From: Sphingobacteriaceae bacterium
GTDB taxonomy: Bacteria; Bacteroidota; Bacteroidia; B-17B0; Aurantibacillaceae
Length of the DNA stretch: 64,000 nucleotides
Direction of reading: 5' to 3'
Assembly (NCBI GenBank): GCA_046345155.1
Contig: JBKDKI010000003.1
Span: forward strand, 2,026-66,025
Positions 1 to 64,000 of this stretch are shown here, in pieces. The notes under the pieces are model-generated. The model was not told the DNA's origin. It ran no database searches and worked only from the letters and a program-made list of their open reading frames with translations. Every line of letters starts with the position of its first letter. Positions within the stretch are counted from its first letter, which is position 1. The translations under genes and the position numbers were made by a program.

Positions 1-331
1 AGCAACCGCAAACTCATATCCTACTTTTGTAAACTCAAATTTGTGTTGTACAAAATTTGACCTTTATAGAATTTTGATAAATGTATATTTGTGTTTAGAA
101 TTTATACCACGCCACCTGTGGAAACCTGCAGTTTTTGTAACCTATTATTTTTTATATACTTCATATAGAGGAATGTCTATAGATGGTTTTTTACATGTTT
201 AATTTCATTTAATGTTAATATAACATGTAGCCTTATTAAAATTTCTTACATTCGTTTATACAATTATAAGAATGAATTCTTACTAAAAAAGAAACATTAC
301 AGCCCCTCTGCTAATTTTATTAAATAAAGGA

Positions 332-973
332 ATGAAAACTAAAATTGAAATTATTGTAGCCGACGATCAACCAATTTTTAGAAAAGCTATGGTGGCTTAC
401 CTAAATACGTTTGATCACATTGAAGTAATTGCAGATGTATCAAACGGAAAAGAGTTGATCAACCTACTTAAAAAACAATTGCCGGATATTATTATTCTTG
501 ATTTAAAAATGCCGGTAATGGATGGTTGGCAAGCTTTTGATATTTTAAAACAGCGATTTCCTATTATAAAAGTGATTGCATTTAGTAATTCGGATAGTGA
601 TGAAGTTGTATTCGAACTATTTGATAAAGGGATTAGTAGTTTTATTTCAAAGCACGATAAACCCGAAACAATTGATAAAACAATACGTGAGGTGTATTTG
701 AATGGCTTTTATATGGATGAAATTAGATGGAAAAAAAGAGAAGAATATACGCTGATTACGAAGATAAAGGATAGTTTGTTCTCTGAAAGAGAAACTCAAA
801 TATTAAAAGAAGTTTGTAATGGTTCGTCAAATAAAAAAATAGCGCAGAAACTTTATATAAGCGCACCTACAGTTAGTTTTCATAAGCAAAATATTTACAG
901 AAAGGCGAATGTTAACAGTGCCATTGGACTGATAACGTTTGCTACCAAAAATAGCCTATTGACCTTGGATTGA
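332..973 (+). CDS. NarL/FixJ-family response regulator (REC + LuxR HTH)
   Basis: REC motifs IIVADDQ, DIIILDLKMPVMDG and K (ISKHD). C-terminal LuxR HTH FSERETQILKEVCNGSSNKKIAQKLYISAPTVSFHKQNIYRK. Confidence 0.95.
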   Translation: MKTKIEIIVADDQPIFRKAMVAYLNTFDHIEVIADVSNGKELINLLKKQLPDIIILDLKMPVMDGWQAFDILKQRFPIIKVIAFSNSDSDEVVFELFDKGISSFISKHDKPETIDKTIREVYLNGFYMDEIRWKKREEYTLITKIKDSLFSERETQILKEVCNGSSNKKIAQKLYISAPTVSFHKQNIYRKANVNSAIGLITFATKNSLLTLD

Positions 974-1001
974 GCACCCCTGTGTGTTCTACTAAAATCA
1001 C

Positions 1002-1097
1002 CTATGCGATTGCATAGATTTTTGCTCAAGTTTTAGGGCAATCTTCTGTTTTGTAAATATTTACGGTATCAGCATATTTTTCTATGCGTTTACATAG
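1002..1097. promoter_or_regulatory. Two CTATG-N6-CATAG inverted-repeat boxes (1002-1017 and 1082-1097); candidate operators upstream of gspE
   Basis: ctatg-cgattg-catag and ctatg-cgttta-catag lie exactly 80 bp apart in the 183-bp intergenic region. Confidence 0.45.
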
Positions 1098-1156
1098 GCT
1101 GGCACCCTGTTTATATTGGGTAAATTAGGGCTAAGTGCGAAAAGCCGCATTTTGTA

Positions 1157-2593
1157 ATGGAACTAAACGCTATAAGTACCGATTTTAAGAACCAGATCAG
1201 CATAGATCAAGCTTGGTATTATAAAGTTGTTCCCTCAAAACTAGAGAATGGAATTTTGCATTTGTATTGCGAAAAAAACAAGCTTACACCAGAGTTAAAA
1301 GTTGAATTGGAGATCATGCTGGGAAGATCTGTTAATTTGATAGCCGTTGAACAATTTCAGGTAGAGCAGTTATTACTTACTTCTTATCCAAGAAATGCGG
1401 ATATCGGTTTAAATTCGGCTAGTACCGAAACATACAGATTGAATGTGAATGATAGCGGTTTTTTAGAAACGCTGGTAAAAGAAGCCAAGAGTCTTAATAG
1501 TTCTGATATTCACATTGAAACGTATGGCGAAAAATGCAGGATTCGTTTTAGAGTAGATGGCGTTTTAATTGACAGACACAAACTTAATAAAGGTGAGTAC
1601 CCAACTTTGATCAATAAAATAAAAATTGCAGCAAGCTGCGACATTGCTGAAAAACGTATGCCTCAGGATGGTCGTATTCGTTTCAAGTTCAATAATTCAA
1701 ATTTGGATATTCGTGTTTCTATTTTGCCTACACTCTACGGTGAAAAGATCGTATTGCGTTTGTTAGGTAGCGATGCCTCACATATACAAATTGAAAAACT
1801 TGGATTTACCAAGGAAGAATTAGAGCGATACGAGTTAGCTGTGAAAAAGCCAAATGGTATTATTTTGATAAGCGGTCCAACAGGTTCCGGAAAAACAACC
1901 ACACTTTACGCAACTCTTAAAGTATTAAATAAGCCAACCAATAATATTGTTACCATTGAAGATCCAATTGAATACACTTTGGATGGAGTAAATCAAGTTC
2001 AATTAAAAGAAGAAATAGGATTAACGTATACAGAAGCGCTGCGCACTTTTTTGCGTCAAGATCCTGACATCATTATGCTTGGCGAGATTCGCGATGCGCA
2101 AACCGCGCAAATGGCTATTCGCGCTGCGCTAACGGGGCATTTAGTTCTTTCAACCATACATACCAATTCGGCTTGGGGGACGGTTAGTCGTTTAGTTGAC
2201 ATGGGGATCCCGCCTTATTTATTATCTAATACATTTAATTTATCTGTTGCACAGCGTTTAGTTAGAATTCTGTGTACTCAATGCAAAAAGCAAATACCCT
2301 TTAATAAAAATGAATTACCATTAAATTACCGTCATCATAACCTGTTAGTTCATTACACGGCTCAAGGCTGCCAACATTGTCATTTTACAGGATTCAAAGG
2401 TCGTAAAGCGATCTATGAAGTAATTCATATTACAAAAGAACTTTCTGAAGAAATAAAAAATAACGCCACTTCAGTTGACGATTACTTAAAGAAAAACAAT
2501 ATTGATAAGCTTTCCGACAATGCACTTAAGCTGTTTAAGGTGGGAGAAACTACGCTTGAGGAAATTTACCCTTACCTTATAAACGATAATTAA
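1157..2593 (+). CDS. gspE: GspE/PulE/PilB-family assembly ATPase
   Basis: SSDIHIE, DIAEKRMPQDGR, Walker A GPTGSGKTT, TIEDPIEY Asp box, RQDPDIIMLGEIRD, TGHLVLSTIH His box, tetracysteine Zn motif CTQC...CQHC. Confidence 0.95.
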   Translation: MELNAISTDFKNQISIDQAWYYKVVPSKLENGILHLYCEKNKLTPELKVELEIMLGRSVNLIAVEQFQVEQLLLTSYPRNADIGLNSASTETYRLNVNDSGFLETLVKEAKSLNSSDIHIETYGEKCRIRFRVDGVLIDRHKLNKGEYPTLINKIKIAASCDIAEKRMPQDGRIRFKFNNSNLDIRVSILPTLYGEKIVLRLLGSDASHIQIEKLGFTKEELERYELAVKKPNGIILISGPTGSGKTTTLYATLKVLNKPTNNIVTIEDPIEYTLDGVNQVQLKEEIGLTYTEALRTFLRQDPDIIMLGEIRDAQTAQMAIRAALTGHLVLSTIHTNSAWGTVSRLVDMGIPPYLLSNTFNLSVAQRLVRILCTQCKKQIPFNKNELPLNYRHHNLLVHYTAQGCQHCHFTGFKGRKAIYEVIHITKELSEEIKNNATSVDDYLKKNNIDKLSDNALKLFKVGETTLEEIYPYLINDN

Positions 2594-2594
2594 C

Positions 2595-4505
2595 ATGATA
2601 TTTAAAAGAATAGTAATCATAATTCTGTTAACAATTAGTTCAGTATTGAACGCACAAGATCGTTTGGATGTTATCGACGAAAAATTGAATCAACTGAGCA
2701 AAGACTATCCAGGAATAAATGAGAAAGTTGAACTTTCAATGAATGGTGCCACCGTTCAAGAATATGTAAGAGCAATAGGGCTCAATAATAATCTAAATGT
2801 TAACGTAGATCCTGGCTTGGATATTAAGCTTACAAATACTTTCAGTAAGGTAACAGCAAAGGAAGTATTCTTGTTCCTCTGCAAGCGTTATGATCTCGAT
2901 ATACAATTTGTTGGCCCTATAATCACTTTTGTAAAGTATGTTCAACCATTAGTTGAAAAAAAGATCCAGCTGAAAAAACTTAAGATCGATTATATGAAAT
3001 CCGCCGATCTTTTGAGCTACGATCTTGCAAACGATACTCTAGGAAATGTAGCAAAGGAGATCACTAAACAAAGTGGAAGGAATATCATTTTTTCACCGGA
3101 TTTAAGTAACAAAACTGTTAGTGGCTTTATGCAAAACGCAAGTTTAAACGCTGCCCTTGAAAAACTAGCATTTGCCAATGATATGAAGGTGAGTAAAACT
3201 GAAGATGATTTTTATGTTTTCGAAAAAAGGCAAGTATTTGCTGATCCAAAAAGTAGTAATACAGCTTCTTCGTTCGGGAACCTTGGAAATGAGGGAAGTA
3301 ACTCAAAGAATGGCAAGAGTATCATTGTAAAGGATGGATTAATAACAATGGATGTAACTAATATACCAATGTCTGAAATTGTGAGTGTAGTTTCAAAAGA
3401 ACTAGGAAAAAATTATTTTCTATTCAACGAACTTAGAGGAAATTCAACCTTAAAAGTTGTTGATGCTCCTTATGATGAATTCTTAAAACTATTGTTTAAT
3501 GGAACAGATATTACATTTAAGCAAGATGGAAGCGTGTATCTATTTGGTGATCGTAATTTGGAAGGATTAAGACAAAGTAAGCTAATTACATTACAAAACA
3601 GAACCATAGAAAAATTACTGGATTTTATTCCAGCTGATTTAAAAAAGGGGATTGAGTTAAAAGTGTTTGAAGATTTAAATGGTGTAATCGTTTCTGGTTC
3701 TCAACCACGAATAAATGAGTTGGAGAATTTTTTACGACAATTAGATGTAGTTGTTCCTATGGTTCATATAGAAGTGATCATTGCTGATGTACGAAAAAGT
3801 AATTCGTTATCAGCGGGAATTTCAATGGGTTTGGGAACTGCGGGTACAGGAACAACCGGAGGTACTCTTCTTCCTGATTATAATGTGAGCTTAAACTCTA
3901 AATCCATTAATAATTTGATCAGCGGGATCAACGGATTTGGTATTGTGAATTTAGGAAATGTTACACCAAATTTTTATTTGAACCTAAAAGCGATGGAGTC
4001 TAATGGAATTCTTAAGCTACGTTCAACTCCACAGATAGCAACTTTAAACGGACATGAAGCAAAATTAAGCGTTGGTCAAACTCAATATTACCTTGAAGTA
4101 AATAATAATCTTGTAACTCAGGCTAACACGCAGCAAAACATTTTGCAAACGCAAAATTGGAAAGCAGTAAACGCAGATCTTTCTGTAACCATAGATCCAC
4201 AGGTATCAGGTGATGAACAAATAACAATGACTATTAATGTAAAGCAATCGAGTTTTACCGAGCGTGTTTCTAATACAGCGCCTCCAGGGACAATTAATAG
4301 AGATTTTTCTTCATTAGTACGTGTAAAAAATGGAGAGATGATCATGTTGGGTGGTTTAGAAGAAAATCAGATGAATAATTCTGGCAGTGGATTGCCGTTA
4401 ATATCGCGCATTCCAATCTTGAAATGGATCTTCGGAAATCGTACTAAATCAAAATCAGAGAATAAATTAACCATATTCATAAAACCTACAGTTATATACA
4501 GCTAA
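2595..4505 (+). CDS. gspD: Secretin (GspD/PilQ family)
   Basis: Signal peptide and N-domains. Secretin core: LKAMESNGILKLRSTPQIATLNGHEAKLSVG, VRVKNGEMIMLGGL, SGLPLISRIPILKWIFG, ENKLTIFIKPTVI. Confidence 0.93.
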   Translation: MIFKRIVIIILLTISSVLNAQDRLDVIDEKLNQLSKDYPGINEKVELSMNGATVQEYVRAIGLNNNLNVNVDPGLDIKLTNTFSKVTAKEVFLFLCKRYDLDIQFVGPIITFVKYVQPLVEKKIQLKKLKIDYMKSADLLSYDLANDTLGNVAKEITKQSGRNIIFSPDLSNKTVSGFMQNASLNAALEKLAFANDMKVSKTEDDFYVFEKRQVFADPKSSNTASSFGNLGNEGSNSKNGKSIIVKDGLITMDVTNIPMSEIVSVVSKELGKNYFLFNELRGNSTLKVVDAPYDEFLKLLFNGTDITFKQDGSVYLFGDRNLEGLRQSKLITLQNRTIEKLLDFIPADLKKGIELKVFEDLNGVIVSGSQPRINELENFLRQLDVVVPMVHIEVIIADVRKSNSLSAGISMGLGTAGTGTTGGTLLPDYNVSLNSKSINNLISGINGFGIVNLGNVTPNFYLNLKAMESNGILKLRSTPQIATLNGHEAKLSVGQTQYYLEVNNNLVTQANTQQNILQTQNWKAVNADLSVTIDPQVSGDEQITMTINVKQSSFTERVSNTAPPGTINRDFSSLVRVKNGEMIMLGGLEENQMNNSGSGLPLISRIPILKWIFGNRTKSKSENKLTIFIKPTVIYS

Positions 4506-5725
4506 TGTTTTTCGATAAGCTTATACCTAAGAAACTACTAATAAAGCAGGAAGTTTGTTCCGTTGAGGCTATATCTGATGAGCTCGCAACTACATATCAC
4601 TACACCGTATTAAAGAGTAAAGGAAGTAAGTTAGAAATTGCGTTTAAAGGAAGTGTAAAGGATTTAGTTGAACTTCCAAAGCAGGTATTGAAAGGGAAGA
4701 TTCCAATCGTATTGGTGATAAACGGAAAAGGCGTAATTATAAAGAAGGTTGATCAGACGGAGCAAGACGATCAAACCATAGAGCAAACCGTTGAACAGAA
4801 TTTACCTGCCATTAACAAAGAGGATTTTTATGTACAGGTTTTTAAGCAACAGAATTCGGCTTTTATTGCACTTTGCAGAAAGGAATTGGTAGATCACTTT
4901 ATTAGTGAATTTAGCATCCATAAGTACGAACTAGCAGGGCTGTTGATAGGTGTACCGGCATTAATTGGATTACAACCTTTATGGGATAGTTTTAATACCA
5001 TCAAAACAAGCTTGTATGATATTGAATTGAGTAATGGTTCTATAGATAAAATAAGTATTGGAGTTGGGGGAGATCATACTTTAAGTATAGATGGTTTGAC
5101 TTTGCATAAGGAAAATGTGCTAGGTTTTGCCGCTGGGTTGAGTTACTTGATGCAGAACAAGGTCGCTGCAAATGTTAACGCTAGTTTGGAGGATGTTTCG
5201 ATTAAACACACAGAGAAAAATAAATTGAAGTTGATAGCTGTAGTGAGTGTGTCTATTGCTTTTGTTGTAGCATTAACTAATGTTATTTTTTACACGGGGT
5301 ATTTTGAGAAAAACAATACATTAGAAACAGAGCTTTCGCTTTATCAAAGTAAATACGACGAAGTAAATAAATTATTGAGCGATTATCAAAGCAAGAAAGA
5401 TCTTATAGAGGATGTTGGGATTTTTAATAAGAATAAAATAAGCGAGTATGCCGATAAGATCGCTGCTTCTATTCCTGAGGAAGTAACACTCACGCAGATG
5501 TATTTCAATCCTCAAAAAGAAGACATTGAAAGTGAGGATAGTTTAGTTTGTTTTGAAGCAAAAAACCTAAGAATAAGTGGCAACTGCAATAAAAGTCTTG
5601 TTATTAATGAATGGCTAAATGTGTTAAAGATGCAAGACTATATAAAGGATGTAAGTTTACTAAGGTTTACGTATAGCAAAGAAGGTGTTTTACCAAATTT
5701 TGAGATTAAAGTTATAACCAAGTGA
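4505..5725 (+). CDS. GspL-like / PilM-PilN fusion alignment protein
   Basis: Large cytoplasmic N-part, a single TM (~aa 241-263), coiled coil, then PilN-like IAASIPEEVTLTQM...LRISG motif. Stop/start overlap with the secretin gene. Confidence 0.7.
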   Translation: MFFDKLIPKKLLIKQEVCSVEAISDELATTYHYTVLKSKGSKLEIAFKGSVKDLVELPKQVLKGKIPIVLVINGKGVIIKKVDQTEQDDQTIEQTVEQNLPAINKEDFYVQVFKQQNSAFIALCRKELVDHFISEFSIHKYELAGLLIGVPALIGLQPLWDSFNTIKTSLYDIELSNGSIDKISIGVGGDHTLSIDGLTLHKENVLGFAAGLSYLMQNKVAANVNASLEDVSIKHTEKNKLKLIAVVSVSIAFVVALTNVIFYTGYFEKNNTLETELSLYQSKYDEVNKLLSDYQSKKDLIEDVGIFNKNKISEYADKIAASIPEEVTLTQMYFNPQKEDIESEDSLVCFEAKNLRISGNCNKSLVINEWLNVLKMQDYIKDVSLLRFTYSKEGVLPNFEIKVITK

Positions 5726-6258
5726 TGTGGACTAAACTGGATTACAATAAGAAATGTTACCTGATGCTCGGAGGAGTAATTCTATTTTTATACTTGGGCT
5801 ATAAGTTCAGTTTTTCGGACACATTTGTTTTAAAAAGTGAGATAAACGAGAAGGAGGAAAAGCTTATATGGTTAAAAGAAAAGGAAAAGGAACTTCCTAC
5901 ACTTAGAGCTAAAATGAATGAGTTTGAAAAGGCCTACACGAAGGGAGATTCTATTTCAGTGCGGGATAAATTAACCTCTTATATTTCAGAGTTTGCAGAT
6001 GAAAATTCGTGTTTAGTAACCGAAATACCGGGAACATCACTGTTCAATAAAAAAAACATTCAAGTACAAACTAACACGTTTACAATTAAAGGAAATTATA
6101 AGGATCTGCTCACTTTACTTCATACACTTGAAACAAAACATAGATACTTGGCCAGGATCATGTCCGCAAAGTTTTATACAATTAAAGATCAGCAGGCCAA
6201 AAAGAAGAATTTGTATTTAACCATCATTACTCAATCATTTGAACATCAAACATTATGA
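5722..6258 (+). CDS. GspM/PilO-like protein
   Basis: N-terminal TM, coiled coil, and FTIKGNYKDLLTLLHTLE, which resembles the PilO G.Y..L..FL..LE motif. Operon position agrees. Confidence 0.65.
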   Translation: MMWTKLDYNKKCYLMLGGVILFLYLGYKFSFSDTFVLKSEINEKEEKLIWLKEKEKELPTLRAKMNEFEKAYTKGDSISVRDKLTSYISEFADENSCLVTEIPGTSLFNKKNIQVQTNTFTIKGNYKDLLTLLHTLETKHRYLARIMSAKFYTIKDQQAKKKNLYLTIITQSFEHQTL

Positions 6259-7205
6259 AGAAGTCAGGAATTCTTAGTTTAGTTGTATTGTTTTTTACTT
6301 TATGTAAAAAGGATTTTATTGTAGAGAACATTGAGGATAAAACCATCACGGTTAATGCACCTGCTAATAATCTTATCACCACAAATAATAAAATCACTTT
6401 TTGGTGGGAAGAGTTAGATGGCGCTGAAAGATATAATATCCAAGTAGTAAAACCATCCTTTGCAAATATCGCTGAAATTATAAGTGATACGAATATTACG
6501 AGTACAAAGTTTAACCTGACGTTACAACCCGGTATTTACCAGTGGCGCATTAAGGCTATAAATGCAGGTGGTAATACAGCTTTTCAAACCTTCAATTTAA
6601 AAGTTGATACCACCAGCAATTTAAGTAGTTTAACAGTAAGCACCATTGATCCACCCGCAAATTGGCTAACTGGAAATAAAAGAGTAAGTTTCTCTTGGAA
6701 TTCGTTAAATGCAGCAGATTCATATCAAATTGTTTTGTTGAACTCAGCAAATGGTACTATTAAAGATACAGCGACTACGCTAACAACATATACATACACA
6801 TTTCCGTTGCAGGGAGCTTATTCGTGGAAAATACGTGCGTTGAACGATTTTAGTATTTCACAATACAATGCAGCGATAACTTTTACTATTGATCAAACAG
6901 CTCCATCGGCACCAATTCCTACATCGCCCTCACATGGAGCAATTGTAACTCCAACAAATAACCTTTTATGGAATAGAATAGGGGCGCCGGATGCCAAGTA
7001 TGATAGCATTTTTGTTGCTACAGATTCTGCATTTACCAATATTATAAGTTATACTAAGTCATACGCCCAAACCATAGCAATTAACGCACTTAATAGTTCG
7101 CCACCCGCAACCGGTAATACCTATTGGTGGAGATTGCGCTCGGTGGATTCGGTAGGAAATAGATCGGTGTTAAGTAATCAGTTAAAATTTAAATTGAATC
7201 CATAA
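6255..7205 (+). CDS. Lipoprotein with tandem fibronectin type III-like domains
   Basis: Lipobox LFFTLC-KKD. Three repeats of the type W..L..A..Y.IQ...Y.WRI.A.N (WEELDGAERYNIQ...YQWRIKAIN; WNSLNAADSYQI...YSWKIRALN; YWWRLRSVD). Confidence 0.75.
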   Translation: MKKSGILSLVVLFFTLCKKDFIVENIEDKTITVNAPANNLITTNNKITFWWEELDGAERYNIQVVKPSFANIAEIISDTNITSTKFNLTLQPGIYQWRIKAINAGGNTAFQTFNLKVDTTSNLSSLTVSTIDPPANWLTGNKRVSFSWNSLNAADSYQIVLLNSANGTIKDTATTLTTYTYTFPLQGAYSWKIRALNDFSISQYNAAITFTIDQTAPSAPIPTSPSHGAIVTPTNNLLWNRIGAPDAKYDSIFVATDSAFTNIISYTKSYAQTIAINALNSSPPATGNTYWWRLRSVDSVGNRSVLSNQLKFKLNP

Positions 7206-7206
7206 A

Positions 7207-7704
7207 ATGTTAAAAGGAAAAAAGGGAATATATATTCTTATACCTCTTAACATCTTTATTTGGAGCTTCTTCGTATATCGTATTTTCTATTACGAATCGG
7301 AAGATACTATTGTAGAGATATCACAAACTCGCGTAAATACAGATAATCTAACTGATACAGCCATATATAAATTAAAGATGAACTATGAAGATCCTTTTTT
7401 GAAGAAAGAAGCTGTTTTACGATCTCATAATTTAATTGGGGAAGTGAGACCAAAACAAGAAGTGAAAAAGACTGAAACAAAGATCAAGCCGAAAGAGGAA
7501 CCAGTAAAGGAAATTCTGGATGTAAAATATCTTGGCCTAGTTAAGAACAACTCTAGTGGATTTGCAACAGCTATTGTAAGTATTAATGGTACTTCCAGGC
7601 TTATCAAGCAAGATGAAGTTGTTGGTGATATGTGTTTTAAGAATTTTACAAACGAGAGTTTAACAATACTAAAGAACAAGGAGAAAATAGTAATTCAGAA
7701 GTAA
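7207..7704 (+). CDS. GspC/PilP-like protein (TM + HR domain)
   Basis: N-terminal TM, Lys/Glu/Pro linker, then YLGLVKN...TAIVSINGTSRLIKQDEVVG, resembling the GspC HR/PilP beta domain. Confidence 0.6.
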   Translation: MLKGKKGIYILIPLNIFIWSFFVYRIFYYESEDTIVEISQTRVNTDNLTDTAIYKLKMNYEDPFLKKEAVLRSHNLIGEVRPKQEVKKTETKIKPKEEPVKEILDVKYLGLVKNNSSGFATAIVSINGTSRLIKQDEVVGDMCFKNFTNESLTILKNKEKIVIQK

Positions 7705-7827
7705 GTAAAGTTGGAATTCTAAATATTTAGTTTTTTTTAGAAGAAAATTAATGTTAATTATTTTAGTCTTTAAAGATTTAAATTTTTTTAGAACTTAAAC
7801 ACCCTTATTAATTATTAACTTTATTGC

Positions 7828-8043
7828 ATGGAACGTAAAGAGATATTGGAGCAGTTGGCAAGTTTGGAGTCGGTTTATGGATTAGGTGCAAGAAAGTACT
7901 TAAATGATTTGAATTTAGGAAAGCAGTTCATTTGTGAATGTTATGAGAGCATTCGCGAGGATCGCGCATCGATGGAAAAACATTTTGGAATAACCTTGGT
8001 AAAAAAAATAGTGACTTATGCAGAAGTGAACTGCGAGGACTAA
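7828..8043 (+). CDS. Small hypothetical protein (71 aa)
   Basis: ATG preceded by an AT-rich Bacteroidota-type initiation region. No recognisable motif. Confidence 0.45.
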   Translation: MERKEILEQLASLESVYGLGARKYLNDLNLGKQFICECYESIREDRASMEKHFGITLVKKIVTYAEVNCED

Positions 8044-8415
8044 AACTGAGTTCGGTTATGTTTGTCGTCATTGGGTTGCAGCTAAAGTTTGGCAGCCTTG
8101 CGTAGTTAGGTTTTCGAAGCATGAACTTTCTTAATCGATAAAAGATACTTTAAAAATATATATGTTTACTAGCGAGGGCAAATAAAAGTCGCAAATCAAT
8201 CGCTGTTCAGGACAAATTTAGTCCAAATTCAACTGCTTAAGTATAGTTGCCGTTACGTAAAAGTTTCTTGACTAGGGTACAACACAGTGATTTATATTTT
8301 AAATCCTAATTCAAATTAATTCATTAAAATGTACGTAATAAATATCTAACCACTTTTCACTCTTTGTGTGCTTGCATTCTAGTTTATAAATTGTTCACAA
8401 AGTAAGCTCAAGGTT

Positions 8416-8446
8416 TTTGGTATGAAAATGAAACTCATTAAATTTG
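8416..8446 (+). promoter_or_regulatory. Bacteroidota sigmaA promoter (-33 TTTG / -7 TAAATTTG)
   Basis: TTTG 8416-8419, 19-nt spacer, TAAATTTG 8439-8446. Confidence 0.6.
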
Positions 8447-8604
8447 TTTATTGAATTCTAGGCTTATCATTCGAGAAGCCACAGTTAGCAGTTATCTTAA
8501 GTCGTAATTATTGATGCACCACTATGAGATGTTCTTCTCGTGCGCGTATTTACAACATTTAATATTTACCACATTTATTATTTATTAATTTAAAACTGTT
8601 TAAC

Positions 8605-8973
8605 ATGTTTAATAGAAAGCGAAAATGTAAAAATCCTGATTGTCGAATAGAATTCGACCCTATAAATCCAAAGGCCGATTGTCATAACAAGTCGTGCAAT
8701 AACCGTATGAACCATTTAATTAGAATGGCCAAAAAACTGGGCATCAAATCTCAGGAGTTAATTTGGAATTATGTTATAATGCGATCATGTTATGATCAGC
8801 GGAGAATAACTCAACACGGTGATTATTTAGAGGAGTTAGGTGTGAATTTTAATGCATTTCCCCCACCTGTGCCATTTAAACCTGGTGATCCACCATCGGT
8901 TTTGGTGGCAGGCGATCTAGGTCTGGTATTGATCAAAGATAAATTATTCAGAATTGTAAAAAAGACAAACTAA
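8605..8973 (+). CDS. Zn-ribbon-containing hypothetical protein
   Basis: CKNPDC...CHNKSC cysteine pairs. The C-terminal half (LEELGVNFNAF...GDLGLVLIKDKLFRIVKK) recalls a widespread Bacteroidota small Zn-ribbon family; this is from memory and not verified. Confidence 0.7.
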   Translation: MFNRKRKCKNPDCRIEFDPINPKADCHNKSCNNRMNHLIRMAKKLGIKSQELIWNYVIMRSCYDQRRITQHGDYLEELGVNFNAFPPPVPFKPGDPPSVLVAGDLGLVLIKDKLFRIVKKTN

Positions 8974-9479
8974 TGGAATTACCTAAAGGAATACAGCCAA
9001 CACGCGTTAATCTTAACGAGTTGGAGAATCACAAGGAAGAACAACCGGGAGCTACCGAGGGTGGTAAAGGTGAAACGGATTACAACGAGCGTTTAAGAGA
9101 GTTATGGAATAAGGACAAAGTATTTGATCACAAAACTAAGGCTAGTTTCAGAGCAGATCAAACAACTAAGGACGCACCCCCACCATCAGAGACGCCGAAT
9201 TATCGCAACGGTAAGTATATTATTCTAACCATCATTTTGATCATTGTGGTTCTAATTATTTACTATGTTATAAAGCGGCAGAGGAAGGTTCAAGAAGCCA
9301 TGAGATCTAAAATGGAATCGGGGGATGAGCCATATAATTACATTAACTCATTAAGGGCTTCAGATTTTGGTCGCAATATTATGAGTGGGGCAGAGGTGTT
9401 TTTTTATCTGTTAATACTATTTGCTATTGTAAACATGATAGTTAAGGTCGCAAAAACATCTAAGGTTGTATTAGAGTAG
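8973..9479 (+). CDS. Hypothetical membrane protein (2 TM)
   Basis: TAATG overlap with the upstream ORF. Hydrophobic runs YIILTIILIIVVLIIYYVI and VFFYLLILFAIVNMIV. Confidence 0.7.
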   Translation: MELPKGIQPTRVNLNELENHKEEQPGATEGGKGETDYNERLRELWNKDKVFDHKTKASFRADQTTKDAPPPSETPNYRNGKYIILTIILIIVVLIIYYVIKRQRKVQEAMRSKMESGDEPYNYINSLRASDFGRNIMSGAEVFFYLLILFAIVNMIVKVAKTSKVVLE

Positions 9480-9499
9480 AATGACATGAAGCATAAAAT

Positions 9500-9540
9500 A
9501 ATTCTGGTGGTCATTTGTAAAATGGCCACCGGAATTTCTA
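9500..9540 (+). terminator. Intrinsic terminator-like hairpin
   Basis: aattctggtggtcattt-gta-aaatggccaccggaatt; the stem pairs with G-U wobbles on the + strand and lies 20 bp after the 9479 stop. Confidence 0.7.
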
Positions 9541-9687
9541 TTGTCTAAACTTTTGGGAGGAAATATTTACAAACTTAATAAAGTGATATTCATTTTGACT
9601 TGTGCAAGGTTATACATGAAGGGTACGTGGCTTTCTTTTTATGCCGTCACAACCTTTCTAAAAGTAATTACTGGTGATATAAATATA

Positions 9688-9858
9688 TAGCTGATGACCT
9701 TAGCTGAAATATTTCGACTATTGCTAAACGCTGCTGAAACTAGCTTAACATTGCTGAAAAGGGATGAGCATTGCTTACAATTGCTGAACAGCGCTGATGC
9801 AGTAAGCAAAGGTAAGCATGCAATTTTGAAATGGCCTGCTGAATATAGCTTAGCCGAT
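9688..9858. repeat. Array of TGCT(G/T)AA-type motifs in strict 10-bp phase
   Basis: GCT cores at 9703, 9723, 9733, 9743, 9753, 9773, 9783 and 9793, all in one register. Inverted copies (TAAGCA) at 9803 and 9813. Further copies at 9690, 9838 and 9848. Confidence 0.8.
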
Positions 9859-9944
9859 GAAAAAGGGATTATTCAACTTAATAATGAATTGTGCTTTAAT
9901 ATAGGTGTAATGAGGCAATTTTAATTTTTGAAGACATCTTAGAG

Positions 9945-10283
9945 TTAACCTTCAATAACGGTTAGCGCAACTGTTAAATCAATGTTTGCTATGCCACCTA
10001 CCAATATGTATTCGCTAGTTGGATCAATGTTTTCACGGTAGTTAAATTGGGTAATGCTTCCCGTTAAAATAACTTCCTTTTTCAGTAAATTTTGGCTTTC
10101 TGGATCTTTGTGTAATTTCTTAAAGTGAAACTGAACTATTGCTGGTTTATTAGGGTCTGGCTCTATGGCTGCTTCAATAATAAAATTAGCAGTTCTTGGA
10201 TTTATGTTAACCGGTATTGCGAGGGTAAATTCCTTGTTTTTCTTTAGTGACAGTTGTTTTCTTTGAAGTATGAATTTTTCCAT
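9945..10283 (-). CDS. Hypothetical protein (112 aa, predicted beta-rich)
   Basis: Clean ORF 30 bp downstream of the XRE gene on the same strand. Alternating hydrophobic pattern. Confidence 0.65.
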   Translation of the reverse strand: MEKFILQRKQLSLKKNKEFTLAIPVNINPRTANFIIEAAIEPDPNKPAIVQFHFKKLHKDPESQNLLKKEVILTGSITQFNYRENIDPTSEYILVGGIANIDLTVALTVIEG

Positions 10284-10313
10284 TTGCTTTAGAAGCTTGT
10301 TTTTGAGAAATTA

Positions 10314-10529
10314 TTATAGATCCATTAATTCTCCAGATGAAACCTTAAGAGCTCTTGCAACTTCATGCACAAAAAATGCGGTAGGTGTAAAAGTACCTGA
10401 CTCTAATCTACAGATACTGTGTTTGGACTTCCCAATAAGCTTACCTAATGCAACCTGGGTCATCTCTTTTTCTTCTCTCACTTTTGTTATTCTTTTGGCC
10501 AGTTTTTTAGTGAAAACATCTTTTTCCAT
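10314..10529 (-). CDS. XRE/Cro-CI family HTH transcriptional regulator
   Basis: LAKRITKVREEKEMTQVALGKLIGKSKHSICRLESGTFTPT is a classic HTH_3 pattern. Confidence 0.92.
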   Translation of the reverse strand: MEKDVFTKKLAKRITKVREEKEMTQVALGKLIGKSKHSICRLESGTFTPTAFFVHEVARALKVSSGELMDL

Positions 10530-10568
10530 GCATCAATATTACTCATTTTAATAAATTGTTCAAAATTG

Positions 10569-10590
10569 AAGTTGACATATATGTCAACTT
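10569..10590. promoter_or_regulatory. Perfect 22-bp palindrome; candidate XRE operator
   Basis: AAGTTGACATATATGTCAACTT equals its own reverse complement. It lies in the 94-bp divergent gap, just upstream of the -7 box TACATTTG (10604-10611). Confidence 0.75.
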
Positions 10591-10623
10591 TCAGATAGAA
10601 TATGTACATTTGTAAGTAAAAGT

Positions 10624-11289
10624 ATGATACGAGTTTCTGAACATAAACTTTACAGCAATAGAAAATTCACAGGCTTCCTACCAGATCCTCATTTTCCGCC
10701 AGACTTGGAATTGGAAATTAATATCACAGATATTGATTTGGGTGATCCGGATCTGGAAATTGATGGACGTGTATGTTTTACTCACTTGTTACCAGGTGAG
10801 CAAAAAGTGAATATAAATTTTGCCATTAATAAGTTAGACCTTATTAATAATTCATTATTCTTTACAATTAATACAGGTGATTTGGTTTGTAGGGTTTTAA
10901 CGGTCCTTAACTTTAAATTACCATCAGGTATAAATCCTCACATTAAGCATAAGCTTATAGGTTTAACTACTCACTCTAGACAAAACCACTCTAGGCAAAT
11001 TCGCTCTAGCTTAAATTGTAAAGATCCCCTTGATTTTGTTCAAAATTTAAGGGCGCTAAACCCTCAAAATTTCCTTCAACTCATTTCACGAGACTTACAT
11101 GCTCTGGAGGCCACGATTGACGGGGGCTCCCAGCAGGTATTTAAAAAGTGGGCAATTGCCGACCAAATCATCCGTTTGGCGGGTTACAGTTTGATCCCCT
11201 CAAAATATGTGGATTGGGCAGTAGAAAGGTACTTTTTAGAATATGCGAAAACAAAAGAACGATTAGGAATTAATGACATAATAATATGA
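10624..11289 (+). CDS. Hypothetical protein (221 aa)
   Basis: Long ORF behind a -7 promoter box, with ATGA overlap to the next gene. No family recognised. Confidence 0.7.
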   Translation: MIRVSEHKLYSNRKFTGFLPDPHFPPDLELEINITDIDLGDPDLEIDGRVCFTHLLPGEQKVNINFAINKLDLINNSLFFTINTGDLVCRVLTVLNFKLPSGINPHIKHKLIGLTTHSRQNHSRQIRSSLNCKDPLDFVQNLRALNPQNFLQLISRDLHALEATIDGGSQQVFKKWAIADQIIRLAGYSLIPSKYVDWAVERYFLEYAKTKERLGINDIII

Positions 11290-11879
11290 GCTGGAAGTTA
11301 TTTAACGAAATATATGAAAGGAAAAGGGAGGAGTTTATAGCCTTCGATACCACCTTGAGCGAGCATGAAGTTGATCTAAAATCCTATCACAGTTTATTTT
11401 CAAAGGCCTTTGAAGCTTCCTATAACAAATTTGTAAGTGGAAATAGGGCGGCAGTAGATGCCTTAAATAACAATTTTGTTATAGATTTTGAATCATGTGA
11501 AACCCTTGAAGACAATTCCGGTTATGTGGTTTTCTGGGTTCAGCCAATAAATCCAACTTCTTATTACACTAAAATCTCACCCAAAGAAATTCTAATTGAA
11601 GGGATTATGTTTGAGGTTCGCTGGTTTCTTGGAAAGCAAATTGTAAGTGGCGTTGAAAATCCAGTATTCAAATACGAAATATGTGGATGGTTTCATCCCA
11701 ATAAGTGGCGTGGCAGAAATCAATTGAATTATTCTCCTGTTGGGAAAACCACTTTCGCTGGTTTTGATCGAATTGTTAGTGAAAAGTATGAACTAAGTGA
11801 TAGAGGCATCACTCGTGCCATGAATCAGGATTTTGATTGTCATTTTTATAGATGCCTCTCCTTCTACTTTATCAAGTAA
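11286..11879 (+). CDS. Hypothetical protein (197 aa)
   Basis: ATGA-coupled to the upstream ORF. Rich in aromatic residues. No family recognised. Confidence 0.7.
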   Translation: MSWKLFNEIYERKREEFIAFDTTLSEHEVDLKSYHSLFSKAFEASYNKFVSGNRAAVDALNNNFVIDFESCETLEDNSGYVVFWVQPINPTSYYTKISPKEILIEGIMFEVRWFLGKQIVSGVENPVFKYEICGWFHPNKWRGRNQLNYSPVGKTTFAGFDRIVSEKYELSDRGITRAMNQDFDCHFYRCLSFYFIK

Positions 11880-11906
11880 GCTAGAAGAATTTACAAGGGA
11901 TTTAAA

Positions 11907-12245
11907 ATGAAAGAAACAAAGTATAATAGCAAAGAAATTGAAGATAAGTATAATCTTATTTCTATTAATGAGCTTATGACTTTGTTGGGTTATACAGATA
12001 AACGATCAGTTAGGAATTGGTGTGAAAAGAAGCGCATACCGATTATAGAACTGGGAAAAAACGAATACGTCAATAGAACGAACATTACGGAGTTGATCCA
12101 AAGCCAGCTACCTATAAAGGGTAGCAGACCACCAGCTGACAGAGATACACCGGGTTCAGGTTCTAATACGGAAGTGAAATATGTTCCTGAAAGCAAAATC
12201 GTAGCCAAATATTTAGCCAAGTATGAGAGAAAGAACAAAACTTAG
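11907..12245 (+). CDS. Excisionase-like (MerR/HTH_17-type) DNA-binding protein
   Basis: LISINELMTLLGYTDKRSVRNWCEKKRIP winged-HTH pattern. Overlaps the integrase start by 23 nt. Confidence 0.7.
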   Translation: MKETKYNSKEIEDKYNLISINELMTLLGYTDKRSVRNWCEKKRIPIIELGKNEYVNRTNITELIQSQLPIKGSRPPADRDTPGSGSNTEVKYVPESKIVAKYLAKYERKNKT

Positions 12246-13545
12246 TTTGCCGAAAAAACAGCGGCCAAAGGGCTTGTTCTTGTATTGTAATGGTTGTAAG
12301 CACTACTATTCCAATGATAAAGAAGGTATTTGTAGATGTGGTAACTTGGTATATAAGGCTCGAATCCATGTGCCCGGTACCAATCATGGTATTAAAATAA
12401 AAGTCTTTGGCACAAAAATCTTTCGGGATGTGCTCAATCAGTTTTACGAATTCAAAGAGAAGCTGGAGTCAAACTGCTATCAGAGCGTACCCATTAAAAG
12501 AAATGAAAATACCCCGATCAGACTAATTGATTGCTTTGCTTATTACATGGGTTATCTCAATAATGTAGATGTTCCAAAGCACAAACAAAAAAACCGTGAT
12601 AAAAAGTATATCGCCAAATACGATTTGCTTTTTGAGCAGTACAAAGATGCACTTGAATTAAACGGAGTAAACTGTGAAATATTAAAGTTCAAAGAGGTGA
12701 ATGATGATATGGTTGGTTTTGTACATGAGTATTTTTTAAAAAACAAAGCTCTTGCCAATAAAACTTACAATAATAATATGGCATTGCTTAGTGCGTTTAC
12801 CTCACATGTGATCAATAAATTTAAGTTAGAGTACCAAAACCCCTTTCTTGGTATTCCTGAAATGATTGTTACACCTAAGGTAAAGGCGATAGGAGAAAGT
12901 GAATTCTCAAAACTGCTAAATTTAATTACTCCGGAAAATGGAATCCAATTAAAAACACTACGCTCACGAAAAAATGTCAAAAAAACCAATCACTATAAGC
13001 CTTGGTTGCGATTTGCTTTTAAACTCGGTTTATATACTGGAGGAAGAAGCGAGGATATTGTAGAGTTAAAATGGTCAAGCATCCGTCTTCAGGAAGATGG
13101 CAAATTTGATACACTTGAAACCATAGACCATAAAATTGACAGTGCGAATAGTCACAGGATAAGTGAAACAGATCGCTTAACAAAATTCTTTGCCATTACA
13201 AAGGAACTAGGTGATCTTTTAATGGAGATGGGTTATGAAAAATATAAAAAGACAGACAAATATATATTAGCTCCTGAGGATGGATTAAAGCGATCGAACG
13301 TTGCCGGAATTATCAGCAGGTCATTCTCACATTATTATGCTCAGTTAAATACCGGAAAAGTTATTACGTTTAGGAATTTGAGAAAAACATTTATGACAAG
13401 TGCATATAAAGAATTTGGTTTAGCTTCAACGGCGCTTACCAATCATAAGAATCCATCAATGACAAATAAACATTATTATGATAAAGAAGTAACGCGAGAT
13501 GATGCGAAAGAAAATTTTTCGGTCTTCAAAAAGAAAATTATTTAA
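12223..13545 (+). CDS. Tyrosine recombinase/integrase
   Basis: SAM-like core (LANKTYNNNMALLSAF) and catalytic R (LYTGGRSEDIVELKW). Box II variant TFRNLRKTF, then LTNHKNPSMTNKHYY (H...Y). Ends 100 bp from the ssrA 3' end. Confidence 0.93.
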   Translation: MRERTKLSLPKKQRPKGLFLYCNGCKHYYSNDKEGICRCGNLVYKARIHVPGTNHGIKIKVFGTKIFRDVLNQFYEFKEKLESNCYQSVPIKRNENTPIRLIDCFAYYMGYLNNVDVPKHKQKNRDKKYIAKYDLLFEQYKDALELNGVNCEILKFKEVNDDMVGFVHEYFLKNKALANKTYNNNMALLSAFTSHVINKFKLEYQNPFLGIPEMIVTPKVKAIGESEFSKLLNLITPENGIQLKTLRSRKNVKKTNHYKPWLRFAFKLGLYTGGRSEDIVELKWSSIRLQEDGKFDTLETIDHKIDSANSHRISETDRLTKFFAITKELGDLLMEMGYEKYKKTDKYILAPEDGLKRSNVAGIISRSFSHYYAQLNTGKVITFRNLRKTFMTSAYKEFGLASTALTNHKNPSMTNKHYYDKEVTRDDAKENFSVFKKKII

Positions 13546-13548
13546 CAA

Positions 13549-13574
13549 ATTTCCGTACTCCATTTCCGTACTCC
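13549..13574. repeat. 13-bp tandem direct repeat ATTTCCGTACTCC x2 (candidate integrase arm sites)
   Basis: Exact copies at 13549-13561 and 13562-13574, between the integrase stop and ssrA. Confidence 0.75.
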
Positions 13575-13603
13575 AAGGCAAAAAATGAAACTCTCAAAAA
13601 TGA

Positions 13604-13638
13604 AAAAACCCCTGATAGCAAGGCTTTCAGGGGTTTTT
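13604..13638. terminator. Inverted repeat downstream of ssrA (terminator and/or att-associated symmetry element)
   Basis: aaaaacccctga-tagcaaggctt-tcaggggttttt, 7 bp from the tmRNA 3' end, with A/T tracts on both sides. Confidence 0.65.
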
Positions 13639-13645
13639 AGTTGAG

Positions 13646-14010
13646 TGGACCCGGAGAGATTCGAACTCTCGTCCAAATAAGGAAAAAATAAGCTTTCTAC
13701 ACGTTTAGTATTAACTTGATTTTCGATCGAAGCCAGGCGTTAATTCATACCAAACTTCAACTTAGTTACTTGTATTGTTTTTGCACGTAACACTTCAAAA
13801 ACAAACTGCACATTTATGATGCATCATCCAAGGCGCGGAGCAGTTTAGCTCCCTGGGATGCAAAGGTTGCTAAATCCTAGATTAAGCAGCCATAGCGTAA
13901 GAATTCTCTTCGCCAAATAAAGTTTTGAAAGTTCAGTTTAAAGAGCTCGTCTTACAACGCTCTACATGCTTACCTATTTGATGCGCTTACTGTCAAAACC
14001 GGTCGGACCC
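13646..14010 (-). ncRNA. ssrA: tmRNA
   Basis: 5' end GGGUCCGACCGGUUUUGACAG. 3' T-arm/acceptor GACGAGAGUUCGAAUCUCUCCGGGUCCA with G3-U70 Ala determinant. Tag ORF 13914-13882 encodes (A)GEENSYAMAA*. Confidence 0.97.
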
Positions 14011-14034
14011 AATTGGAAGTTAGATTTTAGAATT

Positions 14035-14060
14035 ACCCTTCGACTCCGCTCAGGGTGACA
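14035..14060. repeat. Bacteroidota REP-like / Flavo-1-like short element
   Basis: The minus strand reads TGTCACCCTGAGCGGAGTCGAAGGGT, matching from memory the GTCA(C/T)CCTGAGC..GTCGAAGG repeat of Bacteroidota. Confidence 0.6.
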
Positions 14061-14071
14061 TTGAGTTGAAT

Positions 14072-14103
14072 CAAAAGTATTTATACATCCTATTTCCTTC
14101 AAA
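14072..14103 (-). promoter_or_regulatory. ssrA promoter (-33 TTTG / -7 TACTTTTG)
   Basis: Minus-strand TTTG (14103-14100), 20-nt spacer, TACTTTTG (14079-14072). Confidence 0.6.
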
Positions 14104-14178
14104 GAACATAACAAAGGTACAACATTTTAAGGGGATTTGGAGGTTTTTAATTAAATTTAACCATCAATTCATCTGATC

Positions 14179-14700
14179 ATGAAAAACGTTTTATTCCTAT
14201 TAGCACTTGCATTTGGTATTCAATTGCAGGCTCAAACAGTTAAATCAAAAGCACTTAAGCTTAAATACACTACACCGGCCGGATGGGCCGTAAGTGAAGC
14301 CGGCGGAAAAGATTCGTGGGATCAATCCGGAAATGATCTGTGCCCATGCTCTAGTTTGCATTTTACAAAAGATAATAAAGATGGGAAATTGAATGTACTT
14401 GTTTATCCAACTACCGTTAACGGATTAGATTCTGCTAAACGCAACATGGTTGGTAAACAAAAATTTGTAGATGTAGAGAAATATGATAAAACACGCAATA
14501 AGAATTTTTCTTTCGAAAAGCGCCGTTCAAACTTTACGCATATTAAAACAAATGCCAAATCATATGAGGTTATTCGTTACAAGGCTAAAGTTGATGATCA
14601 TTATTACCTGATCTATACATGGCAGGAAAACATGCGCATGATGAGTCCTGATACCGAGAAAGAATTGTTCGAAGTGATCAATAGCCTTGAGCCGCTTTAA
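14179..14700 (+). CDS. Secreted hypothetical protein
   Basis: Signal peptide MKNVLFLLALAFGIQLQA-Q. LKYTTPAGW is reminiscent of PsbP/DcrB-like folds. Confidence 0.8.
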   Translation: MKNVLFLLALAFGIQLQAQTVKSKALKLKYTTPAGWAVSEAGGKDSWDQSGNDLCPCSSLHFTKDNKDGKLNVLVYPTTVNGLDSAKRNMVGKQKFVDVEKYDKTRNKNFSFEKRRSNFTHIKTNAKSYEVIRYKAKVDDHYYLIYTWQENMRMMSPDTEKELFEVINSLEPL

Positions 14701-16157
14701 TTCTTTTTTTCGATCAACTTATTTACAATTTCCATTTCCAGATCCTTTTTTTGAACAAGATCTTTAAAGCTGTAATTGGTTTCATGATCGGGTATAATGC
14801 CTCTTCCGGTATTGCCTTTGGTATACACGTCATGCAAAAGCCTGAAGGTTGGAATTCTTACCACCGTTTTGGTATTTGGTAATTTGTATTTTGGCGTAAT
14901 AATGGCATTACATCCTTCAATGGTTCCGCCTGTTTCTCTGCCAATGAATGTTGCTCTTCCGGTTTCCTTTAAATACGCGCTTACCACACAACTGGCACTA
15001 AAACTTCCTCCGTTGGTCAACACAAATATCTTTTTGTTATAATGATGTTTTTTCTTTGGTTTTAGTTTCATTACAAAAACATCCGTATCACCTTTAGTTT
15101 TATGCTTACCATAAATATGAAAATAACCGCGTGTTATCTTTAAAAAAATATTACCGCGTGTGTATTTTCTCATGGGATAATTTTTTATAGTGGTATACGA
15201 AGTTTGTGTTACTTCCTTATCTAACAAATACTTTAGCAATAACTGGCAATTGGTTAAACTTCCGCCTCCGTTATAGCGTAGGTCAATTATCAGGTTTTCG
15301 GTATTGTTCTTTTCCAATTGTTTAAATATGTTCTTATAAGCCTTTGTGAATTTGCGATGCGAAAACGCCTGAATATTCAAATGCATTGTTTTTTTCTCTG
15401 CATCTAAATAGCGGTAGCGCATTTTTGCTTTTTTGTATCTTACAAATAAACTGTCATCCTTGCGCTTTAAATTGTATTCAGGAATATTCAATGTTTTTAA
15501 GGATGGAATTCGCACCGTTTGTAATTGATCATTTTTAATGAATTCATAAGTAATAGTATCAGGGTAGTTCAATAAGGTAAGATAATAGCCGCTGTAGCCA
15601 AGCTGTCCGTATAATTTCTTACTTTCTTTGATATAACCATCAATTGTAATGATGCTTTGAGCAAACCGGTAAAACGAATCGGCCGGTATCCCATTGATTT
15701 TCGTAACAATGGTGCCTTGTTTTAAAAGTGTATCGGTTTTTCTGTTCAATCCACCCAAAACATAAACTTTATCGTCTACAGGTAACAAGTAATATCTGGG
15801 AAAATTAAATTTTGCTTTGCGTACTGCTTTCTGATAATTTTTTGAATAAGAAATATCAGTATGCGCGCAATGTAATTTTTCAATAACCAGCTTTGTGCGT
15901 ATTCTAAATTGTCGCTCGGTTAAGCTGTCGGTAAACGAATTCACATAATCATTAAATAATTGATCGTAAAAGGCTTTTGATTCATAAATGCCTATCACCG
16001 GATGTATTCGAAATATGGCTTCTTTTAATACAAGCGCATCTTTTTTTAACTGAGCCGCGCTGTACTTTTTTGTCAATGCATCTGTTTGAGCATTGGTTTG
16101 GCTTATAGCGGCAAACATCAAAATAAACAACCATATACCGAATAAGCGAAACAACAT
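14697..16157 (-). CDS. S41 family (C-terminal processing/tail-specific) peptidase
   Basis: LIIDLRYNGGGS, VLTNGGSFSAS, FIGRETGG, GRGIIPD motifs. Start reassigned to ATG 16157 (MLFRLFGIWLF... signal peptide). Confidence 0.9.
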   Translation of the reverse strand: MLFRLFGIWLFILMFAAISQTNAQTDALTKKYSAAQLKKDALVLKEAIFRIHPVIGIYESKAFYDQLFNDYVNSFTDSLTERQFRIRTKLVIEKLHCAHTDISYSKNYQKAVRKAKFNFPRYYLLPVDDKVYVLGGLNRKTDTLLKQGTIVTKINGIPADSFYRFAQSIITIDGYIKESKKLYGQLGYSGYYLTLLNYPDTITYEFIKNDQLQTVRIPSLKTLNIPEYNLKRKDDSLFVRYKKAKMRYRYLDAEKKTMHLNIQAFSHRKFTKAYKNIFKQLEKNNTENLIIDLRYNGGGSLTNCQLLLKYLLDKEVTQTSYTTIKNYPMRKYTRGNIFLKITRGYFHIYGKHKTKGDTDVFVMKLKPKKKHHYNKKIFVLTNGGSFSASCVVSAYLKETGRATFIGRETGGTIEGCNAIITPKYKLPNTKTVVRIPTFRLLHDVYTKGNTGRGIIPDHETNYSFKDLVQKKDLEMEIVNKLIEKKN

Positions 16158-16188
16158 AAATGTTATATTTGTAGGATACTTTAAAGAT

Positions 16189-17397
16189 ATGCAAAAAATC
16201 AAAATAGGCGTTCTGAGAGAAGAGAAAAGTCCTCCCGATAAGCGTGTACCGCTTACGCCACTTATTTGTTCTGAATTAACACGTAAATACACCAATATTG
16301 AAATTGTTGTGCAACCGAGTAAGATACGTTGCTATTCCGATGATGAATATACCGCTTTTGGTATCACATTACAGGAAGATCTGAATGATTGTGATGTGTT
16401 GATGGGTGTTAAAGAAGTACCTTATGATAAACTGATACCAAATAAAAAATATTTCTTTTTTTCGCACACCATTAAAAAGCAACCTCACAATAAAAAATTG
16501 ATGAAGGCTTTGATCGAGAAAAAGGTACAGATGATCGATTACGAAACATTGACGGATAAAAACCATAACCGTATCATTGGCTTTGGTCGTTATGCCGGAG
16601 TTGTTGGTGCCTACAATGGTATTTTAGGTTACGGATTAAAATATGACCTGTTCCGTTTAAAGCCCGCGAATTTATGTCGCGATAGAGCAGAGATGGAGGA
16701 GGAATTAAAACGTGTGAAACTGCCTAATATTAAAATATGTTTAACAGGCGGTGGTCGTGTTGCCAATGGCGCTATTGAAACCTTAAGTGCATTGCGTATT
16801 CGTAAAGTAACTGCCGATGAGTTTTTAATGGCATCATTCCGCGAACCGGTGTATTGCCAGTTAAATCCACGTGATTATGTGGAAAGACCGGATGATCATA
16901 ACTTCGACCTTAATGATTTCTTTAAACACCCGGAGCACTTTGTTTCAAAATTTCCGGCCTATACAAAAGTTACCGATCTCTTCATCTCGGCTCATTACTG
17001 GGATCCGCGTTCTCCGAAAATGTTTGATACAGCAGATATGAAACAGCCCGATTTTAGAATGAGTGTGATTGCCGATATTACCTGTGATATTGATGGAAGT
17101 GTACCAACAACCATTCGTTCGAGTACCATTTCGCAGCCATTTTACGGATACAATATCAAGCAGGATAAAGAAGACCTTCCGTTCAATAAGGATACAATTT
17201 GTATTATGGCCGTTGATAATTTACCATGTGAATTACCTCGTGATGCCAGTGATGATTTTGGAAAAGATCTAACGGAACGCGTGTTGCCATTTTTAGTTCA
17301 GGAAGATACAGATAAGGTGATCGATCGTGCTACCATATGTAAGGATGGAAAATTAACTGAAGGATTCAATTACTTGAGCGATTACGCTTACTCCTAA
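16189..17397 (+). CDS. AlaDh/PNT-family NAD(P)-dependent oxidoreductase (saccharopine dehydrogenase / lysine-ketoglutarate reductase-like)
   Basis: IGVLREEKSPPDKRVPLTP, GVKEVP, FFSHTIKKQPHN, IDYETL, TGGGRVANG, IADITCD, MAVDNLPCELPRDAS. Start reassigned to MQKIKIG. Confidence 0.88.
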   Translation: MQKIKIGVLREEKSPPDKRVPLTPLICSELTRKYTNIEIVVQPSKIRCYSDDEYTAFGITLQEDLNDCDVLMGVKEVPYDKLIPNKKYFFFSHTIKKQPHNKKLMKALIEKKVQMIDYETLTDKNHNRIIGFGRYAGVVGAYNGILGYGLKYDLFRLKPANLCRDRAEMEEELKRVKLPNIKICLTGGGRVANGAIETLSALRIRKVTADEFLMASFREPVYCQLNPRDYVERPDDHNFDLNDFFKHPEHFVSKFPAYTKVTDLFISAHYWDPRSPKMFDTADMKQPDFRMSVIADITCDIDGSVPTTIRSSTISQPFYGYNIKQDKEDLPFNKDTICIMAVDNLPCELPRDASDDFGKDLTERVLPFLVQEDTDKVIDRATICKDGKLTEGFNYLSDYAYS

Positions 17398-17398
17398 T

Positions 17399-18823
17399 TT
17401 AAAACCCTGAAGCAAAGTGGATGAAAAATCCGCTTTGCTTCATTTTATTGATGCTGTATTCCATTCGCATCACAAAATCATAATACGTTATCAGATCAAG
17501 TCCAACACCATAACCATATTGCCAGTTATTGGCAAATGTGTTTTGCTGATGATAATATTTTTCCTGAACTCTTCCTGCATCTATAAATAAATTCACGTAA
17601 GCATAAAACGGAATTGTGCTGAACGATCTCAGTTTTTTAAGCTTATCTATTTCGTGAAATTTCGGCTTAATGAGTTCAAATCGCAAACTGTTTTTTGTAA
17701 GGAAAAAATTCTGACCGTCGATCACATTGTACTCGTATCCTCTTATGAAATTTGAATAACCCAAAGCCTGATTGTAAATAAATGGCACTTGTTGTTCGGT
17801 ATTAACCAGGCGCCCACGCCATAAAGTTGCTAAATTAAATTTGGAATGTAGGGGTATAAATTCTTTGAATGTTAAAATAGTTTGCGCATAATCTAAAGGC
17901 GAATCATCCTTGGTATTCAATCCGTCTTTTGAAATGGTGAGATCAAGCACAGTTCCTTTTAAAGGATATACTTTGTTATCACGATCATCATAAGTAGCGC
18001 GGTAACTCAATGAAATAAATGAAAGTGTATTGTTTGAGTTGATCAGGTAATTAGGGTTGAGTGAGTTGATACGATCAGATACCCAAACATGATATGCGCC
18101 AACATCAAAAGCGTGATATTCAAATAAGCGTGGACGAAAGAATAAACCGGCCCTCACGCTGTTATCTATTCTTAAATGCGAAACATCATCCACAACAAAT
18201 TGCTGTTTGTTTTGAGTAGTTGTGTATTGTAGTTTGTTGAATTCGTTAAAAGCATATTGTACATAGGAGCCTAACGTTTGCTTTTTATTAAGGTAAGGTA
18301 AGCGGTAATTGATCACCAACTGATCGGCATAACCTGTTCTGAATTGTAATAATAATCTATCCTTTACACCTGAGAAATTCTCCAAACTTAGTTGCAAACC
18401 ATAGGCCAACCTGCTAACATCCTTATTTTGCCACCAGGCGTTTACGTTTCTGTCTAAATAACCAACAAACGGTATTGGCCAAATATACCAGCGCTCTTTT
18501 ACTTTTATTTTGTAATTCACCAGTTTGCTGCTGTCGTTTACATTGCATGCAATTGAATCGTAAATAAAAAGCTGAGTATTAAAGATGTTGTATTCCTGGC
18601 GCTGGTTTAGGCGTGTAATATTCTTTAATAAAAAAGTATCCTGTTCTTTTTTAATTAATTCGCGCAGTATAATTCGGTCTTTTGTTTTTCTATTACCGGT
18701 AATTTCTATTTTACCAATTTTGTAATAAGCATTACTGTCTGCAGTTTGCGAATGAACCGTAGAACACGTTAGGAGGAATAAAACAAAAACTGTTTTATAT
18801 ATTAAGGAAGTGTAAAAATTCAT
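17399..18823 (-). CDS. POTRA-domain / BamA-TamA-like outer membrane protein
   Basis: IGKIEITGNRKTKDRIILREL POTRA motif, VKERWYIWP, IRGYE barrel motif, C-terminal Phe. Confidence 0.85.
   Translation of the reverse strand: MNFYTSLIYKTVFVLFLLTCSTVHSQTADSNAYYKIGKIEITGNRKTKDRIILRELIKKEQDTFLLKNITRLNQRQEYNIFNTQLFIYDSIACNVNDSSKLVNYKIKVKERWYIWPIPFVGYLDRNVNAWWQNKDVSRLAYGLQLSLENFSGVKDRLLLQFRTGYADQLVINYRLPYLNKKQTLGSYVQYAFNEFNKLQYTTTQNKQQFVVDDVSHLRIDNSVRAGLFFRPRLFEYHAFDVGAYHVWVSDRINSLNPNYLINSNNTLSFISLSYRATYDDRDNKVYPLKGTVLDLTISKDGLNTKDDSPLDYAQTILTFKEFIPLHSKFNLATLWRGRLVNTEQQVPFIYNQALGYSNFIRGYEYNVIDGQNFFLTKNSLRFELIKPKFHEIDKLKKLRSFSTIPFYAYVNLFIDAGRVQEKYYHQQNTFANNWQYGYGVGLDLITYYDFVMRMEYSINKMKQSGFFIHFASGF
17408..17449 (+). 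terminator. Intrinsic terminator embedded in the 3' end of the antisense gene
   Basis: tgaagcaaagtggat-gaaaa-atccgctttgcttca-ttttatt; 15-bp stem with one U-G pair. Confidence 0.75.
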
Positions 18824-19457
18824 TGAGTTTATCCTTCAAACCGGTTTCAAAATCGCTTTGATGGAATGTTGCCTTAACTGTATAGTTGTATCGGTTAAAT
18901 GTTTGAATGATACGCGACATATCTTCTTTATTCACCTTTATTGTAACTTCTAGTTTAACGCTATCCGGAACTGATGATACATGCAGACTTAAAATTTTCG
19001 CATCATTTCCTTCAATGATATTTCCTATTTGAGTAACCGAATAATCGTTTTGATTCAATTCAAGCACAATAACTCCACCCGGGTTTTGAATGGCTGTCAT
19101 GTTACTTAAATTTTGTACAATTCCTTTTAAAGTAATACATCCTTTGTACATTTCTTTTTCATCAAGTACAGGTATCAGGGTCAGGTTTAAACTGTTCATT
19201 AATTTTACCAGATCATAGGTGTGTTGGTAGTGATGAATGATCGGTTTCATTAATGGAACTTTAATATCACTTATTTTTTGTTCAGGATGTTCGTAATCCA
19301 TCAGATCATTCTCACTTACAATTCCGATCAGCTCTCTGTCGTTAACTACGGCCAAATGCGATACTTTGAATTGTTCCATCCAATCCAATGCCAACTCCAC
19401 TGTGTCTGATGTTTTTAATGGAGGAATCTCGTCTGTTATTAATTCGGAAACAAGCAT
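18795..19457 (-). CDS. CBS-domain protein (AcuB-like)
   Basis: Tandem CBS motifs (PPLKTSDTV...HLAVVN...IGIVSENDL; IPVLD...GCITL) plus a C-terminal ACT-like domain. Confidence 0.88.
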   Translation of the reverse strand: MLVSELITDEIPPLKTSDTVELALDWMEQFKVSHLAVVNDRELIGIVSENDLMDYEHPEQKISDIKVPLMKPIIHHYQHTYDLVKLMNSLNLTLIPVLDEKEMYKGCITLKGIVQNLSNMTAIQNPGGVIVLELNQNDYSVTQIGNIIEGNDAKILSLHVSSVPDSVKLEVTIKVNKEDMSRIIQTFNRYNYTVKATFHQSDFETGLKDKLNEFLHFLNI

Positions 19458-19512
19458 ATTATTTGTCCAAATTTACTAATTTAATTACTAGTTTTACATC
19501 AAATTTTGAAGG

Positions 19513-20229
19513 ATGACCAAGCTAAGTGTTAATATTAATAAAATTGCAACCCTGCGTAATTCAAGAGGAGGAAACACACCAAATGTTTTACAATGTGCAT
19601 TAGACATTGAACGCTTTGGTGCCGAGGGTATTACAGTGCATCCTCGTCCGGATGAGCGCCACATTCGTTACAGTGATGTAATTGAATTGGCCCCGCTTTT
19701 AAAAACAGAATTTAATATTGAAGGTAATCCGGTTGAAGATAAATTTGTTGATCTTGTATTAAAGGTGAAACCCGCGCAGGTTACGCTTGTTCCCGATTCA
19801 GAAGGGCAGCTTACATCTGATCACGGGTGGGATACCATTAAGCATAAACATTATTTGATTGATATCATTGAAACCTTCAAATCAAAAGGTATTCGCACAA
19901 GTATATTTGTTGATCCGGATGTAAAGATGGTAGAAGGTGCACTGGAGACTGGAACAGATCGAATAGAGCTTTATACAGAGGCCTACGCGCATCAATTTGC
20001 GAAGAACAAAGAAGCGGCAATAAAACCTTTTATTGAAGCGGCACACACTGCTCAAAAATTAGGGTTAGGAATTAATGCAGGTCATGATCTGAGTTTGCAA
20101 AATTTAAAATATTTCAAACAACATATTCCCGGCTTATTAGAGGTTTCTATTGGTCACGCCCTGATAAGCGATTCGCTATACTTTGGTTTAGAGAATACCG
20201 TGCAAATGTACTTACGAGAATTAAAATAA
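19513..20229 (+). CDS. pdxJ: Pyridoxine 5'-phosphate synthase
   Basis: LSVNINKIATLRNSRG, GITVHPRPDERHI, NAGHDL, EVSIGHALI. Confidence 0.97.
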   Translation: MTKLSVNINKIATLRNSRGGNTPNVLQCALDIERFGAEGITVHPRPDERHIRYSDVIELAPLLKTEFNIEGNPVEDKFVDLVLKVKPAQVTLVPDSEGQLTSDHGWDTIKHKHYLIDIIETFKSKGIRTSIFVDPDVKMVEGALETGTDRIELYTEAYAHQFAKNKEAAIKPFIEAAHTAQKLGLGINAGHDLSLQNLKYFKQHIPGLLEVSIGHALISDSLYFGLENTVQMYLRELK

Positions 20230-20243
20230 AAATTAACAGATCA

Positions 20244-20310
20244 CAAATTGCAGATGGAGCAAATTAAAATTGTTACAAATCTGCAATTTGCAAATTTGCA
20301 ATCTGCAATC
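20244..20310. repeat. 12-bp inverted repeat plus heptamer-like AATCTGC/AATTTGC repeats
   Basis: caaattgcagat (20244-20255) pairs with atctgcaatttg (20279-20290), followed by caaatttgcaatctgcaatc. Confidence 0.55.
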
Positions 20311-20312
20311 AC

Positions 20313-21080
20313 ATGAAATTAGCTTACAGAGAATACGGACAAGGTCAACCGCTTATTATTTTACATGGTTTATTCGGACAAAGTGATAATTGGAATACGC
20401 TTGCAAAAGGTTTTGGAGAGAAAGGATTTCGCACGTTTACTATTGATCAGCGAAATCATGGCCTGTCTCCACACAGCGATCTATGGACCTATGAACACAT
20501 GGCACACGATCTATATGAATTTATTAAGGAACATGATCTGAAGGATCCGATCTTATTAGGACATAGCATGGGAGGAAAAACGGTGATGTTCTTTGAAAGT
20601 CATTATCCGGAAGTGGCATCAAAGGTTATTATTTGTGATATTGCTGCCAGAGCGTATCCGCCTCACCATAACGAAGTACTAAAGGCTTTGCATTCGGTTG
20701 ATTTTAATGCAGTAAAAACACGTAAAGAAGCAGAAGCTTCATTAGGATTACATATCAGTGATTTTGGCACGAAACAATTTTTGCTCAAGAATATTTATTG
20801 GAAGGATACAGATAATAACATCATGGATTGGCGCTTTAATTTGAAAGTGATCAGTGATAATTACGATAATATCAGTTGTCCTGTTCCTGAATACTCCAGT
20901 GATAAGCCGTGTTTGGTTGTTAAAGGCGGAAAATCGCATTATATTGTAGAAACAGATGAGGCAGATTTTAAGAAACGTTACCCTCGTGCTGAATTCGAAA
21001 CAATTGCTGATGCCGGTCATTGGGTGCATGCCGAAAAGCCGAAGGAGTTCTTTGACGCTGTAATGAATTTTATAGCTTAA
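20313..21080 (+). CDS. Alpha/beta hydrolase (YbfF-like esterase)
   Basis: LHGLFG, DQRNHG, GHSMGGK nucleophile elbow, AGHWVHAE. Confidence 0.92.
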   Translation: MKLAYREYGQGQPLIILHGLFGQSDNWNTLAKGFGEKGFRTFTIDQRNHGLSPHSDLWTYEHMAHDLYEFIKEHDLKDPILLGHSMGGKTVMFFESHYPEVASKVIICDIAARAYPPHHNEVLKALHSVDFNAVKTRKEAEASLGLHISDFGTKQFLLKNIYWKDTDNNIMDWRFNLKVISDNYDNISCPVPEYSSDKPCLVVKGGKSHYIVETDEADFKKRYPRAEFETIADAGHWVHAEKPKEFFDAVMNFIA

Positions 21081-21326
21081 AATTCGTCTAATAAATCAGG
21101 CAATTCAGAGAAAAAATTTCAAAAAGCAATATTATTTGGTCATCTTCGATACTATGCAAAAATTTTTACTCGTTAAGCTTTCAAAATACAATCAAACCGA
21201 TCTGAGTTTTTTGAATGAACTTCCTGTTAAAGCACTTTATGTTTTTGTTATCGGATTTATCTACTTCATATCGAAGTAAATCTTCCCTTTATTTCATTTC
21301 TCTTAATTATCTCTTACCTTTACCTT

Positions 21327-22499
21327 GTGTATAGTAAGATCATTTTAAATAAAGGTAAAGAGCAATCGTTGCTTCGTTTGCATCCCTGGGTGTTTTCGGG
21401 CGCCATAAAAAGTAAAGAAGCCGGACTAAAAGACGGTGACCTGGTTGAAGTATTCTCATTTGAGAATAAATTCTTAGGTACCGGTTATTACGCCAATGGC
21501 AGTATTGCTGTACGTTTGATATCCTTTAAACAATTGGAGATCAATGATGATTTTTGGTATGAAAAAATAAATAAAGCGTATCAATACCGCGTTGCATTGG
21601 GCATTATCAATGAGCAAACCAATGTGTATCGTTTGTTCTTTGGTGAAGGTGATGGCGTTCCTGCATTGGTTATAGATAATTATAACGGACACATTGTATT
21701 ACAAGCACACAACATTGGCGTTTATTATCAACGTGAAAAAATTGTAAATGCGCTTAAAAAAGTTTTTGGTACTAACTTAAAAAGCATTTACGATAAAAGT
21801 TCTGAGACCATTTCTCAGAAAAATAATGTAACTATTAAGAATGAGTTCTTGGTTGGAGATGCAGCTAATACAGTGGTTGTAGAAAATGGCGTTAAATTTT
21901 TGGTAGATTGGAGCATTGGACAGAAAACCGGATTTTTTATTGATCAGCGCGATAACCGAAAATTATTGGGTACTTACTCAAAAGGCAAAACGGTTTTAAA
22001 TACTTTTTCATATACCGGAGGTTTCTCTATTTATGCTGCATTGGCCGGTGCAAAAACGGTTCATTCGGTAGATGTGAGTGCTCCTGCCATTGCCATTGGC
22101 GATAAAAATGCCGAATTGAACGGTTTAACCAATCACCAGTCATTTGTGGAAGACACCTTTGATTTTTTAAAGGATAAAAAAGATGTGTATGATGTGATCG
22201 TCCTCGATCCGCCCGCATTTGCAAAGAGCAGAGACGCCAAACATCAGGCAGTAAACGGTTACAAACGCTTAAATGCCCTGGCCATGAAACTGATCAAACA
22301 AAACGGCATCATATTTACATTTAGTTGCAGTGGTGTGGTAGATAAGTTCCTTTTTTATAACACCATAACGGCTGCTGCCATGGAAGCAAAACGTAATATT
22401 AAAATTTTGCATTATCTGAACCAACCTGCCGATCACCCGGTAACACCCTATTTTCCTGAGGGTGAGTATTTAAAGGGCATGGTTCTGTGGGTTGAATAG
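21327..22499 (+). CDS. rlmI: Class I SAM-dependent rRNA methyltransferase (RlmI-like, PUA domain)
   Basis: HPWVFSGAI, GQKTGFFIDQRDNR, VLNTFSYTGGFS, DVIVLDPPAF, FTFSCS, YLKG. GTG start. Confidence 0.88.
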   Translation: MYSKIILNKGKEQSLLRLHPWVFSGAIKSKEAGLKDGDLVEVFSFENKFLGTGYYANGSIAVRLISFKQLEINDDFWYEKINKAYQYRVALGIINEQTNVYRLFFGEGDGVPALVIDNYNGHIVLQAHNIGVYYQREKIVNALKKVFGTNLKSIYDKSSETISQKNNVTIKNEFLVGDAANTVVVENGVKFLVDWSIGQKTGFFIDQRDNRKLLGTYSKGKTVLNTFSYTGGFSIYAALAGAKTVHSVDVSAPAIAIGDKNAELNGLTNHQSFVEDTFDFLKDKKDVYDVIVLDPPAFAKSRDAKHQAVNGYKRLNALAMKLIKQNGIIFTFSCSGVVDKFLFYNTITAAAMEAKRNIKILHYLNQPADHPVTPYFPEGEYLKGMVLWVE

Positions 22500-22562
22500 C
22501 CCGTTAAAATTCATTTTTTTACTACGGTCCTATTCATTAAATTTGTTACAAATACTATCAAA

Positions 22563-23543
22563 ATGATCAAAGATTGGACAAAAGAAGAAATTTTAGAGGT
22601 GTATAACACACCTTTGATGGAATTGATCTATCGCGCTGCAGAAGTACACAAGCAATATCATAAAGTTGGTGAAGTTCAGGTAAGTTCATTGCTTTCTATT
22701 AAAACAGGCGGATGCCCTGAAGATTGCGCTTATTGTCCGCAGGCTGCACGTTACCAAACCGAAGTGAAGGTTCAGAAATTGATGAGTGTGGCGGAGATAA
22801 ACGAAGCTGCAGATAATGCAAAAGCTGGTGGTGCAAGTCGCATGTGCTTGGGTGCTGCATGGAGAGAGGTTCGTGATAACCGCGATTTTGATAAGGTATT
22901 AGATATGGTACGCACCATTAACAGTAAGGGTATGGAAGTATGCGCTACTTTAGGTATGGTTACCGAAGAGCAAGCCAAAAAACTGGCAGATGCAGGTTTA
23001 TATGCCTACAATCATAATTTAGATACATCAGAAGAGAATTACAATAATATCATTTCTACTCGTACATACGATGATCGTTTAAAAACCCTAGGAAATGTTC
23101 GTAAAGCAGGTTTAACGGTTTGTTCAGGTGGCATCATTGGAATGGGTGAAACTGCTGAAGACAGAGTAGGGATGTTGTACACATTAAGTTTATTACGTCC
23201 GCAACCGGAGAGTGTTCCAATTAACGCTTTAGTTGCAGTTGAAGGCACACCATTGGAAGAGCAACCTCCCGTGCCAATTTGGGATATGGTGCGCATGATC
23301 GCTACAACCCGTATTGTAATACCAACAACTGCTGTTCGTTTAAGTGCAGGTCGCATGAGTATGAGTATGGAAGGCCAAGCATTGTGTTTTATGGCCGGAG
23401 CAAATTCAATTTTTGCGGGCGATAAATTATTAACTACTCCAAATCCTCGTTTCAATCAGGATATGCAAATGTTTGAGATCCTCGGATTAAAACCTAAAAA
23501 AGCATATGCAGACGTTCGCAAGGAAGAAGTAGTAAATTCATAA
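22563..23543 (+). CDS. bioB: Biotin synthase
   Basis: Radical SAM motif [41 protein letters not shown]. Confidence 0.97.
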
Positions 23544-23551
23544 GATGTTGA

Positions 23552-24682
23552 ATGGGCAAGGTTCCTTCAAACATTAGTAATGCTTTACAAAACAGATCTA
23601 AAGAGGGATTATTACGTTCACTAACCAATACACATAGTGGTATTGATTTTATTAGTAACGATTATCTGGGCTTTTCGAAGCTGGGCTTAGTTACCAAAAA
23701 AGCCAATCAATTATTTCCATATGAATTACTGGTAACCGGTTCGGGAGGATCACGCTTGATTAGCGGTAATACCACATTTATAGATTCAACAGAGAAAAAA
23801 ATTGCGGCATTTCATAATGCCGATTCAGCACTTATTTTTAATTCGGGTTACGATGCGAACCTGGGTTTGTTATCATCTGTTCCGCAAAAGAACGATCTGG
23901 TGATCACTGATGAATTGATACATGCTTCCTTGATAGATGGTGTGCGATTAAGTTACGCCAAGCATTATAAATTCAAGCATAATGATGTGAAACATTTGGA
24001 AGAGTTGTTAATGAGGCATGCCAATTCCTTTGAGAATGTATTTGTTGTGGTTGAAAGTGTTTATTCAATGGATGGAGATGAAGCTCCGTTATTGGATATT
24101 ACAGAGTTGATAGGGAAAGTTAAGAATGTGTTTTTGATTGTTGATGAAGCACATGCCATTGGCGTTTTCGGAAAAAGTGGAAAAGGTTTGTGTACTGAAT
24201 TGAATATTGAAAAGATGTGTTTTGCACGAATTTATACTTACGGAAAAGCATTGGGTTGTCATGGTGCCGCCATTGTTGGTTCTGAGGACCTGAGAAGTTA
24301 CCTGATAAATTTTGCACGCTCATTCATTTATACAACGGCGTTACCAAGTCATTCTATTGCTAATATTTCGGCAGGATATGAATTGTTGCTTGAGAATTCA
24401 CAGCACGATCAGCTGCAGAATAATATTGGTTACTTTGTTGAAAATGTAAAACATCATTTTAAATTCATTAAAAGCAGAAGCGCCATTCAGTGTTTATTAT
24501 TGAATGATCGTAAAAAGGCCGATGAACTTGAAAGAACGCTTCGGGTAAATAATATCTTATGCAAAGCTGTAAAAAGCCCAACGGTTAAAGAAGGTAGTGA
24601 GCGTATTCGATTTTGTTTACACGCATTCAATACCAAAAGTGAGATCGATCAATTAATAGAAGTTTTAAGTAAAAGCAAATGA
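23552..24682 (+). CDS. bioF: 8-amino-7-oxononanoate synthase
   Basis: DFISNDYLG, GSGGSRL, FNSGYDAN, HASLIDG, VDEAHA, TYGKALG (PLP lysine). Confidence 0.93.
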   Translation: MGKVPSNISNALQNRSKEGLLRSLTNTHSGIDFISNDYLGFSKLGLVTKKANQLFPYELLVTGSGGSRLISGNTTFIDSTEKKIAAFHNADSALIFNSGYDANLGLLSSVPQKNDLVITDELIHASLIDGVRLSYAKHYKFKHNDVKHLEELLMRHANSFENVFVVVESVYSMDGDEAPLLDITELIGKVKNVFLIVDEAHAIGVFGKSGKGLCTELNIEKMCFARIYTYGKALGCHGAAIVGSEDLRSYLINFARSFIYTTALPSHSIANISAGYELLLENSQHDQLQNNIGYFVENVKHHFKFIKSRSAIQCLLLNDRKKADELERTLRVNNILCKAVKSPTVKEGSERIRFCLHAFNTKSEIDQLIEVLSKSK

Positions 24683-25299
24683 AACGATTTTTTATTACAG
24701 GGATAGGAACCAATGTTGGCAAAACGTTTTGTTCGGCTATTTTAACGGAAGCATTGCAGGCAGATTATTGGAAGCCTGTTCAAACCGGGGTTATCGAAAG
24801 TGCGGATGTGAATGAGGTTTCACGTTTGATCACCAATCAACGTACCCAATTTCAACGTGAGGCCTATTCATTCACTGCTCCTGTTTCTCCGCATTTAGCG
24901 GCGGCCATTGAAAATGAGGAGATCGAATTAAGTAAGATCGAATTACCAAACACAGCCAATAACCTGATCATTGAAGGTGCCGGCGGAATTTTGGTGCCAT
25001 TGAATAAAACCCACTATGTGATCGACATCGCAAAAAAGTTTGATGCCGAGGTGATATTGGTTGTTAGAAATTATCTGGGTTGTATCAATCATTCGCTTTT
25101 ATCAATTGATTATTTACTTAAAAATAATTTCAAATTGAAAGGATTGATCTTGAATGGAAATTTTGATCCGATGGTTGAAGAAGCAATAATTAATTATGCC
25201 AATACCCCTGTACTTGCCAGGTTCTATGAAATGAGCAAGGTTAATGAGCAAGTGGTTTCTGATCTGGCACGAACCATTAATAAAGAATTGTTCTTATGA
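24679..25299 (+). CDS. bioD: Dethiobiotin synthase
   Basis: FITGIGTNVGKT, YWKPVQTG, SPHLAA, IIEGAGG, YLGCINHSLL. Confidence 0.96.
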   Translation: MKRFFITGIGTNVGKTFCSAILTEALQADYWKPVQTGVIESADVNEVSRLITNQRTQFQREAYSFTAPVSPHLAAAIENEEIELSKIELPNTANNLIIEGAGGILVPLNKTHYVIDIAKKFDAEVILVVRNYLGCINHSLLSIDYLLKNNFKLKGLILNGNFDPMVEEAIINYANTPVLARFYEMSKVNEQVVSDLARTINKELFL

Positions 25300-26564
25300 A
25301 TTGGTTAGAAAAAGATAAACAATTTGTTTGGCATCCGTTCACGCATCAAAAATCGGCACAAGCACCGGTTTTGATCAAAAGTGCAAGCGGGTTATATTTC
25401 ACTGATGAAAATGACAATAAGATCATGGATGCCATTTCGAGTTGGTGGGTTAATTTGCACGGTCATGCGCATCCTTATATTTCACAAAAGGTAAGTGAGC
25501 AAGTAACTAGTTTAGAACACGCCATATTTAGTGATTTCACACATCGCCCGGCAATTGAATTGGCAGAACGGTTATTAAAGCATTTACCATCCAATCAATC
25601 CAAAGTGTTTTATTCGGATAATGGTTCAACTGCAGTTGAGGTGGCATTAAAAATGACCTTTCAATTCTGGCACAATCAAGGAACACCAAAATCATTATTC
25701 ATTGCTTTTGAAAATGCGTATCATGGTGATACCTTTGGTGGAATGAGTGTTGGAGCGCGTAATGTTTTTAATAACGCTTTCGAAAATCAGCTATTTAATG
25801 TTGCACATATTCCTTTACCTGCCAAGGAGAATATTCATCAAATAAAAGAAGTGCTGAGTGATTGGGTGCAAAATCATTCCATTGCCGGATTTATTTTTGA
25901 ACCTTTAGTTCAAGGTGCTGCTGGTATGTTAATGTATGAACATCACTTATTGGATGAGCTTATACTTTTTTGTAAGGAAAATGATATTATTACCATTGCC
26001 GATGAGGTAATGACAGGTTTTGGCAGAACAGGAACATTTTTTGCATCTGATCAATTACATAATAAACCGGACATCATTTGTTTATCAAAAGGACTAACCG
26101 GCGGATATATGCCATTGGGCGTTACAACGTGTGCGTCTTTTATTCATGAGGCATATTTGAGTGATGATAAAACAAAAACATTTTTTCACGGTCACAGTTA
26201 TACCGCAAATCCAACGGCATGCAGCGCCGCATTAGCTAGTTTAGATCTGATGGAAGAGGAGGAAACCTGGGCGCAAATTCGCATGATCGAAGAATCACAC
26301 CGTTTAATTTTCAATGAATTGAATCAATACAAAGCATGTGCCGATGTGCGCGTGAAAGGAACTATTTTGGCAATTGAATTGCGAACAGATGAGGCAACGC
26401 ATTATTTAAATTCGGCTTCAGAAGGTATTGCGGCTTATTTTTTAAAGAAGGGAATTTTATTACGCCCTTTAGGTAATGTGTTTTATGTGATACCGCCATA
26501 TTGTATATCAAAGGAAGAATTGAATAGGATCTATTCAACGATCAAAGAATTTTTGAATCAGTAG
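25296..26564 (+). CDS. bioA: Adenosylmethionine-8-amino-7-oxononanoate aminotransferase
   Basis: VWHPFT, DAISSWWVNLHGH, YHGDTFG, ADEVMTGFGRTG, LSKGLTGG, HGHSYTANP. Confidence 0.96.
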   Translation: MNWLEKDKQFVWHPFTHQKSAQAPVLIKSASGLYFTDENDNKIMDAISSWWVNLHGHAHPYISQKVSEQVTSLEHAIFSDFTHRPAIELAERLLKHLPSNQSKVFYSDNGSTAVEVALKMTFQFWHNQGTPKSLFIAFENAYHGDTFGGMSVGARNVFNNAFENQLFNVAHIPLPAKENIHQIKEVLSDWVQNHSIAGFIFEPLVQGAAGMLMYEHHLLDELILFCKENDIITIADEVMTGFGRTGTFFASDQLHNKPDIICLSKGLTGGYMPLGVTTCASFIHEAYLSDDKTKTFFHGHSYTANPTACSAALASLDLMEEEETWAQIRMIEESHRLIFNELNQYKACADVRVKGTILAIELRTDEATHYLNSASEGIAAYFLKKGILLRPLGNVFYVIPPYCISKEELNRIYSTIKEFLNQ

Positions 26565-26569
26565 TTCTA

Positions 26570-27154
26570 TTATTTTCTGATCATTTTATCTACCTGCCAA
26601 ACTAAAAAGCCACTACCAATTCCTATTAGTGCGCCGGCTAACACATCACTTGGGTAATGCACCCCTAATCGCATACGCGAATAACCAACAAATCCGGCAT
26701 ATAAATACGATGGTACAATTACTTGCCAGCTTTTTGAACTTAAACTCAAAGCAGTAGCTGTTGCAAAGGCAGCAGTTGTGTGTCCGCTTGGAAATGATAA
26801 TGGACCTGCGTGTGTACGTTTAATGATGTCATTCGGATAAGATACAAATGGCCGTTCGCGTCGTATGGTAGATTTCAGCAAAATACTTACGCCATTAGCC
26901 AAGCCTATGGTCAACGCACTTTTATAACCATTAGGCATCATCTCCTGATCTTTTTTGTAATACCCATAACTCCAAATACCAATAACACTTGCCGGCATAG
27001 CAGGATAAACTGAAAATGAAACACCTTCCATGGTTTTGTCCCACACCGGCATATTTGTGGCATTGCAAGCTTTCAAAAAACGCACATCTGCATTTTGTGA
27101 ATGTGTATTTACAGTAATTGTTATGAAAACAAAAACCAATGCGATTCTAATCAT
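26570..27154 (-). CDS. PAP2-family phosphatase
   Basis: K.TIRRERP, SFPSGHTT, SRMRLGVHYPSDV. Confidence 0.93.
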   Translation of the reverse strand: MIRIALVFVFITITVNTHSQNADVRFLKACNATNMPVWDKTMEGVSFSVYPAMPASVIGIWSYGYYKKDQEMMPNGYKSALTIGLANGVSILLKSTIRRERPFVSYPNDIIKRTHAGPLSFPSGHTTAAFATATALSLSSKSWQVIVPSYLYAGFVGYSRMRLGVHYPSDVLAGALIGIGSGFLVWQVDKMIRK

Positions 27155-30100
27155 AATGCCTTTTTACTTTTTGTATCTTTTTTTATTTTTTTTAGGTAAC
27201 GTTTGTATAATTCTTCCCAGGTATCAAACTCTTCCCTGTAAAAGAATCCAATTCCTTGTGTATACAATCCGCCTGTTGTTATCAATTGTGTATTATCATT
27301 CGTTCTGTTAAAGCCTTTTAATTTGTATCTACCATCATCACTTAGTTTATATTCAATATTCACATCCCCGATAAAATTTCTGTTAGCGGTTGAACTACCA
27401 CCCATCCCCACATTTACATCGGCAGTTAATTTATCATTCCATAAACTTTTGTTCACATTAATTAAAACTTCATCAGAGTTAGTTTGACTGCCGGGACGGT
27501 AGTTAACGCCTACTTGTAAATTATTATCCAAATTTCCCACAACATTATCCAGCATATTACTTAATCGGTTACTTAACAACTCACTTCCGGTTGAAGCAGC
27601 AGCATTTCCTGCAGTAACACCTCCACCTGTTGCATTATAAATTGTTGGAGGTACGAAACTTCTGAATAGTAGGAATGAGAATACCTGGCGATTCAATTCC
27701 TGTTCATCTGCTAATACGCTATTGATCTGCGAACGCACATTATCAGCAATTGTAGGAAACTCTAAACCAAATGAAATATCCGGACTCATCAATTTATTTT
27801 TCATCTTTAATTTACAAGCGGCAGGCGTTCGGCCTTTGTAGGCGCCTGTTGCGTCATTTATCAGCGGCGCAATGGATGCACGTTGTCTGTAACTGGCTGT
27901 AATATCAATATCTCCGTTATATGGGTTTCCACTCCAAACAATACTGCTGCCGGCATCTATCTCAAATTTTTTGCTGATCACTTTTTCTAAACTGAAATTA
28001 TAATCTCCGCCACTGATTATATATTCACCATACATATCAAACTTACCAAGTGTATTTATTTTCATGGCAATTTCACCTTGACCAAAAACATTTATGGCAT
28101 CGTTATTTGTTTTATCAAAAATGATCTGCATCGTGGTTTCAGGAGTTGCTACAATATTCAGATCGAGGTTAAACCCGGTTATTGGTTTTCTTTCAAAGGT
28201 TTTAATGGTATCTTTTTTAATGAATTTAATAAAGTCGTTATCGGCAATTTCTTCAGGGCCATCAAGCGGCAAAACAAATTTTGAACTTTTTCTGGTGGTG
28301 TCTTTTACTTGCATGTAAATATTATTGAGGAAACCCCAAATTCCTATGTTACCGCTGCTGTATATTTTTCCGTAAAAATCTTTATTCTCCCGCTCGGTTG
28401 TATTTAGTACCAACATGTTCCTGTAGGTTACGTCGTAGTCTAACTGCATGCGTTTAAAGTTAGTGTGGAAGATGTTTCCGTTGATGGTTCCTTGCGGCGC
28501 AGCCTTTAAACCAACTTCACTCATTAACAGATCACTGAATCGGATCTGATCGGGCATGATCTCAATTTTACCGGTAATGTTATAGGTAACATTGGTATAA
28601 TCAATTTTAATCTCGCTTTTAAATAATTTGAGTTCGCCTTCAATTAAAATATTATCGGGCGTGCCATGTATCTTACCACCACCATTTACGAATCCTGATT
28701 TAATGGTGAGGATGCCTTCCATCAATGGATTTAATAATTTAATATTAAGGGGACTTGCTTTAAAATCAATATCTATTGATTCCTCTTTTTTATCGGTATA
28801 ATAATTACCGCTGAACGAGAGGTTTTTAACCTGCACACCAAAGTCATTCGCTAATCCAAGCGATGTATAACCATTCACTTCAATTCGTTTTTCTTTAGGG
28901 ATGTAATCACTTCGCAAAACCAATTCACCAATAATGTTATCGTTGAATTTGAATTTAGTAAAGTCTAAAAAGCTATTCATTGAAAAATGATTCTCTACAT
29001 TTTGCATTTTAATATTTCCGTTCAATTCGCCATTCAGTTTGATCTTAAAAGGACTCAGGATCGGATTGAACTGATCGAGCACCAGATTTTTTGTTACAAT
29101 ATTGATGGAGTCGGATGATTTGTCAGATAATGCACCGCTAATATCTATTGCCTGCAAATTGTTTTCGAAGTGCAATGGTTTTATGATGATAGCTCCTGAT
29201 GAATCAAGAATGGTAGGATTTGAAGTAACCAGTTTCCAGGTACTGTCTTTTACTTTTAAATGAATATCGTTGTAATTAATAACAGCTTGATTGTTGGAGA
29301 ATGAAACATTACCAAAAAATTTACCAGAGGTGTTGGGTGCGTTCTTATCATCCCATTCTAAGTTATACTTTGTGTCAAGATCTTTTGATACCAAATACAT
29401 GAAATAGTTATTCAATTTGATACTATCTGTTAACTGAATATTACTTCCTTTAAATACCAAGTTGATCTTATTGTTTTTTGAATACGATTCGATCACGTTG
29501 TTATTGAATTTAATGCCTGAGGCTTCAATTAAAGGTGATTTTAAGTTAAAATTGAATAAGTTCTTTCCAGCATCAAAATCACCGGCTATGTTGGTGCTCG
29601 GACTGATCATTAAATTTTTCACAAACAATTCATTGATGATATCAAACTTTTTTACGGTGATCTTAAATTTAAAAGCGTCCTTGTAAATTGTTTTGCCTTT
29701 GTTCTTGTCTACAAAGGTTGGATAATAGGTGTTAAGCGTTTGTCTGAATGCTAATGGTAAATTGGTTAATTGATATTTACCGTTCACATCCACATTAAAA
29801 TAATTTGAACTCAGGTGAATTGTTTTCTCAACATCCTCCTGATTTAATGTTAGGTCAAAAGTGCTGATCTTATAGGTTTTTTGTTCGTTCTTGTAAAAGG
29901 TATTATCAAAGTTAATATTGCCTGTTAGGTTGTTTACATTATCGCCTTTTAAATTAATAAGTATTTGTGTAGAGAATTCTGCTTCTTCCTTGGTAAAATT
30001 TAATTTCTTTAAGTTCAATTTATTTACGGTTGATATGAAGTCCATTTCCGGAACCTTATCAGTAAAATGGATATTTCCGTTAAAATCAAAATCGGCATTT

Positions 30101-31620
30101 GGATCGGTACTTACCAATAAACCATTAAATGTTTTTCGATAAAAACTACCATCAACTTTTATATTCGTGTAATTATAGCCGTTAAAGTATAAGCTTTTAA
30201 TAACACCTTCCATATTAGCATCAATTTTATCAACGGTAACGCCTTTTCCGTTCAGCTTAATATCGGTACTTAAATTCCTAAGATCTTTTGAGCCTACCAA
30301 AGCGCCCAAATTAAAATTGTTTGTTTTTATTTTACCATGATAAACCAAGTCGTTTGGTTTCTTTCCGGTTTTAATGGCAATATCTGTTAATACAGATCCC
30401 AGGTCTGTTCTTAAGTTTCCATAAATATTAAAGTCATTTATCAATCCATCAAACTTTCCGTTGTAACTAATAACGCCTAAGCTTTTTAATTGACTTGGAA
30501 TTTCGAGTGGTTTATTTTCTTTGAACGGATAATTTGGAATTTGCTTCAGATCATAATAGGAGGTTGAAAGTCTTTTAGCGTCAAAATGCAGGTAACTGTT
30601 TTGAAAATCAGGTAAGCCCGATAAAGTAAGATCACCAATGAACTCGGTGTGTTTTTTAATTTTCAATTTAAAATTCTGTAAACTCATATCGCTCACATAG
30701 CCTTTTACTTTACCCGATAATTTTATGGTGTCATTTAATCCGGCCAATTCACTGGTAAAAGAGGCAACATCCTTTATGTGAACTTTTGTTTTAGGACGCA
30801 AGTTCACATCCATATAAACTTTATTTATAAAATCGCTATAATCATCCCAGCCATCATATTTAAAATGTAATTTTCCTTTTATGTTGGTGCCCGGTGTAAC
30901 AATTTCAAGGTAATCACATAGTAATTCTTTTTCGCTGAGTTTTAATTTGCTTGAAAGGTTCACCAATTTAAAACCACTTTGTTCGTTGAATCGCAGGTTG
31001 GTAAGCACTACACCAAATGTATCCTTATCGATCTTGATCTGTGAGAATTTACCCCACAAATTATTTATTCGCAGGTTATTAAAATTAATGCTCTCAGTAA
31101 TTTCAGTGGTGTGATTTTCGTTTTTGAATTGAAAATTGATCGCTTCAAGGGTAAGTTCATTAAATGCGACATCCCAACCTTTCTTTGTGGTATCTTTTTG
31201 TTTTGGTGCACCTGAAAAGTAATCGATCAGGAATTGAAAATTCATCACACTATCGTTTTTAGCAATATGTAATTTTGATGTGCTATTGGCGAATGTAATG
31301 TTTTTAATCCCTATTTTTTGATTTTCATAATCAAGTGTACGAATATCCACAATGATGTTACCTCCATTTAAAAGCGTATCGTTTTGCTGATCTTCCAGGT
31401 AAACTCCTTTTAGTGATGCCTGAGTGAAAAACTCCAGTTCAACCTGATCAATTTTTATGGTTGTTTGTAATTCGTTACTTAAATAGGCTGTAGCCTTTTG
31501 TGCAAGCCAGGTTTGAAAACTCGACGTTTTTATGAGAAAAAAAAGCGAAGTAAGTAGCAGCAGTATAACTACCGATAAGTACATGAGGCTTTTTAGCAAT
31601 ATTCTCGTAACTTTGCGCAT
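27151..31620 (-). CDS. tamB: Translocation/assembly module TamB-like protein
   Basis: N-terminal TM anchor, long beta-taenia repeats, C-terminal DUF490-like region (FEIDAGSSIVWSGNPY...FIGDVNIEYKL). Divergent from tsaD as is usual in Bacteroidota. Confidence 0.85.
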   Translation of the reverse strand: MRKVTRILLKSLMYLSVVILLLLTSLFFLIKTSSFQTWLAQKATAYLSNELQTTIKIDQVELEFFTQASLKGVYLEDQQNDTLLNGGNIIVDIRTLDYENQKIGIKNITFANSTSKLHIAKNDSVMNFQFLIDYFSGAPKQKDTTKKGWDVAFNELTLEAINFQFKNENHTTEITESINFNNLRINNLWGKFSQIKIDKDTFGVVLTNLRFNEQSGFKLVNLSSKLKLSEKELLCDYLEIVTPGTNIKGKLHFKYDGWDDYSDFINKVYMDVNLRPKTKVHIKDVASFTSELAGLNDTIKLSGKVKGYVSDMSLQNFKLKIKKHTEFIGDLTLSGLPDFQNSYLHFDAKRLSTSYYDLKQIPNYPFKENKPLEIPSQLKSLGVISYNGKFDGLINDFNIYGNLRTDLGSVLTDIAIKTGKKPNDLVYHGKIKTNNFNLGALVGSKDLRNLSTDIKLNGKGVTVDKIDANMEGVIKSLYFNGYNYTNIKVDGSFYRKTFNGLLVSTDPNADFDFNGNIHFTDKVPEMDFISTVNKLNLKKLNFTKEEAEFSTQILINLKGDNVNNLTGNINFDNTFYKNEQKTYKISTFDLTLNQEDVEKTIHLSSNYFNVDVNGKYQLTNLPLAFRQTLNTYYPTFVDKNKGKTIYKDAFKFKITVKKFDIINELFVKNLMISPSTNIAGDFDAGKNLFNFNLKSPLIEASGIKFNNNVIESYSKNNKINLVFKGSNIQLTDSIKLNNYFMYLVSKDLDTKYNLEWDDKNAPNTSGKFFGNVSFSNNQAVINYNDIHLKVKDSTWKLVTSNPTILDSSGAIIIKPLHFENNLQAIDISGALSDKSSDSINIVTKNLVLDQFNPILSPFKIKLNGELNGNIKMQNVENHFSMNSFLDFTKFKFNDNIIGELVLRSDYIPKEKRIEVNGYTSLGLANDFGVQVKNLSFSGNYYTDKKEESIDIDFKASPLNIKLLNPLMEGILTIKSGFVNGGGKIHGTPDNILIEGELKLFKSEIKIDYTNVTYNITGKIEIMPDQIRFSDLLMSEVGLKAAPQGTINGNIFHTNFKRMQLDYDVTYRNMLVLNTTERENKDFYGKIYSSGNIGIWGFLNNIYMQVKDTTRKSSKFVLPLDGPEEIADNDFIKFIKKDTIKTFERKPITGFNLDLNIVATPETTMQIIFDKTNNDAINVFGQGEIAMKINTLGKFDMYGEYIISGGDYNFSLEKVISKKFEIDAGSSIVWSGNPYNGDIDITASYRQRASIAPLINDATGAYKGRTPAACKLKMKNKLMSPDISFGLEFPTIADNVRSQINSVLADEQELNRQVFSFLLFRSFVPPTIYNATGGGVTAGNAAASTGSELLSNRLSNMLDNVVGNLDNNLQVGVNYRPGSQTNSDEVLINVNKSLWNDKLTADVNVGMGGSSTANRNFIGDVNIEYKLSDDGRYKLKGFNRTNDNTQLITTGGLYTQGIGFFYREEFDTWEELYKRYLKKIKKDTKSKKAL

Positions 31621-31670
31621 GGGCTTGACTCACTAAGTTACACAAAATTAGCCCCCTGAAAACCGAAAAA

Positions 31671-32684
31671 ATGCAAAATATAAACACTTACATCTTAGCA
31701 ATAGAAAGCAGTTGTGACGACACATCTTGCGCTATTTTAAGGAATAACGAAGTGTTAAGCAATGTTACCGCCAATCAAAAAATTCATGAGCAATATGGTG
31801 GTGTAGTACCTGAGTTAGCCAGCCGCGACCATCAAAAGAATATTTTACCTGTTGTTGATGCCGCACTTAAAAAAGCAGGTGTTGAATTATCACAACTTAA
31901 CGCCATTGCGGTAACAAGAGGTCCGGGCTTAATGGGAAGTTTATTGGTGGGTTTAAATTTTGCTAAATCCTTAGCATTGGCCTTAAACATTCCATTGATA
32001 GAAGTGCATCACATGCAAGCGCATATTTTAGCGCATTTTATTGATGATAAGGAACAACAGATACCAACATTTCCTTTTATTTGCCTTACTGTTAGCGGCG
32101 GTCACACGCAATTGGTTAAAGTAACTGATCCATTGAATTTTGAGATCGTAGGACAAACCATTGATGACGCCATTGGCGAAGCCTTTGATAAAGCAGCCAA
32201 AATATTGGGATTGCCTTACCCGGGTGGCCCTTTAATTGATAAATATGCCAAAGAAGGAAATGTTACTAAATTTAAGTTTGCTGATGCGCGAATTCCCGGA
32301 AACGATTTCAGTTTTAGCGGTATTAAAACCTCATTTTTATATTTCATTCAAAAGGAAACGCAGCGCAATACTGATTTTATTAAAGAAAACTTAAATGATA
32401 TTTGCGCTTCTTATCAGCACCATTTGATATCGGTAACAATTAAAAAAACAGTGGCGCTTTTGCAAGAAACCGGTATAACGCAATTAGCCATTGCGGGCGG
32501 TGTTTCGGCTAATTCAGAATTAAGAAATAGAGTGAAGGAATTAGAGCAAAACGGCATCAAAACCTACATCCCCAAATTTGAATTTTGTACCGATAATGCT
32601 GCCATGATCGGCATTTCGGGCTATTACAAGTTTTTAAATAAGCAATTTGCTTCGCTTGATATGGTTCCTTTCACTAGCCAGTAA
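31671..32684 (+). CDS. tsaD: tRNA N6-adenosine threonylcarbamoyltransferase
   Basis: LAIESSCDDT, GGVVPELASRDH, HHMQAH, LTVSGGHT, GEAFDKAAK, FSFSGIKT, TDNAAMI. Confidence 0.97.
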   Translation: MQNINTYILAIESSCDDTSCAILRNNEVLSNVTANQKIHEQYGGVVPELASRDHQKNILPVVDAALKKAGVELSQLNAIAVTRGPGLMGSLLVGLNFAKSLALALNIPLIEVHHMQAHILAHFIDDKEQQIPTFPFICLTVSGGHTQLVKVTDPLNFEIVGQTIDDAIGEAFDKAAKILGLPYPGGPLIDKYAKEGNVTKFKFADARIPGNDFSFSGIKTSFLYFIQKETQRNTDFIKENLNDICASYQHHLISVTIKKTVALLQETGITQLAIAGGVSANSELRNRVKELEQNGIKTYIPKFEFCTDNAAMIGISGYYKFLNKQFASLDMVPFTSQ

Positions 32685-32767
32685 AGCTTTCTTTAATTTT
32701 AGTAATTCGTTATTTCTCATGGGTTTAACTTTATAGTTTAAACTTAATTGCTTACTTTTGCGGCCTC

Positions 32768-34699
32768 ATGGTATCAGTAAATTCAGTAACAGTTTCGTTT
32801 GGCGGATATAATTTATTCGACAATATTTCTTTTTTGATCAACCCAAAAGATCGCATTGGCTTAGCAGGTAAAAATGGTGCAGGAAAAAGTACCATGTTAA
32901 AGTTGTTGGCAGGTGAACAAAACCCAACCAAAGGTGAAATTTCAACACCGCGTGATATCAAGATCGGGTATTTGCCTCAGGATATGATCCACCAGCATGG
33001 TCGCACGGTATTTGAAGAAACCGAATCGGCTTTTCAGGAAATACAATTGTTAGAAAAACGTTTGGATGATATCAACCATCAATTAGAAACACGCACCGAC
33101 TACGAAAGTGACAGCTATATGCGTTTGATCGAAGATCAAACTGAAATTTATACACGTTTGGATATTATTGGTGCCGGAAATAAGAATGAAGAGATTGAAA
33201 AGATCTTAAAAGGTTTAGGATTTGAGCGCAAGGATTTTGACCGACAAACAGCTGAGTTCAGCGGTGGATGGCGCATGCGTATTGAGTTAGCTAAATTGCT
33301 TTTACAAAAGCCTCATATATTGTTATTAGATGAGCCAACCAACCACTTGGATATTGAAGCCATTTTGTGGTTAGAGGAATTTATGGAAACTTTTCCGGGC
33401 GCTGTTGTATTGATCAGTCACGATAAAACATTTTTAGATAACGTTACCGCACGTACCATTGAGATCGTTAACGGTAAAACATACGATTACAAAACAAATT
33501 ATTCGCGTTATCTGATCTTACGTCAGGAACGAATTGATCAACAGGAATCAGCTGCTAAAAATCAGCAAAAGATCATTGATCAAACCGAAGCATTAATTGA
33601 TAAATACCGAGCTAAAGCCAACAAGGCATCTTTCGCACAATCATTGATCAAAAAATTAGATCGCATGGAGCGTGTGGAGGTGGATGATCTGGATACATCG
33701 GTTATGCGCTTTCGTTTTCCTCAACCTGCTCACAGCGGAAAAATTGTGTTAACGGTTGAGCACGCCGGAAAAAAATATGGCGATAAACGTATATTTTCTG
33801 ATGCTAACTTTATTATTACAAAAGGTGAAAAGATAGGATTGGTTGGACGTAATGGTGAAGGAAAAAGTACCATGATGAAAATGATCGCCAAGAAAGTTGA
33901 TCATGAAGGCACGGTGCAAATAGGACATAGCGTTTTGCCCGGATATTTTGAGCAAGATCAGGAAGAAAAATTGGATCCAAAGAAAACTGTATTTGAAACC
34001 ATTGATGAGTTAGCTGTAGGAGAGGTGAGAAAACAGGTGCGCGGATTATTAGGTTCGTTTTTATTTAGCGGAGAAGATATCGATAAAAAAGTTCAGGTAT
34101 TAAGCGGGGGAGAGCGTGGACGTTTGGCATTGTGTAAATTGTTGCTAGAGCCATACAACTTGTTGTTAATGGATGAGCCTACCAATCACCTGGATATTAG
34201 AAGTAAAGATGTATTGAAGAATGCTTTGATGGATTATGAAGGAACGGTAGTGATGGTAAGTCACGATCGTGATTTCATGAAAGGTATTTGTAACCGTTTG
34301 TTTGAATTCAGAGATGGTAAAGTGCGCGAACATTTATGCGATATTGAAGAGTTCATGCAATTACGTAAAGTGGAACGTTTAAATGAGTTGGATCTGGATA
34401 AGAAAACCGTGAAGCAGGAAGACACAGCCAAAAAGCAAGATGCTGTTGTTACACCGGCAACCGACAAAAAAACGGATGCAGATAAAAAGCAATTACAAAA
34501 CAAATTAAAAAAGGTAGAAGAAACCATTGAGAAGTTGGAAGCAGAGATAAAAGCGGCTGATGAAAAATTGGCTGACCAGGCGAACTATGATAAATTAATG
34601 AACGATCAGGTGTTCTTTACAAAATACTCACAATTGAAACAGCAACTCGAAGATGAATTATCAAAGTGGGAAGAAGTATCTTCGCAATTGAATTCATAA
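32768..34699 (+). CDS. ABC-F family ATP-binding protein
   Basis: Two ABC domains (GKNGAGKST/FSGGWRMR/LLLDEPTNHLD; GRNGEGKST/LSGGERGR), no TM segments, C-terminal coiled coil. Confidence 0.95.
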   Translation: MVSVNSVTVSFGGYNLFDNISFLINPKDRIGLAGKNGAGKSTMLKLLAGEQNPTKGEISTPRDIKIGYLPQDMIHQHGRTVFEETESAFQEIQLLEKRLDDINHQLETRTDYESDSYMRLIEDQTEIYTRLDIIGAGNKNEEIEKILKGLGFERKDFDRQTAEFSGGWRMRIELAKLLLQKPHILLLDEPTNHLDIEAILWLEEFMETFPGAVVLISHDKTFLDNVTARTIEIVNGKTYDYKTNYSRYLILRQERIDQQESAAKNQQKIIDQTEALIDKYRAKANKASFAQSLIKKLDRMERVEVDDLDTSVMRFRFPQPAHSGKIVLTVEHAGKKYGDKRIFSDANFIITKGEKIGLVGRNGEGKSTMMKMIAKKVDHEGTVQIGHSVLPGYFEQDQEEKLDPKKTVFETIDELAVGEVRKQVRGLLGSFLFSGEDIDKKVQVLSGGERGRLALCKLLLEPYNLLLMDEPTNHLDIRSKDVLKNALMDYEGTVVMVSHDRDFMKGICNRLFEFRDGKVREHLCDIEEFMQLRKVERLNELDLDKKTVKQEDTAKKQDAVVTPATDKKTDADKKQLQNKLKKVEETIEKLEAEIKAADEKLADQANYDKLMNDQVFFTKYSQLKQQLEDELSKWEEVSSQLNS

Positions 34700-34741
34700 A
34701 AAAAGTGAAACTTACATTTTTTCGATCCGTATAAATTACAA

Positions 34742-35503
34742 ATGCAAATTAAAAAACATATCCCAAATGTTATCACCTGTGGTAATTTAGTTTGCGGCTG
34801 TGTAGCCATTTTGCAAATATTTGAAGGGAACATGGTATTGGCTTCTTACCTGGTTGGTTTGGCGGCCGTACTTGATTTTTTTGACGGGTTTGCCGCTCGT
34901 TTACTCAAAGTGAGTTCGCCAATTGGGAAGGATCTGGATAGCTTGGCAGATATGGTTACCTTTGGTGTTGTTCCGGGTTTGATCATGCATCGCATGTTGC
35001 AGATCGGTTATTTGGTAAATCATCAGGATTACGAGGTGGTTATCCGAAATCAATGGATGGTTTATATCCCACTTTTAATTCCTGTTTTTTCGGCAGTTCG
35101 CTTAGCCAAATTCAATAATGATACCCGACAAACCGAAGCTTTCATTGGTGTTCCAACCCCTGCCAACGCCATTTTGATCTGCTCCATTCCATTGATCGTA
35201 AATTGGGATACACAGTTTGACCTCAAACATTGTGGTATCATCCATTTCTTAATTCACCCCTATGCGATCCTGGGTTTATCCGTATTGATGTCGTATTTAC
35301 TGGTTGCAGAACTTCCTTTATTCTCTTTAAAATTCAAACAATTCGGATGGAAGGGAAATGAGATACGTTTTGTGTTTCTGGCACTTTCATTAGTTAGTCT
35401 TATTGTTTTTCAGTTCTTAGGATTAACCATTGCCATTGTGCTTTACATTGTTCTGTCTCTCGTGAACAATTTATTCTTCAAGCCTAAGACTCAAAGTAAT
35501 TAA
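34742..35503 (+). CDS. pssA: CDP-alcohol phosphatidyltransferase (phosphatidylserine synthase-like)
   Basis: DFFDGFAARLL...GKDLDSLADMVTFGVVP signature, RLAKFN, FIGVPTPA. Confidence 0.85.
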   Translation: MQIKKHIPNVITCGNLVCGCVAILQIFEGNMVLASYLVGLAAVLDFFDGFAARLLKVSSPIGKDLDSLADMVTFGVVPGLIMHRMLQIGYLVNHQDYEVVIRNQWMVYIPLLIPVFSAVRLAKFNNDTRQTEAFIGVPTPANAILICSIPLIVNWDTQFDLKHCGIIHFLIHPYAILGLSVLMSYLLVAELPLFSLKFKQFGWKGNEIRFVFLALSLVSLIVFQFLGLTIAIVLYIVLSLVNNLFFKPKTQSN

Positions 35504-35555
35504 CCAATTGCGTTAATTATAAACAATCAATCCATGTCCGTTTTTATATTGCTTA

Positions 35556-35657
35556 TTACTTGTTAAATTAGCGCTGCTTATATAGCACGCAAGTAACAAG
35601 CGTATTAGGGAAGCAAAATTAATAAAGCATTTCAGCGGATGAATTTTAGAAGCCGCG
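35556..35657 (+). promoter_or_regulatory. Structured metK 5' leader; candidate SAM-responsive riboswitch
   Basis: Complementary segments UUACUUG/CAAGUAA, CGCUG/CAGCG, UGCUU/AAGCA, ACGC/GCGU and GCGG/CCGC in an otherwise AT-rich leader. Class not established. Confidence 0.35.
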
Positions 35658-35741
35658 TAATAATTAAATTAATTTTTGATATTCCTTTTATTCTTTTACA
35701 TTTGAAAAACTTAAAAAACTTAAAACTTAAATCATAACAAA

Positions 35742-36995
35742 ATGGGTTATTTATTTACCTCAGAATCTGTGTCAGAAGGACACCCGGACAAAGTAGCTGA
35801 TCAAATTTCAGACGCTTTAATTGATAACTTTTTAGCATTCGATCCTTCTTCAAAGGTAGCATGTGAAACATTGGTAACTACTGGTCAGGTTGTTTTGGCT
35901 GGTGAAGTGAAATCTAAGACTTACTTAGATGTTCAGGAAATTGCCCGTCAGGTTATTCGTAAAATTGGTTACACCAAAGCAGAATACATGTTCGAAGCAA
36001 ATTCGTGTGGTGTGCTTTCTGCGATCCATGAGCAATCTCAAGATATTAATCAGGGTGTTGAGCGTAAGAAAAAGGAAGATCAAGGTGCAGGTGATCAAGG
36101 TATGATGTTTGGTTATGCAACTAACGAAACGCCTAACTATATGCCATTAGCATTAGACCTTGCACATGGTATTTTATTAGAGTTAGCTGCTTTACGTCGC
36201 GAAAATAAAGAAATTAAATATTTACGTCCCGATGCAAAATCTCAGGTTACTTTAGAATATGATGATAACAACAAACCGGTGCGTATTGATGCGATCGTTG
36301 TTTCTACTCAGCACGATGATTTTGATTCAGAAAGTAAAATGTTAGCGAAGATCAAAAAAGACATCATCGACATTTTGATCCCTCGCGTAAAGAAAAAATA
36401 TCCGAAGTACGCTAGCTTATTTAACGATAAGATCAATTACCATATCAACCCAACCGGTAAATTCGTTATTGGTGGTCCGCATGGAGATACAGGATTAACC
36501 GGTCGTAAGATCATTGTTGATACTTACGGTGGAAAAGGTGCTCACGGTGGTGGTGCATTCTCTGGTAAAGATCCAAGTAAGGTTGACCGTTCAGCAGCTT
36601 ATGCAACGCGTCACATTGCTAAGAACTTAGTTGCGGCAGGTGTTTGTTCTGAAGTTTTAGTACAAGTATCTTATGCAATTGGTGTTGCAAAACCAATGGG
36701 TATCTATATCAATACTTATGGCACTGCAAATGTAAAAATGACCGATGGTGAGATCGCTAAGATCGTTGAGAAAGTATTTGATATGCGCCCTTACTTCATT
36801 GAGCAACGTTTAAAATTACGTACGCCAATGTATAGCGAAACTGCTGCATACGGACATATGGGACGTAAGAACGAAATAGTTACTAAAACTTTTAAATCAC
36901 CTGATGGAAAAACAAAAACTGTAAAAGTTGAGTTATTTACTTGGGAGAAATTAGATTATGTAGCTAAAGTAAAAGCTGCGTTTAAGATCAAATAA
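35742..36995 (+). CDS. metK: S-adenosylmethionine synthetase
   Basis: [56 protein letters not shown]. Confidence 0.98.
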
Positions 36996-37016
36996 TCATT
37001 TTCCTTAATAAATTTT

Positions 37017-37050
37017 AAAACCCTGATCCAGTATCAGGGTTTTTTGTTTT
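37017..37050 (+). terminator. Rho-independent terminator of metK
   Basis: aaaaccctgat-ccagt-atcagggtttt followed by a U-tract. Confidence 0.88.
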
Positions 37051-37138
37051 GGTAAAGGCCTTACTATGAAAAGCGCTTAAAATTTTGTAACTTTGGTAGT
37101 ATCAGGTGTGAGCGATCATACCTGCTTAATTGGTTAAA

Positions 37139-37720
37139 ATGAAAAAAATTGTATCCGTTTTCTTGTTTGCAATTGTTGTAATGATAGCATTTGCAGCTAC
37201 TCCCGGAAGATCGAGTTCCGGCGCACCTCCTTCGCATACCGGTGCCCCTGATGAAAAAACATGTGCTACGGCAGGTTGCCATGATGATGCCGGCGAAGTA
37301 AATTCAGGCACTGCCACATTGGAAATGGAATTAGGAAATTCGATCAAAAATTATGTTGCCGGAAAAACCTATGCGGTTAAAGTTAAAATTTCTGATAGCA
37401 ATAAGAGCCGATTTGGTTTTCAGATATTGGCGATGGACCCAGAATCAAAAACAAGTGTGGGTAAATTTACCATTACCGATAAAGAACGAACACAATTGGT
37501 AAGTAATTCGTATGAATTAAAGGATCGTGAATATGTAACCTATACCTTTAATGGCACAGATGCTGTTTCCAATGGTTTGGGCGAGTGGGTGGTAAATTGG
37601 ACAGCTCCTGAGAATGCAACGAAGCCTGTAGTGTTTTATGTAGCAGGCGTATCAGCTAACGATGATATGTCAGATAAAGGCGATAAAGTGTATACCAGAT
37701 CATTTACTTTTAATAAATAA
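37139..37720 (+). CDS. Secreted Reeler-like (choice-of-anchor V type) protein with CX4CH motif
   Basis: Signal peptide, HTGAPDEKTCATAGCH, YVAGKTY.V.V, RFGFQI, W...WTAP...VVFYVAGVSAN. Start reassigned from TTG 37130 to ATG 37139. Confidence 0.75.
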   Translation: MKKIVSVFLFAIVVMIAFAATPGRSSSGAPPSHTGAPDEKTCATAGCHDDAGEVNSGTATLEMELGNSIKNYVAGKTYAVKVKISDSNKSRFGFQILAMDPESKTSVGKFTITDKERTQLVSNSYELKDREYVTYTFNGTDAVSNGLGEWVVNWTAPENATKPVVFYVAGVSANDDMSDKGDKVYTRSFTFNK

Positions 37721-37727
37721 GCAGATC

Positions 37728-38606
37728 ATGAAGAACAAGATAGTTTATACCATTTGTTTAGCCTGCTTATTTATATGTGGAGGCTATACCATTCAATTTA
37801 AAAAAACATCAGGCGCACATCCCGGCAGCACCGGTGCCCCGGGCGATCAAACCTGTGCGCAATTAGGATGTCATGCGGATGCACAAGTAACAGCTAATGC
37901 TGTAAATAATAATACCTTGATAATTTCAAGTGTTGATTCGTCATACATTCCGGGCGCAACCTATCAGCTAACCTTAATGGTGCAGGGTTCAATGCCAACA
38001 TCAAAATTTGGTTTTGAGATCGTTGCATTAAAAGATACTGATAGTTTAAATGTTGGTCAGTTTATTATTACAGACCCAAGTCCTGAACGAACACAGATCA
38101 TCAATCATACCTATAATTCTGATATTCGTTATTCGGTTACACATAAAACCGCAGGTACCGCTGCCTTGGCATCTAACTTCACATATTGGACATTCGATTG
38201 GAAAGCACCATTGGTTAATGAAGGAAAGATCACATTTTGGTATGCTACAAATTGTACAAACAATAATGGTCAAAATTCAGGCGATTATATCTTTTTACAT
38301 TCATTTCAAATTCATCCGGTACCTGATGCATCTATTCATGAAATAGCAACAAGTTACGATCTGAAGGCTGCTTTTGATAAAGAGACAAATGAGTTGTTAG
38401 TTAGCTATGACCTGAGAGGTAAGCGCACAGTACAATTAAATGTGTTTGATATTGCAGGTAAAAATGTATATAGCGGCGCACCTATGAAATTATCAGGTAA
38501 ACAAAAACAATCGGTATCAATTGGGGAAGGAAACATAAAAGGGACCTATTTGATCCAATTACAAATCGACGGGCATAAAGCCACCAAAAAGGTGCTAGTG
38601 AATTAA
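37728..38606 (+). CDS. Reeler-like (choice-of-anchor V type) protein with CX4CH motif and T9SS C-terminal domain
   Basis: STGAPGDQTCAQLGCH, YIPGATY, KFGFEI, WTFDWKAP...ITFWYA...NNNG. CTD VQLNVFDIAGKNV...GTYLIQLQIDG...TKKVLV. Start reassigned to ATG 37728. Confidence 0.8.
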   Translation: MKNKIVYTICLACLFICGGYTIQFKKTSGAHPGSTGAPGDQTCAQLGCHADAQVTANAVNNNTLIISSVDSSYIPGATYQLTLMVQGSMPTSKFGFEIVALKDTDSLNVGQFIITDPSPERTQIINHTYNSDIRYSVTHKTAGTAALASNFTYWTFDWKAPLVNEGKITFWYATNCTNNNGQNSGDYIFLHSFQIHPVPDASIHEIATSYDLKAAFDKETNELLVSYDLRGKRTVQLNVFDIAGKNVYSGAPMKLSGKQKQSVSIGEGNIKGTYLIQLQIDGHKATKKVLVN

Positions 38607-38613
38607 TAATTAA

Positions 38614-39372
38614 TTATTTCTTTTTCTTTGAAACAGCGCCGGGGCTAATTTCTTTCCAACCTGTTATATCGCGAATTACAACTGATGCGCAGGTTAAACC
38701 GAATACAGCAGGTAAATAAGAAATGGTTCCATAAGCCGATTTCTTGAATTTGCTCCCATCTGTTCGCATGATCGAAAATTTAGCAGGTATCTCGGTGCTA
38801 AAAACACATTTAATGCCTTTATAAATATTCATGTAACGCAAGCGTTTACGCACGTATTGTGCCATAGGGCAGGTGTGTGTATCCTTTATATCCACCACAG
38901 ATAATTTTGTTGGATCCATTTTACCGCCGGCTCCCATACTTGAAATAATACGTTGATTATTGTAGTAAGCCATTTGGATCAAATATAATTTTGGTGAGAT
39001 ACTATCGATGGCATCAATCACATAAGTGAATTTTTGTTTCATAAATTCCTTCATGTCATCCGGTGTTTTAAATTCATTAATTGCCGTAATGTCGCAATCC
39101 GGATTGATATCCTTTAAACGCGCATACATCAAGTCGGCTTTGTTTTGCCCGTGAGTTGATGAAAGAGCCTGTATTTGTCGGTTTCTGTTGGTAGGATCAA
39201 CGGTATCGCCATCTATGATGGTCATTTTTCCAACGCCCGCTCTGCAAATAGCTTCTGCGGCATAACCACCAACACCTCCAAGGCCAACCACTAAAACATG
39301 TGCGTTTATTAATTTTTCAATTCCTTTTTCGCCAACCAATAATTTGGTGCGTTCCATCCATTGTGTTTCCAT
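38614..39372 (-). CDS. tcdA: tRNA threonylcarbamoyladenosine dehydratase (ThiF/MoeB family)
   Basis: RTKLLVG, VVGLGGVGG, DGDTVDPTNRNRQ, DAIDS, SSMGAGGKMDP, GTISYLPAVFG. Confidence 0.9.
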   Translation of the reverse strand: METQWMERTKLLVGEKGIEKLINAHVLVVGLGGVGGYAAEAICRAGVGKMTIIDGDTVDPTNRNRQIQALSSTHGQNKADLMYARLKDINPDCDITAINEFKTPDDMKEFMKQKFTYVIDAIDSISPKLYLIQMAYYNNQRIISSMGAGGKMDPTKLSVVDIKDTHTCPMAQYVRKRLRYMNIYKGIKCVFSTEIPAKFSIMRTDGSKFKKSAYGTISYLPAVFGLTCASVVIRDITGWKEISPGAVSKKKK

Positions 39373-40031
39373 TACTTCACTTTTATTGCGGGGTCAAAAT
39401 TAAATACATTTTTAAAATTATCTTCAATTTGCGCCTGAATGATCTCTACGCTCACGCCTAAAAGTTCAGCCGCTTTGAGATAAACATATTTTATGGATAG
39501 ATCTGTATCATCTGTTTCCAGAAAAAAGCGTTTACGGCCTACTGCTTTTATGGCCTTTGCAGCATTACTTTCATAACCAAGTAAGGCTTTGCCAAACGAA
39601 AAGTAATAACCTTCGTTGGTTAATATACGGGCAATGTTCTCGTTATTGTTAAAACCGTGTATGATCACAGGCACAGCATTATCATTTAGGTTAAGGCAAT
39701 TGATCAATTCGTTAAATGCCTTAACACAATGAATGATCAACGGTTTGTTTAATTCATTGGCAATTCGAATATGTTCAATAAAAACCTTTTCCTGCAATTC
39801 AAAATCAACTTTGCTGAGTTTATCCAAGCCGCATTCACCAATTGCTAAACATCTTTTTTCCTTTGCGATATCATTTAGTCGTCTAAGGTCATTTTCATAG
39901 TGTTCATCAATATACCATGGATGTATACCGTAAGAATAATTATTAGTTCGATCGCCCTTTTCAACAAATAAATTCACCAGCTCTATTTGAGCATCGTAAA
40001 TTTGTGAATGCGTATGAATGTTAATAAACAC
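39372..40031 (-). CDS. TatD family hydrolase
   Basis: NIHTH, GIHPW, AIGECGLD, IIHCVKA, IIHGF, LETD. Confidence 0.92.
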   Translation of the reverse strand: MFINIHTHSQIYDAQIELVNLFVEKGDRTNNYSYGIHPWYIDEHYENDLRRLNDIAKEKRCLAIGECGLDKLSKVDFELQEKVFIEHIRIANELNKPLIIHCVKAFNELINCLNLNDNAVPVIIHGFNNNENIARILTNEGYYFSFGKALLGYESNAAKAIKAVGRKRFFLETDDTDLSIKYVYLKAAELLGVSVEIIQAQIEDNFKNVFNFDPAIKVK

Positions 40032-40104
40032 AGGTAAAAATTGCCTAATTGGCTCTTTAAAGGCCTCTCAATATTAGTAACTTTAAACTTTAAATTTTGT
40101 TCAA

Positions 40105-41520
40105 ATGGCAGTAGATTATAACAAGCTCACGTCAATAACCTTGCAAGCGTTAAAAAACATTGCAGGGGAGGAGTATGTTCATACAACGCATGATAAAATA
40201 GAGAAATACGGATCAGATGAAACCGAAGACCTCGTTTATTTACCGGAGGTGGCTGTTTGTCCGCAAACGGTTGAACAAATATCGCAAATTGCTAAATTGT
40301 GTAACGAGCATCATATTCCATTAACTACACGTGGCGCCGGAACAGGCTTAAGCGGCGGTGCACTACCGGTTAAAGGCGGCGTAGTGCTTAGTATGGAAAA
40401 ATTCAATAAGATCTTGGAAATTGACACCCGTAATTTACAGGCTACGGTTGAACCCGGGGTGATCAATTATGTTTTTCAGGATGAGGTTAAGAAGTTGGGT
40501 TTGTTTTATCCTCCTGATCCGGCAAGTTGGGGCAGTTGCAGCTTGGGCGGTAATATTGCGCATAGCAGTGGCGGACCAAAAGCAGTGAAGTATGGAACCA
40601 CCAGAGATTATGTTTTGAATTTACAGGTTGTTTTGGCCAATGGTGATGTTATTTGGACAGGAGCTAATACGTTGAAATATTCTACTGGTTATAACCTTAC
40701 ACATTTGATGGTTGGTAGCGAAGGAACGTTAGGTATTGTTACAAAAATTGTTTTTAAACTCATTCCATTACCACAGCATGATCTGTTGATGTTGGTTCCG
40801 TTTACCAGTGCCGAACAAGCGTGTGAAGCTGTTGGAGCCGTATTTAGAGCCGGCATCATTCCAAGCGCCATGGAATTTATGGAGCGTGATGCAATAGAGT
40901 GGAGCGCAAGATTTAGTGGCGAATTGAATTTTATCATTAAAGATGATTGGAAAGCCTTGTTACTTGTTGAGGTAGATGGAAATAACATGGACGTGTTGAT
41001 GTCTGATTGTGAGAAAATATCGGAGATCATGCAGCAACATGGCAGCGACGAAATATTATTTGCAGAGGGTGCCGAGCAAAAAAATGCCTTATGGAAAATA
41101 CGTAGAAAAGTAGGTGAGGCTGTTAAAAGTAATTCGATTTACAAAGAGGAGGATACAGTTGTGCCGCGCGCCGAGCTTCCAAAGCTGTTAAAAGGCGTAA
41201 AGGACATTGGCAGTAAATATGGCTTTAAGTCGGTTTGCTACGGGCATGCAGGCGATGGTAATTTGCATGTAAATATCATCAAAGGGGATCTAAGTGATAA
41301 GGTTTGGGATGAAGAATTGCCAAAAGGCATTTCAGAGATATTTGAACTTTGTAGAACATTGGGCGGTACCATTAGCGGGGAGCATGGAATTGGTATTGTG
41401 CAGCAAAAATACATGCCAATTGTTTTCCCGGAATATCAATTGGAGTTGATGCGTAATATTAAAAAAGTGTTCGATCCTAAGATGATACTTAACCCAGGAA
41501 AGATATTTATGGCAAATTGA
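40105..41520 (+). CDS. FAD-binding oxidoreductase (GlcD / D-lactate dehydrogenase family)
   Basis: RGAGTGLSGG, YPPDPAS, LGGNIA, GSEGTLG, YGHAGDGNLH, ISGEHGIG, LNPGK. Confidence 0.92.
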   Translation: MAVDYNKLTSITLQALKNIAGEEYVHTTHDKIEKYGSDETEDLVYLPEVAVCPQTVEQISQIAKLCNEHHIPLTTRGAGTGLSGGALPVKGGVVLSMEKFNKILEIDTRNLQATVEPGVINYVFQDEVKKLGLFYPPDPASWGSCSLGGNIAHSSGGPKAVKYGTTRDYVLNLQVVLANGDVIWTGANTLKYSTGYNLTHLMVGSEGTLGIVTKIVFKLIPLPQHDLLMLVPFTSAEQACEAVGAVFRAGIIPSAMEFMERDAIEWSARFSGELNFIIKDDWKALLLVEVDGNNMDVLMSDCEKISEIMQQHGSDEILFAEGAEQKNALWKIRRKVGEAVKSNSIYKEEDTVVPRAELPKLLKGVKDIGSKYGFKSVCYGHAGDGNLHVNIIKGDLSDKVWDEELPKGISEIFELCRTLGGTISGEHGIGIVQQKYMPIVFPEYQLELMRNIKKVFDPKMILNPGKIFMAN

Positions 41521-41667
41521 AGGATCTAATTTAATTGTGAATTAGGTAGTGTCTTTTAAATCATTTCCCTAAAAAACCATAAAACCATAACAAAATGTAA
41601 CTAATCCGGTTATTTACAGTATACCTTTATATTTCATGCACTCAATATTTATCCCTAAGTTTATAGT

Positions 41668-44600
41668 ATGTTTCAATTACGTATAAAACTCCTTTGCATA
41701 CTTTTATTGTTTGGTGTTACCGGTTTCTCGCAAGGAAATTTGAAATACCCCACCTTGTTATGGAAGATATCCGGTAATGGTATAAAAAAGGAAGGTTATT
41801 TGTACGGTACCATGCACGTGAGTAACCGCGTTGCTTATCATTTATCTGATCAATTTTTTGGTGCTTTAAAAAGTGCAGATGTGGTGGGTTTAGAAACTAA
41901 TCCATCGGAGTGGTTGAACAATATGGAGCTTACCGGTGAACTCAGTAAGGCTAGTGGTGTTGGTTTGTATAATCCTTACGGAGGAAATTTTTATAAGATC
42001 GTTTTCGGGATGAGATTCCCTGATAAACAGGTGTATAAATCCATTTTAAGCTTTGATCCTGAAATAATAAATGGTTTACTATACCGCCATAGTATGAGCC
42101 AGGAAAATTTTGAGGAAAACACCTACATCGATCTTTTTATTTTTCAGGCAGCTTCTAAATTAAATAAAACCATTGTTAGCCTAGAAGATTTTAAAATGGC
42201 TGAAATACAAGCCAGATTAGCTTCTTTACCGGATAGTGAGTTTGATCCTAATAGCAAGGAAGGTGATGATTATTTGAATTATAACCGTTATGGAAATGCC
42301 GTAAAAATTGAGGATGCGTACCGTGACGGAAATTTGGATGCACTGGATAGTTTAACACGCATTGGCGAAAGCAAGAATATGCAAAAATATTTGTTGCATG
42401 CACGTAATGTTTATTTTGTGCATAATATCGACTCGATCTTACGATCAGGGAAATCGTTATTCAGCGGAGTTGGCGCTGCACATTTACCAGGTACAAATGG
42501 CGTTATTGAAATGTTGCGTCGCATGAATTATAAGGTAGAGCCTGTTTACCCAAAGGATACGAAGAAGGCTGCAAAAGAACAGGATGCGATTGATAAAATG
42601 ATCAAGCCGGTTTCGTTCGAAAAGAACTATGCACCCGATTCGTTGTTCTCGGTTCAGGTTCCGGGCAAACTTACTCAGATCATGAATTTTGATAACATTA
42701 AGTATTTTATTAATGCCGATATGGTTAATGGCAACTTTTATAACATTGCACGATTAAAAACAAATGCGGCGTTAAATAATTACAATGTTTCTAAAATGAC
42801 AGTAATGTTGGATAGTTTGTTCTTTGAGAATATTCCGGGTAAGATCATCAGTAAAAAAGAAATTGAGAACAATGGCATAAAAGGCTTTGATATTGTTAAC
42901 CGCACACGCAGAGGCGATTTTCAGCGCTACCATATTTTTGTTACCGACCTGGAATTGATTCTATTTAAACTGGGAGGCAAGGGTGAATTTGTGAATTCAA
43001 GTGCCGGAAAACAATTTTTTAACTCTATTAAATTTGAGAAGAAGAAGACAAGCACAACTTTATTTGAACCCTTAACCAAAGGATTTAAAGTTCAAATTCC
43101 AAACGAATACAACTATAGCCGAAATGATTATGTTGGTGTTTCAGGTTTGGTGGAAGATCTGAGCGCTTATGATAAAAAGGATAATTTGTTTTGCGGCGTA
43201 AAGCATGCCATTTATAATGATTTCTATTATTTGGAGGAAGACACCTTTGAACTTAACCGTTTGGCAAAATATACATTAAAGAATTTTCAATTCACCAGTC
43301 AGGTAAGTACCGAGATACGCAAGGAACAAAATTTGCCATGTATTCGTTTTTCGGCAACTAATAAACATGATAAAAAGTTTCTGGGTAAGATATTTATAAA
43401 AGGCATTCATTATTATTTAGTATTTGCTATTGATGAAGCTAAATTGAACTTTGAGCATTCTTTCTTCACCTCATTTAATTTAACGGATTTTCATTATGCA
43501 AATGAGATCAAGGAGATCACAGATAAGGATCTGTACTTTAAAACGAAAGATGAAACATCAAACACGCCGGCCAGCAAGTTTAATGAGGCTTACGTAAAGG
43601 CCTATCAGGCAATAAAAGATTCGGTGAAAGTAAAAAAGAAAGTGGAAGATAATTTTGATTACATATCAAATACCAAAAACTATTACTCACCTTCAAGTCA
43701 TGAGTATGTTGAGATCTTTTATGAAAAATACAACGATTACGATTTCAGACATAAAAAGGATCTGATCAAAAAAGTAAATCAAAATTTAGGTGATCTGCTC
43801 ACCATGAAGATCCAACCGATCAAAGAAACAGATGAGAACGGATTGTATACCTATGAGTTTTACATGAAAGATACCGCAACCGTTAGGGCCATTCGTGTAA
43901 AGGTGTTCATTAAAAATGGAACCATCTACCAGGTTAAAGTGCCTTTAGATACATTGAATGGATTGAAGGGATGGGCTAATGAATTTTTTACCAATTTCAA
44001 ATTGGTTGATACCATTATTGGAAAAGATATTTTTACCTATAAGTTCACTAATTTATTGAATGATCTGATAAGTAAGGATACGGCAGTACAACGCAAGGCC
44101 AACTATTCATTGATCAATTCCATTAGTATGGAAAAAGATTACTTAAATGATTTTGTGGCCTTCATGAATTCAGATAAGTTCAATCTGTTAACTTCTGAAT
44201 CAAAAGCCCAGTTATTTGTAAATGGAGGTGTTTTTGAAAGTGATAAGATCATTGATGCATATAAGAAATTGTACACACAGTATTCTGATAGCGCTTATCT
44301 GCAAATTTGTGTGCTGAAGGGATTGGCATATTGCAGAACCAAAAATGCTTTTATAGCCATTTCTGAATTACTTCAAAAAGAAACCCCATTGGTTGGTGAT
44401 AAGGAAATGGTGGATAATGTATTTAGAGTGATGCAGGATTCATTAGAGCTATGTAAATACTTGTATCCAGGTATATTAAAGATCACTAAGAACAATGAGT
44501 ATCATGAGCCAATTTATAAAATGCTGAGTTTGCTCATCAAAAACAAATTGGTTTCGCCTCAACAGATCACTTTAAATAAAGCAGATATCATTGCTGATGC

Positions 44601-45426
44601 GAATGATGAACTGCGTCGTTATAACGCTTCGGTGCAAAGTAAAGCAAAAACCAACACAAACGCATCGGCTAATAACCTATTGGAAGAGACCATTGAAATG
44701 ATCAAAGCGAATTTAGAGACCATGGTCACTTCTGCTGCTATAAAGGATAAAAAGCAAAAAGACCGTGTAAATTTAAATAAGCAACCTTTACTGATCAACT
44801 TTGCATTTATATTATCCCCCTTTTATAAAACTGATGAGAAAGCCAAGCAATTCATTGATAAATTAAATAAAATTAAAAATGACCAAATAGCATTGCCGCT
44901 GTATGTTTTGCTTCGTACACAAAACATTGTTTTAAATGATACCATGGCAAAATATTTCAGCAAGAACATTAATACCAGAGCCTATTTTTATGGTGAATTG
45001 GAAAAAGAAGGGTTGACGAAAGTTTTTGATACAACCTATCATTTTCAAAAAAGTATTAATGAATCAATTTTAAGATCCTATGATCAGGTAAATGCATATA
45101 CCAATTATGAGCGTGAAAAGAACAAAGACAGTTTAGTGTTTGCTAAAAAAATGGGTACAAAAAATAAGTATGAGCAGGGTGAACTTTATATTTACAAGAC
45201 CATCAAAGCAAAAAAAGGTTTGGATAGATGGTCGGCCGTATTTGTGCCAAGCAACTTTGCCGATAAAGTAACAGCTAATGTAGTTGTATTCAAAATGTCT
45301 GAGATCTATAATGAAGATCTGGATCAAGAGGAAATTATGAATGAGATCGCCGATGAGTTTTCTGCAAATTACCGCAGTAGGATCATTACATCTAACCAGG
45401 CAAATTATTACGATTATCAGGAGTAA
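41668..45426 (+). CDS. Large TraB/GumN (TIKI-like) family protein
   Basis: Signal peptide, LLWKISG...YLYGTMHV, ARN, FSGVGAAHLPG...GVIEMLR in the first ~300 aa, then a ~950-aa extension. Confidence 0.85.
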   Translation: MFQLRIKLLCILLLFGVTGFSQGNLKYPTLLWKISGNGIKKEGYLYGTMHVSNRVAYHLSDQFFGALKSADVVGLETNPSEWLNNMELTGELSKASGVGLYNPYGGNFYKIVFGMRFPDKQVYKSILSFDPEIINGLLYRHSMSQENFEENTYIDLFIFQAASKLNKTIVSLEDFKMAEIQARLASLPDSEFDPNSKEGDDYLNYNRYGNAVKIEDAYRDGNLDALDSLTRIGESKNMQKYLLHARNVYFVHNIDSILRSGKSLFSGVGAAHLPGTNGVIEMLRRMNYKVEPVYPKDTKKAAKEQDAIDKMIKPVSFEKNYAPDSLFSVQVPGKLTQIMNFDNIKYFINADMVNGNFYNIARLKTNAALNNYNVSKMTVMLDSLFFENIPGKIISKKEIENNGIKGFDIVNRTRRGDFQRYHIFVTDLELILFKLGGKGEFVNSSAGKQFFNSIKFEKKKTSTTLFEPLTKGFKVQIPNEYNYSRNDYVGVSGLVEDLSAYDKKDNLFCGVKHAIYNDFYYLEEDTFELNRLAKYTLKNFQFTSQVSTEIRKEQNLPCIRFSATNKHDKKFLGKIFIKGIHYYLVFAIDEAKLNFEHSFFTSFNLTDFHYANEIKEITDKDLYFKTKDETSNTPASKFNEAYVKAYQAIKDSVKVKKKVEDNFDYISNTKNYYSPSSHEYVEIFYEKYNDYDFRHKKDLIKKVNQNLGDLLTMKIQPIKETDENGLYTYEFYMKDTATVRAIRVKVFIKNGTIYQVKVPLDTLNGLKGWANEFFTNFKLVDTIIGKDIFTYKFTNLLNDLISKDTAVQRKANYSLINSISMEKDYLNDFVAFMNSDKFNLLTSESKAQLFVNGGVFESDKIIDAYKKLYTQYSDSAYLQICVLKGLAYCRTKNAFIAISELLQKETPLVGDKEMVDNVFRVMQDSLELCKYLYPGILKITKNNEYHEPIYKMLSLLIKNKLVSPQQITLNKADIIADANDELRRYNASVQSKAKTNTNASANNLLEETIEMIKANLETMVTSAAIKDKKQKDRVNLNKQPLLINFAFILSPFYKTDEKAKQFIDKLNKIKNDQIALPLYVLLRTQNIVLNDTMAKYFSKNINTRAYFYGELEKEGLTKVFDTTYHFQKSINESILRSYDQVNAYTNYEREKNKDSLVFAKKMGTKNKYEQGELYIYKTIKAKKGLDRWSAVFVPSNFADKVTANVVVFKMSEIYNEDLDQEEIMNEIADEFSANYRSRIITSNQANYYDYQE

Positions 45427-45445
45427 ATAAGTGTATTGATAATTC

Positions 45446-46153
45446 ATGAGCAAAGGTGTTTTATATCTTTTTCCCACGCCAATAGGCGAAGAAAACATGA
45501 ATCGGGTAATTCCTGAATTCAATTTGGAGATCATCAGAAATATCAAACAATTTATTGCCGAAGATGCTAAAACGGCCCGCCGTTTTTTAAAGCAAAGCAA
45601 TTATGCGGTTATACAAGAAGCAGAAATTGCATTGTTAAATGAGCACACACAATCTTCAAGTTATTCCGAATTCATAAAGCCATTGTTAGCCGGCCACAAT
45701 GTTGGTTTAATGAGTGATGCCGGTTGTCCGGGTATCGCAGATCCGGGTGCAGAGGTTGTTAAAGCAGCCCACTTGCATGGCATAAAAGTAGTGCCGTTGG
45801 TTGGTCCGAGTTCAATTGTTTTAACCATAATGGCCAGCGGTTTCAATGGCCAGAATTTTGCTTTCAATGGTTATTTGCCAATTGATAAAGGCGCCCGTTC
45901 AAAGCGCATAAAAGAACTCGAAAACCTTGCTATGAAACACAAACAAGCGCAATACTTCATTGAAACACCTTACCGTAATGTGCAATTATTTCAGGAGCTA
46001 ATGGGTAGTTTGGGTTCAACAACATTGGTGTGTTTAGGTGTGAATTTAACGCAGACCAATGAATTGATCGTTACGCATTCGGTTGAAAAATGGAAAAAAA
46101 CTGAAATGCCTTCTATTCATAAGGTACCGGTTGTTTTCGGTATCTATTTTTAA
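45446..46153 (+). CDS. SAM-dependent tetrapyrrole-methylase family protein (RsmI-like)
   Basis: LYLFPTPIG, IAEDAKTARRFL, MSDAGCPGIADPG, PLVGPSS, FIETPYRN. Confidence 0.88.
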   Translation: MSKGVLYLFPTPIGEENMNRVIPEFNLEIIRNIKQFIAEDAKTARRFLKQSNYAVIQEAEIALLNEHTQSSSYSEFIKPLLAGHNVGLMSDAGCPGIADPGAEVVKAAHLHGIKVVPLVGPSSIVLTIMASGFNGQNFAFNGYLPIDKGARSKRIKELENLAMKHKQAQYFIETPYRNVQLFQELMGSLGSTTLVCLGVNLTQTNELIVTHSVEKWKKTEMPSIHKVPVVFGIYF

Positions 46154-46212
46154 GATCTTATTGTTTAAAACATATTGTTTGCGATCATTCGTGAGCACAT
46201 TCATTTGATAAC

Positions 46213-48207
46213 TTGCATACAATGAATTTGTTTTCGCGAATACAATCAAAGCATAATCTTTTTTTAAAATTAGGATTGGTTTTAGTTGTATCGTTTGTTT
46301 TCGCTATTTTACTTCCAAAAAAGCAAGTTAATTTTCATAACGTTGATGAATTTGACGCTATATGGCCATATAAAGATCTGGTGATCGAAGAAGATCTATT
46401 GATCAAGAAATCACAAGCAGATATTGAAGAGGAGCAAAAGAATGTATTGAAAGATGCGCCTTTGATCTTTGTGCTCGATGAAAAAGTTAAAAGCAGTAAA
46501 TTTCAGATAGCAACCGAAAACACTGCTTTAAACAAAGCCACGTTAGAAGAGCTTTTGGTTCTGTTGGATTCTATTTATTCGGTTGGAATAATTGAGGAGA
46601 AAAGTGAAGCCATCGGCAAGAATATTTTGGTGATCAGATCAAACATTGCCGAGCCATCAAATTACGCCTCATTACTGAATTTAAAACAAGCTTCAGAATT
46701 ATTAAAGAGCAAATTCGAAAAAGTTCATTCTAATTTCAATTACCTCGAGCTTTTAGATATTTCCATTCATTTTGATCCAGTGAAAACAGATGCCTATGTT
46801 AATTCGATCAATGAAAGCATCTCCATATACAAAACCGTTTTTAGTAAGGGTGACAAGTTGGTTGTTCAGGGAGAGCAGTTAACAAAGGATAAGCGCGAAG
46901 CCATCAATGAATATTTTCATTCCGTAAAGAACAATGCTACCATTTCAACACCCGTATTCATTGGTCGTTGGGGCATGATGTTCATGCTCAATATTACCTT
47001 ATTGATGTATCTGTTCTTTTTCAGAAAATCTATTTTTGGTCAAAATTTGCAGGTAGCCTTTTTGTATTTGTGTTTGGTTTGCGCTTTCGTTGCCAATTAT
47101 TATTTCTTTAAATATGGCCTAATGCTTTCGGCTTTACCATTCGTGCTCATCCCTATAATGGTTCGTGCTTTTTTTGACAGTAGAACAGCTTTATTCACGC
47201 ATTTAATTGCTGTTTTAACCTGCAGTTTTTTTATGCCCGATATGATGGAGTTTGTGATCATGCAGCTGATAACCGGTATCGGCATTTTATTCTCTATTTC
47301 TGAAATGCGAAAGCGCCAGCAAATATTAAACGCCGCAATTATAGCTGTGTTCTTTTATTGCATCATTTTTGTTTTTTATAATTTGGGCTTTGGAACAAAA
47401 GAATTGATCTTTAAGTTAACGGCTTATTTGCCTTATTTGATCAGTGGAAGTTTGGTTTTATTAGCTACACCACTTATTTTCATCAGTGAAAAGATATTTG
47501 GCTTTATTTCAGACTTTAAATTATTGGAATTATGTGACCTGAATCAGCCCTTGTTAAGAGATCTTTCACAGCAGATACCCGGCACTTTTCAGCATTCATT
47601 ACAGGTAGCTAATTTGGCGGAAGAAGCCATTTATTACGTTGGTGGTAATACTTTGCTCGTAAGGGCAGGTGCCATGTATCATGATGTTGGGAAAATATTC
47701 AACCCAAGTTATTATACCGAGAACCAAGGCGGCAATATGAATCCGCATGTTGAAATGCAGCCAAAAGAAAGTGCCAAGATCATTATTGATCACGTGATAA
47801 AAGGGATTGAACTGGCGAAACAGCACAAGCTACCGGAGCAGATCATCGATTTCATAAGAACGCACCATGGCACTACAACTGTTGGTTTTTTCTTGAATAT
47901 GCAAAAGAAAGAGCAGTCGCAAAGTTTGATAAATGAAGATGATTTCAGATATCCGGGCCCCATTCCTTTCAGCAAAGAAACTGCTGTTCTGATGCTGGCG
48001 GATGGTGTTGAAGCGGCTTCACGAAGTTTAAAGAAACATGATGCGCTAACCATCAACGATCTGGTTGATCAGATCATTGATTACAAGATCAATCAAAATC
48101 AATTGATCAATGCGGATATTACGTTTAAGGATATAACCCTGATCAAAAAAATATTTAAAAAACGATTAATGACCATCTATCATGCACGGATCGAGTATCC
48201 GTCATAA
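46213..48207 (+). CDS. 7TM-HD family phosphohydrolase (PgpH/YqfF-like)
   Basis: Extracellular domain, multiple TM helices, PGTFQHSLQVANLAE, YHDVGK, HVIKG, HHGT, FRYPGP.P, MLADGVEAASR. Confidence 0.92.
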   Translation: MHTMNLFSRIQSKHNLFLKLGLVLVVSFVFAILLPKKQVNFHNVDEFDAIWPYKDLVIEEDLLIKKSQADIEEEQKNVLKDAPLIFVLDEKVKSSKFQIATENTALNKATLEELLVLLDSIYSVGIIEEKSEAIGKNILVIRSNIAEPSNYASLLNLKQASELLKSKFEKVHSNFNYLELLDISIHFDPVKTDAYVNSINESISIYKTVFSKGDKLVVQGEQLTKDKREAINEYFHSVKNNATISTPVFIGRWGMMFMLNITLLMYLFFFRKSIFGQNLQVAFLYLCLVCAFVANYYFFKYGLMLSALPFVLIPIMVRAFFDSRTALFTHLIAVLTCSFFMPDMMEFVIMQLITGIGILFSISEMRKRQQILNAAIIAVFFYCIIFVFYNLGFGTKELIFKLTAYLPYLISGSLVLLATPLIFISEKIFGFISDFKLLELCDLNQPLLRDLSQQIPGTFQHSLQVANLAEEAIYYVGGNTLLVRAGAMYHDVGKIFNPSYYTENQGGNMNPHVEMQPKESAKIIIDHVIKGIELAKQHKLPEQIIDFIRTHHGTTTVGFFLNMQKKEQSQSLINEDDFRYPGPIPFSKETAVLMLADGVEAASRSLKKHDALTINDLVDQIIDYKINQNQLINADITFKDITLIKKIFKKRLMTIYHARIEYPS

Positions 48208-48226
48208 TTAATTCATTATCAAATAC

Positions 48227-48256
48227 TTTGTAGGTAATTAATATTTAATATCTTTG
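48227..48256 (+). promoter_or_regulatory. Bacteroidota sigmaA promoter for the wza-wzc operon
   Basis: TTTG 48227-48230, 18-nt spacer, TATCTTTG 48249-48256, 8 bp before the ATG. Confidence 0.55.
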
Positions 48257-48264
48257 TATACTAT

Positions 48265-49014
48265 ATGCGCAAGTTATTTATTTTTCTAGGCTTTGTAATG
48301 TTTTTAAGTTCATGTAAGTTATTTAAATCTAACTTAATGCTAAAAACGCCAAAAGATTACAATTACGATAAATTGGTTGATTCTTTAAGCAGGTTAGATT
48401 ATAAAATTGCAGCCAATGATCAGTTAAGCTATCGTGTTTTTACCAATGATGGTTTTAAACTTGTTGATATTGCAACTTCTACCACTAACTTCATTAACTT
48501 CCCTAATATTGAAACACGAATTGAATCGGATGGCACTGCAAAATTACCTTTGATTGGTTCGGTTAAGCTTGTTGGTTTAACAATTGTAGAAGCCGAAAAA
48601 CTTTTAGAGGAAAGATACGCGGAGTTTTATGTGAAGCCTTATGTGAATTTGAAGATCACTAACAAACGCATTATTGTTTTTCCGGGAATGGCAGGCCAGG
48701 CAAAGGTTTTACCAATGTCTAACAACAATACAACGGTAATGGAAGCCTTAGCTTTAGCAGGTGGTATTTACGACGATGGAAAAGCTTACAAGGTTAAATT
48801 GATCAGAAACACACCGGGTGTTAAGCCTCAGGTGTTTTTAATGGATCTATCAAAAATTGACGGATTGGCAGCAGCCAATACTCAGGTTCAGGCAAATGAT
48901 ATTATTTATGTTGAGCCACGCTACCGTCCGGCTCGTACCATATCTACAGAGTTAGCGCCAATATTAACCTTGTTAACAACAGGTATCATTATTTTCACTC
49001 TCTTTACTAATTAA
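48265..49014 (+). CDS. wza: Polysaccharide export lipoprotein (Wza-like)
   Basis: Lipobox LSSC, YKIAANDQL, DGTAKLPLIG.V...GLT, SLBB motif TVMEALALAGG, QANDIIYVEP. Confidence 0.9.
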   Translation: MRKLFIFLGFVMFLSSCKLFKSNLMLKTPKDYNYDKLVDSLSRLDYKIAANDQLSYRVFTNDGFKLVDIATSTTNFINFPNIETRIESDGTAKLPLIGSVKLVGLTIVEAEKLLEERYAEFYVKPYVNLKITNKRIIVFPGMAGQAKVLPMSNNNTTVMEALALAGGIYDDGKAYKVKLIRNTPGVKPQVFLMDLSKIDGLAAANTQVQANDIIYVEPRYRPARTISTELAPILTLLTTGIIIFTLFTN

Positions 49015-51440
49015 TGTCGTATCACGTTGGTTTAAATAAAAATGACTTTGTAAAAGACGCGGAAGCTAAATTAAATTCAGCGCTTGACTTTGGTTTATTG
49101 ATCCATTTAATAAAAAAGTTCAAGTTCATTTTTTTAACCTTGTTTTTAGTAAGCGGTTTTATTGCTTTCTTATACCTGCGTTATAGTCAGCCTATCTATG
49201 AATCAAAGGCCTTGATCCAGGTTAACGATAACAAGGCAGACCAGGTATTGCACCTGGAAGGTATCAATGAAAGTGAGAATATTTTGGCAGAGGCTATTGA
49301 ACAAATTCACTCAAAGGTTTTTTTGAAACGCGTTGTAGAAAAACTTGATATTGCTGTAAGTTATTTTAGTGAAGGTACTTTTAAAAATAATGAGTTATAT
49401 CTATCGTCACCATTTTTAGTAAAGATCAATTTAAAGAATCCAGGCTTAGAAGGTCAGAAATTTTACATTGAGCTAAACAGCGATTACACGCTGGCAACAA
49501 TTAAATACGGCGCTAATTCGCGTACGGTAAAGCTTAATAGTTGGGTAAAGTTTTCCGACATGGATATCAATGTGTTTTTAAATCCAAAATACACCAAACA
49601 GGAAATTGCTCAAACCCTCAAGAATAATAAATCAATTTATTTTATTGTAAGGAACATTGATGCCGTAACCTCTGAATTACAAAGCAAATTGGATGTGAAG
49701 ATCTTGAATGAAATGGCAAAGACCATTTTGATAAAGGTGCGAGATATAAATTCATTAAAGGTTAGCGATATTGTTAATACCATTTCGGAAGAGTTTTTGA
49801 GTTATGATGTAGAAAGAAAAAGTGAGAGTTCGAGCAACATTTTGAACTTTATTGATAAGCAACTGGGATTGGTATACAACGATCTGAAGAATACCGAAAG
49901 CGATCTTAAAAAGTTCAAGCAAGGTCATGATATAGAAAAGAACGAGCAAAAAGTAACTTCAGAGATTTTACGTGCTTCCAATATTGAAGATCAACTTTTG
50001 AAAGTTGAGATGGAAGAAAAGATCATTGCGGAGGTGCAGGAAAATATCTCTAAGAAAAAGAGCATTGATATTTACCAATTGATCTCTATCATTTCGGGAA
50101 CAGAGTATGAGAACATGATCAAAGATGTTGTTCAGAATATTCAAAAATTACTGGACACAAAAGAGACCTTGTTATATTCAGTTACACCTAACGCTGAAAA
50201 CATCAAGCAGATCAATTATCAATTAGAGATCCAGAAAAAACTATTGATTGAAAGTTTGGATGCGGTTAGATTAAGGTATAAAACAAAATACAAGAATTTG
50301 CTCGAAAAGTCTTTTGACTATAAAGTAAAAATGGGTTCGTCGCCCGAAGATGAAGTGGAGTTATCGCGCTTAAGCCGCTTGTACACCATCAGTGAAAAAT
50401 ATTACACCATGTTATTGGAAAAAAAGACAGAGTTCTCAATTTCTAAAGCAGGTTATGTAACAAAGAACATTATTTTAGAACGTGCCATCGGTGCCGGTGG
50501 AAAGGTATTCCCAAGTTCTAAGAACATTATTTTGATCGCCATACTTTCAACCATCTTGATCATATTAGTGATCTTAGTTGGTTTATACTTTACGCATAAC
50601 AAGATCTATTCGATCCATGATGTCATGAAAAATGCGAGTCAGGGTGTTTCCTTAATTGGTGTTGTGCCGCGTTACGAAAATCAAATTCCTGTTTCGCAAT
50701 TGATCGTTGATAAGAATCCAAAATCAATTATCTCCGAAGCTTTCAGAACCATTCGTACAAATTTATCCTTTATTGATAACACGCCCGGCAGCAAATTAAT
50801 TGCCATCAGTTCAACCATAAGCGGTGAGGGTAAAACATTTGTATCCATTAATATTGCCGGTATCTTGGCCTTTACAGGAAAAAAAGTTGTACTGATCGAT
50901 CTTGACCTTCGTAAACCAAAGATCCATAAAGGATTTGGTGTGAAGAATGATGTGGGAATGAGTAATGTGTTAACCGGCGAAGTAAATGTAGTTGATTGTT
51001 TTAATCAGTCCTCCATTGAAAAATTAAAATTCATCACGGCCGGACCAACACCTCCAAATCCTTCCGAATTAATTTTGAGTGAAAAGCTGGATGAGGTAGT
51101 TAATCAATTAAAATCCATGTTTGATTATGTGGTGATCGATAACGCGCCGGTTGGCTTGGTTACCGATGGTATTGAAACACTCAGAAAATCAGATTACCCT
51201 ATTTATGTTTTCAGAGCAGATTATTCTGATAAGAACTTTATTCAAAATTTGATCCGATTGAAGAACGAGAATCAGATCACACGAATGACCGCTGTATTAA
51301 ACGATATAGACCTGAGTAAACGTCATTACGGTTATAATTATGGTTATAGTTATGGCTATGGTTATGGATCGGGTTATTACACAGACGGACCAACTAATAA
51401 AAAGAACAAAAAGAAGAAAAAAGAAAATGGAGATAACTGA
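49014..51440 (+). CDS. wzc: Polysaccharide co-polymerase / BY-kinase (Wzc/GumC)
   Basis: Two TM segments, EAFRTIRTN, Walker A STISGEGKT, IDLDLRKP, VVIDNAP, C-terminal Tyr cluster YGYNYGYSYGYGYGSGYY. Confidence 0.95.
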   Translation: MSYHVGLNKNDFVKDAEAKLNSALDFGLLIHLIKKFKFIFLTLFLVSGFIAFLYLRYSQPIYESKALIQVNDNKADQVLHLEGINESENILAEAIEQIHSKVFLKRVVEKLDIAVSYFSEGTFKNNELYLSSPFLVKINLKNPGLEGQKFYIELNSDYTLATIKYGANSRTVKLNSWVKFSDMDINVFLNPKYTKQEIAQTLKNNKSIYFIVRNIDAVTSELQSKLDVKILNEMAKTILIKVRDINSLKVSDIVNTISEEFLSYDVERKSESSSNILNFIDKQLGLVYNDLKNTESDLKKFKQGHDIEKNEQKVTSEILRASNIEDQLLKVEMEEKIIAEVQENISKKKSIDIYQLISIISGTEYENMIKDVVQNIQKLLDTKETLLYSVTPNAENIKQINYQLEIQKKLLIESLDAVRLRYKTKYKNLLEKSFDYKVKMGSSPEDEVELSRLSRLYTISEKYYTMLLEKKTEFSISKAGYVTKNIILERAIGAGGKVFPSSKNIILIAILSTILIILVILVGLYFTHNKIYSIHDVMKNASQGVSLIGVVPRYENQIPVSQLIVDKNPKSIISEAFRTIRTNLSFIDNTPGSKLIAISSTISGEGKTFVSINIAGILAFTGKKVVLIDLDLRKPKIHKGFGVKNDVGMSNVLTGEVNVVDCFNQSSIEKLKFITAGPTPPNPSELILSEKLDEVVNQLKSMFDYVVIDNAPVGLVTDGIETLRKSDYPIYVFRADYSDKNFIQNLIRLKNENQITRMTAVLNDIDLSKRHYGYNYGYSYGYGYGSGYYTDGPTNKKNKKKKKENGDN

Positions 51441-51969
51441 ATCATATCTTAAAGGATTATTTGTAATAAAGCCAAAAGTATTTGCTGATGCACGCGGTTA
51501 TTTTTTTGAAAGCTATAACAATATGGTTTTTGAAAATGCAGGTTTAAATTTGAATTTCGTTCAGGATAATCAGTCGTTATCCCAAAAAGGTGTATTGCGT
51601 GGATTACATTTTCAAAATCCGCCGCACGCACAAGGTAAATTGGTGCGAGTAATAACCGGAGCGGTATATGATGTTGCAGTTGATATTCGTAAAAATTCGC
51701 CAACCTATGGCAAATATTTTGGCTTGGAGTTAACGGAAGAGAATAAATGGATGATGTATATTCCTGAAGGATTTGCGCATGGATTTGCTACATTAAGAGA
51801 TAATACCATCTTTTCATATAAGTGTACCAATTATTATAATAAACCCGCTGAAGGTTGTTTGTTATGGAACGATCCGGCAATTGGCATCAACTGGAATGTG
51901 TCAGATCCATTGTTATCTGAAAAAGATAAAGAAGGGCAATTACTTAAAGATTTTACCTCACAGTTTTAA
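51427..51969 (+). CDS. rfbC: dTDP-4-dehydrorhamnose 3,5-epimerase
   Basis: FADARGYFFESY, QDNQSLS, VLRGLHFQ, DVAVDIR, IPEGFAHGF, LSEKD. Start reassigned to MEITES (51427). Confidence 0.96.
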   Translation: MEITESYLKGLFVIKPKVFADARGYFFESYNNMVFENAGLNLNFVQDNQSLSQKGVLRGLHFQNPPHAQGKLVRVITGAVYDVAVDIRKNSPTYGKYFGLELTEENKWMMYIPEGFAHGFATLRDNTIFSYKCTNYYNKPAEGCLLWNDPAIGINWNVSDPLLSEKDKEGQLLKDFTSQF

Positions 51970-53030
51970 TGCCCGGACTTTCAAATACACATTTAACTTT
52001 AATTTCCCTTCTGTTCTTTAGTTTTGTAGCATCCCTCATTATTAATTATATTTTATTGAAGTTTGCCAAAACGCTTGGTATCAGAAGCAAAAACTCCACT
52101 GATATCAGATGGGACCCAAAGCATAAACCCTCGTTAGGAGGCATTTCCTTTTATTTTACATTTTTGTTCTCATTTGTTTTCTTGGTTTTGGTAACGCCCG
52201 ATTTTTCACTTGTAAAATGGCAAGTGGTTGGCTTTTTAATTGCAGCCTCTATTGCTTTTTTCATGGGCTTGGCCGATGATGCTTTTAACACGCAACCACT
52301 TTTAAAACTCATCTCACAAATAGTTTGTGCATTGGTATTGGTGTATTCCGGTATTTATATTAAGATATTTGATAATGCCTTGATCAATTATGGCTTAACT
52401 ATTTTCTGGATCATAGGCATGATGAATTCATTTAATTTATTGGATAATATGGATGGCATCACAGGTATCATTTCGCTGTCTATATCGTTCTTTTTTATAC
52501 TTATCAGTGTTTCGTTAAGGCAGGCTACATCTTATATCGGCATCTTTAATATATGTTTGATCGGCTCTTTGATTGGCTTCCTGTTCTATAATTTTCATCC
52601 ATCAAAAATGTACATGGGCGATTCTGGAAGTCAGTTTTTAGGATTGGTGCTTTCCGCATTTGGTATTGAAATATGCTGGAATAATACCTTTACGGATGCG
52701 ATCCCGCATTTAGGCTTACATAATATTTGTTTGGTATTATTGGTTTTTATTTTGCCAATAACAGATACTACAACGGTTTTTGTGAACCGTATCAAAGCCG
52801 GTTCATCGCCATTTATAGGCGGTAAAGATCATACCACGCATCATCTTTTTTTTAAAGGTATTACTGAAAAACGAATTGCCATCTTGTTTTTTTTACTCAC
52901 CTCGCTTGGCTGTATGATAGCTTATAATTTAATTTTAAGTTTTAGTCATACCTTATTATACCTTGGTCTATCATTCGTTGTAATAGTGTTTTTATTTTTG
53001 TATCTTAATACTATTATTAAAAAACGTTGA
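51969..53030 (+). CDS. MraY/WecA-family (GT4) undecaprenyl-phosphate sugar-1-P transferase
   Basis: KPSLGG, MGLADD, NSFNLLDNMDG, YMGDSGS, PITDT, GKDHTTH; polytopic membrane protein. Confidence 0.9.
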   Translation: MPGLSNTHLTLISLLFFSFVASLIINYILLKFAKTLGIRSKNSTDIRWDPKHKPSLGGISFYFTFLFSFVFLVLVTPDFSLVKWQVVGFLIAASIAFFMGLADDAFNTQPLLKLISQIVCALVLVYSGIYIKIFDNALINYGLTIFWIIGMMNSFNLLDNMDGITGIISLSISFFFILISVSLRQATSYIGIFNICLIGSLIGFLFYNFHPSKMYMGDSGSQFLGLVLSAFGIEICWNNTFTDAIPHLGLHNICLVLLVFILPITDTTTVFVNRIKAGSSPFIGGKDHTTHHLFFKGITEKRIAILFFLLTSLGCMIAYNLILSFSHTLLYLGLSFVVIVFLFLYLNTIIKKR

Positions 53031-54088
53031 CATTTCTTCAAAAAATAAACAAACTTCCTTCTTATTTAAAAATACTATTGATCCTGATAGTGTTTTTATT
53101 GTCTTATTCTTTGGTCGTATTAACCTTTAAAAAAGCCCAACCTAGCGAATTTGCATACGTAAACAACAACTTCAATGTTTTTGGTTTGAATATACCAACC
53201 GATCTGATGTTTTGTGGTGAGAAAATTCCCGGTGATAATTATGAGATACGAACCAATTTGGAGAAGGAATTTTTTAATAATGTTTACTGGAAGAACAATT
53301 CTGCAATTCTGTTCAATAAAATTGCCAAGTGGTTCCCATACATAGAGCCGATCTTAAAACAAGAAGGGGTGCCGGATGATATTAAATACATTGCTGTAAT
53401 CGAAAGTCATCTATCGAATGAGATATCACCTGCAGGTGCTGCCGGTTTTTGGCAATTGGTACCCTCCACAGCACGCAATTATGGTCTCATTGTAAATGAT
53501 GAAGTTGATGAGCGATTGGATGTTGAACGATCGACACACGCGGCCTGTAAATTATTTAAGGAGGCGCACAAGCGTTTGAATAATTGGACACTCTCAGCTG
53601 CTGCCTATAACCTTGGTATTGGCGGCATTGAGCGTGCTTTAAAGGAACAAAAAACCAATAATTATTACGATCTGCTTTTAAACAGAGAAACGGGTGAATT
53701 TATTTACAGGGTTTTAGCTTATAAGACCTTACTATCTAGTCCTATTCATTTTGGAATTAAAAAAACAAAAATAAAGTACTTGCCAAAAATGTCAGTTAAG
53801 GTTGTTACTGTTGATACAAGCATTACCGATCTTACATTTTTAGCAAAAAAATATAAATGCAGTAAAGCGCAAATCCAATTATTGAATCCATGGCTGTTGA
53901 AAGGCACTATTCATAATGTGGATGGACATCCTTACAAGATCAAATTGCCAAAGAATAGTAAAAAGGATTATTCTTCCTATTATTCAGACCTTTTATCGGA
54001 GGATGGATACATTCACGAAACCTCTGCAGAAAATGATCCTAAGTTCGAAGAACAAACGGATACGCTAAAGCCAAAACAAATAGAGTGA
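53027..54088 (+). CDS. Lytic transglycosylase (SLT/MltD-like)
   Basis: KYIAVIES, SPAGAAGFWQL, YGL...DERLD...ST.AAC, WTLSAAAYN.G, ETGEFIYR. Confidence 0.92.
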   Translation: MTFLQKINKLPSYLKILLILIVFLLSYSLVVLTFKKAQPSEFAYVNNNFNVFGLNIPTDLMFCGEKIPGDNYEIRTNLEKEFFNNVYWKNNSAILFNKIAKWFPYIEPILKQEGVPDDIKYIAVIESHLSNEISPAGAAGFWQLVPSTARNYGLIVNDEVDERLDVERSTHAACKLFKEAHKRLNNWTLSAAAYNLGIGGIERALKEQKTNNYYDLLLNRETGEFIYRVLAYKTLLSSPIHFGIKKTKIKYLPKMSVKVVTVDTSITDLTFLAKKYKCSKAQIQLLNPWLLKGTIHNVDGHPYKIKLPKNSKKDYSSYYSDLLSEDGYIHETSAENDPKFEEQTDTLKPKQIE

Positions 54089-54231
54089 TCGTTTGTTTGT
54101 AAATTTGAACCATCAAAAACAGAAAAGAAATTGTTAACGATTTGGCTATAATTATAGTTGTTTTGTTTACGCCTTTTATGAATGATTGAGTAAATTTGAA
54201 ATAACTTATCCGGTTCAAAAACTGATCAAAA

Positions 54232-57132
54232 ATGCCAACTGCTAAAAAAAATAACGAATTAACTGAGATTGATATTATTGACGAAGAGGTTATAGAAGTA
54301 ATTGGTGCCCGCGCGAATAATTTAAAAGATCTTACCATAACAATCCCGCGAAATAAATTGGTTACCATTACAGGATTAAGCGGTAGTGGAAAATCATCAT
54401 TGGCCTTTGATACGATCTATGCCGAAGGGCAAAGGCGTTATGTTGAGAGTTTTTCTTCTTATGCGCGTCAGTTTTTAGGAAGTTTGGAAAGACCGGATGT
54501 TGACAAGATAACGGGTTTGAGTCCTGTAATTTCCATCGAGCAAAAAACTGTAAATAAAAATCCACGTTCAACAGTTGGTACTATTACCGAGATATACGAT
54601 TTTATACGCTTATTGTTTGCTCGCGCCGGCGAAGCACACTCTTATGTTACCGGCGAAAAGATGGTGCGATACAGTGATGATCAGATCGTTGATCTCATTA
54701 TTACCGATTACCAATCAAAGCATATTTTTTTATTGGCGCCTATTGTAAAAGGCCGAAAAGGACATTACCGCGAGTTGTTTGAAGATATCCGTAAAAAAGG
54801 CTTCACTAAAATTAGAGTTGATGGTGAGGTTAAGGATATTGTTCCAAAAATGCAGGTGGATAGATATAAGATCCATGATATTGAATTGGTGATCGATCGA
54901 TTGGAAATTTCGAAAGATATCAGAACACGTTTGTATCAATCGCTGCAAACAGCCATGAAACAAGGGAAAGGCACTATAATGGTTTTGGAAGCAGATCAAA
55001 AGGAAAAGAAACCTGCTAAAACAACAAAAGCTTATGGCTTTGGAAAGTTGCGTTTCTTTAGTCGCTCATTAATGTGTCCAACTTCCGGAATTTCTTACGA
55101 TGAACCCGCTCCAAACACATTCTCCTTTAACTCGCCTTATGGCGCATGCAGTAAATGCAATGGTTTGGGTGAAGTATCAGAGATCGATATCAAAAAGATC
55201 GTACCTAATAGTAAATTGTCTATCAAAAAAGGAGCTATTTCGCCAATAGGAACGTTTAAGAATAATTGGATCTTTAAACAGTTGGAAGCAATTGGCAAGC
55301 ATTATGAATTTGACTTGGATACACCTTTTGAGGAGATACCGGAAGAAGCAATAAGTGTTTTATTGTATGGCACAGAGGAATTAATTCAAGTGGAAACAGA
55401 AAGCGGAAGTCATAATGTTACATTTGAAGGAATAGCCAATTTTATTGCAAAGCAAGCTGAAGAGGATGAAAGCCCTGCCATTGCCAAATGGGTTGAAGGG
55501 TTTACAAATAAGGTGAAATGTACAGAGTGTAATGGTACGAGATTAAAAAAGGAGGCCTTGTATTTTAAAATTGCCGAAAAGAATATTGCCGAGTTGGCAA
55601 ACATGGATGTTGTTTATTTGAATGATTGGTTCACAGATATAGAAAAGAAATTAGGCAAGCAGCAAAATGTAATAGCAAAAGAGATCTTAAAAGAGATCAG
55701 AGCACGAATTGGTTTTTTGTTGGAAGTAGGTTTAAGTTATGTTACACTTAACCGATCATCACGAAGTTTGAGTGGAGGCGAGGCACAACGTATTCGCTTG
55801 GCTACACAAATAGGTTCGCAATTGGTTGGTGTGCTTTATATTTTGGATGAACCAAGTATTGGTTTACATCAACGTGATAATACCCGTTTAATTACGGCAT
55901 TAAAAAATTTGCGTGATGTTGGAAATTCCATTATTGTGGTGGAGCATGATAAAGACATGATCGTTGAAAGTGATTATGTGATCGATATTGGTCCGGGTGC
56001 CGGCGTGCATGGCGGAAGACTGGTTGCTGCAGCAACGCCAAAAGATATGTTGAAGTTGAACACCATTACTGCACAATACATCAACGGAAAAAAACAAATA
56101 GAGGTACCAAAAGAACGAAGAAAGGGAAATGGTAAAAAGATCTCTTTAAAAAATGCAAGCGGAAATAATTTAAAAAATGTTTCAGTTGATCTTCCCTTAG
56201 GTAATTTCATTGTTGTTTCAGGCGTAAGCGGTAGCGGAAAAAGTACATTGATCAATGAAACGCTCTATCCCATTTTATCATCACATTTTTACAAATCAGA
56301 AAAGAAACCACTCGCTTACAAATCAATAAGCGGGTTAGAGAATATCGATAAAGTAATAGACATCGATCAAAGCCCTATTGGCCGCACACCACGCAGTAAT
56401 CCTGCAACCTATACAAAGGTGTTTGATGAGATCAGGCGTTTGTTTGCCGAATTACCTGAAGCGAAGATCAGAGGTTACCAACCCGGAAGATTCTCCTTTA
56501 ATGTGAAAGGTGGCAGATGCGAAACATGTGGTGGTGCCGGTATCAAAACCATTGAAATGAATTTCTTACCAAATGTTTACGTGCATTGTGATGATTGTAA
56601 TGCAAAGCGTTATAACCGCGAAACATTGGAAGTGCGCTACAAGGGCAAATCAATTAGTGATGTGTTGAACATGACCATCGAACAATCTTGCGAATTTTTT
56701 CAGCATGTGCCAAGTATCCATCGTCAACTCAAAACATTGAATGATGTTGGTTTGGGATACATTACCTTGGGTCAGCAAGCTACAACTATAAGTGGTGGTG
56801 AGGCGCAACGTGTGAAATTAGCAACCGAATTAAGTAAGCGCGATACCGGAAATACGTTTTACATTTTAGATGAACCAACAACCGGTTTGCATTTTGAGGA
56901 TATCAGGATCTTGCTGGATGTTTTAAATAAGCTGGTAAATAGCGGCAACACTGTTTTGGTGATCGAACATAATTTGGATATCATTAAAATGGCCGATTGG
57001 ATCATAGATCTTGGACCTGAAGGCGGGAAAGATGGCGGTGAGATCTTGTTTCAGGGCACTCCTGAAGCTTTTATTAAAGTTAAAAATAACAGCACTGCTT
57101 TTTATTTGAAAAAGGAGTTACAGAATAGTTAA
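54232..57132 (+). CDS. uvrA: Excinuclease ABC subunit A
   Basis: GARANNLK, TGLSGSGKSSLAFDT, two Zn fingers, LSGGEAQRIRLA, SGVSGSGKST, ISGGEAQRVKLA. Confidence 0.98.
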   Translation: MPTAKKNNELTEIDIIDEEVIEVIGARANNLKDLTITIPRNKLVTITGLSGSGKSSLAFDTIYAEGQRRYVESFSSYARQFLGSLERPDVDKITGLSPVISIEQKTVNKNPRSTVGTITEIYDFIRLLFARAGEAHSYVTGEKMVRYSDDQIVDLIITDYQSKHIFLLAPIVKGRKGHYRELFEDIRKKGFTKIRVDGEVKDIVPKMQVDRYKIHDIELVIDRLEISKDIRTRLYQSLQTAMKQGKGTIMVLEADQKEKKPAKTTKAYGFGKLRFFSRSLMCPTSGISYDEPAPNTFSFNSPYGACSKCNGLGEVSEIDIKKIVPNSKLSIKKGAISPIGTFKNNWIFKQLEAIGKHYEFDLDTPFEEIPEEAISVLLYGTEELIQVETESGSHNVTFEGIANFIAKQAEEDESPAIAKWVEGFTNKVKCTECNGTRLKKEALYFKIAEKNIAELANMDVVYLNDWFTDIEKKLGKQQNVIAKEILKEIRARIGFLLEVGLSYVTLNRSSRSLSGGEAQRIRLATQIGSQLVGVLYILDEPSIGLHQRDNTRLITALKNLRDVGNSIIVVEHDKDMIVESDYVIDIGPGAGVHGGRLVAAATPKDMLKLNTITAQYINGKKQIEVPKERRKGNGKKISLKNASGNNLKNVSVDLPLGNFIVVSGVSGSGKSTLINETLYPILSSHFYKSEKKPLAYKSISGLENIDKVIDIDQSPIGRTPRSNPATYTKVFDEIRRLFAELPEAKIRGYQPGRFSFNVKGGRCETCGGAGIKTIEMNFLPNVYVHCDDCNAKRYNRETLEVRYKGKSISDVLNMTIEQSCEFFQHVPSIHRQLKTLNDVGLGYITLGQQATTISGGEAQRVKLATELSKRDTGNTFYILDEPTTGLHFEDIRILLDVLNKLVNSGNTVLVIEHNLDIIKMADWIIDLGPEGGKDGGEILFQGTPEAFIKVKNNSTAFYLKKELQNS

Positions 57133-57261
57133 ATCGGTTTATAGAGGCTAATTCACAATAAAGGCCGTTTTTTTGTTAATATTTACTTTTTTATCGCTCT
57201 GAGAATACAACAATAATTTGCTTTCTTGCAGTTTAGATTTAGATTTTGTATTTTTAATAAG

Positions 57262-57645
57262 TTGAAGCGTATTACCTTAATATTACTATTGTTATTCTTA
57301 ACCGGCATGGCTACTGAATTTTATGCCCAAACCGGAGGAAGAAAACGAGAGCATCGTAACCAACGCCGAGGCAGTTCAAAATTCAGAGGGGCAAAAAGTG
57401 CAGGTAATGCCGATGCTTTTGCGCGTGGCGGAACCAACAAACGCAATTCACGTAAAAAATCAACTGCTTGGGTATATGGCCCAACACCTACGTCTAAAAA
57501 GCAGCGCAAAGAGCAGAAATATCTGTTCTCACGGTACCGTACAAAAGGCAAAAAGTATAGAGATGGAATTTTAGCACGTCAGGATGCTGATCGATCTAAG
57601 CGCCGTGTACGTGGAAATAAAGTATTTCACAAACGTAAGTTTTAA
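57262..57645 (+). CDS. Secreted highly basic hypothetical protein
   Basis: TTG start giving MKRITLILLLLFLTGMATEFYA-Q (signal-like). The mature part is about one-third Arg/Lys. Followed by a terminator. Confidence 0.65.
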   Translation: MKRITLILLLLFLTGMATEFYAQTGGRKREHRNQRRGSSKFRGAKSAGNADAFARGGTNKRNSRKKSTAWVYGPTPTSKKQRKEQKYLFSRYRTKGKKYRDGILARQDADRSKRRVRGNKVFHKRKF

Positions 57646-57653
57646 TCAACACC

Positions 57654-57682
57654 AATCCCTCTGCTAACGAGGGATTTTTTAT
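57654..57682 (+). terminator. Rho-independent terminator
   Basis: aatccctc-tgctaac-gagggatt followed by a T-tract. Confidence 0.8.
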
Positions 57683-57700
57683 TTTTGCTAAAATTTAATT

Positions 57701-58987
57701 ATGAACGTATTAGTATTGGGGTCGGGTGGAAGAGAGCATGCTTTTGCCTGGAAAATAGCACAAAGTAAAAAATTAGAGAATTTATATATTGCTCCGGGTA
57801 ATGCCGGTACTGCGCTTTGCGGAACCAATGTTGATATTAAGGTGAACGATTTTGAAGGGATAAAGAAACTGGTATGGGAAAAAGGAATTGACTTGGTGTT
57901 GGTTGGTCCTGAAGACCCGTTGGTGAATGGTATCCATGATTTCTTTTTAAATGATGAGGTACTTAAAGATGTTGCTGTTATTGGTCCGAAAAAAGATGGC
58001 GCATTGATCGAAGGGAGTAAGGATTTTAGTAAGCGTTTGATGGAAAAATATAATATCCCTACGGCGCGTTACAAGAGTTTCACAAAAGATAATTTAGAAG
58101 AAGGTTATCAATTCCTTGAAACATTAAAGCCACCTTATGTTTTAAAGGCAGATGGCTTAGCGGCCGGAAAAGGTGTATTGATACTTTCTGATCTTAACGA
58201 AGCAAAGGCAGAATTAAAGAACATGTTGTTGGATGCAAAATTTGGAAATGCCAGCGCTACAGTTGTTATCGAAGAGTTTTTACATGGCATTGAATTATCG
58301 GTTTTTGTTTTAACAGATGGAAAAAGTTATAAGATACTTCCTGCGGCAAAAGATTACAAACGAATTGGCGAAGGTGATACAGGCTTAAATACGGGTGGTA
58401 TGGGAGCTGTGAGTCCTGTTCCTTTTGCAGATAAGGATTTCATTAAAAAAGTGGAGGAGAAAGTTGTTATCCCAACAATTAATGGTTTACGAAGTGAAGG
58501 GATCGATTACCGTGGATTTATTTTTATTGGTTTGATGAATTGTGATGGTGAACCAATGGTGATTGAATACAATTGCCGCATGGGCGACCCTGAAACTGAA
58601 GTGGTGATTCCTCGTATCAAATCCGATCTGTTGGATCTGTTAGAAGGAGTTGGAAAACAAAAGCTTCATGAAAAAACATTCGAGGTGATAGATGAAACAG
58701 CAACAACAGTTGTGTTGGTTAGTGGTGGTTATCCGGAGGATTATGAGAAAGGCAAATTGGTGAAGGGCTTAGAAGGAATAAAAGAATCGCAGGTTTTTCA
58801 TTCGGGTACCATTTTAAAAGACAATGAAGTGCTTACAAGTGGCGGAAGGGTTTTTGCGATCACTTCCTTCAGTAATAATATTCAAGGTGCTGTCAACAAA
58901 AGTATGACAGCGGCGCAACAAGTAAATTACGATAAAAAATATTACCGTAAAGATATCGGTCAGGATCTGATCAATTGGAATGCCTGA
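57701..58987 (+). CDS. purD: Phosphoribosylamine-glycine ligase
   Basis: VLGSGGREHA, APGNAG, EGSK.FSK, VLKADGLAAGKGV, KDYKRIGEGDTGLNTGGMG, EYNCRMGDPE, TSGGRV. Confidence 0.98.
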   Translation: MNVLVLGSGGREHAFAWKIAQSKKLENLYIAPGNAGTALCGTNVDIKVNDFEGIKKLVWEKGIDLVLVGPEDPLVNGIHDFFLNDEVLKDVAVIGPKKDGALIEGSKDFSKRLMEKYNIPTARYKSFTKDNLEEGYQFLETLKPPYVLKADGLAAGKGVLILSDLNEAKAELKNMLLDAKFGNASATVVIEEFLHGIELSVFVLTDGKSYKILPAAKDYKRIGEGDTGLNTGGMGAVSPVPFADKDFIKKVEEKVVIPTINGLRSEGIDYRGFIFIGLMNCDGEPMVIEYNCRMGDPETEVVIPRIKSDLLDLLEGVGKQKLHEKTFEVIDETATTVVLVSGGYPEDYEKGKLVKGLEGIKESQVFHSGTILKDNEVLTSGGRVFAITSFSNNIQGAVNKSMTAAQQVNYDKKYYRKDIGQDLINWNA

Positions 58988-59326
58988 TCATAGGCTGCTT
59001 ATTGGTTTGTAGATCAGTTTTATTTCTGGGAAAAGTTCCTGATCAAGGTTTTTAAAGAACTCTCTGTAATATTGGCCTTCTTTTTTAAGTGCATGAATGA
59101 ATTCGTAAACTAATTGGTTTTCATTCAAACTTTCACTTAAATGTTTACTGCAAACTTCAATATAAATACACAATTGCTCACGATGCTTTTTTAATGGGAG
59201 TGATCTTATTGAAAATTGTTTTATTTGATGGTTGAGGTCATCAATACTAAATAACGCTTTTTTAATGGTTGATACGTTTAAATTGTAACCGCAAATACTA
59301 ATTGTTTCTGTTCCTGAATTCTCCAT
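58988..59326 (-). CDS. Hypothetical helical protein (112 aa)
   Basis: ATG ORF divergent from an HTH regulator. No family recognised. Confidence 0.55.
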   Translation of the reverse strand: MENSGTETISICGYNLNVSTIKKALFSIDDLNHQIKQFSIRSLPLKKHREQLCIYIEVCSKHLSESLNENQLVYEFIHALKKEGQYYREFFKNLDQELFPEIKLIYKPISSL

Positions 59327-59539
59327 TGCTACATTTTTTATACTGTAAAATTCTTATTACAGCATCGTTTTTGCCAATTGAATTACATGTTTTAACTTCT
59401 TTTTTTAAATGAAATTTGATTTAAATTTTCAATAGAAGGGTTTGCCAACAAGGTTTTTGCAGAAATAAATTCCACCTTATATTAATTTGCATTTTTCGCA
59501 ATTATCATGTAGGTTTAATATGAAATTTTCCTAATAAAA

Positions 59540-60529
59540 ATGAGCAATAAAAAGTTAAAAGCGGGTATACAAGAAGTGTTTGTTAAAACACTAAAAGAAT
59601 TAGTACCGCCTAATGTATCATTGGTTGATGAAATTGCAGATATTTTAGGTGTAAGTACGGATAGTGTTTACAGGCGTTTGCGCGGCGAAACAGATTTTAG
59701 TTTAGAAGAGATCTATGTGATCTGCAAGAAGTATCCAATTTCAATCGATTCTTTGTTTTCTCATAAAGGTGATTACGCAACCTTCGGATACTTAACGCTT
59801 AATGATTCTATTTCAAATTTTGAACGCTACTTGCAACACTTAACCAAACATTTGATCAACGTTGGTAAATTCGAAAAAAATGGTTTGATCTATGCCGCAG
59901 AAGAAGTGCCTATTTTTCATTCCTTATTCTCAAAAAAACTGGCATCGTTCAAAGTGTTCTATTGGTTAAGAAGTGTTGTGAATTTGCAAGATTACCAAGC
60001 AAAAAAATTCAGTTACGATATTATCCCTAATCATGTTTTAGAATTGGCTCAGCAAGTTCATGATGAATACATGAAGGTGCCCAGTAAAGAAATATGGACA
60101 GTTGACACCATTTTAACTACTGTTAGGCAAATAGAATATTATTGGGATCTTGGTATGTTTAAAAACAAGGAAGCCGCTCATGAAATACTGGATGAATTAA
60201 AGCTGATGGTTGATAATTTGAGTGTGTATGCCGAAACAGAAAAAAAAGGAAATAGTGGCGGATCTTTTCAATTATATAATAGCGAGGTAACAATTGGAAC
60301 TAATTGTATTCATGTGAATATTAATGAATCAAACTACAGCTTCATTTCTTTTAATACCATTAATTCATTATCCACCGCTAATCAAACCTTTTGTGGTGAG
60401 ATAGATTCATGGATGAAAAACCTCATAAAGAAATCTATACTGATCAGTGGCTCTAATGACAAGCAGCGCTATCAGTTCTTTAATAAAGCCATTGCACATA
60501 TCGAAGCAAGCAAAGAGCGTATAAAATAG
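59540..60529 (+). CDS. HTH-containing putative transcriptional regulator
   Basis: N-terminal LVDEIADILGVSTDSVYRRLRGETDFSLEE HTH, followed by a ~250-aa C-terminal domain of unknown function. Confidence 0.8.
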   Translation: MSNKKLKAGIQEVFVKTLKELVPPNVSLVDEIADILGVSTDSVYRRLRGETDFSLEEIYVICKKYPISIDSLFSHKGDYATFGYLTLNDSISNFERYLQHLTKHLINVGKFEKNGLIYAAEEVPIFHSLFSKKLASFKVFYWLRSVVNLQDYQAKKFSYDIIPNHVLELAQQVHDEYMKVPSKEIWTVDTILTTVRQIEYYWDLGMFKNKEAAHEILDELKLMVDNLSVYAETEKKGNSGGSFQLYNSEVTIGTNCIHVNINESNYSFISFNTINSLSTANQTFCGEIDSWMKNLIKKSILISGSNDKQRYQFFNKAIAHIEASKERIK

Positions 60530-60607
60530 ACCAACTACTTTTAAAAGTGATAAAAATCATTTTTTAACAAAGCGTATTTTTCTAAATTGTGTTAACTAAA
60601 GTTTAAT

Positions 60608-60946
60608 ATGATCAAAGAAGAAAAATATGAGCAATTGTACCAAAAGGCAAAGCTATGGTACGAACAACATAAAACCTTTTCTGATATTCAGGAAATGTTG
60701 ATCAAGGAATCAAACGATCATATTACCTCCGAAGAGATCGTAAAACAATTAAAACTGATACATTACGCCAATAAACGTAAAAGAGGCGCCATGATCATTT
60801 TAACCGGTTCAATTCTATTGCTGATCGGTTTTATCATGACGGTTTCTAACTTTTATGCCAATACATCCTTTGCCTGGGTAATGTATGGATTTACATCAGC
60901 CGGTTTACTTGTTATTTTTGCAGGATTATACGATTGCTTTGGTTAG
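60608..60946 (+). CDS. Hypothetical membrane protein (2 C-terminal TM)
   Basis: Hydrophobic segments GAMIILTGSILLLIGFIMTV and FAWVMYGFTSAGLLVIFAGLY. Confidence 0.75.
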   Translation: MIKEEKYEQLYQKAKLWYEQHKTFSDIQEMLIKESNDHITSEEIVKQLKLIHYANKRKRGAMIILTGSILLLIGFIMTVSNFYANTSFAWVMYGFTSAGLLVIFAGLYDCFG

Positions 60947-60948
60947 TA

Positions 60949-61326
60949 CTAGTTTGTACTAACTGTATTCGCCTCTCTGTATGATAAAATAAACTTCGTT
61001 AATTTATCTTTTTCAGCTGCTGTTAGCTCAGCCTTTGGCGACATGTCATCGATCTCATGCTTCCATTTTTTCTCACTGAATTTGGTGATCTCAAAATTCT
61101 CATGACATTTCGAACATTTTTCACGGTAAATGGTATTTCCTTCTTTTAATTCTGCTAATGTAGCAGTTGGCCACGTTTTTTGAGCCACTGCTAATTCTCT
61201 TTCTGTTGGGTTGAACTTCACAACTACTGGTTTAGGAGCTTCTTTCGGAGCTTCTTTAGTGGTTTCTTTTTTTGTTTTGCAATTCACTAAAATAATTGCA
61301 GCAACTATTGCCAATGCGTATTTCAT
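60949..61326 (-). CDS. Small monoheme c-type cytochrome lipoprotein
   Basis: Lipobox IILVNC, GNTIYREKCSKCH (CxxCH), distal Met in IDDMSPKA. Confidence 0.85.
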   Translation of the reverse strand: MKYALAIVAAIILVNCKTKKETTKEAPKEAPKPVVVKFNPTERELAVAQKTWPTATLAELKEGNTIYREKCSKCHENFEITKFSEKKWKHEIDDMSPKAELTAAEKDKLTKFILSYREANTVSTN

Positions 61327-61327
61327 A

Positions 61328-62053
61328 TTATTTACTTGGTTTTAAAAATTCAGTTAATGCTTTCCAGTATTCTTTATTATTGCTATTGTTTTCCCATAAA
61401 GCTTTTGAGCCGTGCTTCCCTTCCTTAGCAGGTTTAAAGAAAACCATTTTTTTGTTATCTACACCATCCAACAAAGCGGTGGTATTTTTGATCTCTTCTT
61501 GCGAGCAAGTAATAAATACAGGCGTTTCTAGTTTTTGCAGACTTTTATTAATGATCTTATCATCTTTAAAATATTCACCCGGACTAAACGAAACAACCAT
61601 CTCAACTTTGTCTTTTTCTTCTGAAGCTATTTTTAAGATCAATGATGATGAATACGAACTGCCAACTAAGATTATTTTTTTGCCGTATTTTTCAAATAAA
61701 AAATACAATGCAGCTTTAATATCCTGCTCGGCGTTTTCAAATTCAGTTGGTAATCCCTGATCCTTTGCATTGCGAGCCGTTAAATTCACATCGTCGTTAA
61801 CCGCTTCACCCGATCGCTGATCGATGGCTAAACAGGTATAACCCAATTTATTGAATTTTGGTGCAGTTTCTTTATACTCTCCTTTGCTGTACTTCGCCTG
61901 GTGACAAAGTAACATCACCTTTCCATTCGGGTTTTTGCTTTCGTAAAGTTCACCATGTATCAGCACTCCATCCAGTGAAGGCATTACCTGATCGGTTTGC
62001 GAATTACAAAACGTAAGAACAAAAAAGAATAATATGAAAAAACGAAGCTTCAT
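61328..62053 (-). CDS. Secreted alpha/beta hydrolase (dienelactone hydrolase-like)
   Basis: LCHQA, AIDQRSG, VGSSYSS elbow, FSPG, HGSKALW. Confidence 0.85.
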   Translation of the reverse strand: MKLRFFILFFFVLTFCNSQTDQVMPSLDGVLIHGELYESKNPNGKVMLLCHQAKYSKGEYKETAPKFNKLGYTCLAIDQRSGEAVNDDVNLTARNAKDQGLPTEFENAEQDIKAALYFLFEKYGKKIILVGSSYSSSLILKIASEEKDKVEMVVSFSPGEYFKDDKIINKSLQKLETPVFITCSQEEIKNTTALLDGVDNKKMVFFKPAKEGKHGSKALWENNSNNKEYWKALTEFLKPSK

Positions 62054-62054
62054 A

Positions 62055-64000
62055 TTATTTACTTAAGTATAAATTACGTTCGCTGTAAATGTTCTGGAAA
62101 TACTCATCAAACAGATCTTCAATAAAGTAAATTGCTTCACCTGTTGATTTCATTTCAGGACCTAATTCCTTTTGTACCTCAGGGAATTTCTCATAGCTGA
62201 ATACCGGAATTTTGATAGCGTATCCTTTTTTCTTTGGTGCAAATTTGAAATCTTTTACTTTAGCACCGAGCATTACTTTGGTTGCATAATTCACATAAGG
62301 CTCATCGTAAGCTTTTGCAATAAAAGGTACGGTACGGCTTGCACGCGGATTCGCTTCAATAATATAAACCACTTCATCCTTCACGGCAAACTGAATGTTT
62401 ATCAATCCAACTGTTTTTAAAGCAACCGCAATGGTTTTTGTATGTTGTTCAATTTGCTTGATCACATTCTCGCTCAGATCAAATGGAGGTAACACCGCGT
62501 AGCTATCACCACTATGAATACCTGCTGGCTCAATGTGCTCCATGATACCAACAATGTAAACATCTTTTCCATCACAAATAGCATCAGCCTCTGCTTCAAT
62601 GGCTCCTTCTAAAAAATGATCCAATAATACTTTGTTATCCGGCAGATCGTTCAATAATTTAACTACGTGTTGTTCTAATTCTTCTTCGTTTATAACGATC
62701 TTCATGCTTTGACCACCTAATACGTAACTCGGACGAACCAATAACGGGAAACCTAATTCTTTTGATAACGAAATAGCTTCTTCCGCATCTTGGATCACAC
62801 CAAATTTCGGATAAGGAATATTATTATCTTTTAATAAGGTTGAGAAACTTCCTCTGTCTTCTGCAAGGTCTAACGATTTAAAATCTGTTCCAATGATCTT
62901 GATACCGTAACGATCTAACTTCTCTGCTAATTTCAATGCTGTTTGTCCGCCTAATTGAACAATAACCCCTTCCGGTTTTTCATGTTGAATGATGTCGTAA
63001 ATATGCTCCCAGAAAACCGGTTCAAAATATAATTTATCGGCAGTAGAAAAATCGGTTGAAACAGTTTCCGGATTACAATTGATCATGATCGTTTCATAAC
63101 CTAATTCTTTTGCAGCCAATACACCGTGCACACAACTGTAATCAAACTCAATACCTTGTCCGATACGGTTTGGACCGCTTCCCAAGATCACCACTTTCTT
63201 TTTATCTGAACGTACACTCTCATTTTCATCTTCAAAGGTAGAGTAGTAGTAAGGCGTTTTCGCTTCAAATTCAGCTGCACAGGTATCTACTAATTTAAAT
63301 ACACGCTTAATGCCAAATTCATTTCGCTTGTTATAAACTTCACTTTCCAAACAATCTAATAAATGCGCAACCTGACGATCAGCATAACCTTTTTGTTTAG
63401 CTTCATACAACAGATCTTTTGAGATGTTGCTCAACTTATGTTTTGAAATTTCATTTTCCAATGCGATCATCTCTTCAATTTGTTGAAGGAACCACATATC
63501 AATGCGTGTGAGCTTTTGAATGGTTTTGATAGAGATACCCAATTTCATGGCATCATAGATCATGAATAAACGATTCCAGCTCGGACGCTCTAATGCTTTT
63601 AATAATTCAGCCTGATTCGTGATCTCTTTTCCATCTGCACCTAATCCGTTACGTTTGATCTCTAAACTCTGACATGCTTTTTGTAAAGCCTCTTGGAAAC
63701 TTCTTCCAATACCCATTACCTCACCAACCGATTTCATTTGAAAACCTAATTCGCGGTTACTGCCTTTGAACTTATCAAAGTTCCAACGTGGGATCTTAAC
63801 GATCACATAATCTAAGGTTGGTTCAAAATATGCTGAGGTTGATTTGGTGATCTGATTGATCAACTCATCTAATTGATAACCGATGGCTAATTTACTGGCA
63901 ATACGCGCGATCGGATAACCGGTTGCTTTACTTGCTAGCGCAGATGAACGCGACACACGTGGGTTGATCTCAATAGCAATGATATCTTCTTTATCATCAT
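62055..64000 (-). CDS. carB: Carbamoyl-phosphate synthase large subunit (5' part beyond window)
   Basis: The frame stays open to the window edge: IEINPRVSRSSALASKATG, MKSVGEVM, GSGPNRIGQGIEFDY, NCNPETVSTD, GIHSGDS, IEANPRASRT, LGPEMKSTGE. Confidence 0.97.
   Translation of the reverse strand, partial: DDKEDIIAIEINPRVSRSSALASKATGYPIARIASKLAIGYQLDELINQITKSTSAYFEPTLDYVIVKIPRWNFDKFKGSNRELGFQMKSVGEVMGIGRSFQEALQKACQSLEIKRNGLGADGKEITNQAELLKALERPSWNRLFMIYDAMKLGISIKTIQKLTRIDMWFLQQIEEMIALENEISKHKLSNISKDLLYEAKQKGYADRQVAHLLDCLESEVYNKRNEFGIKRVFKLVDTCAAEFEAKTPYYYSTFEDENESVRSDKKKVVILGSGPNRIGQGIEFDYSCVHGVLAAKELGYETIMINCNPETVSTDFSTADKLYFEPVFWEHIYDIIQHEKPEGVIVQLGGQTALKLAEKLDRYGIKIIGTDFKSLDLAEDRGSFSTLLKDNNIPYPKFGVIQDAEEAISLSKELGFPLLVRPSYVLGGQSMKIVINEEELEQHVVKLLNDLPDNKVLLDHFLEGAIEAEADAICDGKDVYIVGIMEHIEPAGIHSGDSYAVLPPFDLSENVIKQIEQHTKTIAVALKTVGLINIQFAVKDEVVYIIEANPRASRTVPFIAKAYDEPYVNYATKVMLGAKVKDFKFAPKKKGYAIKIPVFSYEKFPEVQKELGPEMKSTGEAIYFIEDLFDEYFQNIYSERNLYLSK

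Follow-up and report, generated by a model that had tools for sequence, protein, structure and literature searches.

The left 13.6 kb of the window (the whole 64,000-nucleotide stretch analysed here, from an uncultured freshwater Bacteroidota bacterium) carries a secretin/ATPase operon and, further right, a tyrosine integrase beside the tmRNA gene ssrA, which raises the question of whether this DNA is one mobile unit and where that unit ends. A sequence-only reading had proposed that all of it is mobile, with the alternative that the secretion part is chromosomal. Our analysis indicates that positions 1-13644 probably form the right portion of an integrative island that inserted site-specifically at the ssrA 3' end and measures at least 13.8 kb. 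The tests suggested by that reading were approximated using metagenome data, and the island comparators are all metagenome contigs.

The ssrA gene is an integration hot spot, as reported by Williams (2002/2003), and the right island boundary falls here at the ssrA 3' end (13644/13645), where the following features were identified:

13604-13638, minus strand: island-borne intrinsic terminator for ssrA (inverted repeat I19; RNA fold -25 kcal/mol, z -4.0; conserved in relatives)
13645-13670, no strand: att core, 26 bp, GTGGACCCGGAGAGATTCGAACTCTC, identical to the final 26 nt of tmRNA (T arm and 3' acceptor strand)
13645-14010, minus strand: tmRNA gene (ssrA), integration target (ARAGORN; full-length Rfam tmRNA match, 114.8 bits; tag GEENSYAMAA)

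The boundary is defined by the conspecific contigs L003 and L006, which match the window at 99.9% identity to the right of 13641 and diverge from it at 13644/13645. Left of this point they carry TTGGTGGATCC (CCA encoded), an inverted repeat of their own and then a small gene, and these left-flank features are found nowhere in the window. As judged from its sequence, this native-looking ssrA end is an empty-site allele, of the kind that the sequence-only reading had proposed to seek in relatives; its inverted repeat, which differs from that of the island, precedes a run of T on the RNA strand and was taken for a terminator by eye, unfolded. The tmRNA gene remains full length after insertion, and a second copy of the core or of the ssrA 3' end, which it had been suggested to seek further left, is absent from the window. 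Base 13650 is a C in the window, in an attL-type contig and in a tmRNA with non-island flank from run X2, and a T in the empty sites, a pattern because of which the crossover point cannot be fixed. The recombined core would span at most the 26 bp equal to the last 26 nt of the tmRNA, and the island would provide ssrA with a new transcription terminator, possibly together with the last few nucleotides of the gene.

The recombination module adjoins this boundary:

11907-12245, plus strand: excisionase-like HTH protein, candidate recombination directionality factor (HTH_17 2e-4, below the Pfam cut-off)
12223-13545, plus strand: tyrosine integrase with a Cys-cluster N-terminal domain (PF00589 25.5 bits, under the 27.1 cut-off)
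13549-13574, plus strand: arm-type repeats (P arm), two perfect tandem 13-nt copies of ATTTCCGTACTCC

An integrase and xis-like gene ending about 100 bp from the tmRNA 3' end, with arm-like repeats in between, had been noticed before, and both observations hold, the integrase ORF ending 99 nt away. The integrase presents the invariant residues R275, K304, R387, H408 and Y418, as well as C22 and C37, and has 528 representative clusters at E<=1e-3. It belongs to a small divergent family with a predicted lambda integrase fold: the best fold match of its AF2 model (pLDDT 90.9) is full-length lambda Int, with 426-436 aligned columns. Homologues of 59-75% identity occupy the same ssrA locus in L105 and L106 and at tRNA-Ser(GGA) in L107 and L108, a target that has the T-arm sequence GAGAGATTCGAACTCTCG in common with ssrA. 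The order seen in the window (integrase stop codon, two tandem repeats, terminator hairpin, core) recurs in L104, L105 and L107, and since the repeat pair that these relatives carry in the same place differs in sequence from one to the next, the arm repeats are not a product of chance. As a lambda-type enzyme, the integrase would bind these tandem repeats through its N-terminal domain. The xis-like ORF overlaps the integrase start and has a weak PHROG match to 'excisionase and transcriptional regulator'. A homologue lies directly upstream of the integrase gene at all five homologous loci, at 31-33% identity across some 100 residues for L105-L108 and, for L104, with a match of just 28 residues. 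Other islands of this integrase family are small, and xis and int are the only genes that they have in common.

Between this module and the secretion operon lie a putative switch and a series of orphan genes:

7705-8604, no strand: AT-rich spacer; one 71-aa ORF (7828-8043), 560 nt free of ORFs
8605-9479, plus strand: two orphan ORFs, one of 122 aa and Cys-rich, one of 168 aa with one TM segment (no matches)
9694-9924, plus strand: 76-aa ORF with three in-frame TTGCTRAA motifs
9945-10283, minus strand: 112-aa orphan ORF (no matches)
10314-10529, minus strand: XRE/Cro-CI-type repressor (HTH_3 8e-8; PHROG transcriptional repressors; NCBIfam RstR-like)
10570-10589, no strand: 20-bp perfect palindrome AGTTGACATATATGTCAACT, presumed operator (unique in the window, none in shuffles)
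10624-11879, plus strand: two overlapping orphan ORFs of 221 and 197 aa, head of the xis-int operon (no family matches)

The XRE gene is divergent from the plus-strand operon, and the palindrome between them overlaps a promoter-like TTGACA-18-TAGAAT (10572-10601). The orphan ORFs of 7828-11879 have no Pfam, PHROG or PADLOC matches, and orf221 and orf197 are not conserved among other islands of the integrase family. The spacer is collinear in the L012-type variant at about 95% identity, and a strong terminator-like hairpin (9500-9536) follows the 122-aa and 168-aa ORFs. The XRE switch, the orphan ORFs and the LuxR-preceded secretin/ATPase operon were all found where they had been described. The weakest item of that description is the 'phased repeat array', which corresponds to the 76-aa ORF: its three TTGCTRAA copies (9721, 9751 and 9781) do have an exact 30-nt spacing. 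The whole window holds 18 occurrences of this motif where 11.6 are expected, and the array itself is weak.

The cargo at the left of the window comprises a regulator and six genes:

332-973, plus strand: NarL-family response regulator with LuxR/GerE HTH, presumed regulator of the downstream operon (Pfam Response_reg 2e-22, GerE 3e-17)
1157-2593, plus strand: GspE/PilB-type secretion ATPase (Pfam T2SSE 2.6e-126)
2595-4505, plus strand: secretin with STN, FecR_C-like and N domains (Pfam Secretin 1.6e-37, STN, Secretin_N)
4505-5725, plus strand: GspL-like bitopic protein, 406 aa (AF2 pLDDT 85.7)
5722-6258, plus strand: small bitopic protein, putatively GspM/PilO-like by position and topology (no family match)
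6255-7205, plus strand: lipoprotein with Ig/Fn3-like repeats, conserved operon member (weak Big_13 and Y_Y_Y matches only)
7207-7704, plus strand: bitopic protein of 165 aa at the end of the operon, with a putative PilP/GspC-like role (no family match)

The ATPase scores 472 bits against NCBIfam GspE and 466 bits against PilB, both under the equivalog cut-offs, and the closest solved relatives of the secretin are GspD first and PilQ second. Four overlapping genes follow the secretin, up to 7704. The first encodes a protein predicted to combine an actin-like cytoplasmic domain, a TM segment with coiled coil and a PilN/PilO-like periplasmic domain: in Foldseek its best match is cyto-GspL (4pht_X, 3e-9), followed by PilM, and its C-terminal part resembles PilO/PilN. 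It has 97 homologue clusters, and those with a named source are all from Bacteroidota. In both L109 and L012 the next places of the operon are taken by genes of about 177 aa and of 314-316 aa, and a 165-aa gene closes it. With 37-62% identity and about 95 homologue clusters, the six-gene operon is, on sequence comparison, conserved across Bacteroidota. Because it is widespread and, in the isolate Aurantibacillus circumpalustris, has no integrase or tRNA anywhere near it, it is not intrinsically an island gene set. The response regulator is only about 88% identical in the L012/L020 variant and is absent upstream of the operon in Aurantibacillus, and two operon variants adjoin a T9SS-secreted DUF7948 protein. 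The 'T2SS/T4P' module of the sequence-only reading therefore stands as to its ATPase, secretin, GspL-like protein and partners, but as a partial machine: no GspF/PilC platform, prepilin-type protein or prepilin peptidase is encoded in the operon or its flanks, here or in the isolate. A machine of the usual kind would need its pilins and platform protein to be supplied from another locus.

Read depth, composition and a near-identical block in another host, together with the empty sites, support the proposal that the entire left 13.6 kb is mobile. The read-coverage step that had been suggested as a check was found at 13645 in run X1 (depth 12-18 on the left, 27-30 on the right). Deviant tetranucleotide distance extends over about 2-14 kb rather than starting at 7.7 kb (z 3.7-5.1 in windows within 2-14 kb; background again from about 12 kb). 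In run X2 the block 1-13649 is present at about 99.9% identity and depth 16-24, save for a local gap at about 183-386, and depth falls to about 0 over 14.1-20 kb; contigs of that run with depth 20-23.5 match window positions 30-50 kb (host core genes) at only about 81-82%. The operon and integrase parts meet there in a 131-nt unitig (9967-10097) of about double depth, so their linkage in X2 rests on JGI contigs and the window. Contigs L009 and L010 are 99.7-99.9% identical to 10068-13649, and L099 matches 2533-10740 at 99.89% and overlaps L009, from the same JGI sample, by exactly 127 nt at 100%. We infer that the island block moved recently between two species of one lineage, on the basis of contig identity and matching depths rather than of a single second-genome contig. 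L009 and L010 diverge from the window exactly after 13649 (13649/13650) and enter a TPR gene and a FabA/KS/ACP cluster; this junction involves neither ssrA nor a tRNA gene, and may reflect insertion at a secondary site or an att that decayed within a tandem array.

The island extends beyond the left 13.6 kb that had been proposed. Its left end must lie beyond position 1, because an attL copy, a second arm-repeat pair and the island-side sequence of an attL-type contig from run X22 are all missing from the window. That contig consists of an L006-like inverted repeat, an exact copy of 13645-13670, 64 nt, an arm-repeat pair and then TTACAGATTTG, and it presumably belongs with this island. In run X1, whose population is the nearest to the window, the arm repeats have no second copy, and no excision product was seen among the metagenome data compared.

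The alternative in which only about 5.9 kb is mobile (about 7.7-13.6 kb: orphans, XRE, xis and int), the secretion operon being resident chromosome beside ssrA, appears unlikely. It would suit the broad conservation of the operon, its location in Aurantibacillus and the small size of kin islands, and the 7.7-8.6 kb stretch, where the island had been suggested to end, is AT-rich, almost ORF-free and junction-like. That stretch nevertheless holds no core copy, arm repeat or L006-type flank. Furthermore, operon depth in X1 is reduced equally with the integrase module, from which the operon does not differ in its deviant tetranucleotide usage; the operon is 99.9% identical in a host with core genes about 81% identical; and L105/L106, with the same ssrA flank and a homologous integrase in a related species, have no such operon. 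Relatives bearing the T2SS genes without the integrase had also been envisaged; every contig reaching the operon 3' end runs on into the orphan and XRE genes, and no contig has the operon without the orphan/integrase module, or the reverse.

We likewise hold it to be rather improbable that the block is a composite, in which an older operon island with its own integrase further left was joined by an xis-int element inserted later beside ssrA, the two now co-travelling. The L012/L020 variant does encode another integrase (357 aa, unrelated) 6.7 kb upstream of its operon, and the identity of this variant to the window is mosaic (85%, 98-99% and 95%); such an integrase may be missing here because the window left of 195 differs from the L012 type. 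Several elements use ssrA in this lineage: the L105 site holds different islands, and the tmRNA of L018 directly adjoins a gene fragment that encodes a recombinase zinc-ribbon domain. Other mobile-looking DNA lies beyond the integrase end and a 17-nt core in L104. Against this, the operon and integrase parts have no internal att remnant or arm repeat between them and are collinear in all contigs spanning both. That the island-ssrA junction is an assembly chimera formed via the common core, the block really lying elsewhere as in L009/L010, is very improbable. Left and right depths are unequal in each of the four runs examined, the tmRNA is a break point of many contigs, and several assembly-graph paths run through the core. 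Yet Logan contigs use words of 31 nt, longer than the 26-nt core in common with the attL-type contig. Furthermore, the independent contig L011 spans from the integrase to 13680, ten bases beyond the core and into tmRNA-specific sequence, and two NCBI assemblies, one of them with a 209-kb contig, have integrase homologues at the same ssrA locus and flank.

Genomic islands and prophages integrated in tRNA or tmRNA genes are catalogued in Islander (PMC4383910), and tRNA/ssrA loci are among typical island sites (review PMC7574455). The ssrA island shares with them an integrase adjoining an intact target, empty-site conspecifics, variable cargo and deviant composition. It differs in that the window lacks the displaced fragment (attL), the island supplies the terminator of the target RNA, one integrase family uses either ssrA or tRNA-Ser(GGA) with a T-arm sequence in common, and one context (L009/L010) has no tRNA or tmRNA gene. 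As in lambda and other heterobivalent integrases, there are a predicted three-domain fold, tandem arm repeats about 70 nt from the core and an Xis-like partner gene; unlike lambda Int, to which it is about 15% identical, the integrase falls under the PF00589 gathering cut-off, lacks a conserved His at the first HxxR position and has a conserved N-terminal Cys cluster (C22, C25, C37). VPI-1 is also an ssrA island with a type IV filament-family machine and its own regulators, but it encodes a complete pilus system including the pilin, whereas only the ATPase, secretin and GspL-like partners are found here, and its phylum and integrase are unrelated. Within Bacteroidota, the Riemerella anatipestifer 10K island likewise owes its insertion to one integrase, and it integrates and excises precisely; its target, by contrast, is a tRNA-Arg gene with a 53-bp att (PMC6764341). 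In Denise et al. 2019 (PMC6668835) the 'so-called T2SS of Bacteroidetes' groups with T4aP; the window operon resembles T2SS/T4aP in its GspE/PilB-type ATPase, secretin, GspL-like protein (PilM+PilN equivalent), small bitopic partners and single-operon layout, and departs from them in the components that it lacks.

Excision of the island would be controlled by the excisionase-like protein and by the XRE repressor acting on the palindromic operator before orf221-orf197-xis-int. Its cargo would be a response regulator and a six-gene GspE-GspD-GspL-like operon encoding the ATPase, outer-membrane secretin and inner-membrane assembly proteins of a type II secretion/type IV pilus-like machine. In kind this is an ordinary genomic island, though one with an unusual integrase and a partial secretion-machine operon.

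The island lies directly to the left of ssrA, and the features that the sequence-only reading had described there (integrase, xis-like gene, repeats, XRE repressor, orphan genes and secretin/ATPase operon) are all present where it had placed them.

Features of the island and its target gene (window coordinates, strand, identity)
332-973, plus strand: NarL/LuxR response regulator
1157-2593, plus strand: T2SSE ATPase (strong match to Pfam T2SSE)
2595-4505, plus strand: secretin (strong match to Pfam Secretin)
up to 7704, plus strand: four more overlapping genes of the operon
between 7704 and 8605: AT-rich stretch with a single 71-aa ORF
8605-9924, plus strand: orphan ORFs
9945-10283, minus strand: orphan ORF of 112 aa
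10314-10529, minus strand: XRE repressor
10570-10589, in the gap separating XRE from xis-int: perfect, unique 20-bp palindrome that overlaps a promoter-like site
upstream of 11907, plus strand: two orphans heading the xis-int operon
11907-12245, plus strand: HTH_17 excisionase-like gene (xis)
12223-13545, plus strand: integrase (int) of 440 aa, 99 nt from the tmRNA 3' end
13549-13574, between int and ssrA: arm repeats, ATTTCCGTACTCC twice in perfect tandem
likewise between int and ssrA: strong hairpin, an intrinsic terminator on the tmRNA strand (-25 kcal/mol, z -4)
13645-14010, minus strand: tmRNA gene (ssrA), the sole tmRNA found by ARAGORN

The orphan ORFs had no matches in Pfam, PHROG or PADLOC, Rfam returned no match besides the tmRNA, and exact look-ups of the response regulator and the ATPase returned no record. 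The phased repeat array proposed from the sequence corresponds to a TTGCTRAA motif that recurs three times, every 30 nt and in frame, within an ORF of 76 aa, and stands only weakly above chance. A segment of 560 nt without ORF (8044-8604) is ~95% conserved in a variant island and has no Rfam match. Furthermore, 131 nt at 9967-10097 show approximately double depth in metagenome run X2 and an alternative left flank (CCAATCCCAAAGAATTTT...), so that part of the 112-aa ORF must exist elsewhere in another copy or variant.

The gene to the right of ssrA encodes a 173-aa protein that is found on 12 public contigs, most of which break at the tmRNA, and a genome scan with the S41 peptidase of the same flank recovered two MAG contigs only. 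Two loci, one in an NCBI MAG (L003) and one from ENA (L006), match the window at 99.9% identity to the right of 13641 and carry a different left flank from 13644/45, providing the relatives without the island at ssrA that the sequence-only reading had proposed to look for. Immediately left of ssrA they read TTGGTGGATCC, with CCA encoded and a T where the window has C at 13650, followed by a different inverted repeat with a T run on the RNA strand (read by eye, the putative native terminator) and then a small gene. This left flank does not occur anywhere in the 64-kb window, and we regard both loci as empty-site alleles, or at least as alleles lacking this island. The right boundary of the island is, on these alignments, exact, at the 3' end of ssrA. 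The tmRNA is full length after insertion (Rfam, 114.8 bits), and the sequence left of 13645, terminator included, differs from that of the empty-site alleles; base 13650 does not separate island from target cleanly and hence does not fix the crossover point. A metagenome scan for the empty-site junction gave no match. In a relative whose S41 peptidase is 53% identical (L018:13576-14691), a partial gene with a zinc-ribbon domain of recombinases (Pfam Zn_ribbon_recom) directly adjoins the tmRNA 3' end and the contig stops there, so that ssrA may also serve unrelated recombinases in this lineage.

The same DNA was also recovered in a second context. A JGI contig (L009) and a Logan contig (L010) encode an identical integrase protein and match window 10068-13649 at 99.7-99.9%, leaving the window exactly after GTGGA (13649) to continue as GTCTACCGACATTTTTTCGAACTCT..., a TPR gene and a FabA/KS/KR/ACP cluster, neither of which has a counterpart in the window. 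The junction does not lie in an RNA gene. It retains TTCGAACTCT, though with changed spacing to GTGGA, and may represent either a secondary site or an att that has decayed. These contigs were also considered as the attP of a circular form, a reading that we rejected as the core and the P' arm repeats are missing after GTGGA; no excision product was seen. The flank in the JGI contig (L009:3974-12932) encodes a FabA/ApeI-like dehydratase, ketosynthase, ketoreductase, ACP, hexapeptide transferase, saccharopine dehydrogenase and fatty-acid desaturase, and may be a polyene or lipid biosynthesis cluster. Contigs bearing the orphan genes (L099-L102) always include the 3' end of the secretion operon and are 99.85-100% identical to the window. 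One of them, L099, shares its JGI sample with L009 and overlaps it by exactly 127 nt at 100% identity, which makes the two neighbours in the assembly graph.

To obtain depth, Logan contigs of four metagenome runs were aligned to the window. In X1, the population closest to the window, depth is 12-18 over window 1-13644 and 27 over the right flank, with a step at 13645, as the sequence-only reading had suggested looking for; the same run covers window 30-50 kb at 100% identity and depth 30. In X2, depth is 16-24 over window 1-13644, near-identical save for a gap at ~183-386, and ~0 over 14.1-20 kb, and contigs of depth 20-23.5 match window 30-50 kb at only ~81-82% identity (80% threshold). This 30-50 kb region is ordinary chromosome (BioB/F/A, TamB, ABC-F, MetK). 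The block in X2 and in JGI 3300061645 stands at 99.7-99.96% identity, versus ~81-82% for the host core genes. From the matching depths, with no single contig joining the two, we infer that the island resides in the 81% host. Every comparator is a metagenome contig. At least 13.8 kb, secretion operon included, are ~99.9% identical between hosts whose core genes lie ~18% apart, which points to a recent transfer of the whole block.

In composition, GC content has no step. Measured against the right part, tetranucleotide usage is deviant (z = 3.7-5.1) in every 4-kb window within 2-14 kb and is at background again from ~12 kb, the secretion operon deviating as much as the int module. One further tetranucleotide outlier, the only one elsewhere, (28001-32000, z = 3.0) covers most of a 1489-aa TamB gene (27151-31620); amid the housekeeping genes, window 41668-45426 encodes a 1252-aa protein with an N-terminal TraB/PrgY/GumN domain. 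The proposal that the whole left 13.6 kb is mobile is therefore supported by the ~99.9% identical block in two hosts, the depth step and the deviant tetranucleotides.

The extent proposed for the island is supported but too small, as its left end lies beyond position 1. The second copy of the ssrA 3' end anticipated by the sequence-only reading is absent from the window at up to 3 mismatches, as are further arm repeats, and contigs extend 60-625 nt beyond window position 1 in runs X1, X2, X3 and X5. A 569-nt contig of run X22 contains, in order, an inverted repeat like that of L006, an exact copy of 13645-13670, 64 nt, a copy of 13549-13576 (the repeat pair) and TTACAGATTTGTTTTTACC..., the order expected of attL provided that in attP the 26-bp core is flanked by arm repeats on either side. 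Together with the lack of a core copy and further repeats in the window, this putative attL places the left end of the island to the left of position 1. The island-side sequence of this contig (TTACAGATTTGTTTTTACC...) is found in neither the window nor any fetched locus, and the contig presumably belongs to this island, to which no physical link connects it. The second arm-repeat copy is also present in X2 (extra depth ~25) and X4, and was not found in X1. A further attL candidate, an X1 contig with a 31-nt match to the tmRNA end in GC-richer DNA, was rejected: it encodes CCA and goes on like a tmRNA body, and looks like the tmRNA gene of another species.

The integrase belongs to a little-known family. 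A word-indexed search yielded 70 relatives, of which those with a named source all come from uncultured Bacteroidota, and an exhaustive HMMER search of 1.84 billion representatives yielded 528 at E<=1e-3 and 178 at 1e-30. The protein scores 25.5 bits against PF00589, under the gathering cut-off of 27.1, and its sole match in the PDB by sequence is box I of lambda Int. Among 50 aligned members, R275, K304, R387, H408 and Y418 are invariant, the first HxxR position has no conserved His, and C22 and C37 are invariant, with C25 nearly so. The closest fold to the AF2 model (pLDDT 90.9) is that of full-length lambda integrase, N-terminal domain included (Foldseek, 1z1b_A, E 9e-10, 426 columns), consistent with a three-domain fold with a predicted N-terminal arm-binding domain.

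Homologous integrases reside in islands that have only xis and int in common with that of the window. Two loci with 68% identical integrases (L105 and L106) occupy the same ssrA locus with the 173-aa/S41/AlaDH flank and carry a giant ResIII/AAA_34 helicase as cargo and no secretion operon. Two others (L107, 66%; L108, 59%) lie at tRNA-Ser(GGA), whose 3' end has GAGAGATTCGAACTCTCG in common with the tmRNA, and in L104 (75%) the repeats, the terminator and 17 nt of the core are followed by other DNA. The window, L104, L105 and L107 keep one layout, a tandem pair of repeats with a terminator hairpin and then the core, although the sequence of the repeats varies; the repeats come straight after the stop codon of int in all of them but L105, in which a gene for 324 aa lies in between. 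A conserved layout with changing repeat sequence fits arm-type sites, for which these tandem repeats are candidates. As to cargo, L105:3030-9666 and L108:1803-8475 encode a ResIII/AAA_34/Helicase_C_4 protein of 1586-1722 aa and a partner of 497-621 aa, with RadC in L108. Past the integrase and the 17-nt core, L104:6134-16036 encodes an ImmA/IrrE-HTH pair together with a set of Multi_ubiq / ThiF-DUF6791 / BubE genes, taken to resemble a ubiquitin-like defence system, with a second integrase on the left.

The six-gene operon of the island is conserved at 37-62% identity across ~95 homologue clusters. The ATPase obtains similar NCBIfam scores as GspE and as PilB, both under the equivalog cut-offs (GspE, 472 bits versus 630), and the secretin scores 142 bits as GspD against an equivalog cut-off of 351, with a similar score as PilQ. 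The structural model of the 406-aa protein (57 homologues, pLDDT 85.7) predicts a cytoplasmic domain nearest to cyto-GspL (4pht_X, 3e-9) and then to PilM, a long coiled coil and a PilN/PilO-like periplasmic (C-terminal) domain, and we infer a GspM-like role for the 178-aa protein. No T2SSF match to a GspF platform was found among the operon proteins or the called genes of L012 (a variant island) and L109 (the isolate Aurantibacillus circumpalustris). The prepilin motif does not occur in the 64-kb window, nor does a slightly looser one in L109 (21 kb around the operon) or L021, and the looser motif gave non-pilin matches only in L012, L020, L099 and L101. The so-called T2SS of Bacteroidetes has been reported to cluster with T4aP and to escape the authors' models (Denise et al., PMC6668835).

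Comparison with the L012-type variant (L012, L013 and L014) revealed mosaic identity over window 195-8894, at ~85% (195-1500), 98-99% (1500-6000) and ~95% (6000-8500), with an identical secretin protein, a pattern that indicates that variants of the island have recombined within the operon. This variant carries a second, unrelated integrase upstream of the operon; a metagenome scan with the response regulator recovered L012-type contigs and unrelated regulators only. In both A. circumpalustris and the L012-type variant, the operon is preceded by a T9SS-secreted DUF7948 protein. Large T9SS-cargo proteins (DUF7948/SBBP, NHL/Ig_7, Por_Secre_tail) likewise lie before the operon in L020:2215-9524, a 95% variant, and L109:3089-6259, an arrangement suggesting that the secretin machine and a T9SS substrate are functionally linked. 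With no pilin or platform gene nearby in the window or the isolate, and a DUF7948 neighbour in two variants, the operon could encode a new kind of secretin machine, complete in itself and working without pilins, which ssrA islands carry from species to species, although we consider this improbable. If true, the machine might export a surface structure or DNA, and would not be a fragment of an ordinary T2SS or T4P.

Within 1-13.6 kb there were no Pfam or PHROG matches to relaxase, coupling protein or T4SS genes and no virion or packaging genes, the PHROG matches being to the repressor, the xis-like protein and the integrase only; the arm-repeat pattern had no match in IMG/VR. The element is of a classical kind, an integrase-driven island at ssrA. 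Its integrase is of a little-known family, and its cargo is a secretion-type operon that is conserved yet incomplete.

The mechanism of gene transfer is itself conventional, and the island provides a case of a secretion/pilus-type operon crossing species on a site-specific island in uncultured freshwater Bacteroidota. It also delimits a small integrase family, not described before, whose att architecture can be read: arm repeats, a terminator supplied by the island and, as 26-bp core, the T arm and acceptor end of the tmRNA. Integrases of this family could become tools for a phylum poor in genetic tools and, given that the partial secretin/ATPase operon occurs in many Bacteroidota, including a cultured isolate, its function is testable.

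Follow-up and report, generated by a model that had tools for sequence, protein, structure and literature searches.

How an operon with the ATPase and secretin of a type IV filament machine can stand without a platform protein, pilins or a prepilin peptidase is the question raised by a 64-kb stretch of Sphingobacteriaceae DNA (JBKDKI010000003.1:2026-66025), referred to here as the window. A preliminary description had offered two answers, a split locus or a module whose pilins are encoded elsewhere. Since the filament parts are encoded in a separate block in this lineage, the cassette is probably one half of a single Bacteroidota pilus-like system that was split by inserted DNA, and not a platform-less machine.

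Gene content of the cassette

Six translationally coupled genes occupy positions 1157-7704 of the plus strand (Table 1), encoding in order a GspE/PilB-family ATPase, a secretin, a GspL-like protein, a PilO/GspM-like protein, a lipoprotein with tandem fibronectin type III (FN3) repeats and a GspC/PilP-like protein. Neighbouring open reading frames are separated by 1-nt gaps or share 1-4 nt, and these junctions, together with Pfam and fold matches, confirm the tightly coupled six-gene operon of the preliminary description. All six genes are intact and under purifying selection, with dN/dS values of 0 to 0.24 relative to a strain that is ~96% identical (L001), and the two secretin genes differ at 23 synonymous and 0 non-synonymous sites. 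It is therefore extremely improbable that the cassette is a decaying remnant that has lost its partner genes and is turning into pseudogenes; the secretin reading frame is split in L009 and that of the 406-aa protein in L034, but both of these sequences come from MAGs, in which assembly errors are likely.

Table 1. Features of the window at and near the cassette
Feature	Coordinates	Strand	Evidence
LuxR/NarL-type response regulator (receiver + GerE HTH)	332..973	+	Pfam Response_reg 2.4e-22, GerE 3.1e-17
GspE/PilB-family assembly ATPase, 478 aa	1157..2593	+	Pfam T2SSE E 2.6e-126
Outer-membrane secretin, 636 aa	2595..4505	+	Pfam Secretin E 1.6e-37
GspL-like inner-membrane protein, 406 aa	4505..5725	+	AF2 model and Foldseek; weak Pfam PilN match, E 0.0035
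PilO/GspM-like bitopic protein (putative), 177-178 aa (start may be ATG 5725)	5722..6258	+	N-terminal transmembrane segment, weak PilO profile match
Lipoprotein with three FN3/Ig-like repeats, 316 aa	6255..7205	+	Lipoprotein signal peptide, profile matches
GspC/PilP-like bitopic protein (putative), 165 aa	7207..7704	+	N-terminal transmembrane segment, linker, C-terminal small beta (HR-like) domain
Small conserved ORF, 71 aa	7828..8043	+	Just 3' of cassette
Integrase	12223..13545		
tmRNA gene (ssrA)	13645..14010		

The ATPase (dN/dS 0.10 relative to L001) has a Walker A motif (GPTGSGKT, residue 240) and two CxxC motifs (373 and 405) that make up a tetracysteine motif. Against the NCBIfam models it scores 472 bits for GspE (equivalog cut-off 630) and 466 bits for PilB, also under the cut-off; likewise, the secretin scores 142 bits for GspD (cut-off 351) and 124 bits for PilQ, again under the cut-off. 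The N-terminal part of the secretin consists of a signal peptide, an N0/STN-like domain (STN, 2.1e-9), FecR_C (5.2e-7) and one Secretin_N domain (4.5e-6; all Pfam), and the protein has no S-domain tail.

Profiles of the 406-aa and 165-aa families found no match among PDB sequences, so structure prediction was needed to place them. The AlphaFold (AF2) model of the 406-aa protein (pLDDT 85.5) predicts a PilM/actin-like cytoplasmic domain, one long transmembrane/coiled-coil helix and a PilN-like periplasmic domain. Its top PDB folds according to Foldseek are the cytoplasmic domains of GspL, EpsL and PulL (4pht_X, E 2.6e-9; PulL 5tkw; EpsL 1yf5), followed by PilM (5eoy), and its C-terminal domain matches PilN/PilO (PilN 4bhq, prob 0.99); the protein may thus bind the ATPase. 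The family comprises 97 clusters, every one of them from Bacteroidota or metagenomes.

The gene for the 178-aa protein is invariably third after the ATPase gene in the cassette loci. The best PDB match of its family profile is PilO (3jc8_Oa; weak, E 0.04), and an hhalign comparison with the C-terminal half of the 406-aa family gave E 0.0011 at a probability of 21%. For the 165-aa protein, which has no sequence-level match in Pfam or by profile against PDB, a single-sequence AF2 model was confident for residues 105-165 only; the top Foldseek matches of this region are GspC-HR (3oss_C; TM 0.75, rmsd 2.3 Å) and PilP (2lc4, 2ivw, 2y4y), at weak E values of 0.13-0.5, and this domain would contact the N0 domain of the secretin. 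With scores as weak as these, the two proteins are tentatively identified as PilO/GspM-like and GspC/PilP-like, respectively. The 316-aa lipoprotein has a signal peptide ending in LC with an invariant cysteine (Cys17), matches FN3 of titin (E 7.5e-11) and other FN3 domains, and is found at the same position in 43 loci. It is a conserved component specific to the Bacteroidota system, with a putative periplasmic ring or pilotin-like role.

The cassette is probably the motor, alignment and pore half of a Bacteroidota type IV filament machine. By analogy with type II secretion systems (T2SS) and type IVa pili (T4aP), the hexameric ATPase would dock on the actin-like cytoplasmic domain of the GspL-like protein, which would pair with the PilO/GspM-like protein at the inner membrane through their periplasmic domains, and the GspC/PilP-like protein would connect both of them with the N-terminal secretin domains. 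An additional periplasmic or outer-membrane component would be the FN3 lipoprotein. Assembling the filament itself further requires a platform of the GspF/PilC type, major and minor pilins and an A24 peptidase, all of which this lineage encodes in a separate seven-gene block. The system may secrete proteins or build a surface pilus.

Two further genes flank the cassette. The response regulator encoded 5' of the ATPase gene is likely to be the regulator of the operon: its homologues lie immediately 5' of the ATPase gene in three other loci (L007, L009, L024), and in L052, L053 and L054 genes for related regulators border the partner block. LuxR-type regulators are associated with both blocks. 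In L009 the regulator gene is flanked by a 31-nt inverted-repeat pair, the sole notable pair encountered. The 71-aa ORF on the 3' side (dN/dS 0.04 relative to L001) has no Pfam or PHROG match, and homologues come directly after the cassette in L001, L009 and L038; it may belong to the system. No RNA sequencing run was found to contain the secretin gene, and a look-up of exact matches gave nothing for the ATPase protein but succeeded for the secretin. The host lineage is one of abundant freshwater bacteria, and the source organism itself is often met with in freshwater metagenomes.

The filament-assembly genes and their partner block

Two features of the TFF superfamily are encoded in the window, namely the GspE/PilB-family AAA+ ATPase and the outer-membrane secretin; a GspF/PilC platform, pilins with class III leaders and an A24 peptidase are not. 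This absence from the 64 kb, already stated in the preliminary description, was borne out by Pfam searches for T2SSF, N_methyl and Peptidase_A24 (ORFs of at least 90 aa, minus short ORFs inside or overlapping longer ones), by tblastn with the partner-block proteins of relatives (no match at E <= 0.01) and by a regular-expression search of all six frames for prepilin leaders. Pfam also revealed no second T2SSE gene and no PilT gene in the window. With a source contig of only ~67 kb, no partner block could be located for the source genome. The preliminary description named gspF, pilin and peptidase genes just left of the window, in an ordinary complete cluster, as a finding that would count against it; none is present in the 8.5 kb of left flank that could be read, in the related strain L001, where an integrase, two T9SS cargo genes and a response regulator are encoded.

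The order of the six cassette genes (E-D-L-M-Lp-C) is strictly kept in ~44 Bacteroidota loci; the relatives include Flavobacteriales, Sediminibacterium and Sphingobacteriaceae MAGs. A partner block of seven genes, encoding a MORN-repeat protein, a 425-aa protein, two minor pilins, GspF/PilC, a major pilin and an A24 peptidase, adjoins the cassette in full in 10 loci, and pilin and peptidase alone are adjacent to it in 8 more. All 13 genes stand in a row in L039, and the same order is found in L020, L021 and L034. The partner-block proteins of relatives are recognizable by Pfam (T2SSF 4.9e-43; N_methyl 5e-6 and 7.5e-6; Peptidase_A24 1.8e-4), and their pilins have clear KAFTLxEL prepilin leaders. 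Since the platform is absent from the window yet lies near the cassette in relatives, it can be counted as a feature of the system family but not of the window.

Three relatives whose GspL-like proteins are 53-55% identical to that of the window have both blocks on one contig. The intervening distance is 29.6 kb in JBGAGD010000003.1 (from the end of the peptidase gene at 9029 to the start of the ATPase gene at ~38,665), ~22 kb in Ga0415385_0000150 and 3.2 kb in a JGI contig of 21 kb, whose gap is occupied by three response-regulator genes; where the distance is ~22 or 29.6 kb, the two blocks share a strand. For ~10 further GspF matches, the longest contig was as long as that of a cassette match. 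Both the adjacency in 10 loci and the shared contigs of these three relatives support the preliminary proposal of a split locus or of pilins encoded elsewhere. Because some relatives have the blocks side by side and others have them separated by 3 to 30 kb, the missing parts of the window's genome most likely lie outside the 64 kb but just beyond it, and the two widest-gap relatives suggest that they are on the same strand, some 20-30 kb upstream.

A different reading is that the cassette works with no GspF or pilins of its own, perhaps as a gated pore that exports polysaccharide, slime or other cargo, or that it borrows the platform and pilins of an unrelated type IV filament system. The complete genome of the cultured Aurantibacillus circumpalustris (CP121197.1, L006) has an intact orphan cassette with partner genes absent within 10 kb, and no GspF from this genome was among the best 120 matches to the GspF of a close relative, which reach down to 63% identity where a cognate copy would be expected at ~80% or more. 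Purifying selection on the cassette in the window's lineage would also fit, and one account describes secretins of T2SS type as slime nozzles in cyanobacteria and myxobacteria (PMC12475490). However, the Aurantibacillus result concerns the best 120 matches of a word-filtered list and is not a genome scan, both blocks are present in every relative where both could be placed, and GspE-family ATPases are not known to act other than through a GspF-type platform (established knowledge; PMC10790770). A cassette functioning in this way is thus unlikely, and it is equally unlikely that part of the clade, such as A. circumpalustris, keeps the cassette under selection with no cognate platform, pilin and peptidase block anywhere in the genome. 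If true, it would mean a GspE-GspL-GspM-GspC-secretin complex operating without its own GspF, either for pilus-independent, secretin-gated export or coupled to a foreign type IV filament platform.

With the split system as the preferred reading, the apparent anomaly of a filament operon lacking platform and pilins is removed, the missing genes being a separable block. The arrangement is less remarkable than the preliminary description held, since multi-locus organisation is normal for T4aP-like systems and a complete version had already been described.

Integrases and the tmRNA gene beside the cassette

Signs of mobile DNA near the cassette bring in the possibility that it is the cargo of a genomic island, horizontally acquired without its partner genes. 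An integrase gene lies beside the 3' end of the tmRNA gene (Table 1), accompanied by genes for an excisionase-like HTH protein and an XRE repressor; a second (tyrosine) integrase is located 7.5 kb upstream in L001, and homologues of the latter that are 52-58% identical are found just 5' of the cassette in 8 other loci. Against this, in a distant relative (L028) the cassette is ~3 kb from the tmRNA gene with no integrase, and the same genes for a 173-aa protein, an S41 peptidase and alanine dehydrogenase follow; thus, the ssrA-adjacent position is ancestral, and only ~7.8-13.6 kb of the window looks inserted. Neither positions 1-13,400 of the window nor L001-L005 contain an att-type repeat (12 nt or more) of the 3' end of ssrA, so that an integrase is present but the bracketing ssrA repeat of an ssrA-targeting island is not, and the region shows no shift in GC content. 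Cassette and partner block keep their order and strand in the two long contigs, which fits insertion between them and not import of the cassette. Acquisition as island cargo is accordingly very unlikely.

Other ideas were considered and rejected. A filamentous-phage-like extrusion module was considered because a secretin, an ATPase and nearby integrases are present, but the ATPase is of GspE type and not Zot type, the cassette is chromosomal in relatives, and the phage matches of downstream ORFs are limited to repressor, excisionase and integrase. Inverted repeats that might mark a phase-variable promoter were sought in the stretch from the upstream integrase to the ATPase gene, but those present are AT-rich and inconsistent across loci. 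The natural-transformation genes of Riemerella are unrelated, and that genus has no pilus homologues.

Comparison with known systems

The sole genetics on this system, in Cytophaga hutchinsonii, reportedly ties it to the use of cellulose, to adhesion and to the protein content of the outer membrane. The clusters of C. hutchinsonii (chu_3191-3202) and Flavobacterium johnsoniae (Fjoh_0611-0622) have the order minor pilins, F, G, O, E, D and four genes, and HHpred gave PilM/N/O/P-like matches for three of the four genes after D (PMC5553014); putative T2SS counterparts were also noted in Pedobacter heparinus and Odoribacter splanchnicus (Wang et al. 2017, PMC5553014). The Bacteroidetes "T2SS" has been placed with T4aP, systems that are usually multi-locus, and the TXSScan/MacSyFinder models now miss it (Denise et al. 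2019, PMC6668835). These models could be improved by the fuller parts list now available for this little-studied system, which runs to 13 genes and includes the FN3 lipoprotein, the MORN-repeat protein and the 425-aa protein.

The 13-gene order of the four relatives matches the published numbering, so the link to a C. hutchinsonii-type system drawn in the preliminary description was correct, and the window cassette is, on gene order and domain content, the counterpart of chu_3191-3196 and Fjoh_0617-0622. As in C. hutchinsonii, the host belongs to the Bacteroidota, E and D are recognizable by Pfam, and these are followed in the window by four genes without Pfam match that are remotely PilM/N/O/P-like; the difference is that the window has the E-D-L-M-Lp-C half alone, because the half with F, G, O and minor pilins is detached.

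With T4aP (PilB, PilC, PilD, PilA and PilMNOPQ of Pseudomonas, Myxococcus and Thermus), the cassette shares the ATPase, the secretin, PilM/N/O/P-like genes in the secretin operon and the typical multi-locus organisation. It differs in that a single GspL-like protein combines the PilM-like and PilN-like parts, the ATPase gene is in the secretin operon and not with pilC and pilD, T4aP have no equivalent of the extra FN3 lipoprotein, the secretin lacks AMIN domains, and no PilT retraction ATPase is encoded in the 64 kb. In comparison with proteobacterial T2SS (GspC-M, GspO), the cassette has neither S-domain nor GspS pilotin, its GspC-like protein lacks both PDZ and coiled-coil domains, its genes are not in an operon with pseudopilins, and its ATPase and secretin fall under the GspE and GspD equivalog cut-offs of NCBIfam, whereas the GspL fold is the best structural match of its 406-aa protein (including the GspE-GspL complex 4pht) and both a GspC-HR-like domain and the tetracysteine motif of the ATPase are held in common.

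The six-gene cassette and its surroundings

The preliminary description of a motor and secretin operon was borne out. Six consecutive + strand ORFs, each separated from the next by 1 nt or overlapping it by 1-4 nt, begin with an ATPase and a secretin recognized by Pfam (see the table), and the NCBIfam GspE and PilB models score about equally on the ATPase, each under its cut-off. Comparison of the remaining four proteins with Pfam and NCBIfam gave no significant family. Between the window and L001, a contig of a strain with approximately 96% DNA identity, dN/dS is 0 to 0.24 across all six genes and all 23 changes in the secretin are synonymous, which argues that the cassette is in use.

Features of the window and of the partner block found in relatives
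Feature	Position in window	Strand	Details
LuxR-type response regulator	332-973		just upstream of cassette
Six-gene cassette	1157-7704	+
ATPase, GspE/PilB family (cassette gene 1)		+	Pfam T2SSE 2.6e-126; Walker A GPTGSGKT; two CxxC motifs
Secretin (cassette gene 2)		+	Pfam Secretin 1.6e-37; STN, FecR_C-like and Secretin_N domains N-terminal to core
XRE repressor	10314-10529	-	at tmRNA 3' end
Excisionase-like HTH	11907-12245		at tmRNA 3' end
Tyrosine integrase, 440 aa	12223-13545		at tmRNA 3' end
tmRNA gene	13645-14010	-
S41 peptidase	14697-16295	-	TTG start
Alanine-dehydrogenase-like	16093-17397	+	TTG start
Two adjacent Reeler-domain proteins	37130-38606		second with T9SS C-terminal sorting domain
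Partner-block gene 1			MORN-repeat protein, ~240 aa
Partner-block gene 2			~425 aa, hydrophobic N-terminal segment
Partner-block genes 3-4			two small pilin-like proteins
Partner-block gene 5			T2SSF protein, 385 aa; Pfam T2SSF 4.9e-43
Partner-block gene 6			pilin, 140 aa; KAFTLxEL leader; N_methyl 5e-6
Partner-block gene 7			~170 aa; weak Peptidase_A24 match

The integrase, HTH and repressor genes, accompanied between 7828 and 14010 by several ORFs without family match, have the appearance of a small element integrated at ssrA; an att repeat was sought there and not found. Homologues of three of these ORFs lie downstream of the cassette in the related locus L030. In another, L028, the cassette is ~3 kb from the tmRNA gene, with the same three downstream genes and no integrase, which indicates that the cassette is chromosomal and that ~7.8-13.6 kb is the sole part that looks inserted. 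From ~14.7 kb on, the window consists of housekeeping genes. The 5' ends of the S41 peptidase and alanine-dehydrogenase-like ORFs, as called mechanically, overlap by ~200 nt, and the true starts probably lie further in.

The preliminary description also reported that GspF/PilC, pilin and prepilin peptidase genes are absent from the 64 kb. This absence was upheld: no T2SSF, N_methyl or Peptidase_A24 domain was found by Pfam in window ORFs of at least 90 aa (nested or overlapping short ORFs excepted), and neither tblastn using relatives' partner-block proteins as queries nor a six-frame search for the prepilin-leader pattern found anything in the window.

Proteins without family names

The 406-aa family comprises 97 clusters, every one from Bacteroidota or metagenomes. 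In an AlphaFold model built from an alignment of 42 of these (mean pLDDT 85.5), the N-terminal 220 residues match best the cytoplasmic domains of GspL/EpsL/PulL (4pht_X, E 2.6e-9), followed by PilM and FtsA; a helix of ~75 residues containing the single membrane span leads to a C-terminal alpha/beta domain that resembles the periplasmic domains of PilN and PilO. By these fold matches the protein is a GspL-like fusion of PilM and PilN, in agreement with the earlier reading. The 178-aa family has its best match among PDB sequences in PilO, weakly (E 0.04), and its alignment with the C-terminal half of the 406-aa family is likewise weak. The 316-aa protein carries three FN3 repeats and is a lipoprotein whose Cys17 is invariant. 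The 165-aa protein, modelled from a single sequence, has a confident small beta domain in its last 60 residues, for which the top structural matches, with weak E-values, are the GspC HR domain (from a GspC-GspD complex) and PilP.

A partner block and its position

Species-representative genomes queried with the 406-aa alignment yielded 41 loci, almost all of them carrying a Bacteroidota MAG label, and the cassette order (ATPase, secretin, 406-aa, 178-aa, FN3 lipoprotein, 165-aa) is conserved in all 41. Split ORFs, in two pieces each, were noted for the secretin in L009 (7758-9639) and the 406-aa gene in L034 (2574-3828); these are either frameshift errors of MAG assembly or real pseudogenes. 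Clustering of the ORFs flanking the cassette revealed a second recurrent block of seven genes. All thirteen genes stand in a single row in L039; GspF lies inside the fetched locus in 10 loci, and the pilin-peptidase pair alone is adjacent in 8. No partner-block gene is within 10 kb of the cassette in the window's nearest relatives. The block always opens with a secreted MORN_2-repeat protein and the ~425-aa protein, which has no family match (L020 13240-15465 and equivalents); neither protein is among the usual components of a T2SS or T4P. A third recurrent set, not present in the window, adjoins the cassette or partner block in 6-8 loci (flanks of L007, L019, L025, L027, L028, L029, L048 and L050) and has four members: a protein reaching ~930 aa (broken into short ORFs in some loci), an OmpH-like protein, another of ~180-240 aa and a giant one of 1,000-1,900 aa; it may be an associated cargo or adhesin.

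The identical secretin protein occurs on five metagenome contigs, of which the longest, L001, reaches 8.5 kb further left than the window. Encoded in this flank are an integrase, a pair of large T9SS cargo proteins and the regulator, so an ordinary complete cluster with gspF, pilin and peptidase genes just left of the window is not found within 8.5 kb. A search with the GspF-like family gave matches on contigs equal in length to contigs that carry the cassette, and look-ups placed both blocks on single contigs in three relatives, supporting the split locus proposed earlier. In JBGAGD010000003.1 the last position of the partner block is 9,029 and the ATPase gene, on the same strand, begins at ~38,665; in JGI Ga0415385_0000150 the blocks, again on the same strand, are ~22 kb apart; and in a 21-kb JGI contig they are separated by three response-regulator genes only (3.2 kb). 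In the two long contigs the gap DNA was read at its two ends. Beside the partner block it encodes a LuxR-type regulator together with a very large protein; ahead of the cassette it has an integrase (L014) or SBBP/T9SS cargo (L055). Genes of the same kinds precede the cassette in L001. An analogous arrangement would put the window's partner block some 15-30 kb to its left.

In several relatives the cassette is immediately preceded by large T9SS cargo genes (DUF7948/SBBP/Ig_7 or NHL, with Por_Secre_tail; L001 1452-7261, L006 3089-6259, L055 1-124). A divergently oriented gene for an orthologous tyrosine recombinase (52-58% identity between loci) closely precedes the cassette in eight other loci (ahead of the ATPase or pilin gene in L009, L010, L012, L014, L026, L035, L042 and L046) and lies 7.5 kb upstream in L001 (1-1025); it could be a boundary marker of the DNA by which the cluster was split, or encode a locus-specific invertase. 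The GspF-pilin-peptidase segment is inverted in L026, and the regulator gene in L009 is flanked by a 31-nt inverted repeat.

An orphan cassette occurs in one complete genome, that of Aurantibacillus circumpalustris (L006). Although the cassette proteins of this species and a close relative share 64-81% identity, it is absent among the best 120 matches to the same relative's GspF, which reach down to 63% identity. The partner block may have been lost in this species; as the matches form a capped and pre-filtered list, this is no more than a lead.

Comparison with known systems

A cluster of this type was described in C. hutchinsonii by Wang et al. 2017 (PMC5553014), with D (chu_3195), E (chu_3196), peptidase (chu_3197), G (chu_3198), F (chu_3199), two minor pseudopilins (chu_3200 and chu_3201) and PilM/N/O/P-like proteins recognized through HHpred only (chu_3191, chu_3193 and chu_3194). 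F. johnsoniae has the same layout (Fjoh_0611-0622), and C. hutchinsonii mutants in D, F and G are slow on cellulose and cellobiose, with reduced adhesion (PMC5553014). The Bacteroidetes "T2SS" clusters with T4aP and is missed by the models of Denise et al. 2019; T4aP systems are usually spread over several loci (PMC6668835). The gene order in C. hutchinsonii and F. johnsoniae is that of the complete loci of relatives found here, and the split arrangement of the window is normal for the wider family; together these argue that the window's cassette belongs to a system that is already known and poorly characterised.

Follow-up and report, generated by a model that had tools for sequence, protein, structure and literature searches.

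Binding arrays of recombination directionality factors (RDFs) have been described for lambda (the Xis sites X1-X1.5-X2), P2 (Cox boxes), 186 (Apl sites) and L5 (gp36 sites), and the known examples hold 3–7 sites that fall within the element, with the core on one side and the arm sites of Int on the other. Repeat centromeres with ribbon-helix-helix adaptors are found in R1 (parC), pSK41 (parC), TP228 (parH) and pSM19035 (the omega heptads), with periods of 7, 8, 11 or 20 bp, not exactly 10, and cooperative coating of these repeats leads to a superhelical nucleoprotein scaffold. Cis-acting sites can also be located within coding sequence, as the ori iterons of lambda in gene O, the pac hexamers of P1 in pacA and parS in spo0J. 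The cos region of the 936-type phages contains direct repeats plus putative terminase binding sites (PMC6105707), and the RDF protein RdfS is an oligomeric wHTH protein without any recognisable motif (PMC11963761).

The locus described here is a stretch of ~160 bp beside a small integrated island, in which about 12 copies of a short word are spaced by one helical turn. It is located in a window of 64 kb (the whole stretch of DNA that was analysed, 64,000 nucleotides), and on sequence evidence it is confined to one narrow lineage of uncultured freshwater bacteria. The best reading of the locus, which we hold tentatively, is that of a cooperative protein-docking array that overlaps a small ORF.

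Organization of the array

The following features make up the array and the ORF that threads it.

9701..9800, plus strand: main array, ten 10-bp slots of which eight carry a head-to-tail (T)TGCT(G/T/A)A core
9801..9820, minus strand: the inverted copy GTAAGCA, present twice at a distance of 10 bp and in the helical phase of the direct copies
9836..9855, plus strand: two further direct copies, CTGCTGAATA and TAGCTTAGCC, 10 bp apart and 5 bp off the main register
9768..9821, no strand: imperfect nested inverted repeat, seen as a hairpin in both RNA folds
9694..9924, plus strand: 76-codon ORF that runs through the whole array

The GCT of the eight filled slots starts at 9703, 9723, 9733, 9743, 9753, 9773, 9783 and 9793, all in a single 10-bp register, and of the two unfilled slots 9713 is empty (TTCGAC) and 9763 holds a degenerate copy (GATGAG). 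The inverted core TAAGCA is found at 9803 and 9813, in the register of the main array, and direct copies 9773 and 9783 pair with the inverted copies 9813 and 9803 in the nested repeat. GCTGAA at 9838 and GCTTAG at 9848 are both 5 bp out of register with the main array, and are therefore located on the opposite face of the helix. An earlier note on this DNA had listed eight GCT-cored copies in a 10-bp register, two inverted copies and two more direct ones, and the positions of all of them were confirmed. Its motif, TGCT(G/T)AA, describes repeats that are real, but the full 7-mer is present only four times (9732, 9752, 9782 and 9837) and the conserved core of the units is GCTGA.

When GCT was counted in ten consecutive slots from each start, at periods of 7 to 14 and on both strands, the main array filled eight of the ten slots and the maximum elsewhere in the 64-kb window was four, which bears out the 10-bp period proposed earlier. 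The 10-bp phasing of A has its window-wide maximum at 9684. The phasing of AA dinucleotides at 10 bp is strongest in the window at 13242–13360, in the 3' part of the integrase gene, where no repeated motif is visible. In the ten units of 9701–9800 the matches to the consensus at each unit position are 6, 6, 9, 8, 9, 7, 10, 6, 4 and 6, giving 43 of 50 in the core versus 28 of 50 in the spacers, which are near random. A perfect 10-mer array degraded uniformly in simulations down to the observed overall similarity showed a core-spacer contrast this large in 0.5% of the cases (p about 0.005). Tandem Repeats Finder reported no repeat for the array, because only the core is repeated and the spacers differ. 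In a simple tandem repeat the whole unit should be repeated with even similarity, and here the similarity is limited to the 5-bp core; the array is no ordinary decayed minisatellite, and the phased feature is real and statistically robust. Replication slippage is not the expected source of inverted copies that keep the phase, while mixed-orientation binding arrays do show such phasing.

The open reading frame across the array

As 10 is no multiple of 3, successive copies of the array are read in all three phases by ORF 9694–9924. GCTGAA read from its T gives the stop codon TGA, and the slots in that phase, 9713, 9743 and 9773, carry TTCGAC, GCTTAA and GCTTAC respectively, so that an in-frame TGA is avoided, with G or A at that position in seven of the seven slots of the other two phases. 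When the units were permuted, some plus frame was open in 0.8% of the trials with ten slots and in 0.08% with seventeen slots, and a minus frame in 31–44%. The plus frame of 9694–9924 looks maintained by selection. The minus-strand ORF 9639–9809, in contrast, was rejected as spurious, since its coding score is like that of spurious frames and such frames are open in 31–44% of the permutations.

The earlier note had considered that a translated ORF at 9694–9924 might cause the period. The ORF does not explain it, even if its frame seems to have been maintained. The 76 residues were recoded synonymously by back-translation with the codon usage of the window, and none of 20,000 recodings reached eight GCT in register, the best having seven, once. 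Leu-Leu is written TTGCT(G/A) three times in the ORF, compared to 4 of 155 Leu-Leu pairs in the genes of the window. The recodings and the rare codon pair together indicate that the encoded protein fails to explain the motif. Motif and open frame both look selected, and the DNA is probably doubly constrained.

The codon (0.093) and hexamer (0.096) scores of ORF 9694–9924 are like those of other island genes and above those of 97% of spurious open stretches, and the ORF is predicted by gene callers in every copy. A word-index search of 5.8 billion proteins with the 76-aa product gave only one copy, of 93% identity, and an exhaustive HMMER search of 1.84 billion representatives gave its own fragment and a 1,355-aa ankyrin-repeat protein, and nothing else. 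The latter (40 repeats, 24% identity per repeat) was rejected as a homologue, as its significance comes from ~20 repeats of the same weak match and the protein also matches many unrelated Pfam families; the 76-aa ORF gave no match to the Ank models even at E = 10. An AlphaFold single-sequence model of the product is moderately ordered (pLDDT 62), and a Foldseek search with this model gave no fold match. As in a protein-coding gene, the frame is open beyond chance and has host-like coding statistics, while homologues and purifying selection were not seen: the known copies have at least 93% identity and, in a very small sample, 1 synonymous to 5 non-synonymous changes. A 49-codon ORF at 9541–9690 is in frame with 9694–9924 and separated from it by a single TAG (9688–9690), which is kept in L001 and L006; this upstream part scores as non-coding and is 8% diverged from L006.

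Variation among copies

In public data the array is known only in near-identical copies from freshwater metagenomes. Four of these (L001, L002, L004 and L005) show just two differences from the window, at 9831 and 9875, where the window has A and nearly all metagenome copies have T, both changes being non-synonymous in the 76-aa ORF (K46N and Q61L). Most of the examined runs share these changes, indicating that the window carries minority alleles, and the array motif is the same in all of them. L006, the copy with the greatest divergence (about 4.7% over the left flank), keeps seven of the eight direct copies. In ORF 9694–9924 it has six changes, 1 synonymous and 5 non-synonymous, compared to 67 synonymous and 38 non-synonymous in five neighbouring genes pooled (Fisher p = 0.03). 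Two of the six, one of them synonymous, convert copy 9743 from GCTTAAC to GTTTATC, and another is located in a spacer. The divergence from L006 is 2.6% in the ORF versus 7.0% in the adjacent intergenic region 9480–9693, a difference that is only marginally significant, and other 200-bp windows of the flank are as conserved as the ORF region.

Protein searches and contig scans gave no relative diverged by more than ~5% that carries the array, and with so few copies, constraint on motif or protein is not apparent. Searches with the 76-aa, 112-aa and 122-aa products gave near-identical copies only, the 5.1-kb island had no BLAST match in phage and plasmid collections, and protein-pattern scans of viral, genome and metagenome contigs gave no relatives. 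No relatives were found in phage or viral collections.

Neighbouring genes and regulatory signals

The genes and signals around the array, from left to right, are as follows.

8605–8973, plus strand: 122-aa gene for a zinc-ribbon-like product with a cysteine-rich N-terminus
8973–9479, plus strand: 168-aa gene with two hydrophobic segments
9500–9536, plus strand: terminator-like hairpin (17-bp stem) at the end of the upstream 122-aa/168-aa unit
9945–10283, minus strand: 112-aa orphan gene, convergent, first gene of the island proper
10314–10529, minus strand: XRE HTH gene
10569–10590, no strand: perfect 22-bp palindrome AAGTTGACATATATGTCAACTT, likely XRE operator
10624–11879, plus strand: two orphan genes (221 aa and 197 aa)
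11907–12245, plus strand: HTH_17-like, xis-like ORF
12223–13545, plus strand: tyrosine integrase
13645–14010, minus strand: tmRNA gene

The array sits in a 400-bp gap between the convergent 3' ends of the 168-aa gene (which ends at 9479) and the 112-aa gene (which ends at 9945). It had earlier been placed between convergent transcription units and judged unlikely to be a promoter operator, and both views hold, the XRE gene having its own candidate operator at 10569–10590. This palindrome overlies a near-consensus promoter, TTGACA-18-TAGAAT (10572–10601), between the divergent XRE and 221-aa genes, and no GCTGAA is found at it. The suggestion that XRE might spread from its operator into the array had to be abandoned, as the candidate operator is a separate palindrome 700 bp away without GCTGA. 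Promoter-like matches inside the array reach only 9 of 12 positions and are fewer than in shuffled sequences.

The neighbouring genes are all orphans except the XRE gene, the HTH_17-like ORF and the integrase, which, the xis-like ORF only weakly, were the only ones of ten neighbouring proteins to be recognised with Pfam, PHROGs, NCBIfam and PADLOC. The HTH_17-like match of ORF 11907–12245 (E = 2.3e-4) is below the Pfam cut-off, and the ORF has a weak match to PHROG excisionase family 66. No ParA, ParM, TubZ, Rep, helicase, primase, terminase or relaxase was recognised among the ten proteins with these four profile libraries, in agreement with the earlier note, which had seen neither ParA nor Rep. 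The 122-aa, 168-aa and 76-aa genes, whose codon usage is atypical too, may form a module. To the left of it, 8044–8604 is a stretch of 561 bp without a called gene, which holds the 12-mer AAAATGAAACTC at 8425.

Ends of the island

Where the island begins was judged from a mosaic relative (L007), which encodes a 112-aa protein of 85% identity and is, together with a contig of run X1, the only diverged relative of the island.

9917..9939, no strand: putative left junction of the minimal int-xis island, where similarity to a diverged variant ends leftward

The xis and int genes of L007 and the window are near-identical, with a handful of differences, none of them in int (covered up to 12629), and the 112-aa, 221-aa and 197-aa genes show up to 27% divergence between island variants. 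Compared with 10084–11700 of the window, the variants L006 and L007 show mosaic divergence, with 0–4% in xis and int and 1–7% in the XRE promoter region. The similarity of L007 to the window stops at 9917, 59 bp to the right of the last array copy, and the 37 bases beyond this point, which are all that is visible, are unrelated to the window and contain TTTAGTTGAG. This sequence, located 36 nt beyond 9917 and in the stretch 2700–2749 of L007, is identical to 13636–13645, which abuts the 3' end of the tmRNA gene. In run X1, a contig of 1,110 nt has the foreign flank of L007 joined to the island at 9939, and its depth is that of the window-type contigs. Within the 37 visible bases of L007 and the X1 contig the array is absent at the corresponding position of the related island. 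The earlier note had made its reading depend on related islands having the array, and this is true of the near-identical copies, which carry it, but not of the L007-type variant, which, as far as visible, does not have it at the same position. A left copy of TTTAGTTGAG was not found in the island of the window, also when longer versions were searched and mismatches allowed.

At the other end, the contigs L203 and L204 have an integrase identical to that of the window, but their match ends at 13649, beyond which (about 3570–3600) they continue, via sequence like the 3' end of tmRNA, into a TPR gene and a FabA/ketosynthase cluster. We infer a minimal island of ~3.7 kb, roughly 9880–13649 in the L007-type variant, with TTTAGTTGAG(TGGA) as the att core. 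Two related copies of the island appear to have swapped flanks through the near-identical int-xis segment. The flanks of L203, L204 and L007 suggest two island copies per genome or population. The alternative left flank of the L007 type gave no match in a scan of metagenome collections, and neither an empty site nor a circle junction was found in eight metagenome runs.

Since the DNA of L007 is unrelated from 9917 leftward, the array is probably outside the minimal int-xis unit, and it may belong to the flanking integrase-less module of the 122-aa, 168-aa and 76-aa genes; no repeats that bound a putative left mini-element or module were found. Two tandem copies of ATTTCCGTACTCC are located at 13549–13574, between the stop codon of the integrase gene and the tmRNA terminator hairpin (13604–13638). 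The window has no further copy, and the two are candidates for the arm-type sites of the integrase, or for xis sites, in this island. The GCTGA motif is not found at the island's own ends, and as these have other arm repeats (the two copies of ATTTCCGTACTCC), the array has no evident tie to the integrase or xis. The 12-mer AAAATGAAACTC, found at 8425 and again at 13582 near the right end of the island, was rejected as an att copy, the match being at about chance level.

Alternative explanations

In the main rival explanation, the phased motif could be a functionless fossil in a lineage-restricted gene for the 76-aa protein, born from an amplified 10-bp tandem repeat. Raw material for such a birth exists, as perfect 10-bp GCT(A/G/T)AA tandem arrays are common in genomes and phages, and a plus frame open in only 0.08–0.8% of the unit permutations, an ORF called in every copy, codon and hexamer scores like those of island genes and a moderately ordered model (pLDDT 62) all speak for a young gene. 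We nevertheless consider this origin rather unlikely: the core-spacer contrast is unexpected under uniform decay (p about 0.005) and also under coding selection, whose target positions would differ between the three phases, no explanation is given for the inverted copies, the ratio of 1 synonymous to 5 non-synonymous changes against L006 differs from the 67 to 38 of the neighbours (Fisher p = 0.03), and neither a fold match nor a homologue beyond near-identical copies was found in 5.8 and 1.84 billion proteins. A decayed 10-bp minisatellite without present function, in which the open frame is a coincidence, is improbable, since it needs three coincidences, the open frame (p = 0.0008–0.008), the core-spacer contrast (p = 0.005) and inverted copies that are in phase; it would agree with the widespread occurrence of simple 10-bp tandem repeats with the same core, with searches that found no partner protein or homologues, and with the lack of strong constraint relative to the neighbourhood overall.

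The array might instead be a parC/parS-like centromere or an iteron origin, to which an orphan protein of the island binds so that the island, once excised, persists as a plasmid-like circle. Phased direct and inverted short repeats resemble the centromeres bound by ribbon-helix-helix proteins, and the four orphan genes of the island could hide a new binder. Of the partition centromere proposed in the earlier note the regular phased repeats stand, while genes for a partition NTPase or adaptor (ParA, ParM and TubZ among those searched for) and an overlap with a promoter were not found. For the iteron origin, no AT-rich unwinding region, DnaA box or Rep gene was recognised, an orphan gene being a possible Rep: the array is less AT-rich (53–63% A+T) than its flanks (73–83%), and 9000–10500 has no DnaA box with at most one mismatch. 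Nor does the array fall within the part common to the window and the L007-type island, in which int and xis are the same and a left core copy is present; the island of the window has no left copy of TTTAGTTGAG, and the eight metagenome runs gave no circle junction or empty site, all of which makes a maintenance site very improbable. A signal acting at the RNA level, that is a protein-binding repeat or structure in the convergent 3' regions, for example with 9768–9821 as the terminator of the XRE/112-aa operon, would be in line with the nested hairpin, which was found in the folds of both strands and is followed on the minus strand by UCAUCCCUUUUC. The fold energies are, however, unexceptional (z = -0.33 and -0.92), the sole Rfam match was the tmRNA, with none at the array, and an exact period of 10 nt points to the DNA helix, so that such a signal can hardly be expected here.

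Proposed explanation

Of the readings considered, the general idea of the earlier note fits best, namely a cooperative nucleoprotein site. As a docking array, the eight head-to-tail GCTGA cores, the two inverted copies on the same face and the two copies on the opposite face would form a cis-acting DNA platform, on which a small DNA-binding protein might polymerise cooperatively and bend or coat about 160 bp. The likeliest role is an architectural one, such as controlling recombination or the junction region, or insulating the units from each other, and this is favoured over partition or replication because the array is located between terminated convergent units and beside the island junction. 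The G-to-T variants of the motif fall where an in-frame TGA is avoided, which would make platform and ORF doubly constrained. The analysis shows the phasing, the core-spacer contrast, a motif independent of the encoded protein and a frame that is open beyond chance, while the binding of a protein, the binder and the process served are inferences. That the locus is dual-coded, the DNA of a translated 76-aa ORF being the 12-site array, with motif variants adjusted in each codon phase so that the frame stays open, and its product perhaps the adaptor, in an unrecognised maintenance or recombination-control module of the tmRNA island, is a long shot.

Should the array be a docking site, it would open a way to the DNA-binding protein and the control logic of a very small integrative island in which almost every gene is an orphan, and would provide a clear example of DNA that obeys a 10-bp helical code and a 3-bp reading frame at once. 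Should it be a young gene that arose as a repeat decayed, it would be no more than an ordinary curiosity.

Comparison with known systems

An exact scan of viral and genome collections for four GCTDAA at 10 bp gave about 190 loci, nearly all of them perfect 10-bp tandem repeats without relation to the array. In Lactococcus skunaviruses (L010, 68–127, and about 25 other viral loci), tandem arrays of 4–16 copies of GCTAAATCTT are located just inside the left cos end, at a distance of 50–110 nt and on the upstream side of terS. The cos repeats of the 936-type phages (Skunavirus) are like the array in their 10-bp period and GCTAAA core, but they are near-perfect copies of a whole 10-mer beside cos and the terminase genes, whereas the array has variable spacers and no packaging genes: neither the island nor the DNA around it has genes for a terminase or for structural proteins. 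Five MAG loci from different phyla (L082, L107, L161, L178 and L196) have a conserved module of ATGTCACAAATATGTCACAGATTTT, with two TGTCACA, followed by four (GCTTAA N4), located 30–70 nt from the 3' end of a tRNA gene or a tRNA fragment. In L178 it is found in a 1.5-kb element that has Fic and HTH genes, lacks an integrase and is flanked by tRNA repeats of 51 nt; the module is 65 nt inward of the right-hand one. The TGTCACA/GCTTAA module may be an undescribed att-arm module. It shares with the array the phased hexamers, the variable spacers and a position next to an att-type junction, and differs in having no more than four copies, each of them GCTTAA, and a second repeat that goes with them; a sequence relation to the array is not evident. 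Arrays of phased hexamers separated by variable spacers do occur as end modules of integrative elements, but the likeness of the array to the skunavirus and tRNA modules is analogy only, because the search imposed the shared core.

As would be the case for the array, lambda O, P1 pacA and spo0J have a repeated protein-binding site that shares its DNA with an open reading frame, but there the binder is known, being encoded by the gene itself or by one next to it, and replication, packaging or partition can be recognised as the system served, whereas nothing is recognisable at the array. The repeat centromeres resemble it in their number of short repeats, at least ten, and in that some have them in either orientation, and differ in overlapping the promoter of an adjacent par operon with an NTPase, neither of which is present here. 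From the RDF arrays it differs in having ~12 sites, in being seemingly outside the minimal island, and in that the island ends have a different repeat. As in the filament sites of RDF proteins, there are at least three head-to-tail repeats at 10–11 bp. In both cases short head-to-tail repeats follow each other at about one helical turn, an arrangement on which the filament of a small winged-helix RDF protein bends the DNA, and the array, too, has an element junction within about 60–200 bp and an HTH_17-type, xis-like gene in its surroundings.

Follow-up and report, generated by a model that had tools for sequence, protein, structure and literature searches.

We propose that two adjacent genes, A and B, encode monoheme c-type cytochromes built on a Reeler fold and tied to surface redox or copper chemistry rather than to iron uptake, and we put the probability of this reading at roughly 55%. 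The genes lie in a 64,000-nucleotide stretch of DNA, the whole of which is referred to below as the window. According to the proposed mechanism, both proteins would be exported by the Sec pathway with a Reeler-like beta-sandwich in place of the classical cytochrome fold, and the periplasmic System II synthase CcsBA would then link heme by thioether bonds to Cys42 and Cys47 of A and to Cys43 and Cys48 of B. His48 of A and His49 of B would serve as proximal iron ligands, and a strand residue about 90 positions further on, Tyr135 in A and His139 in B, would serve as the distal ligand. One heme would thus be His/Tyr and the other His/His ligated, with differing potentials.

The source organism is a freshwater Bacteroidia bacterium, and the features of its locus are collected in Table 1. 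The two genes form a compact unit, with a terminator-like hairpin as its putative 5' limit and a convergent ThiF-family gene, which lies outside the A/B system, closing its 3' side. Close coupling of the two genes is not peculiar to the window: the intergenic gap ranges from -17 to +37 bp in 25 of 26 pair-bearing loci (the exception is L003). A longer version of gene B beginning at an ATG at 37662 was rejected, as homologues and public gene calls begin at 37728; the public calls likewise give a protein of 292 aa. The candidate promoter box, TAACTTTG, sits 44 nt 5' of the gene A ATG, but its consensus TAnnTTTG is not enriched across the 64-kb window (79 found against 98 expected) and the match is therefore weak promoter evidence. 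A scan for sigma-70 promoters gave matches below expectation, and no Rfam elements were found within or around the pair. Base composition is uniform and so gives no sign of recent transfer. Elsewhere in the window, a small lipoprotein-like open reading frame containing CSKCH (60949-61326, minus strand) gave sub-threshold cytochrome c matches.

Table 1. Coordinates of the A/B pair, its flanking features and the residues discussed in the text (positions within the window).
Feature	Position	Strand	Remark
metK	35742-36995		upstream of gene A; identified from translation
Hairpin after metK	37017-37043	+	intrinsic-terminator-like; 11-bp stem, then T run
TAACTTTG	37088-37095	+	match to Bacteroidetes-type -7 box TAnnTTTG; candidate promoter
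Gene A	37139-37720	+	193 aa; choice-of-anchor V / Reeler-like; signal peptide; no C-terminal sorting domain
Signal peptide of A	37139-37201	+	MKKIVSVFLFAIVVMIAFA, followed by AT; cleavage site judged by eye
N-terminal arm of A	37211-37261	+	SSSGAPPSHTGAPDEKT; holds conserved GAP...TGAP.E motif
His33 of A	37235-37237	+	conserved among A-like proteins that lack a CTD
C42-A-T-A-G-C47-H48 of A	37262-37282	+	proposed heme c attachment site
Tyr135 of A	37541-37543	+	His/Tyr column, end of model strand 131-135; candidate distal ligand
Stop codon of gene A	37718-37720	+	TAA
Spacer between the genes	37721-37727	+	gcagatc, 7 bp from gene A stop to gene B ATG; operon-like coupling
Gene B	37728-38606	+	292 aa; choice-of-anchor V / Reeler-like; signal peptide and T9SS type A CTD
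His31 of B	37818-37820	+	within arm motif xGxH[PE]xSTGAP
C43-A-Q-L-G-C48-H49 of B	37854-37874	+	proposed heme c attachment site
His139 of B	38142-38144	+	His/Tyr column, end of model strand 132-139; candidate distal ligand
T9SS sorting domain of B	38364-38603	+	type A, C-terminal; residues about 213-292
ThiF-family gene	38614-39372	-	convergent

The description of A and B in an earlier note on this DNA as tandem Reeler-like paralogues, 7 bp apart and each with a CX4CH motif, was borne out. The two proteins share 31% identity (E 9e-32), which makes them true paralogues with a motif that comes from shared descent and not from chance, and both pass the gathering cutoff of 21 bits for the Pfam Reeler model PF02014 (31.4 bits for A, 24.9 for B). 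The note also spoke of a possibly undescribed relay, but the sequence family already has a name: NCBIfam NF041895, "choice-of-anchor V", is matched by A with 96.8 bits (residues 17-189) and by B with 89.4 bits (residues 22-189) against a cutoff of 42, and public records call close relatives by the same name. At 50% identity the family falls into at least 6,695 clusters. AF2 models of A and B are confident (mean pLDDT 96.1 and 91.2, respectively), and the best Foldseek match of both in the PDB is the F-spondin reeler domain, with target-normalized TM scores of 0.59-0.74. The same domain was reached by hhalign with 97% probability and by a PDB profile search with an E-value of 5e-4. In the literature searched we found no function, cofactor or structure for the NF041895 family, MXAN_6652 included, and nothing relevant on Reeler domains together with T9SS or on T9SS together with multicopper oxidases.

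Relatives were collected by a scan of genome contigs with gene A alone, which returned six close ones, and by a metagenome search with a narrower alignment, which returned 21 loci. Where the genes occur as a tandem pair, one is A-like and the other B-like; gene A represents the first, Tyr-type paralogue and gene B the second, His-type paralogue, terms that refer to the His/Tyr column described below. This tandem pairing, the His/Tyr column and the copper-oxidase neighborhood are new here, as are the invariance of the Cys/Cys/His triad, the variable Cys-Cys spacing beside a fixed CH and the occurrence of CXXCH in a sister subfamily.

The motif itself carries most of the argument. In both proteins it stands a few residues past the hydrophobic signal peptide, where a TGAP arm leads into CATAGCH in A (...SSSGAPPSHTGAPDEKTCATAGCHDD) and CAQLGCH in B (...KKTSGAHPGSTGAPGDQTCAQLGCHAD); the family consensus at this point is C-A-x-[SA]-G-C-H-x-D. 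CX2-4CH with the His right after the second Cys is a recognized heme c signature (PMC11492766). Both Cys and the His are 100% conserved in 221 unique and diverse family domain sequences, and in 146-149 aligned representatives the sole other invariant positions are two Gly and one Trp. The His, whose conservation the earlier note had set as a check on its proposal, is thus without exception in either set. What varies is the distance between the two Cys: among the top 150 representatives it is 4 residues in 143, 6 in three, 2 in two, and 5 and 8 in one each. Throughout the family the CH adjacency is fixed and only the first Cys moves, over spacings of 2 to 8. In one distant clade CX2CH, CX3CH, CX4CH and CX5CH are mixed among close relatives, and in a sister subfamily (83.5 bits on NF041895) canonical CXXCH is found in 35 of 47 members. 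The C-X4-CH of A and B is positionally equivalent to the CXXCH of sister subfamilies, and this equivalence suits covalent heme better than could be known when the earlier note was written.

A second position points the same way as a candidate distal ligand. In 215 of the 221 family domains one column of the alignment is occupied by His or Tyr, and at this column, that of His139 in B, His is present in 100% of B-like proteins, 86% of the CXXCH subfamily and 65% of the distant clade. A minority of members have Gln or Ser there and would be without a distal ligand. No conserved Met was found in the family domains. We dropped an attempt to place the His/Tyr column beside the CH by means of the F-spondin Cys44-Cys128 disulfide, as the alignments conflict: F-spondin Cys128 falls on Tyr135 of A by ungapped count and on Ser124 of A by hhalign, the latter across an 8-residue gap and with low confidence.

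Both proteins are predicted to reach the compartment in which heme c is attached. Sequence and AF2 models agree on hydrophobic N-terminal helices (residues 2-19 in A and 2-18 in B) with small-residue cleavage sites next to them, and the arm motif xGxH[PE]xSTGAP is found in all B-like proteins for which the N-terminal arm was recovered. A possible lipoprotein signal in gene B, with cleavage between LFIC and GG, was rejected, the Cys being missing from orthologues. At the other end B scores 26.8 bits on TIGR04183 (cutoff 23, residues 225-292) and 22.4 bits on Pfam PF18962, under the cutoff of 27, and its AF2 model shows a separate and confident beta-sandwich at residues 213-291. The Reeler-like domain is the last part of A, which lacks a CTD and hence should not be T9SS type A cargo; B is predicted to be such cargo. 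This agrees with the earlier note, which had assigned a CTD to the second gene only. Its picture of one periplasmic and one surface protein holds in part: in the window only B is tagged, but the split is lineage-specific, and both members of the pair carry a CTD in other lineages (L019, L020 and L023-L026). B would pass through T9SS and then be anchored at the cell surface, and A, from which this lineage has apparently lost the sorting domain, may remain periplasmic or be carried bound to B. In every tandem pair the Tyr-type gene comes first and the His-type gene second, and this conserved order in a tight operon suggests that A and B are redox partners.

The surroundings of related pairs hint at the chemistry involved. 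About half of the related loci have T9SS-tagged CxxC proteins of the thioredoxin-like kind and a CueO-like multicopper oxidase downstream of the pair, and further copper genes in the vicinity. Where at least 1 kb of sequence is available beyond the pair, the thioredoxin-like proteins are encoded there in 10 loci of 18; where at least 3 kb is available, the oxidase (349 bits on NF008205, under the cutoff of 525) is encoded there in 7 of 16. These copper islands further include a CopZ-like HMA protein, an outer-membrane protein with an HMBD domain, a CusA-type pump fused to an outer-membrane factor, and regulators of the AraC type with an HMA-like N-terminus and of the ArsR type; one of them (L010) also encodes MbnP and a MauG-like peroxidase. 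The recurrence of thioredoxin-like proteins and of the oxidase in many relatives argues for cell-surface redox or copper chemistry. The recurrent neighbors are these genes, the CopZ-like and HMBD proteins and the CusA-type pump; we found no sign of the iron-acquisition role raised in the earlier note, and no evidence that electrons are relayed through the outer membrane. The window's own pair stands alone. Neighbors of the CXXCH subfamily were limited to common TonB receptors. One CXXCH member adjoins a cytochrome bd-like subunit with a cytochrome c domain and a rubrerythrin; the contexts of individual CXXCH variants told us little, with P0257 lying on a contig of 1.3 kb and P0250 among housekeeping genes.

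Copper-gene neighbors suit a Cys/His metal site equally well, and the alternative that A and B are metal proteins, most likely for copper, therefore deserves consideration even if we regard it as unlikely. According to it, Cu(I)/Cu(II) or Zn would be coordinated directly by the Cys pair, the His beside it and the His/Tyr further along, and the two proteins would act as a periplasmic and surface metallochaperone or buffer that loads or feeds the co-encoded, T9SS-secreted CueO-like oxidase, with the thioredoxin-like neighbors keeping its thiols reduced. The position of the pair within a copper-type island in about half of the related loci speaks for it, and so do the thioredoxin-like neighbors, whose CxxC, His and Met are invariant and loosely recall Sco or TlpA. 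However, copper genes are absent near the window's pair and near several others (L004, L009, which is the pair of Aurantibacillus circumpalustris, L023 and L025), and neither A nor B matches a known copper-protein family, with no Pfam or NCBIfam match to the copper chaperone families HMA/CopZ, CopC, PCuAC, Sco and YcnI. Copper-binding YcnI does appear among the weaker fold neighbors of A (rank 20, TM 0.38/0.54), but this is a generic beta-sandwich similarity. The site itself also fits poorly: a Cys and the very next residue rarely share one metal ion, yet the CH adjacency is the fixed feature of the family, the first Cys moves by 2 to 8 residues among close relatives, and exchange of His for Tyr at the fourth position would be unusual in Cu or Zn sites.

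We consider it distinctly improbable that A and B are cofactor-free surface binding or adhesion modules, as eukaryotic Reeler domains are, in which the Cys pair is a disulfide stapling the N-terminal arm to the sandwich and the His is structural or contacts a ligand: among thousands of divergent bacterial sequences a structural disulfide is not usually the best-conserved feature, and such a role leaves unexplained the invariant His after the second Cys, the free loop length, the His/Tyr column and the conserved pairing of Tyr-type with His-type proteins. Fold and profile do agree with the F-spondin reeler domain, which is cofactor-free and whose N-terminal Cys is engaged in a disulfide; A and B are exported into an oxidizing compartment; and long family members bear PKD, FN3 and Ig-type repeats, as surface proteins typically do. 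However, within a single clade additional Cys pairs resembling ordinary disulfides are present in some members and absent from others, whereas C-Xn-CH is constant.

Covalent heme, the reading we prefer, has results of its own to contend with. No Pfam or NCBIfam cytochrome c model matched A or B, even at E-values up to 1, and no heme protein was among the top 50 Foldseek neighbors of either model; if A and B are cytochromes, they therefore represent a new fold class. We know of no heme-binding Reeler domain, and a literature search returned no report of a T9SS-exported c-type cytochrome. Bacteroidota use CcsBA for cytochrome c maturation (PMC13645880); no cytochrome c synthase (WWD motif) was found in the 64-kb window or the retrieved loci, which fall far short of whole genomes.

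More tentatively, we extend the proposal from this pair to the choice-of-anchor V or bacterial Reeler-like family at large, which may make up a large structural class of monoheme c-type cytochromes that has so far gone unrecognized. Its members would hold heme through C-X2-8-CH on the N-terminal arm under a His/Tyr cap from the beta-sandwich, and T9SS, perhaps along with other sorting systems, would place them on the cell surface. In Bacteroidia, His/Tyr and His/His pairs would combine with secreted thioredoxin-like proteins and a CueO-like oxidase in an undescribed outer-surface redox module. If A and B do carry heme, thousands of such proteins are flagged by counts of heme motifs and missed by annotation based on fold or family, and Bacteroidota would display cytochromes on their surface via T9SS. 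The repeated association with the secreted oxidase, the thioredoxin-like proteins and copper genes suggests that Bacteroidia abundant in fresh water and soil have an extracellular module for redox chemistry or copper detoxification. In eukaryotic ferric reductases the Reeler domain accompanies heme-binding modules, and a heme of its own would be the first biochemical lead for this domain. Should the site prove to be a copper site or a mere disulfide, it would still offer a functional handle on a very large named family of no known function.

Among known systems, A and B match NF041895, which includes the MXAN_6652 MYXO-CTERM family (NF041894), over the whole domain; the name denotes a domain architecture only, and among the members seen the domain occurs both with and without a C-terminal sorting signal. 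The F-spondin reeler domain (2zot, 2zou, 3coo) shares only about 20% sequence identity with them and lacks their N-terminal arm with GAP...TGAP and C-Xn-CH, and its Cys positions are not conserved in the A/B domain; to our knowledge, no eukaryotic Reeler domain has a cofactor. CATAGCHD of gene A recurs as an identical 8-mer in cytochrome c3 of Desulfovibrio vulgaris Miyazaki (1it1/1j0o), where the segment binds heme as a CX4CH site. There is no homology beyond these eight residues, and cytochrome c3 is a small, tetraheme and mostly helical protein, in contrast to the single motif and beta-sandwich of A and B. YcnI, CopC/PcoC and PCuAC of CopA/PcoA/CueO-type systems are likewise small exported beta-sandwiches encoded beside a multicopper oxidase, but they bind copper via His and Met or an N-terminal His brace where A and B have C-Xn-CH. 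Finally, cytochrome f and the P460 / c'-beta proteins are outside the top 50 fold neighbors, have no sequence relationship to A and B and use ligand sets unlike those proposed here (an N-terminal amine in cytochrome f, five-coordinate heme in P460 and c'-beta), yet they carry a single heme c near the N-terminus of, or onto, a beta-sandwich, which is the arrangement that we propose for A and B.

Genes A and B, adjacent paralogues (31% identity, E 9e-32), both score well above the cutoffs of Pfam Reeler and NCBIfam NF041895 ("choice-of-anchor V"), and a match to the T9SS type A sorting domain (CTD) is confined to B. In each, a hydrophobic signal peptide at the N-terminus leads into an arm, SSSGAPPSHTGAPDEKT in A and TSGAHPGSTGAPGDQT in B, after which come CATAGCH and CAQLGCH, respectively. 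The earlier note had thus described the tandem pair correctly in all its elements: motifs, signal peptides, 7-bp gap, Reeler match and B-only CTD. A mechanical ORF list placed the start of B at an earlier ATG (37662), which was rejected because orthologues and public gene calls begin with MKNKIV at 37728 (292 aa). The genes cannot in themselves be called new, as the family is already catalogued at the sequence level and PGAP would name both members; the literature searched yielded no study of the function, structure or biochemistry of choice-of-anchor V proteins. In the window, metK and a terminator-like hairpin precede the pair, and ThiF- and TatD-family genes, both convergent toward it, follow. 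Given these housekeeping surroundings, A and B form an isolated two-gene unit with no informative neighbours of its own. Base composition is uniform. The contig of a Lake Mendota Bacteroidia MAG (L001) is near-identical to this locus, which is contained in freshwater metagenomes. Elsewhere in the window, judged from sequence alone, the translations of a four-ORF run resemble the N-termini of the biotin synthesis enzymes BioB, BioF, BioD and BioA.

Coordinates of features in the window and in related loci (L numbers) from other genomes or metagenomes
Feature	Locus	Coordinates	Strand or orientation	Note
Gene A	window	37139-37720	co-oriented with B	193 aa
Gene B	window	37728-38606	co-oriented with A	292 aa
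Spacer A-B	window		between genes A and B	gcagatc, 7 bp
Terminator-like hairpin	window	37017-37043	upstream of pair	with metK
CSKCH ORF	window	60949-61326	-	125 aa; lipoprotein-like N-terminus (…ILVNC)
Four-ORF run	window	22563-26564	+	Bio-like N-termini
Shortened B-like gene	L003	6579-7465
MbnP-family and CCP_MauG genes	L010	6597-8443	-	just upstream of pair and oxidase cluster
T9SS-linked copper/redox island	L002	7486-12079		adjoins pair
T9SS-linked copper/redox island	L006	7492-11509		adjoins pair
T9SS-linked copper/redox island	L010	9053-14003		adjoins pair
T9SS-linked copper/redox island	L011	5973-17569		adjoins pair
T9SS-linked copper/redox island	L014	9445-11991		adjoins pair
T9SS-linked copper/redox island	L019	1916-12946		adjoins pair
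T9SS-linked copper/redox island	L022	9544-16453		adjoins pair
Third-subfamily CXXCH gene	L022	14011-14853	+
P0301 region	L034	5207-9547

With a limit of E <= 1e-3, an exhaustive profile search recovered at least 6,695 cluster representatives. Alignments of 146-149 diverse members show no invariant columns other than Cys, Cys, His, two Gly and one Trp. The Cys-Cys-His triad of the motif is 100% conserved in 221 unique domains, which were chosen for carrying the motif (present in 226 of 228 candidates). The His always immediately follows the second Cys, and it is the first Cys whose position shifts: spacing among the top 150 representatives is 4 residues in 143, 6 in 3, 2 in 2, 5 in 1 and 8 in 1. 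CX2CH, CX3CH, CX4CH and CX5CH interchange at one position among close relatives in a distant clade, and canonical CXXCH is found in 35 of the 47 members of a sister subfamily, itself a clear NF041895 member (83.5 bits) likewise named choice-of-anchor V by NCBI. The site is an ordinary CXXCH elsewhere in the family, and the "atypical" CX4CH is therefore its local variant. Heme c is recognised to attach at CX2CH, CX3CH and CX4CH alike, the His serving as proximal ligand (PMC11492766).

Two further observations concern cysteines in the wider family. Members of a third subfamily (L022 and relatives P0312-P0346; motif TGSPYDG..C..CHGGG) combine canonical CXXCH with a T9SS CTD, and in L022 this gene shares one island with an A/B pair. 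Distant-clade members P0270-P0300 carry an additional variable Cys pair in a sandwich loop (e.g. CGNLASVLLNC) that, in contrast to the invariant C-Xn-CH, comes and goes among close relatives and is probably an ordinary disulfide.

A fourth site, masked in the bulk alignment, emerged once subgroups were compared separately. The column of B His139 and A Tyr135, at a beta-strand end in both models, is His in 100% of B-like proteins, 86% of the CXXCH subfamily and 65% of the distant clade, and Tyr in 85% of A-like proteins (overall, n = 221: Tyr 116, His 99, Gln 4, Ser 1), completing a quartet with C-Xn-CH. The Tyr-type/His-type tandem is itself conserved: the A-like gene precedes the B-like gene in all 26 loci with a tandem pair, with gaps of -17 to +37 bp except in L003. 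There, the B-like ORF lacks its 5' part and begins MGCH inside the motif, 142 bp past gene A, which looks like a frameshift or assembly error and not a real truncation. The arms also carry a His, within xGxH[PE]xSTGAP in B-like proteins and immediately before TGAP in CTD-less A-like proteins. The division into one T9SS-tagged and one untagged partner holds in the window but is not general, since A-like members retain the CTD in several lineages (L019, L020, L023-L026); its absence from gene A is a lineage-specific loss and does not define the pair.

AlphaFold2 models were confident (pLDDT 91.2 for B and 96.1 for A, from input alignments of about 146-149 sequences). Each predicts a well-ordered, non-regular N-terminal arm bearing the motif, then a beta-sandwich, and B has a second small sandwich corresponding to the CTD. 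F-spondin reeler domain structures were the top PDB matches for both, and both hhalign (97% probability) and a profile search against PDB sequences agreed with this.

A and B are most economically read as monoheme c-type cytochromes with a Reeler-like scaffold. In the periplasm, the two motif Cys would receive the heme, with the adjoining His as proximal and B His139 or A Tyr135 as distal ligand; B would then be exported and anchored via T9SS, and A would remain periplasmic or ride with B. The System II synthase CcsBA is present in Bacteroidota (PMC13645880). The window's CSKCH ORF has only sub-threshold cytochrome c matches (Pfam Cytochrome_CBB3, 22.3 bits; cutoff 27) and is probably a small c-type cytochrome; if so, the organism would be able to mature heme c. 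Against heme, no cytochrome family in Pfam or NCBIfam and no heme-protein fold among the top 50 structural neighbours matches A or B, and Reeler domains are not known to bind heme. For these reasons, and because related neighbourhoods are rich in copper genes, we hold the probability of heme to about 0.55.

Those neighbourhoods associate the pair with secreted thioredoxin-like proteins and a CueO-like oxidase. Of 18 loci that extend at least 1 kb downstream, 10 have a thioredoxin-like, T9SS-tagged protein of ~260 aa directly after the pair; its CxxC and a His are invariant, it has a cis-Pro-type GMP loop, and it weakly matches thioredoxins and thiol-disulfide oxidoreductases in the PDB. Where at least 3 kb of sequence is available downstream, 7 of 16 loci have a T9SS-tagged CueO-like multicopper oxidase after the pair. 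The neighbourhoods also repeatedly include a CopZ-like HMA protein, an outer-membrane protein with a terminal HMBD metal-binding domain, an AraC regulator with an HMA-like N-terminus, a HYC_CC_PP/DUF8199 protein, ArsR-type regulators and a CusA-type pump fused to an outer-membrane factor. The islands combine one to three thioredoxin-like CxxC proteins and the oxidase, all with CTDs, with the CopZ-like, HMBD, AraC and HYC_CC_PP/DUF8199 proteins; we found no description of such a T9SS-linked island in the literature searched. L010 additionally encodes MbnP and an MbnH-like di-heme peroxidase (CCP_MauG), a copper-acquisition-type gene pair. In L034, the CXXCH-type member P0301 comes directly after two genes, one cytochrome bd subunit I-like with a cytochrome c domain and the other unannotated (378 aa), and is followed by a rubrerythrin gene; this may be a respiratory or oxidative-stress setting within a lineage outside Bacteroidia. 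The neighbourhoods have redox and copper outside the cytoplasm as their theme, and nothing in them indicates the iron acquisition raised in the earlier note.

Such surroundings would fit a Cys2His(His) copper site, with thioredoxin-like reductases to service it, as well as they fit heme. Four features favour heme over a direct metal-ion site, which we consider unlikely: the Cys-His adjacency is fixed, the spacing of the first Cys varies freely and includes the canonical form, the fourth site alternates between His and Tyr, and the proteins carry export signals. These features also favour heme over a structural disulfide within a cofactor-free binding module, which we consider more improbable still.

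Should the heme reading be true, the family would be a fold class new among c-type cytochromes, and common environmental Bacteroidia would have a redox module displayed by the T9SS. Among known systems, the copper protein YcnI shares with A and B only a weak, generic sandwich similarity. Gene A shares CATAGCHD letter for letter with cytochrome c3 of Desulfovibrio vulgaris Miyazaki, where it is the CX4CH segment; this match is a lead on local loop requirements and no sign of homology.
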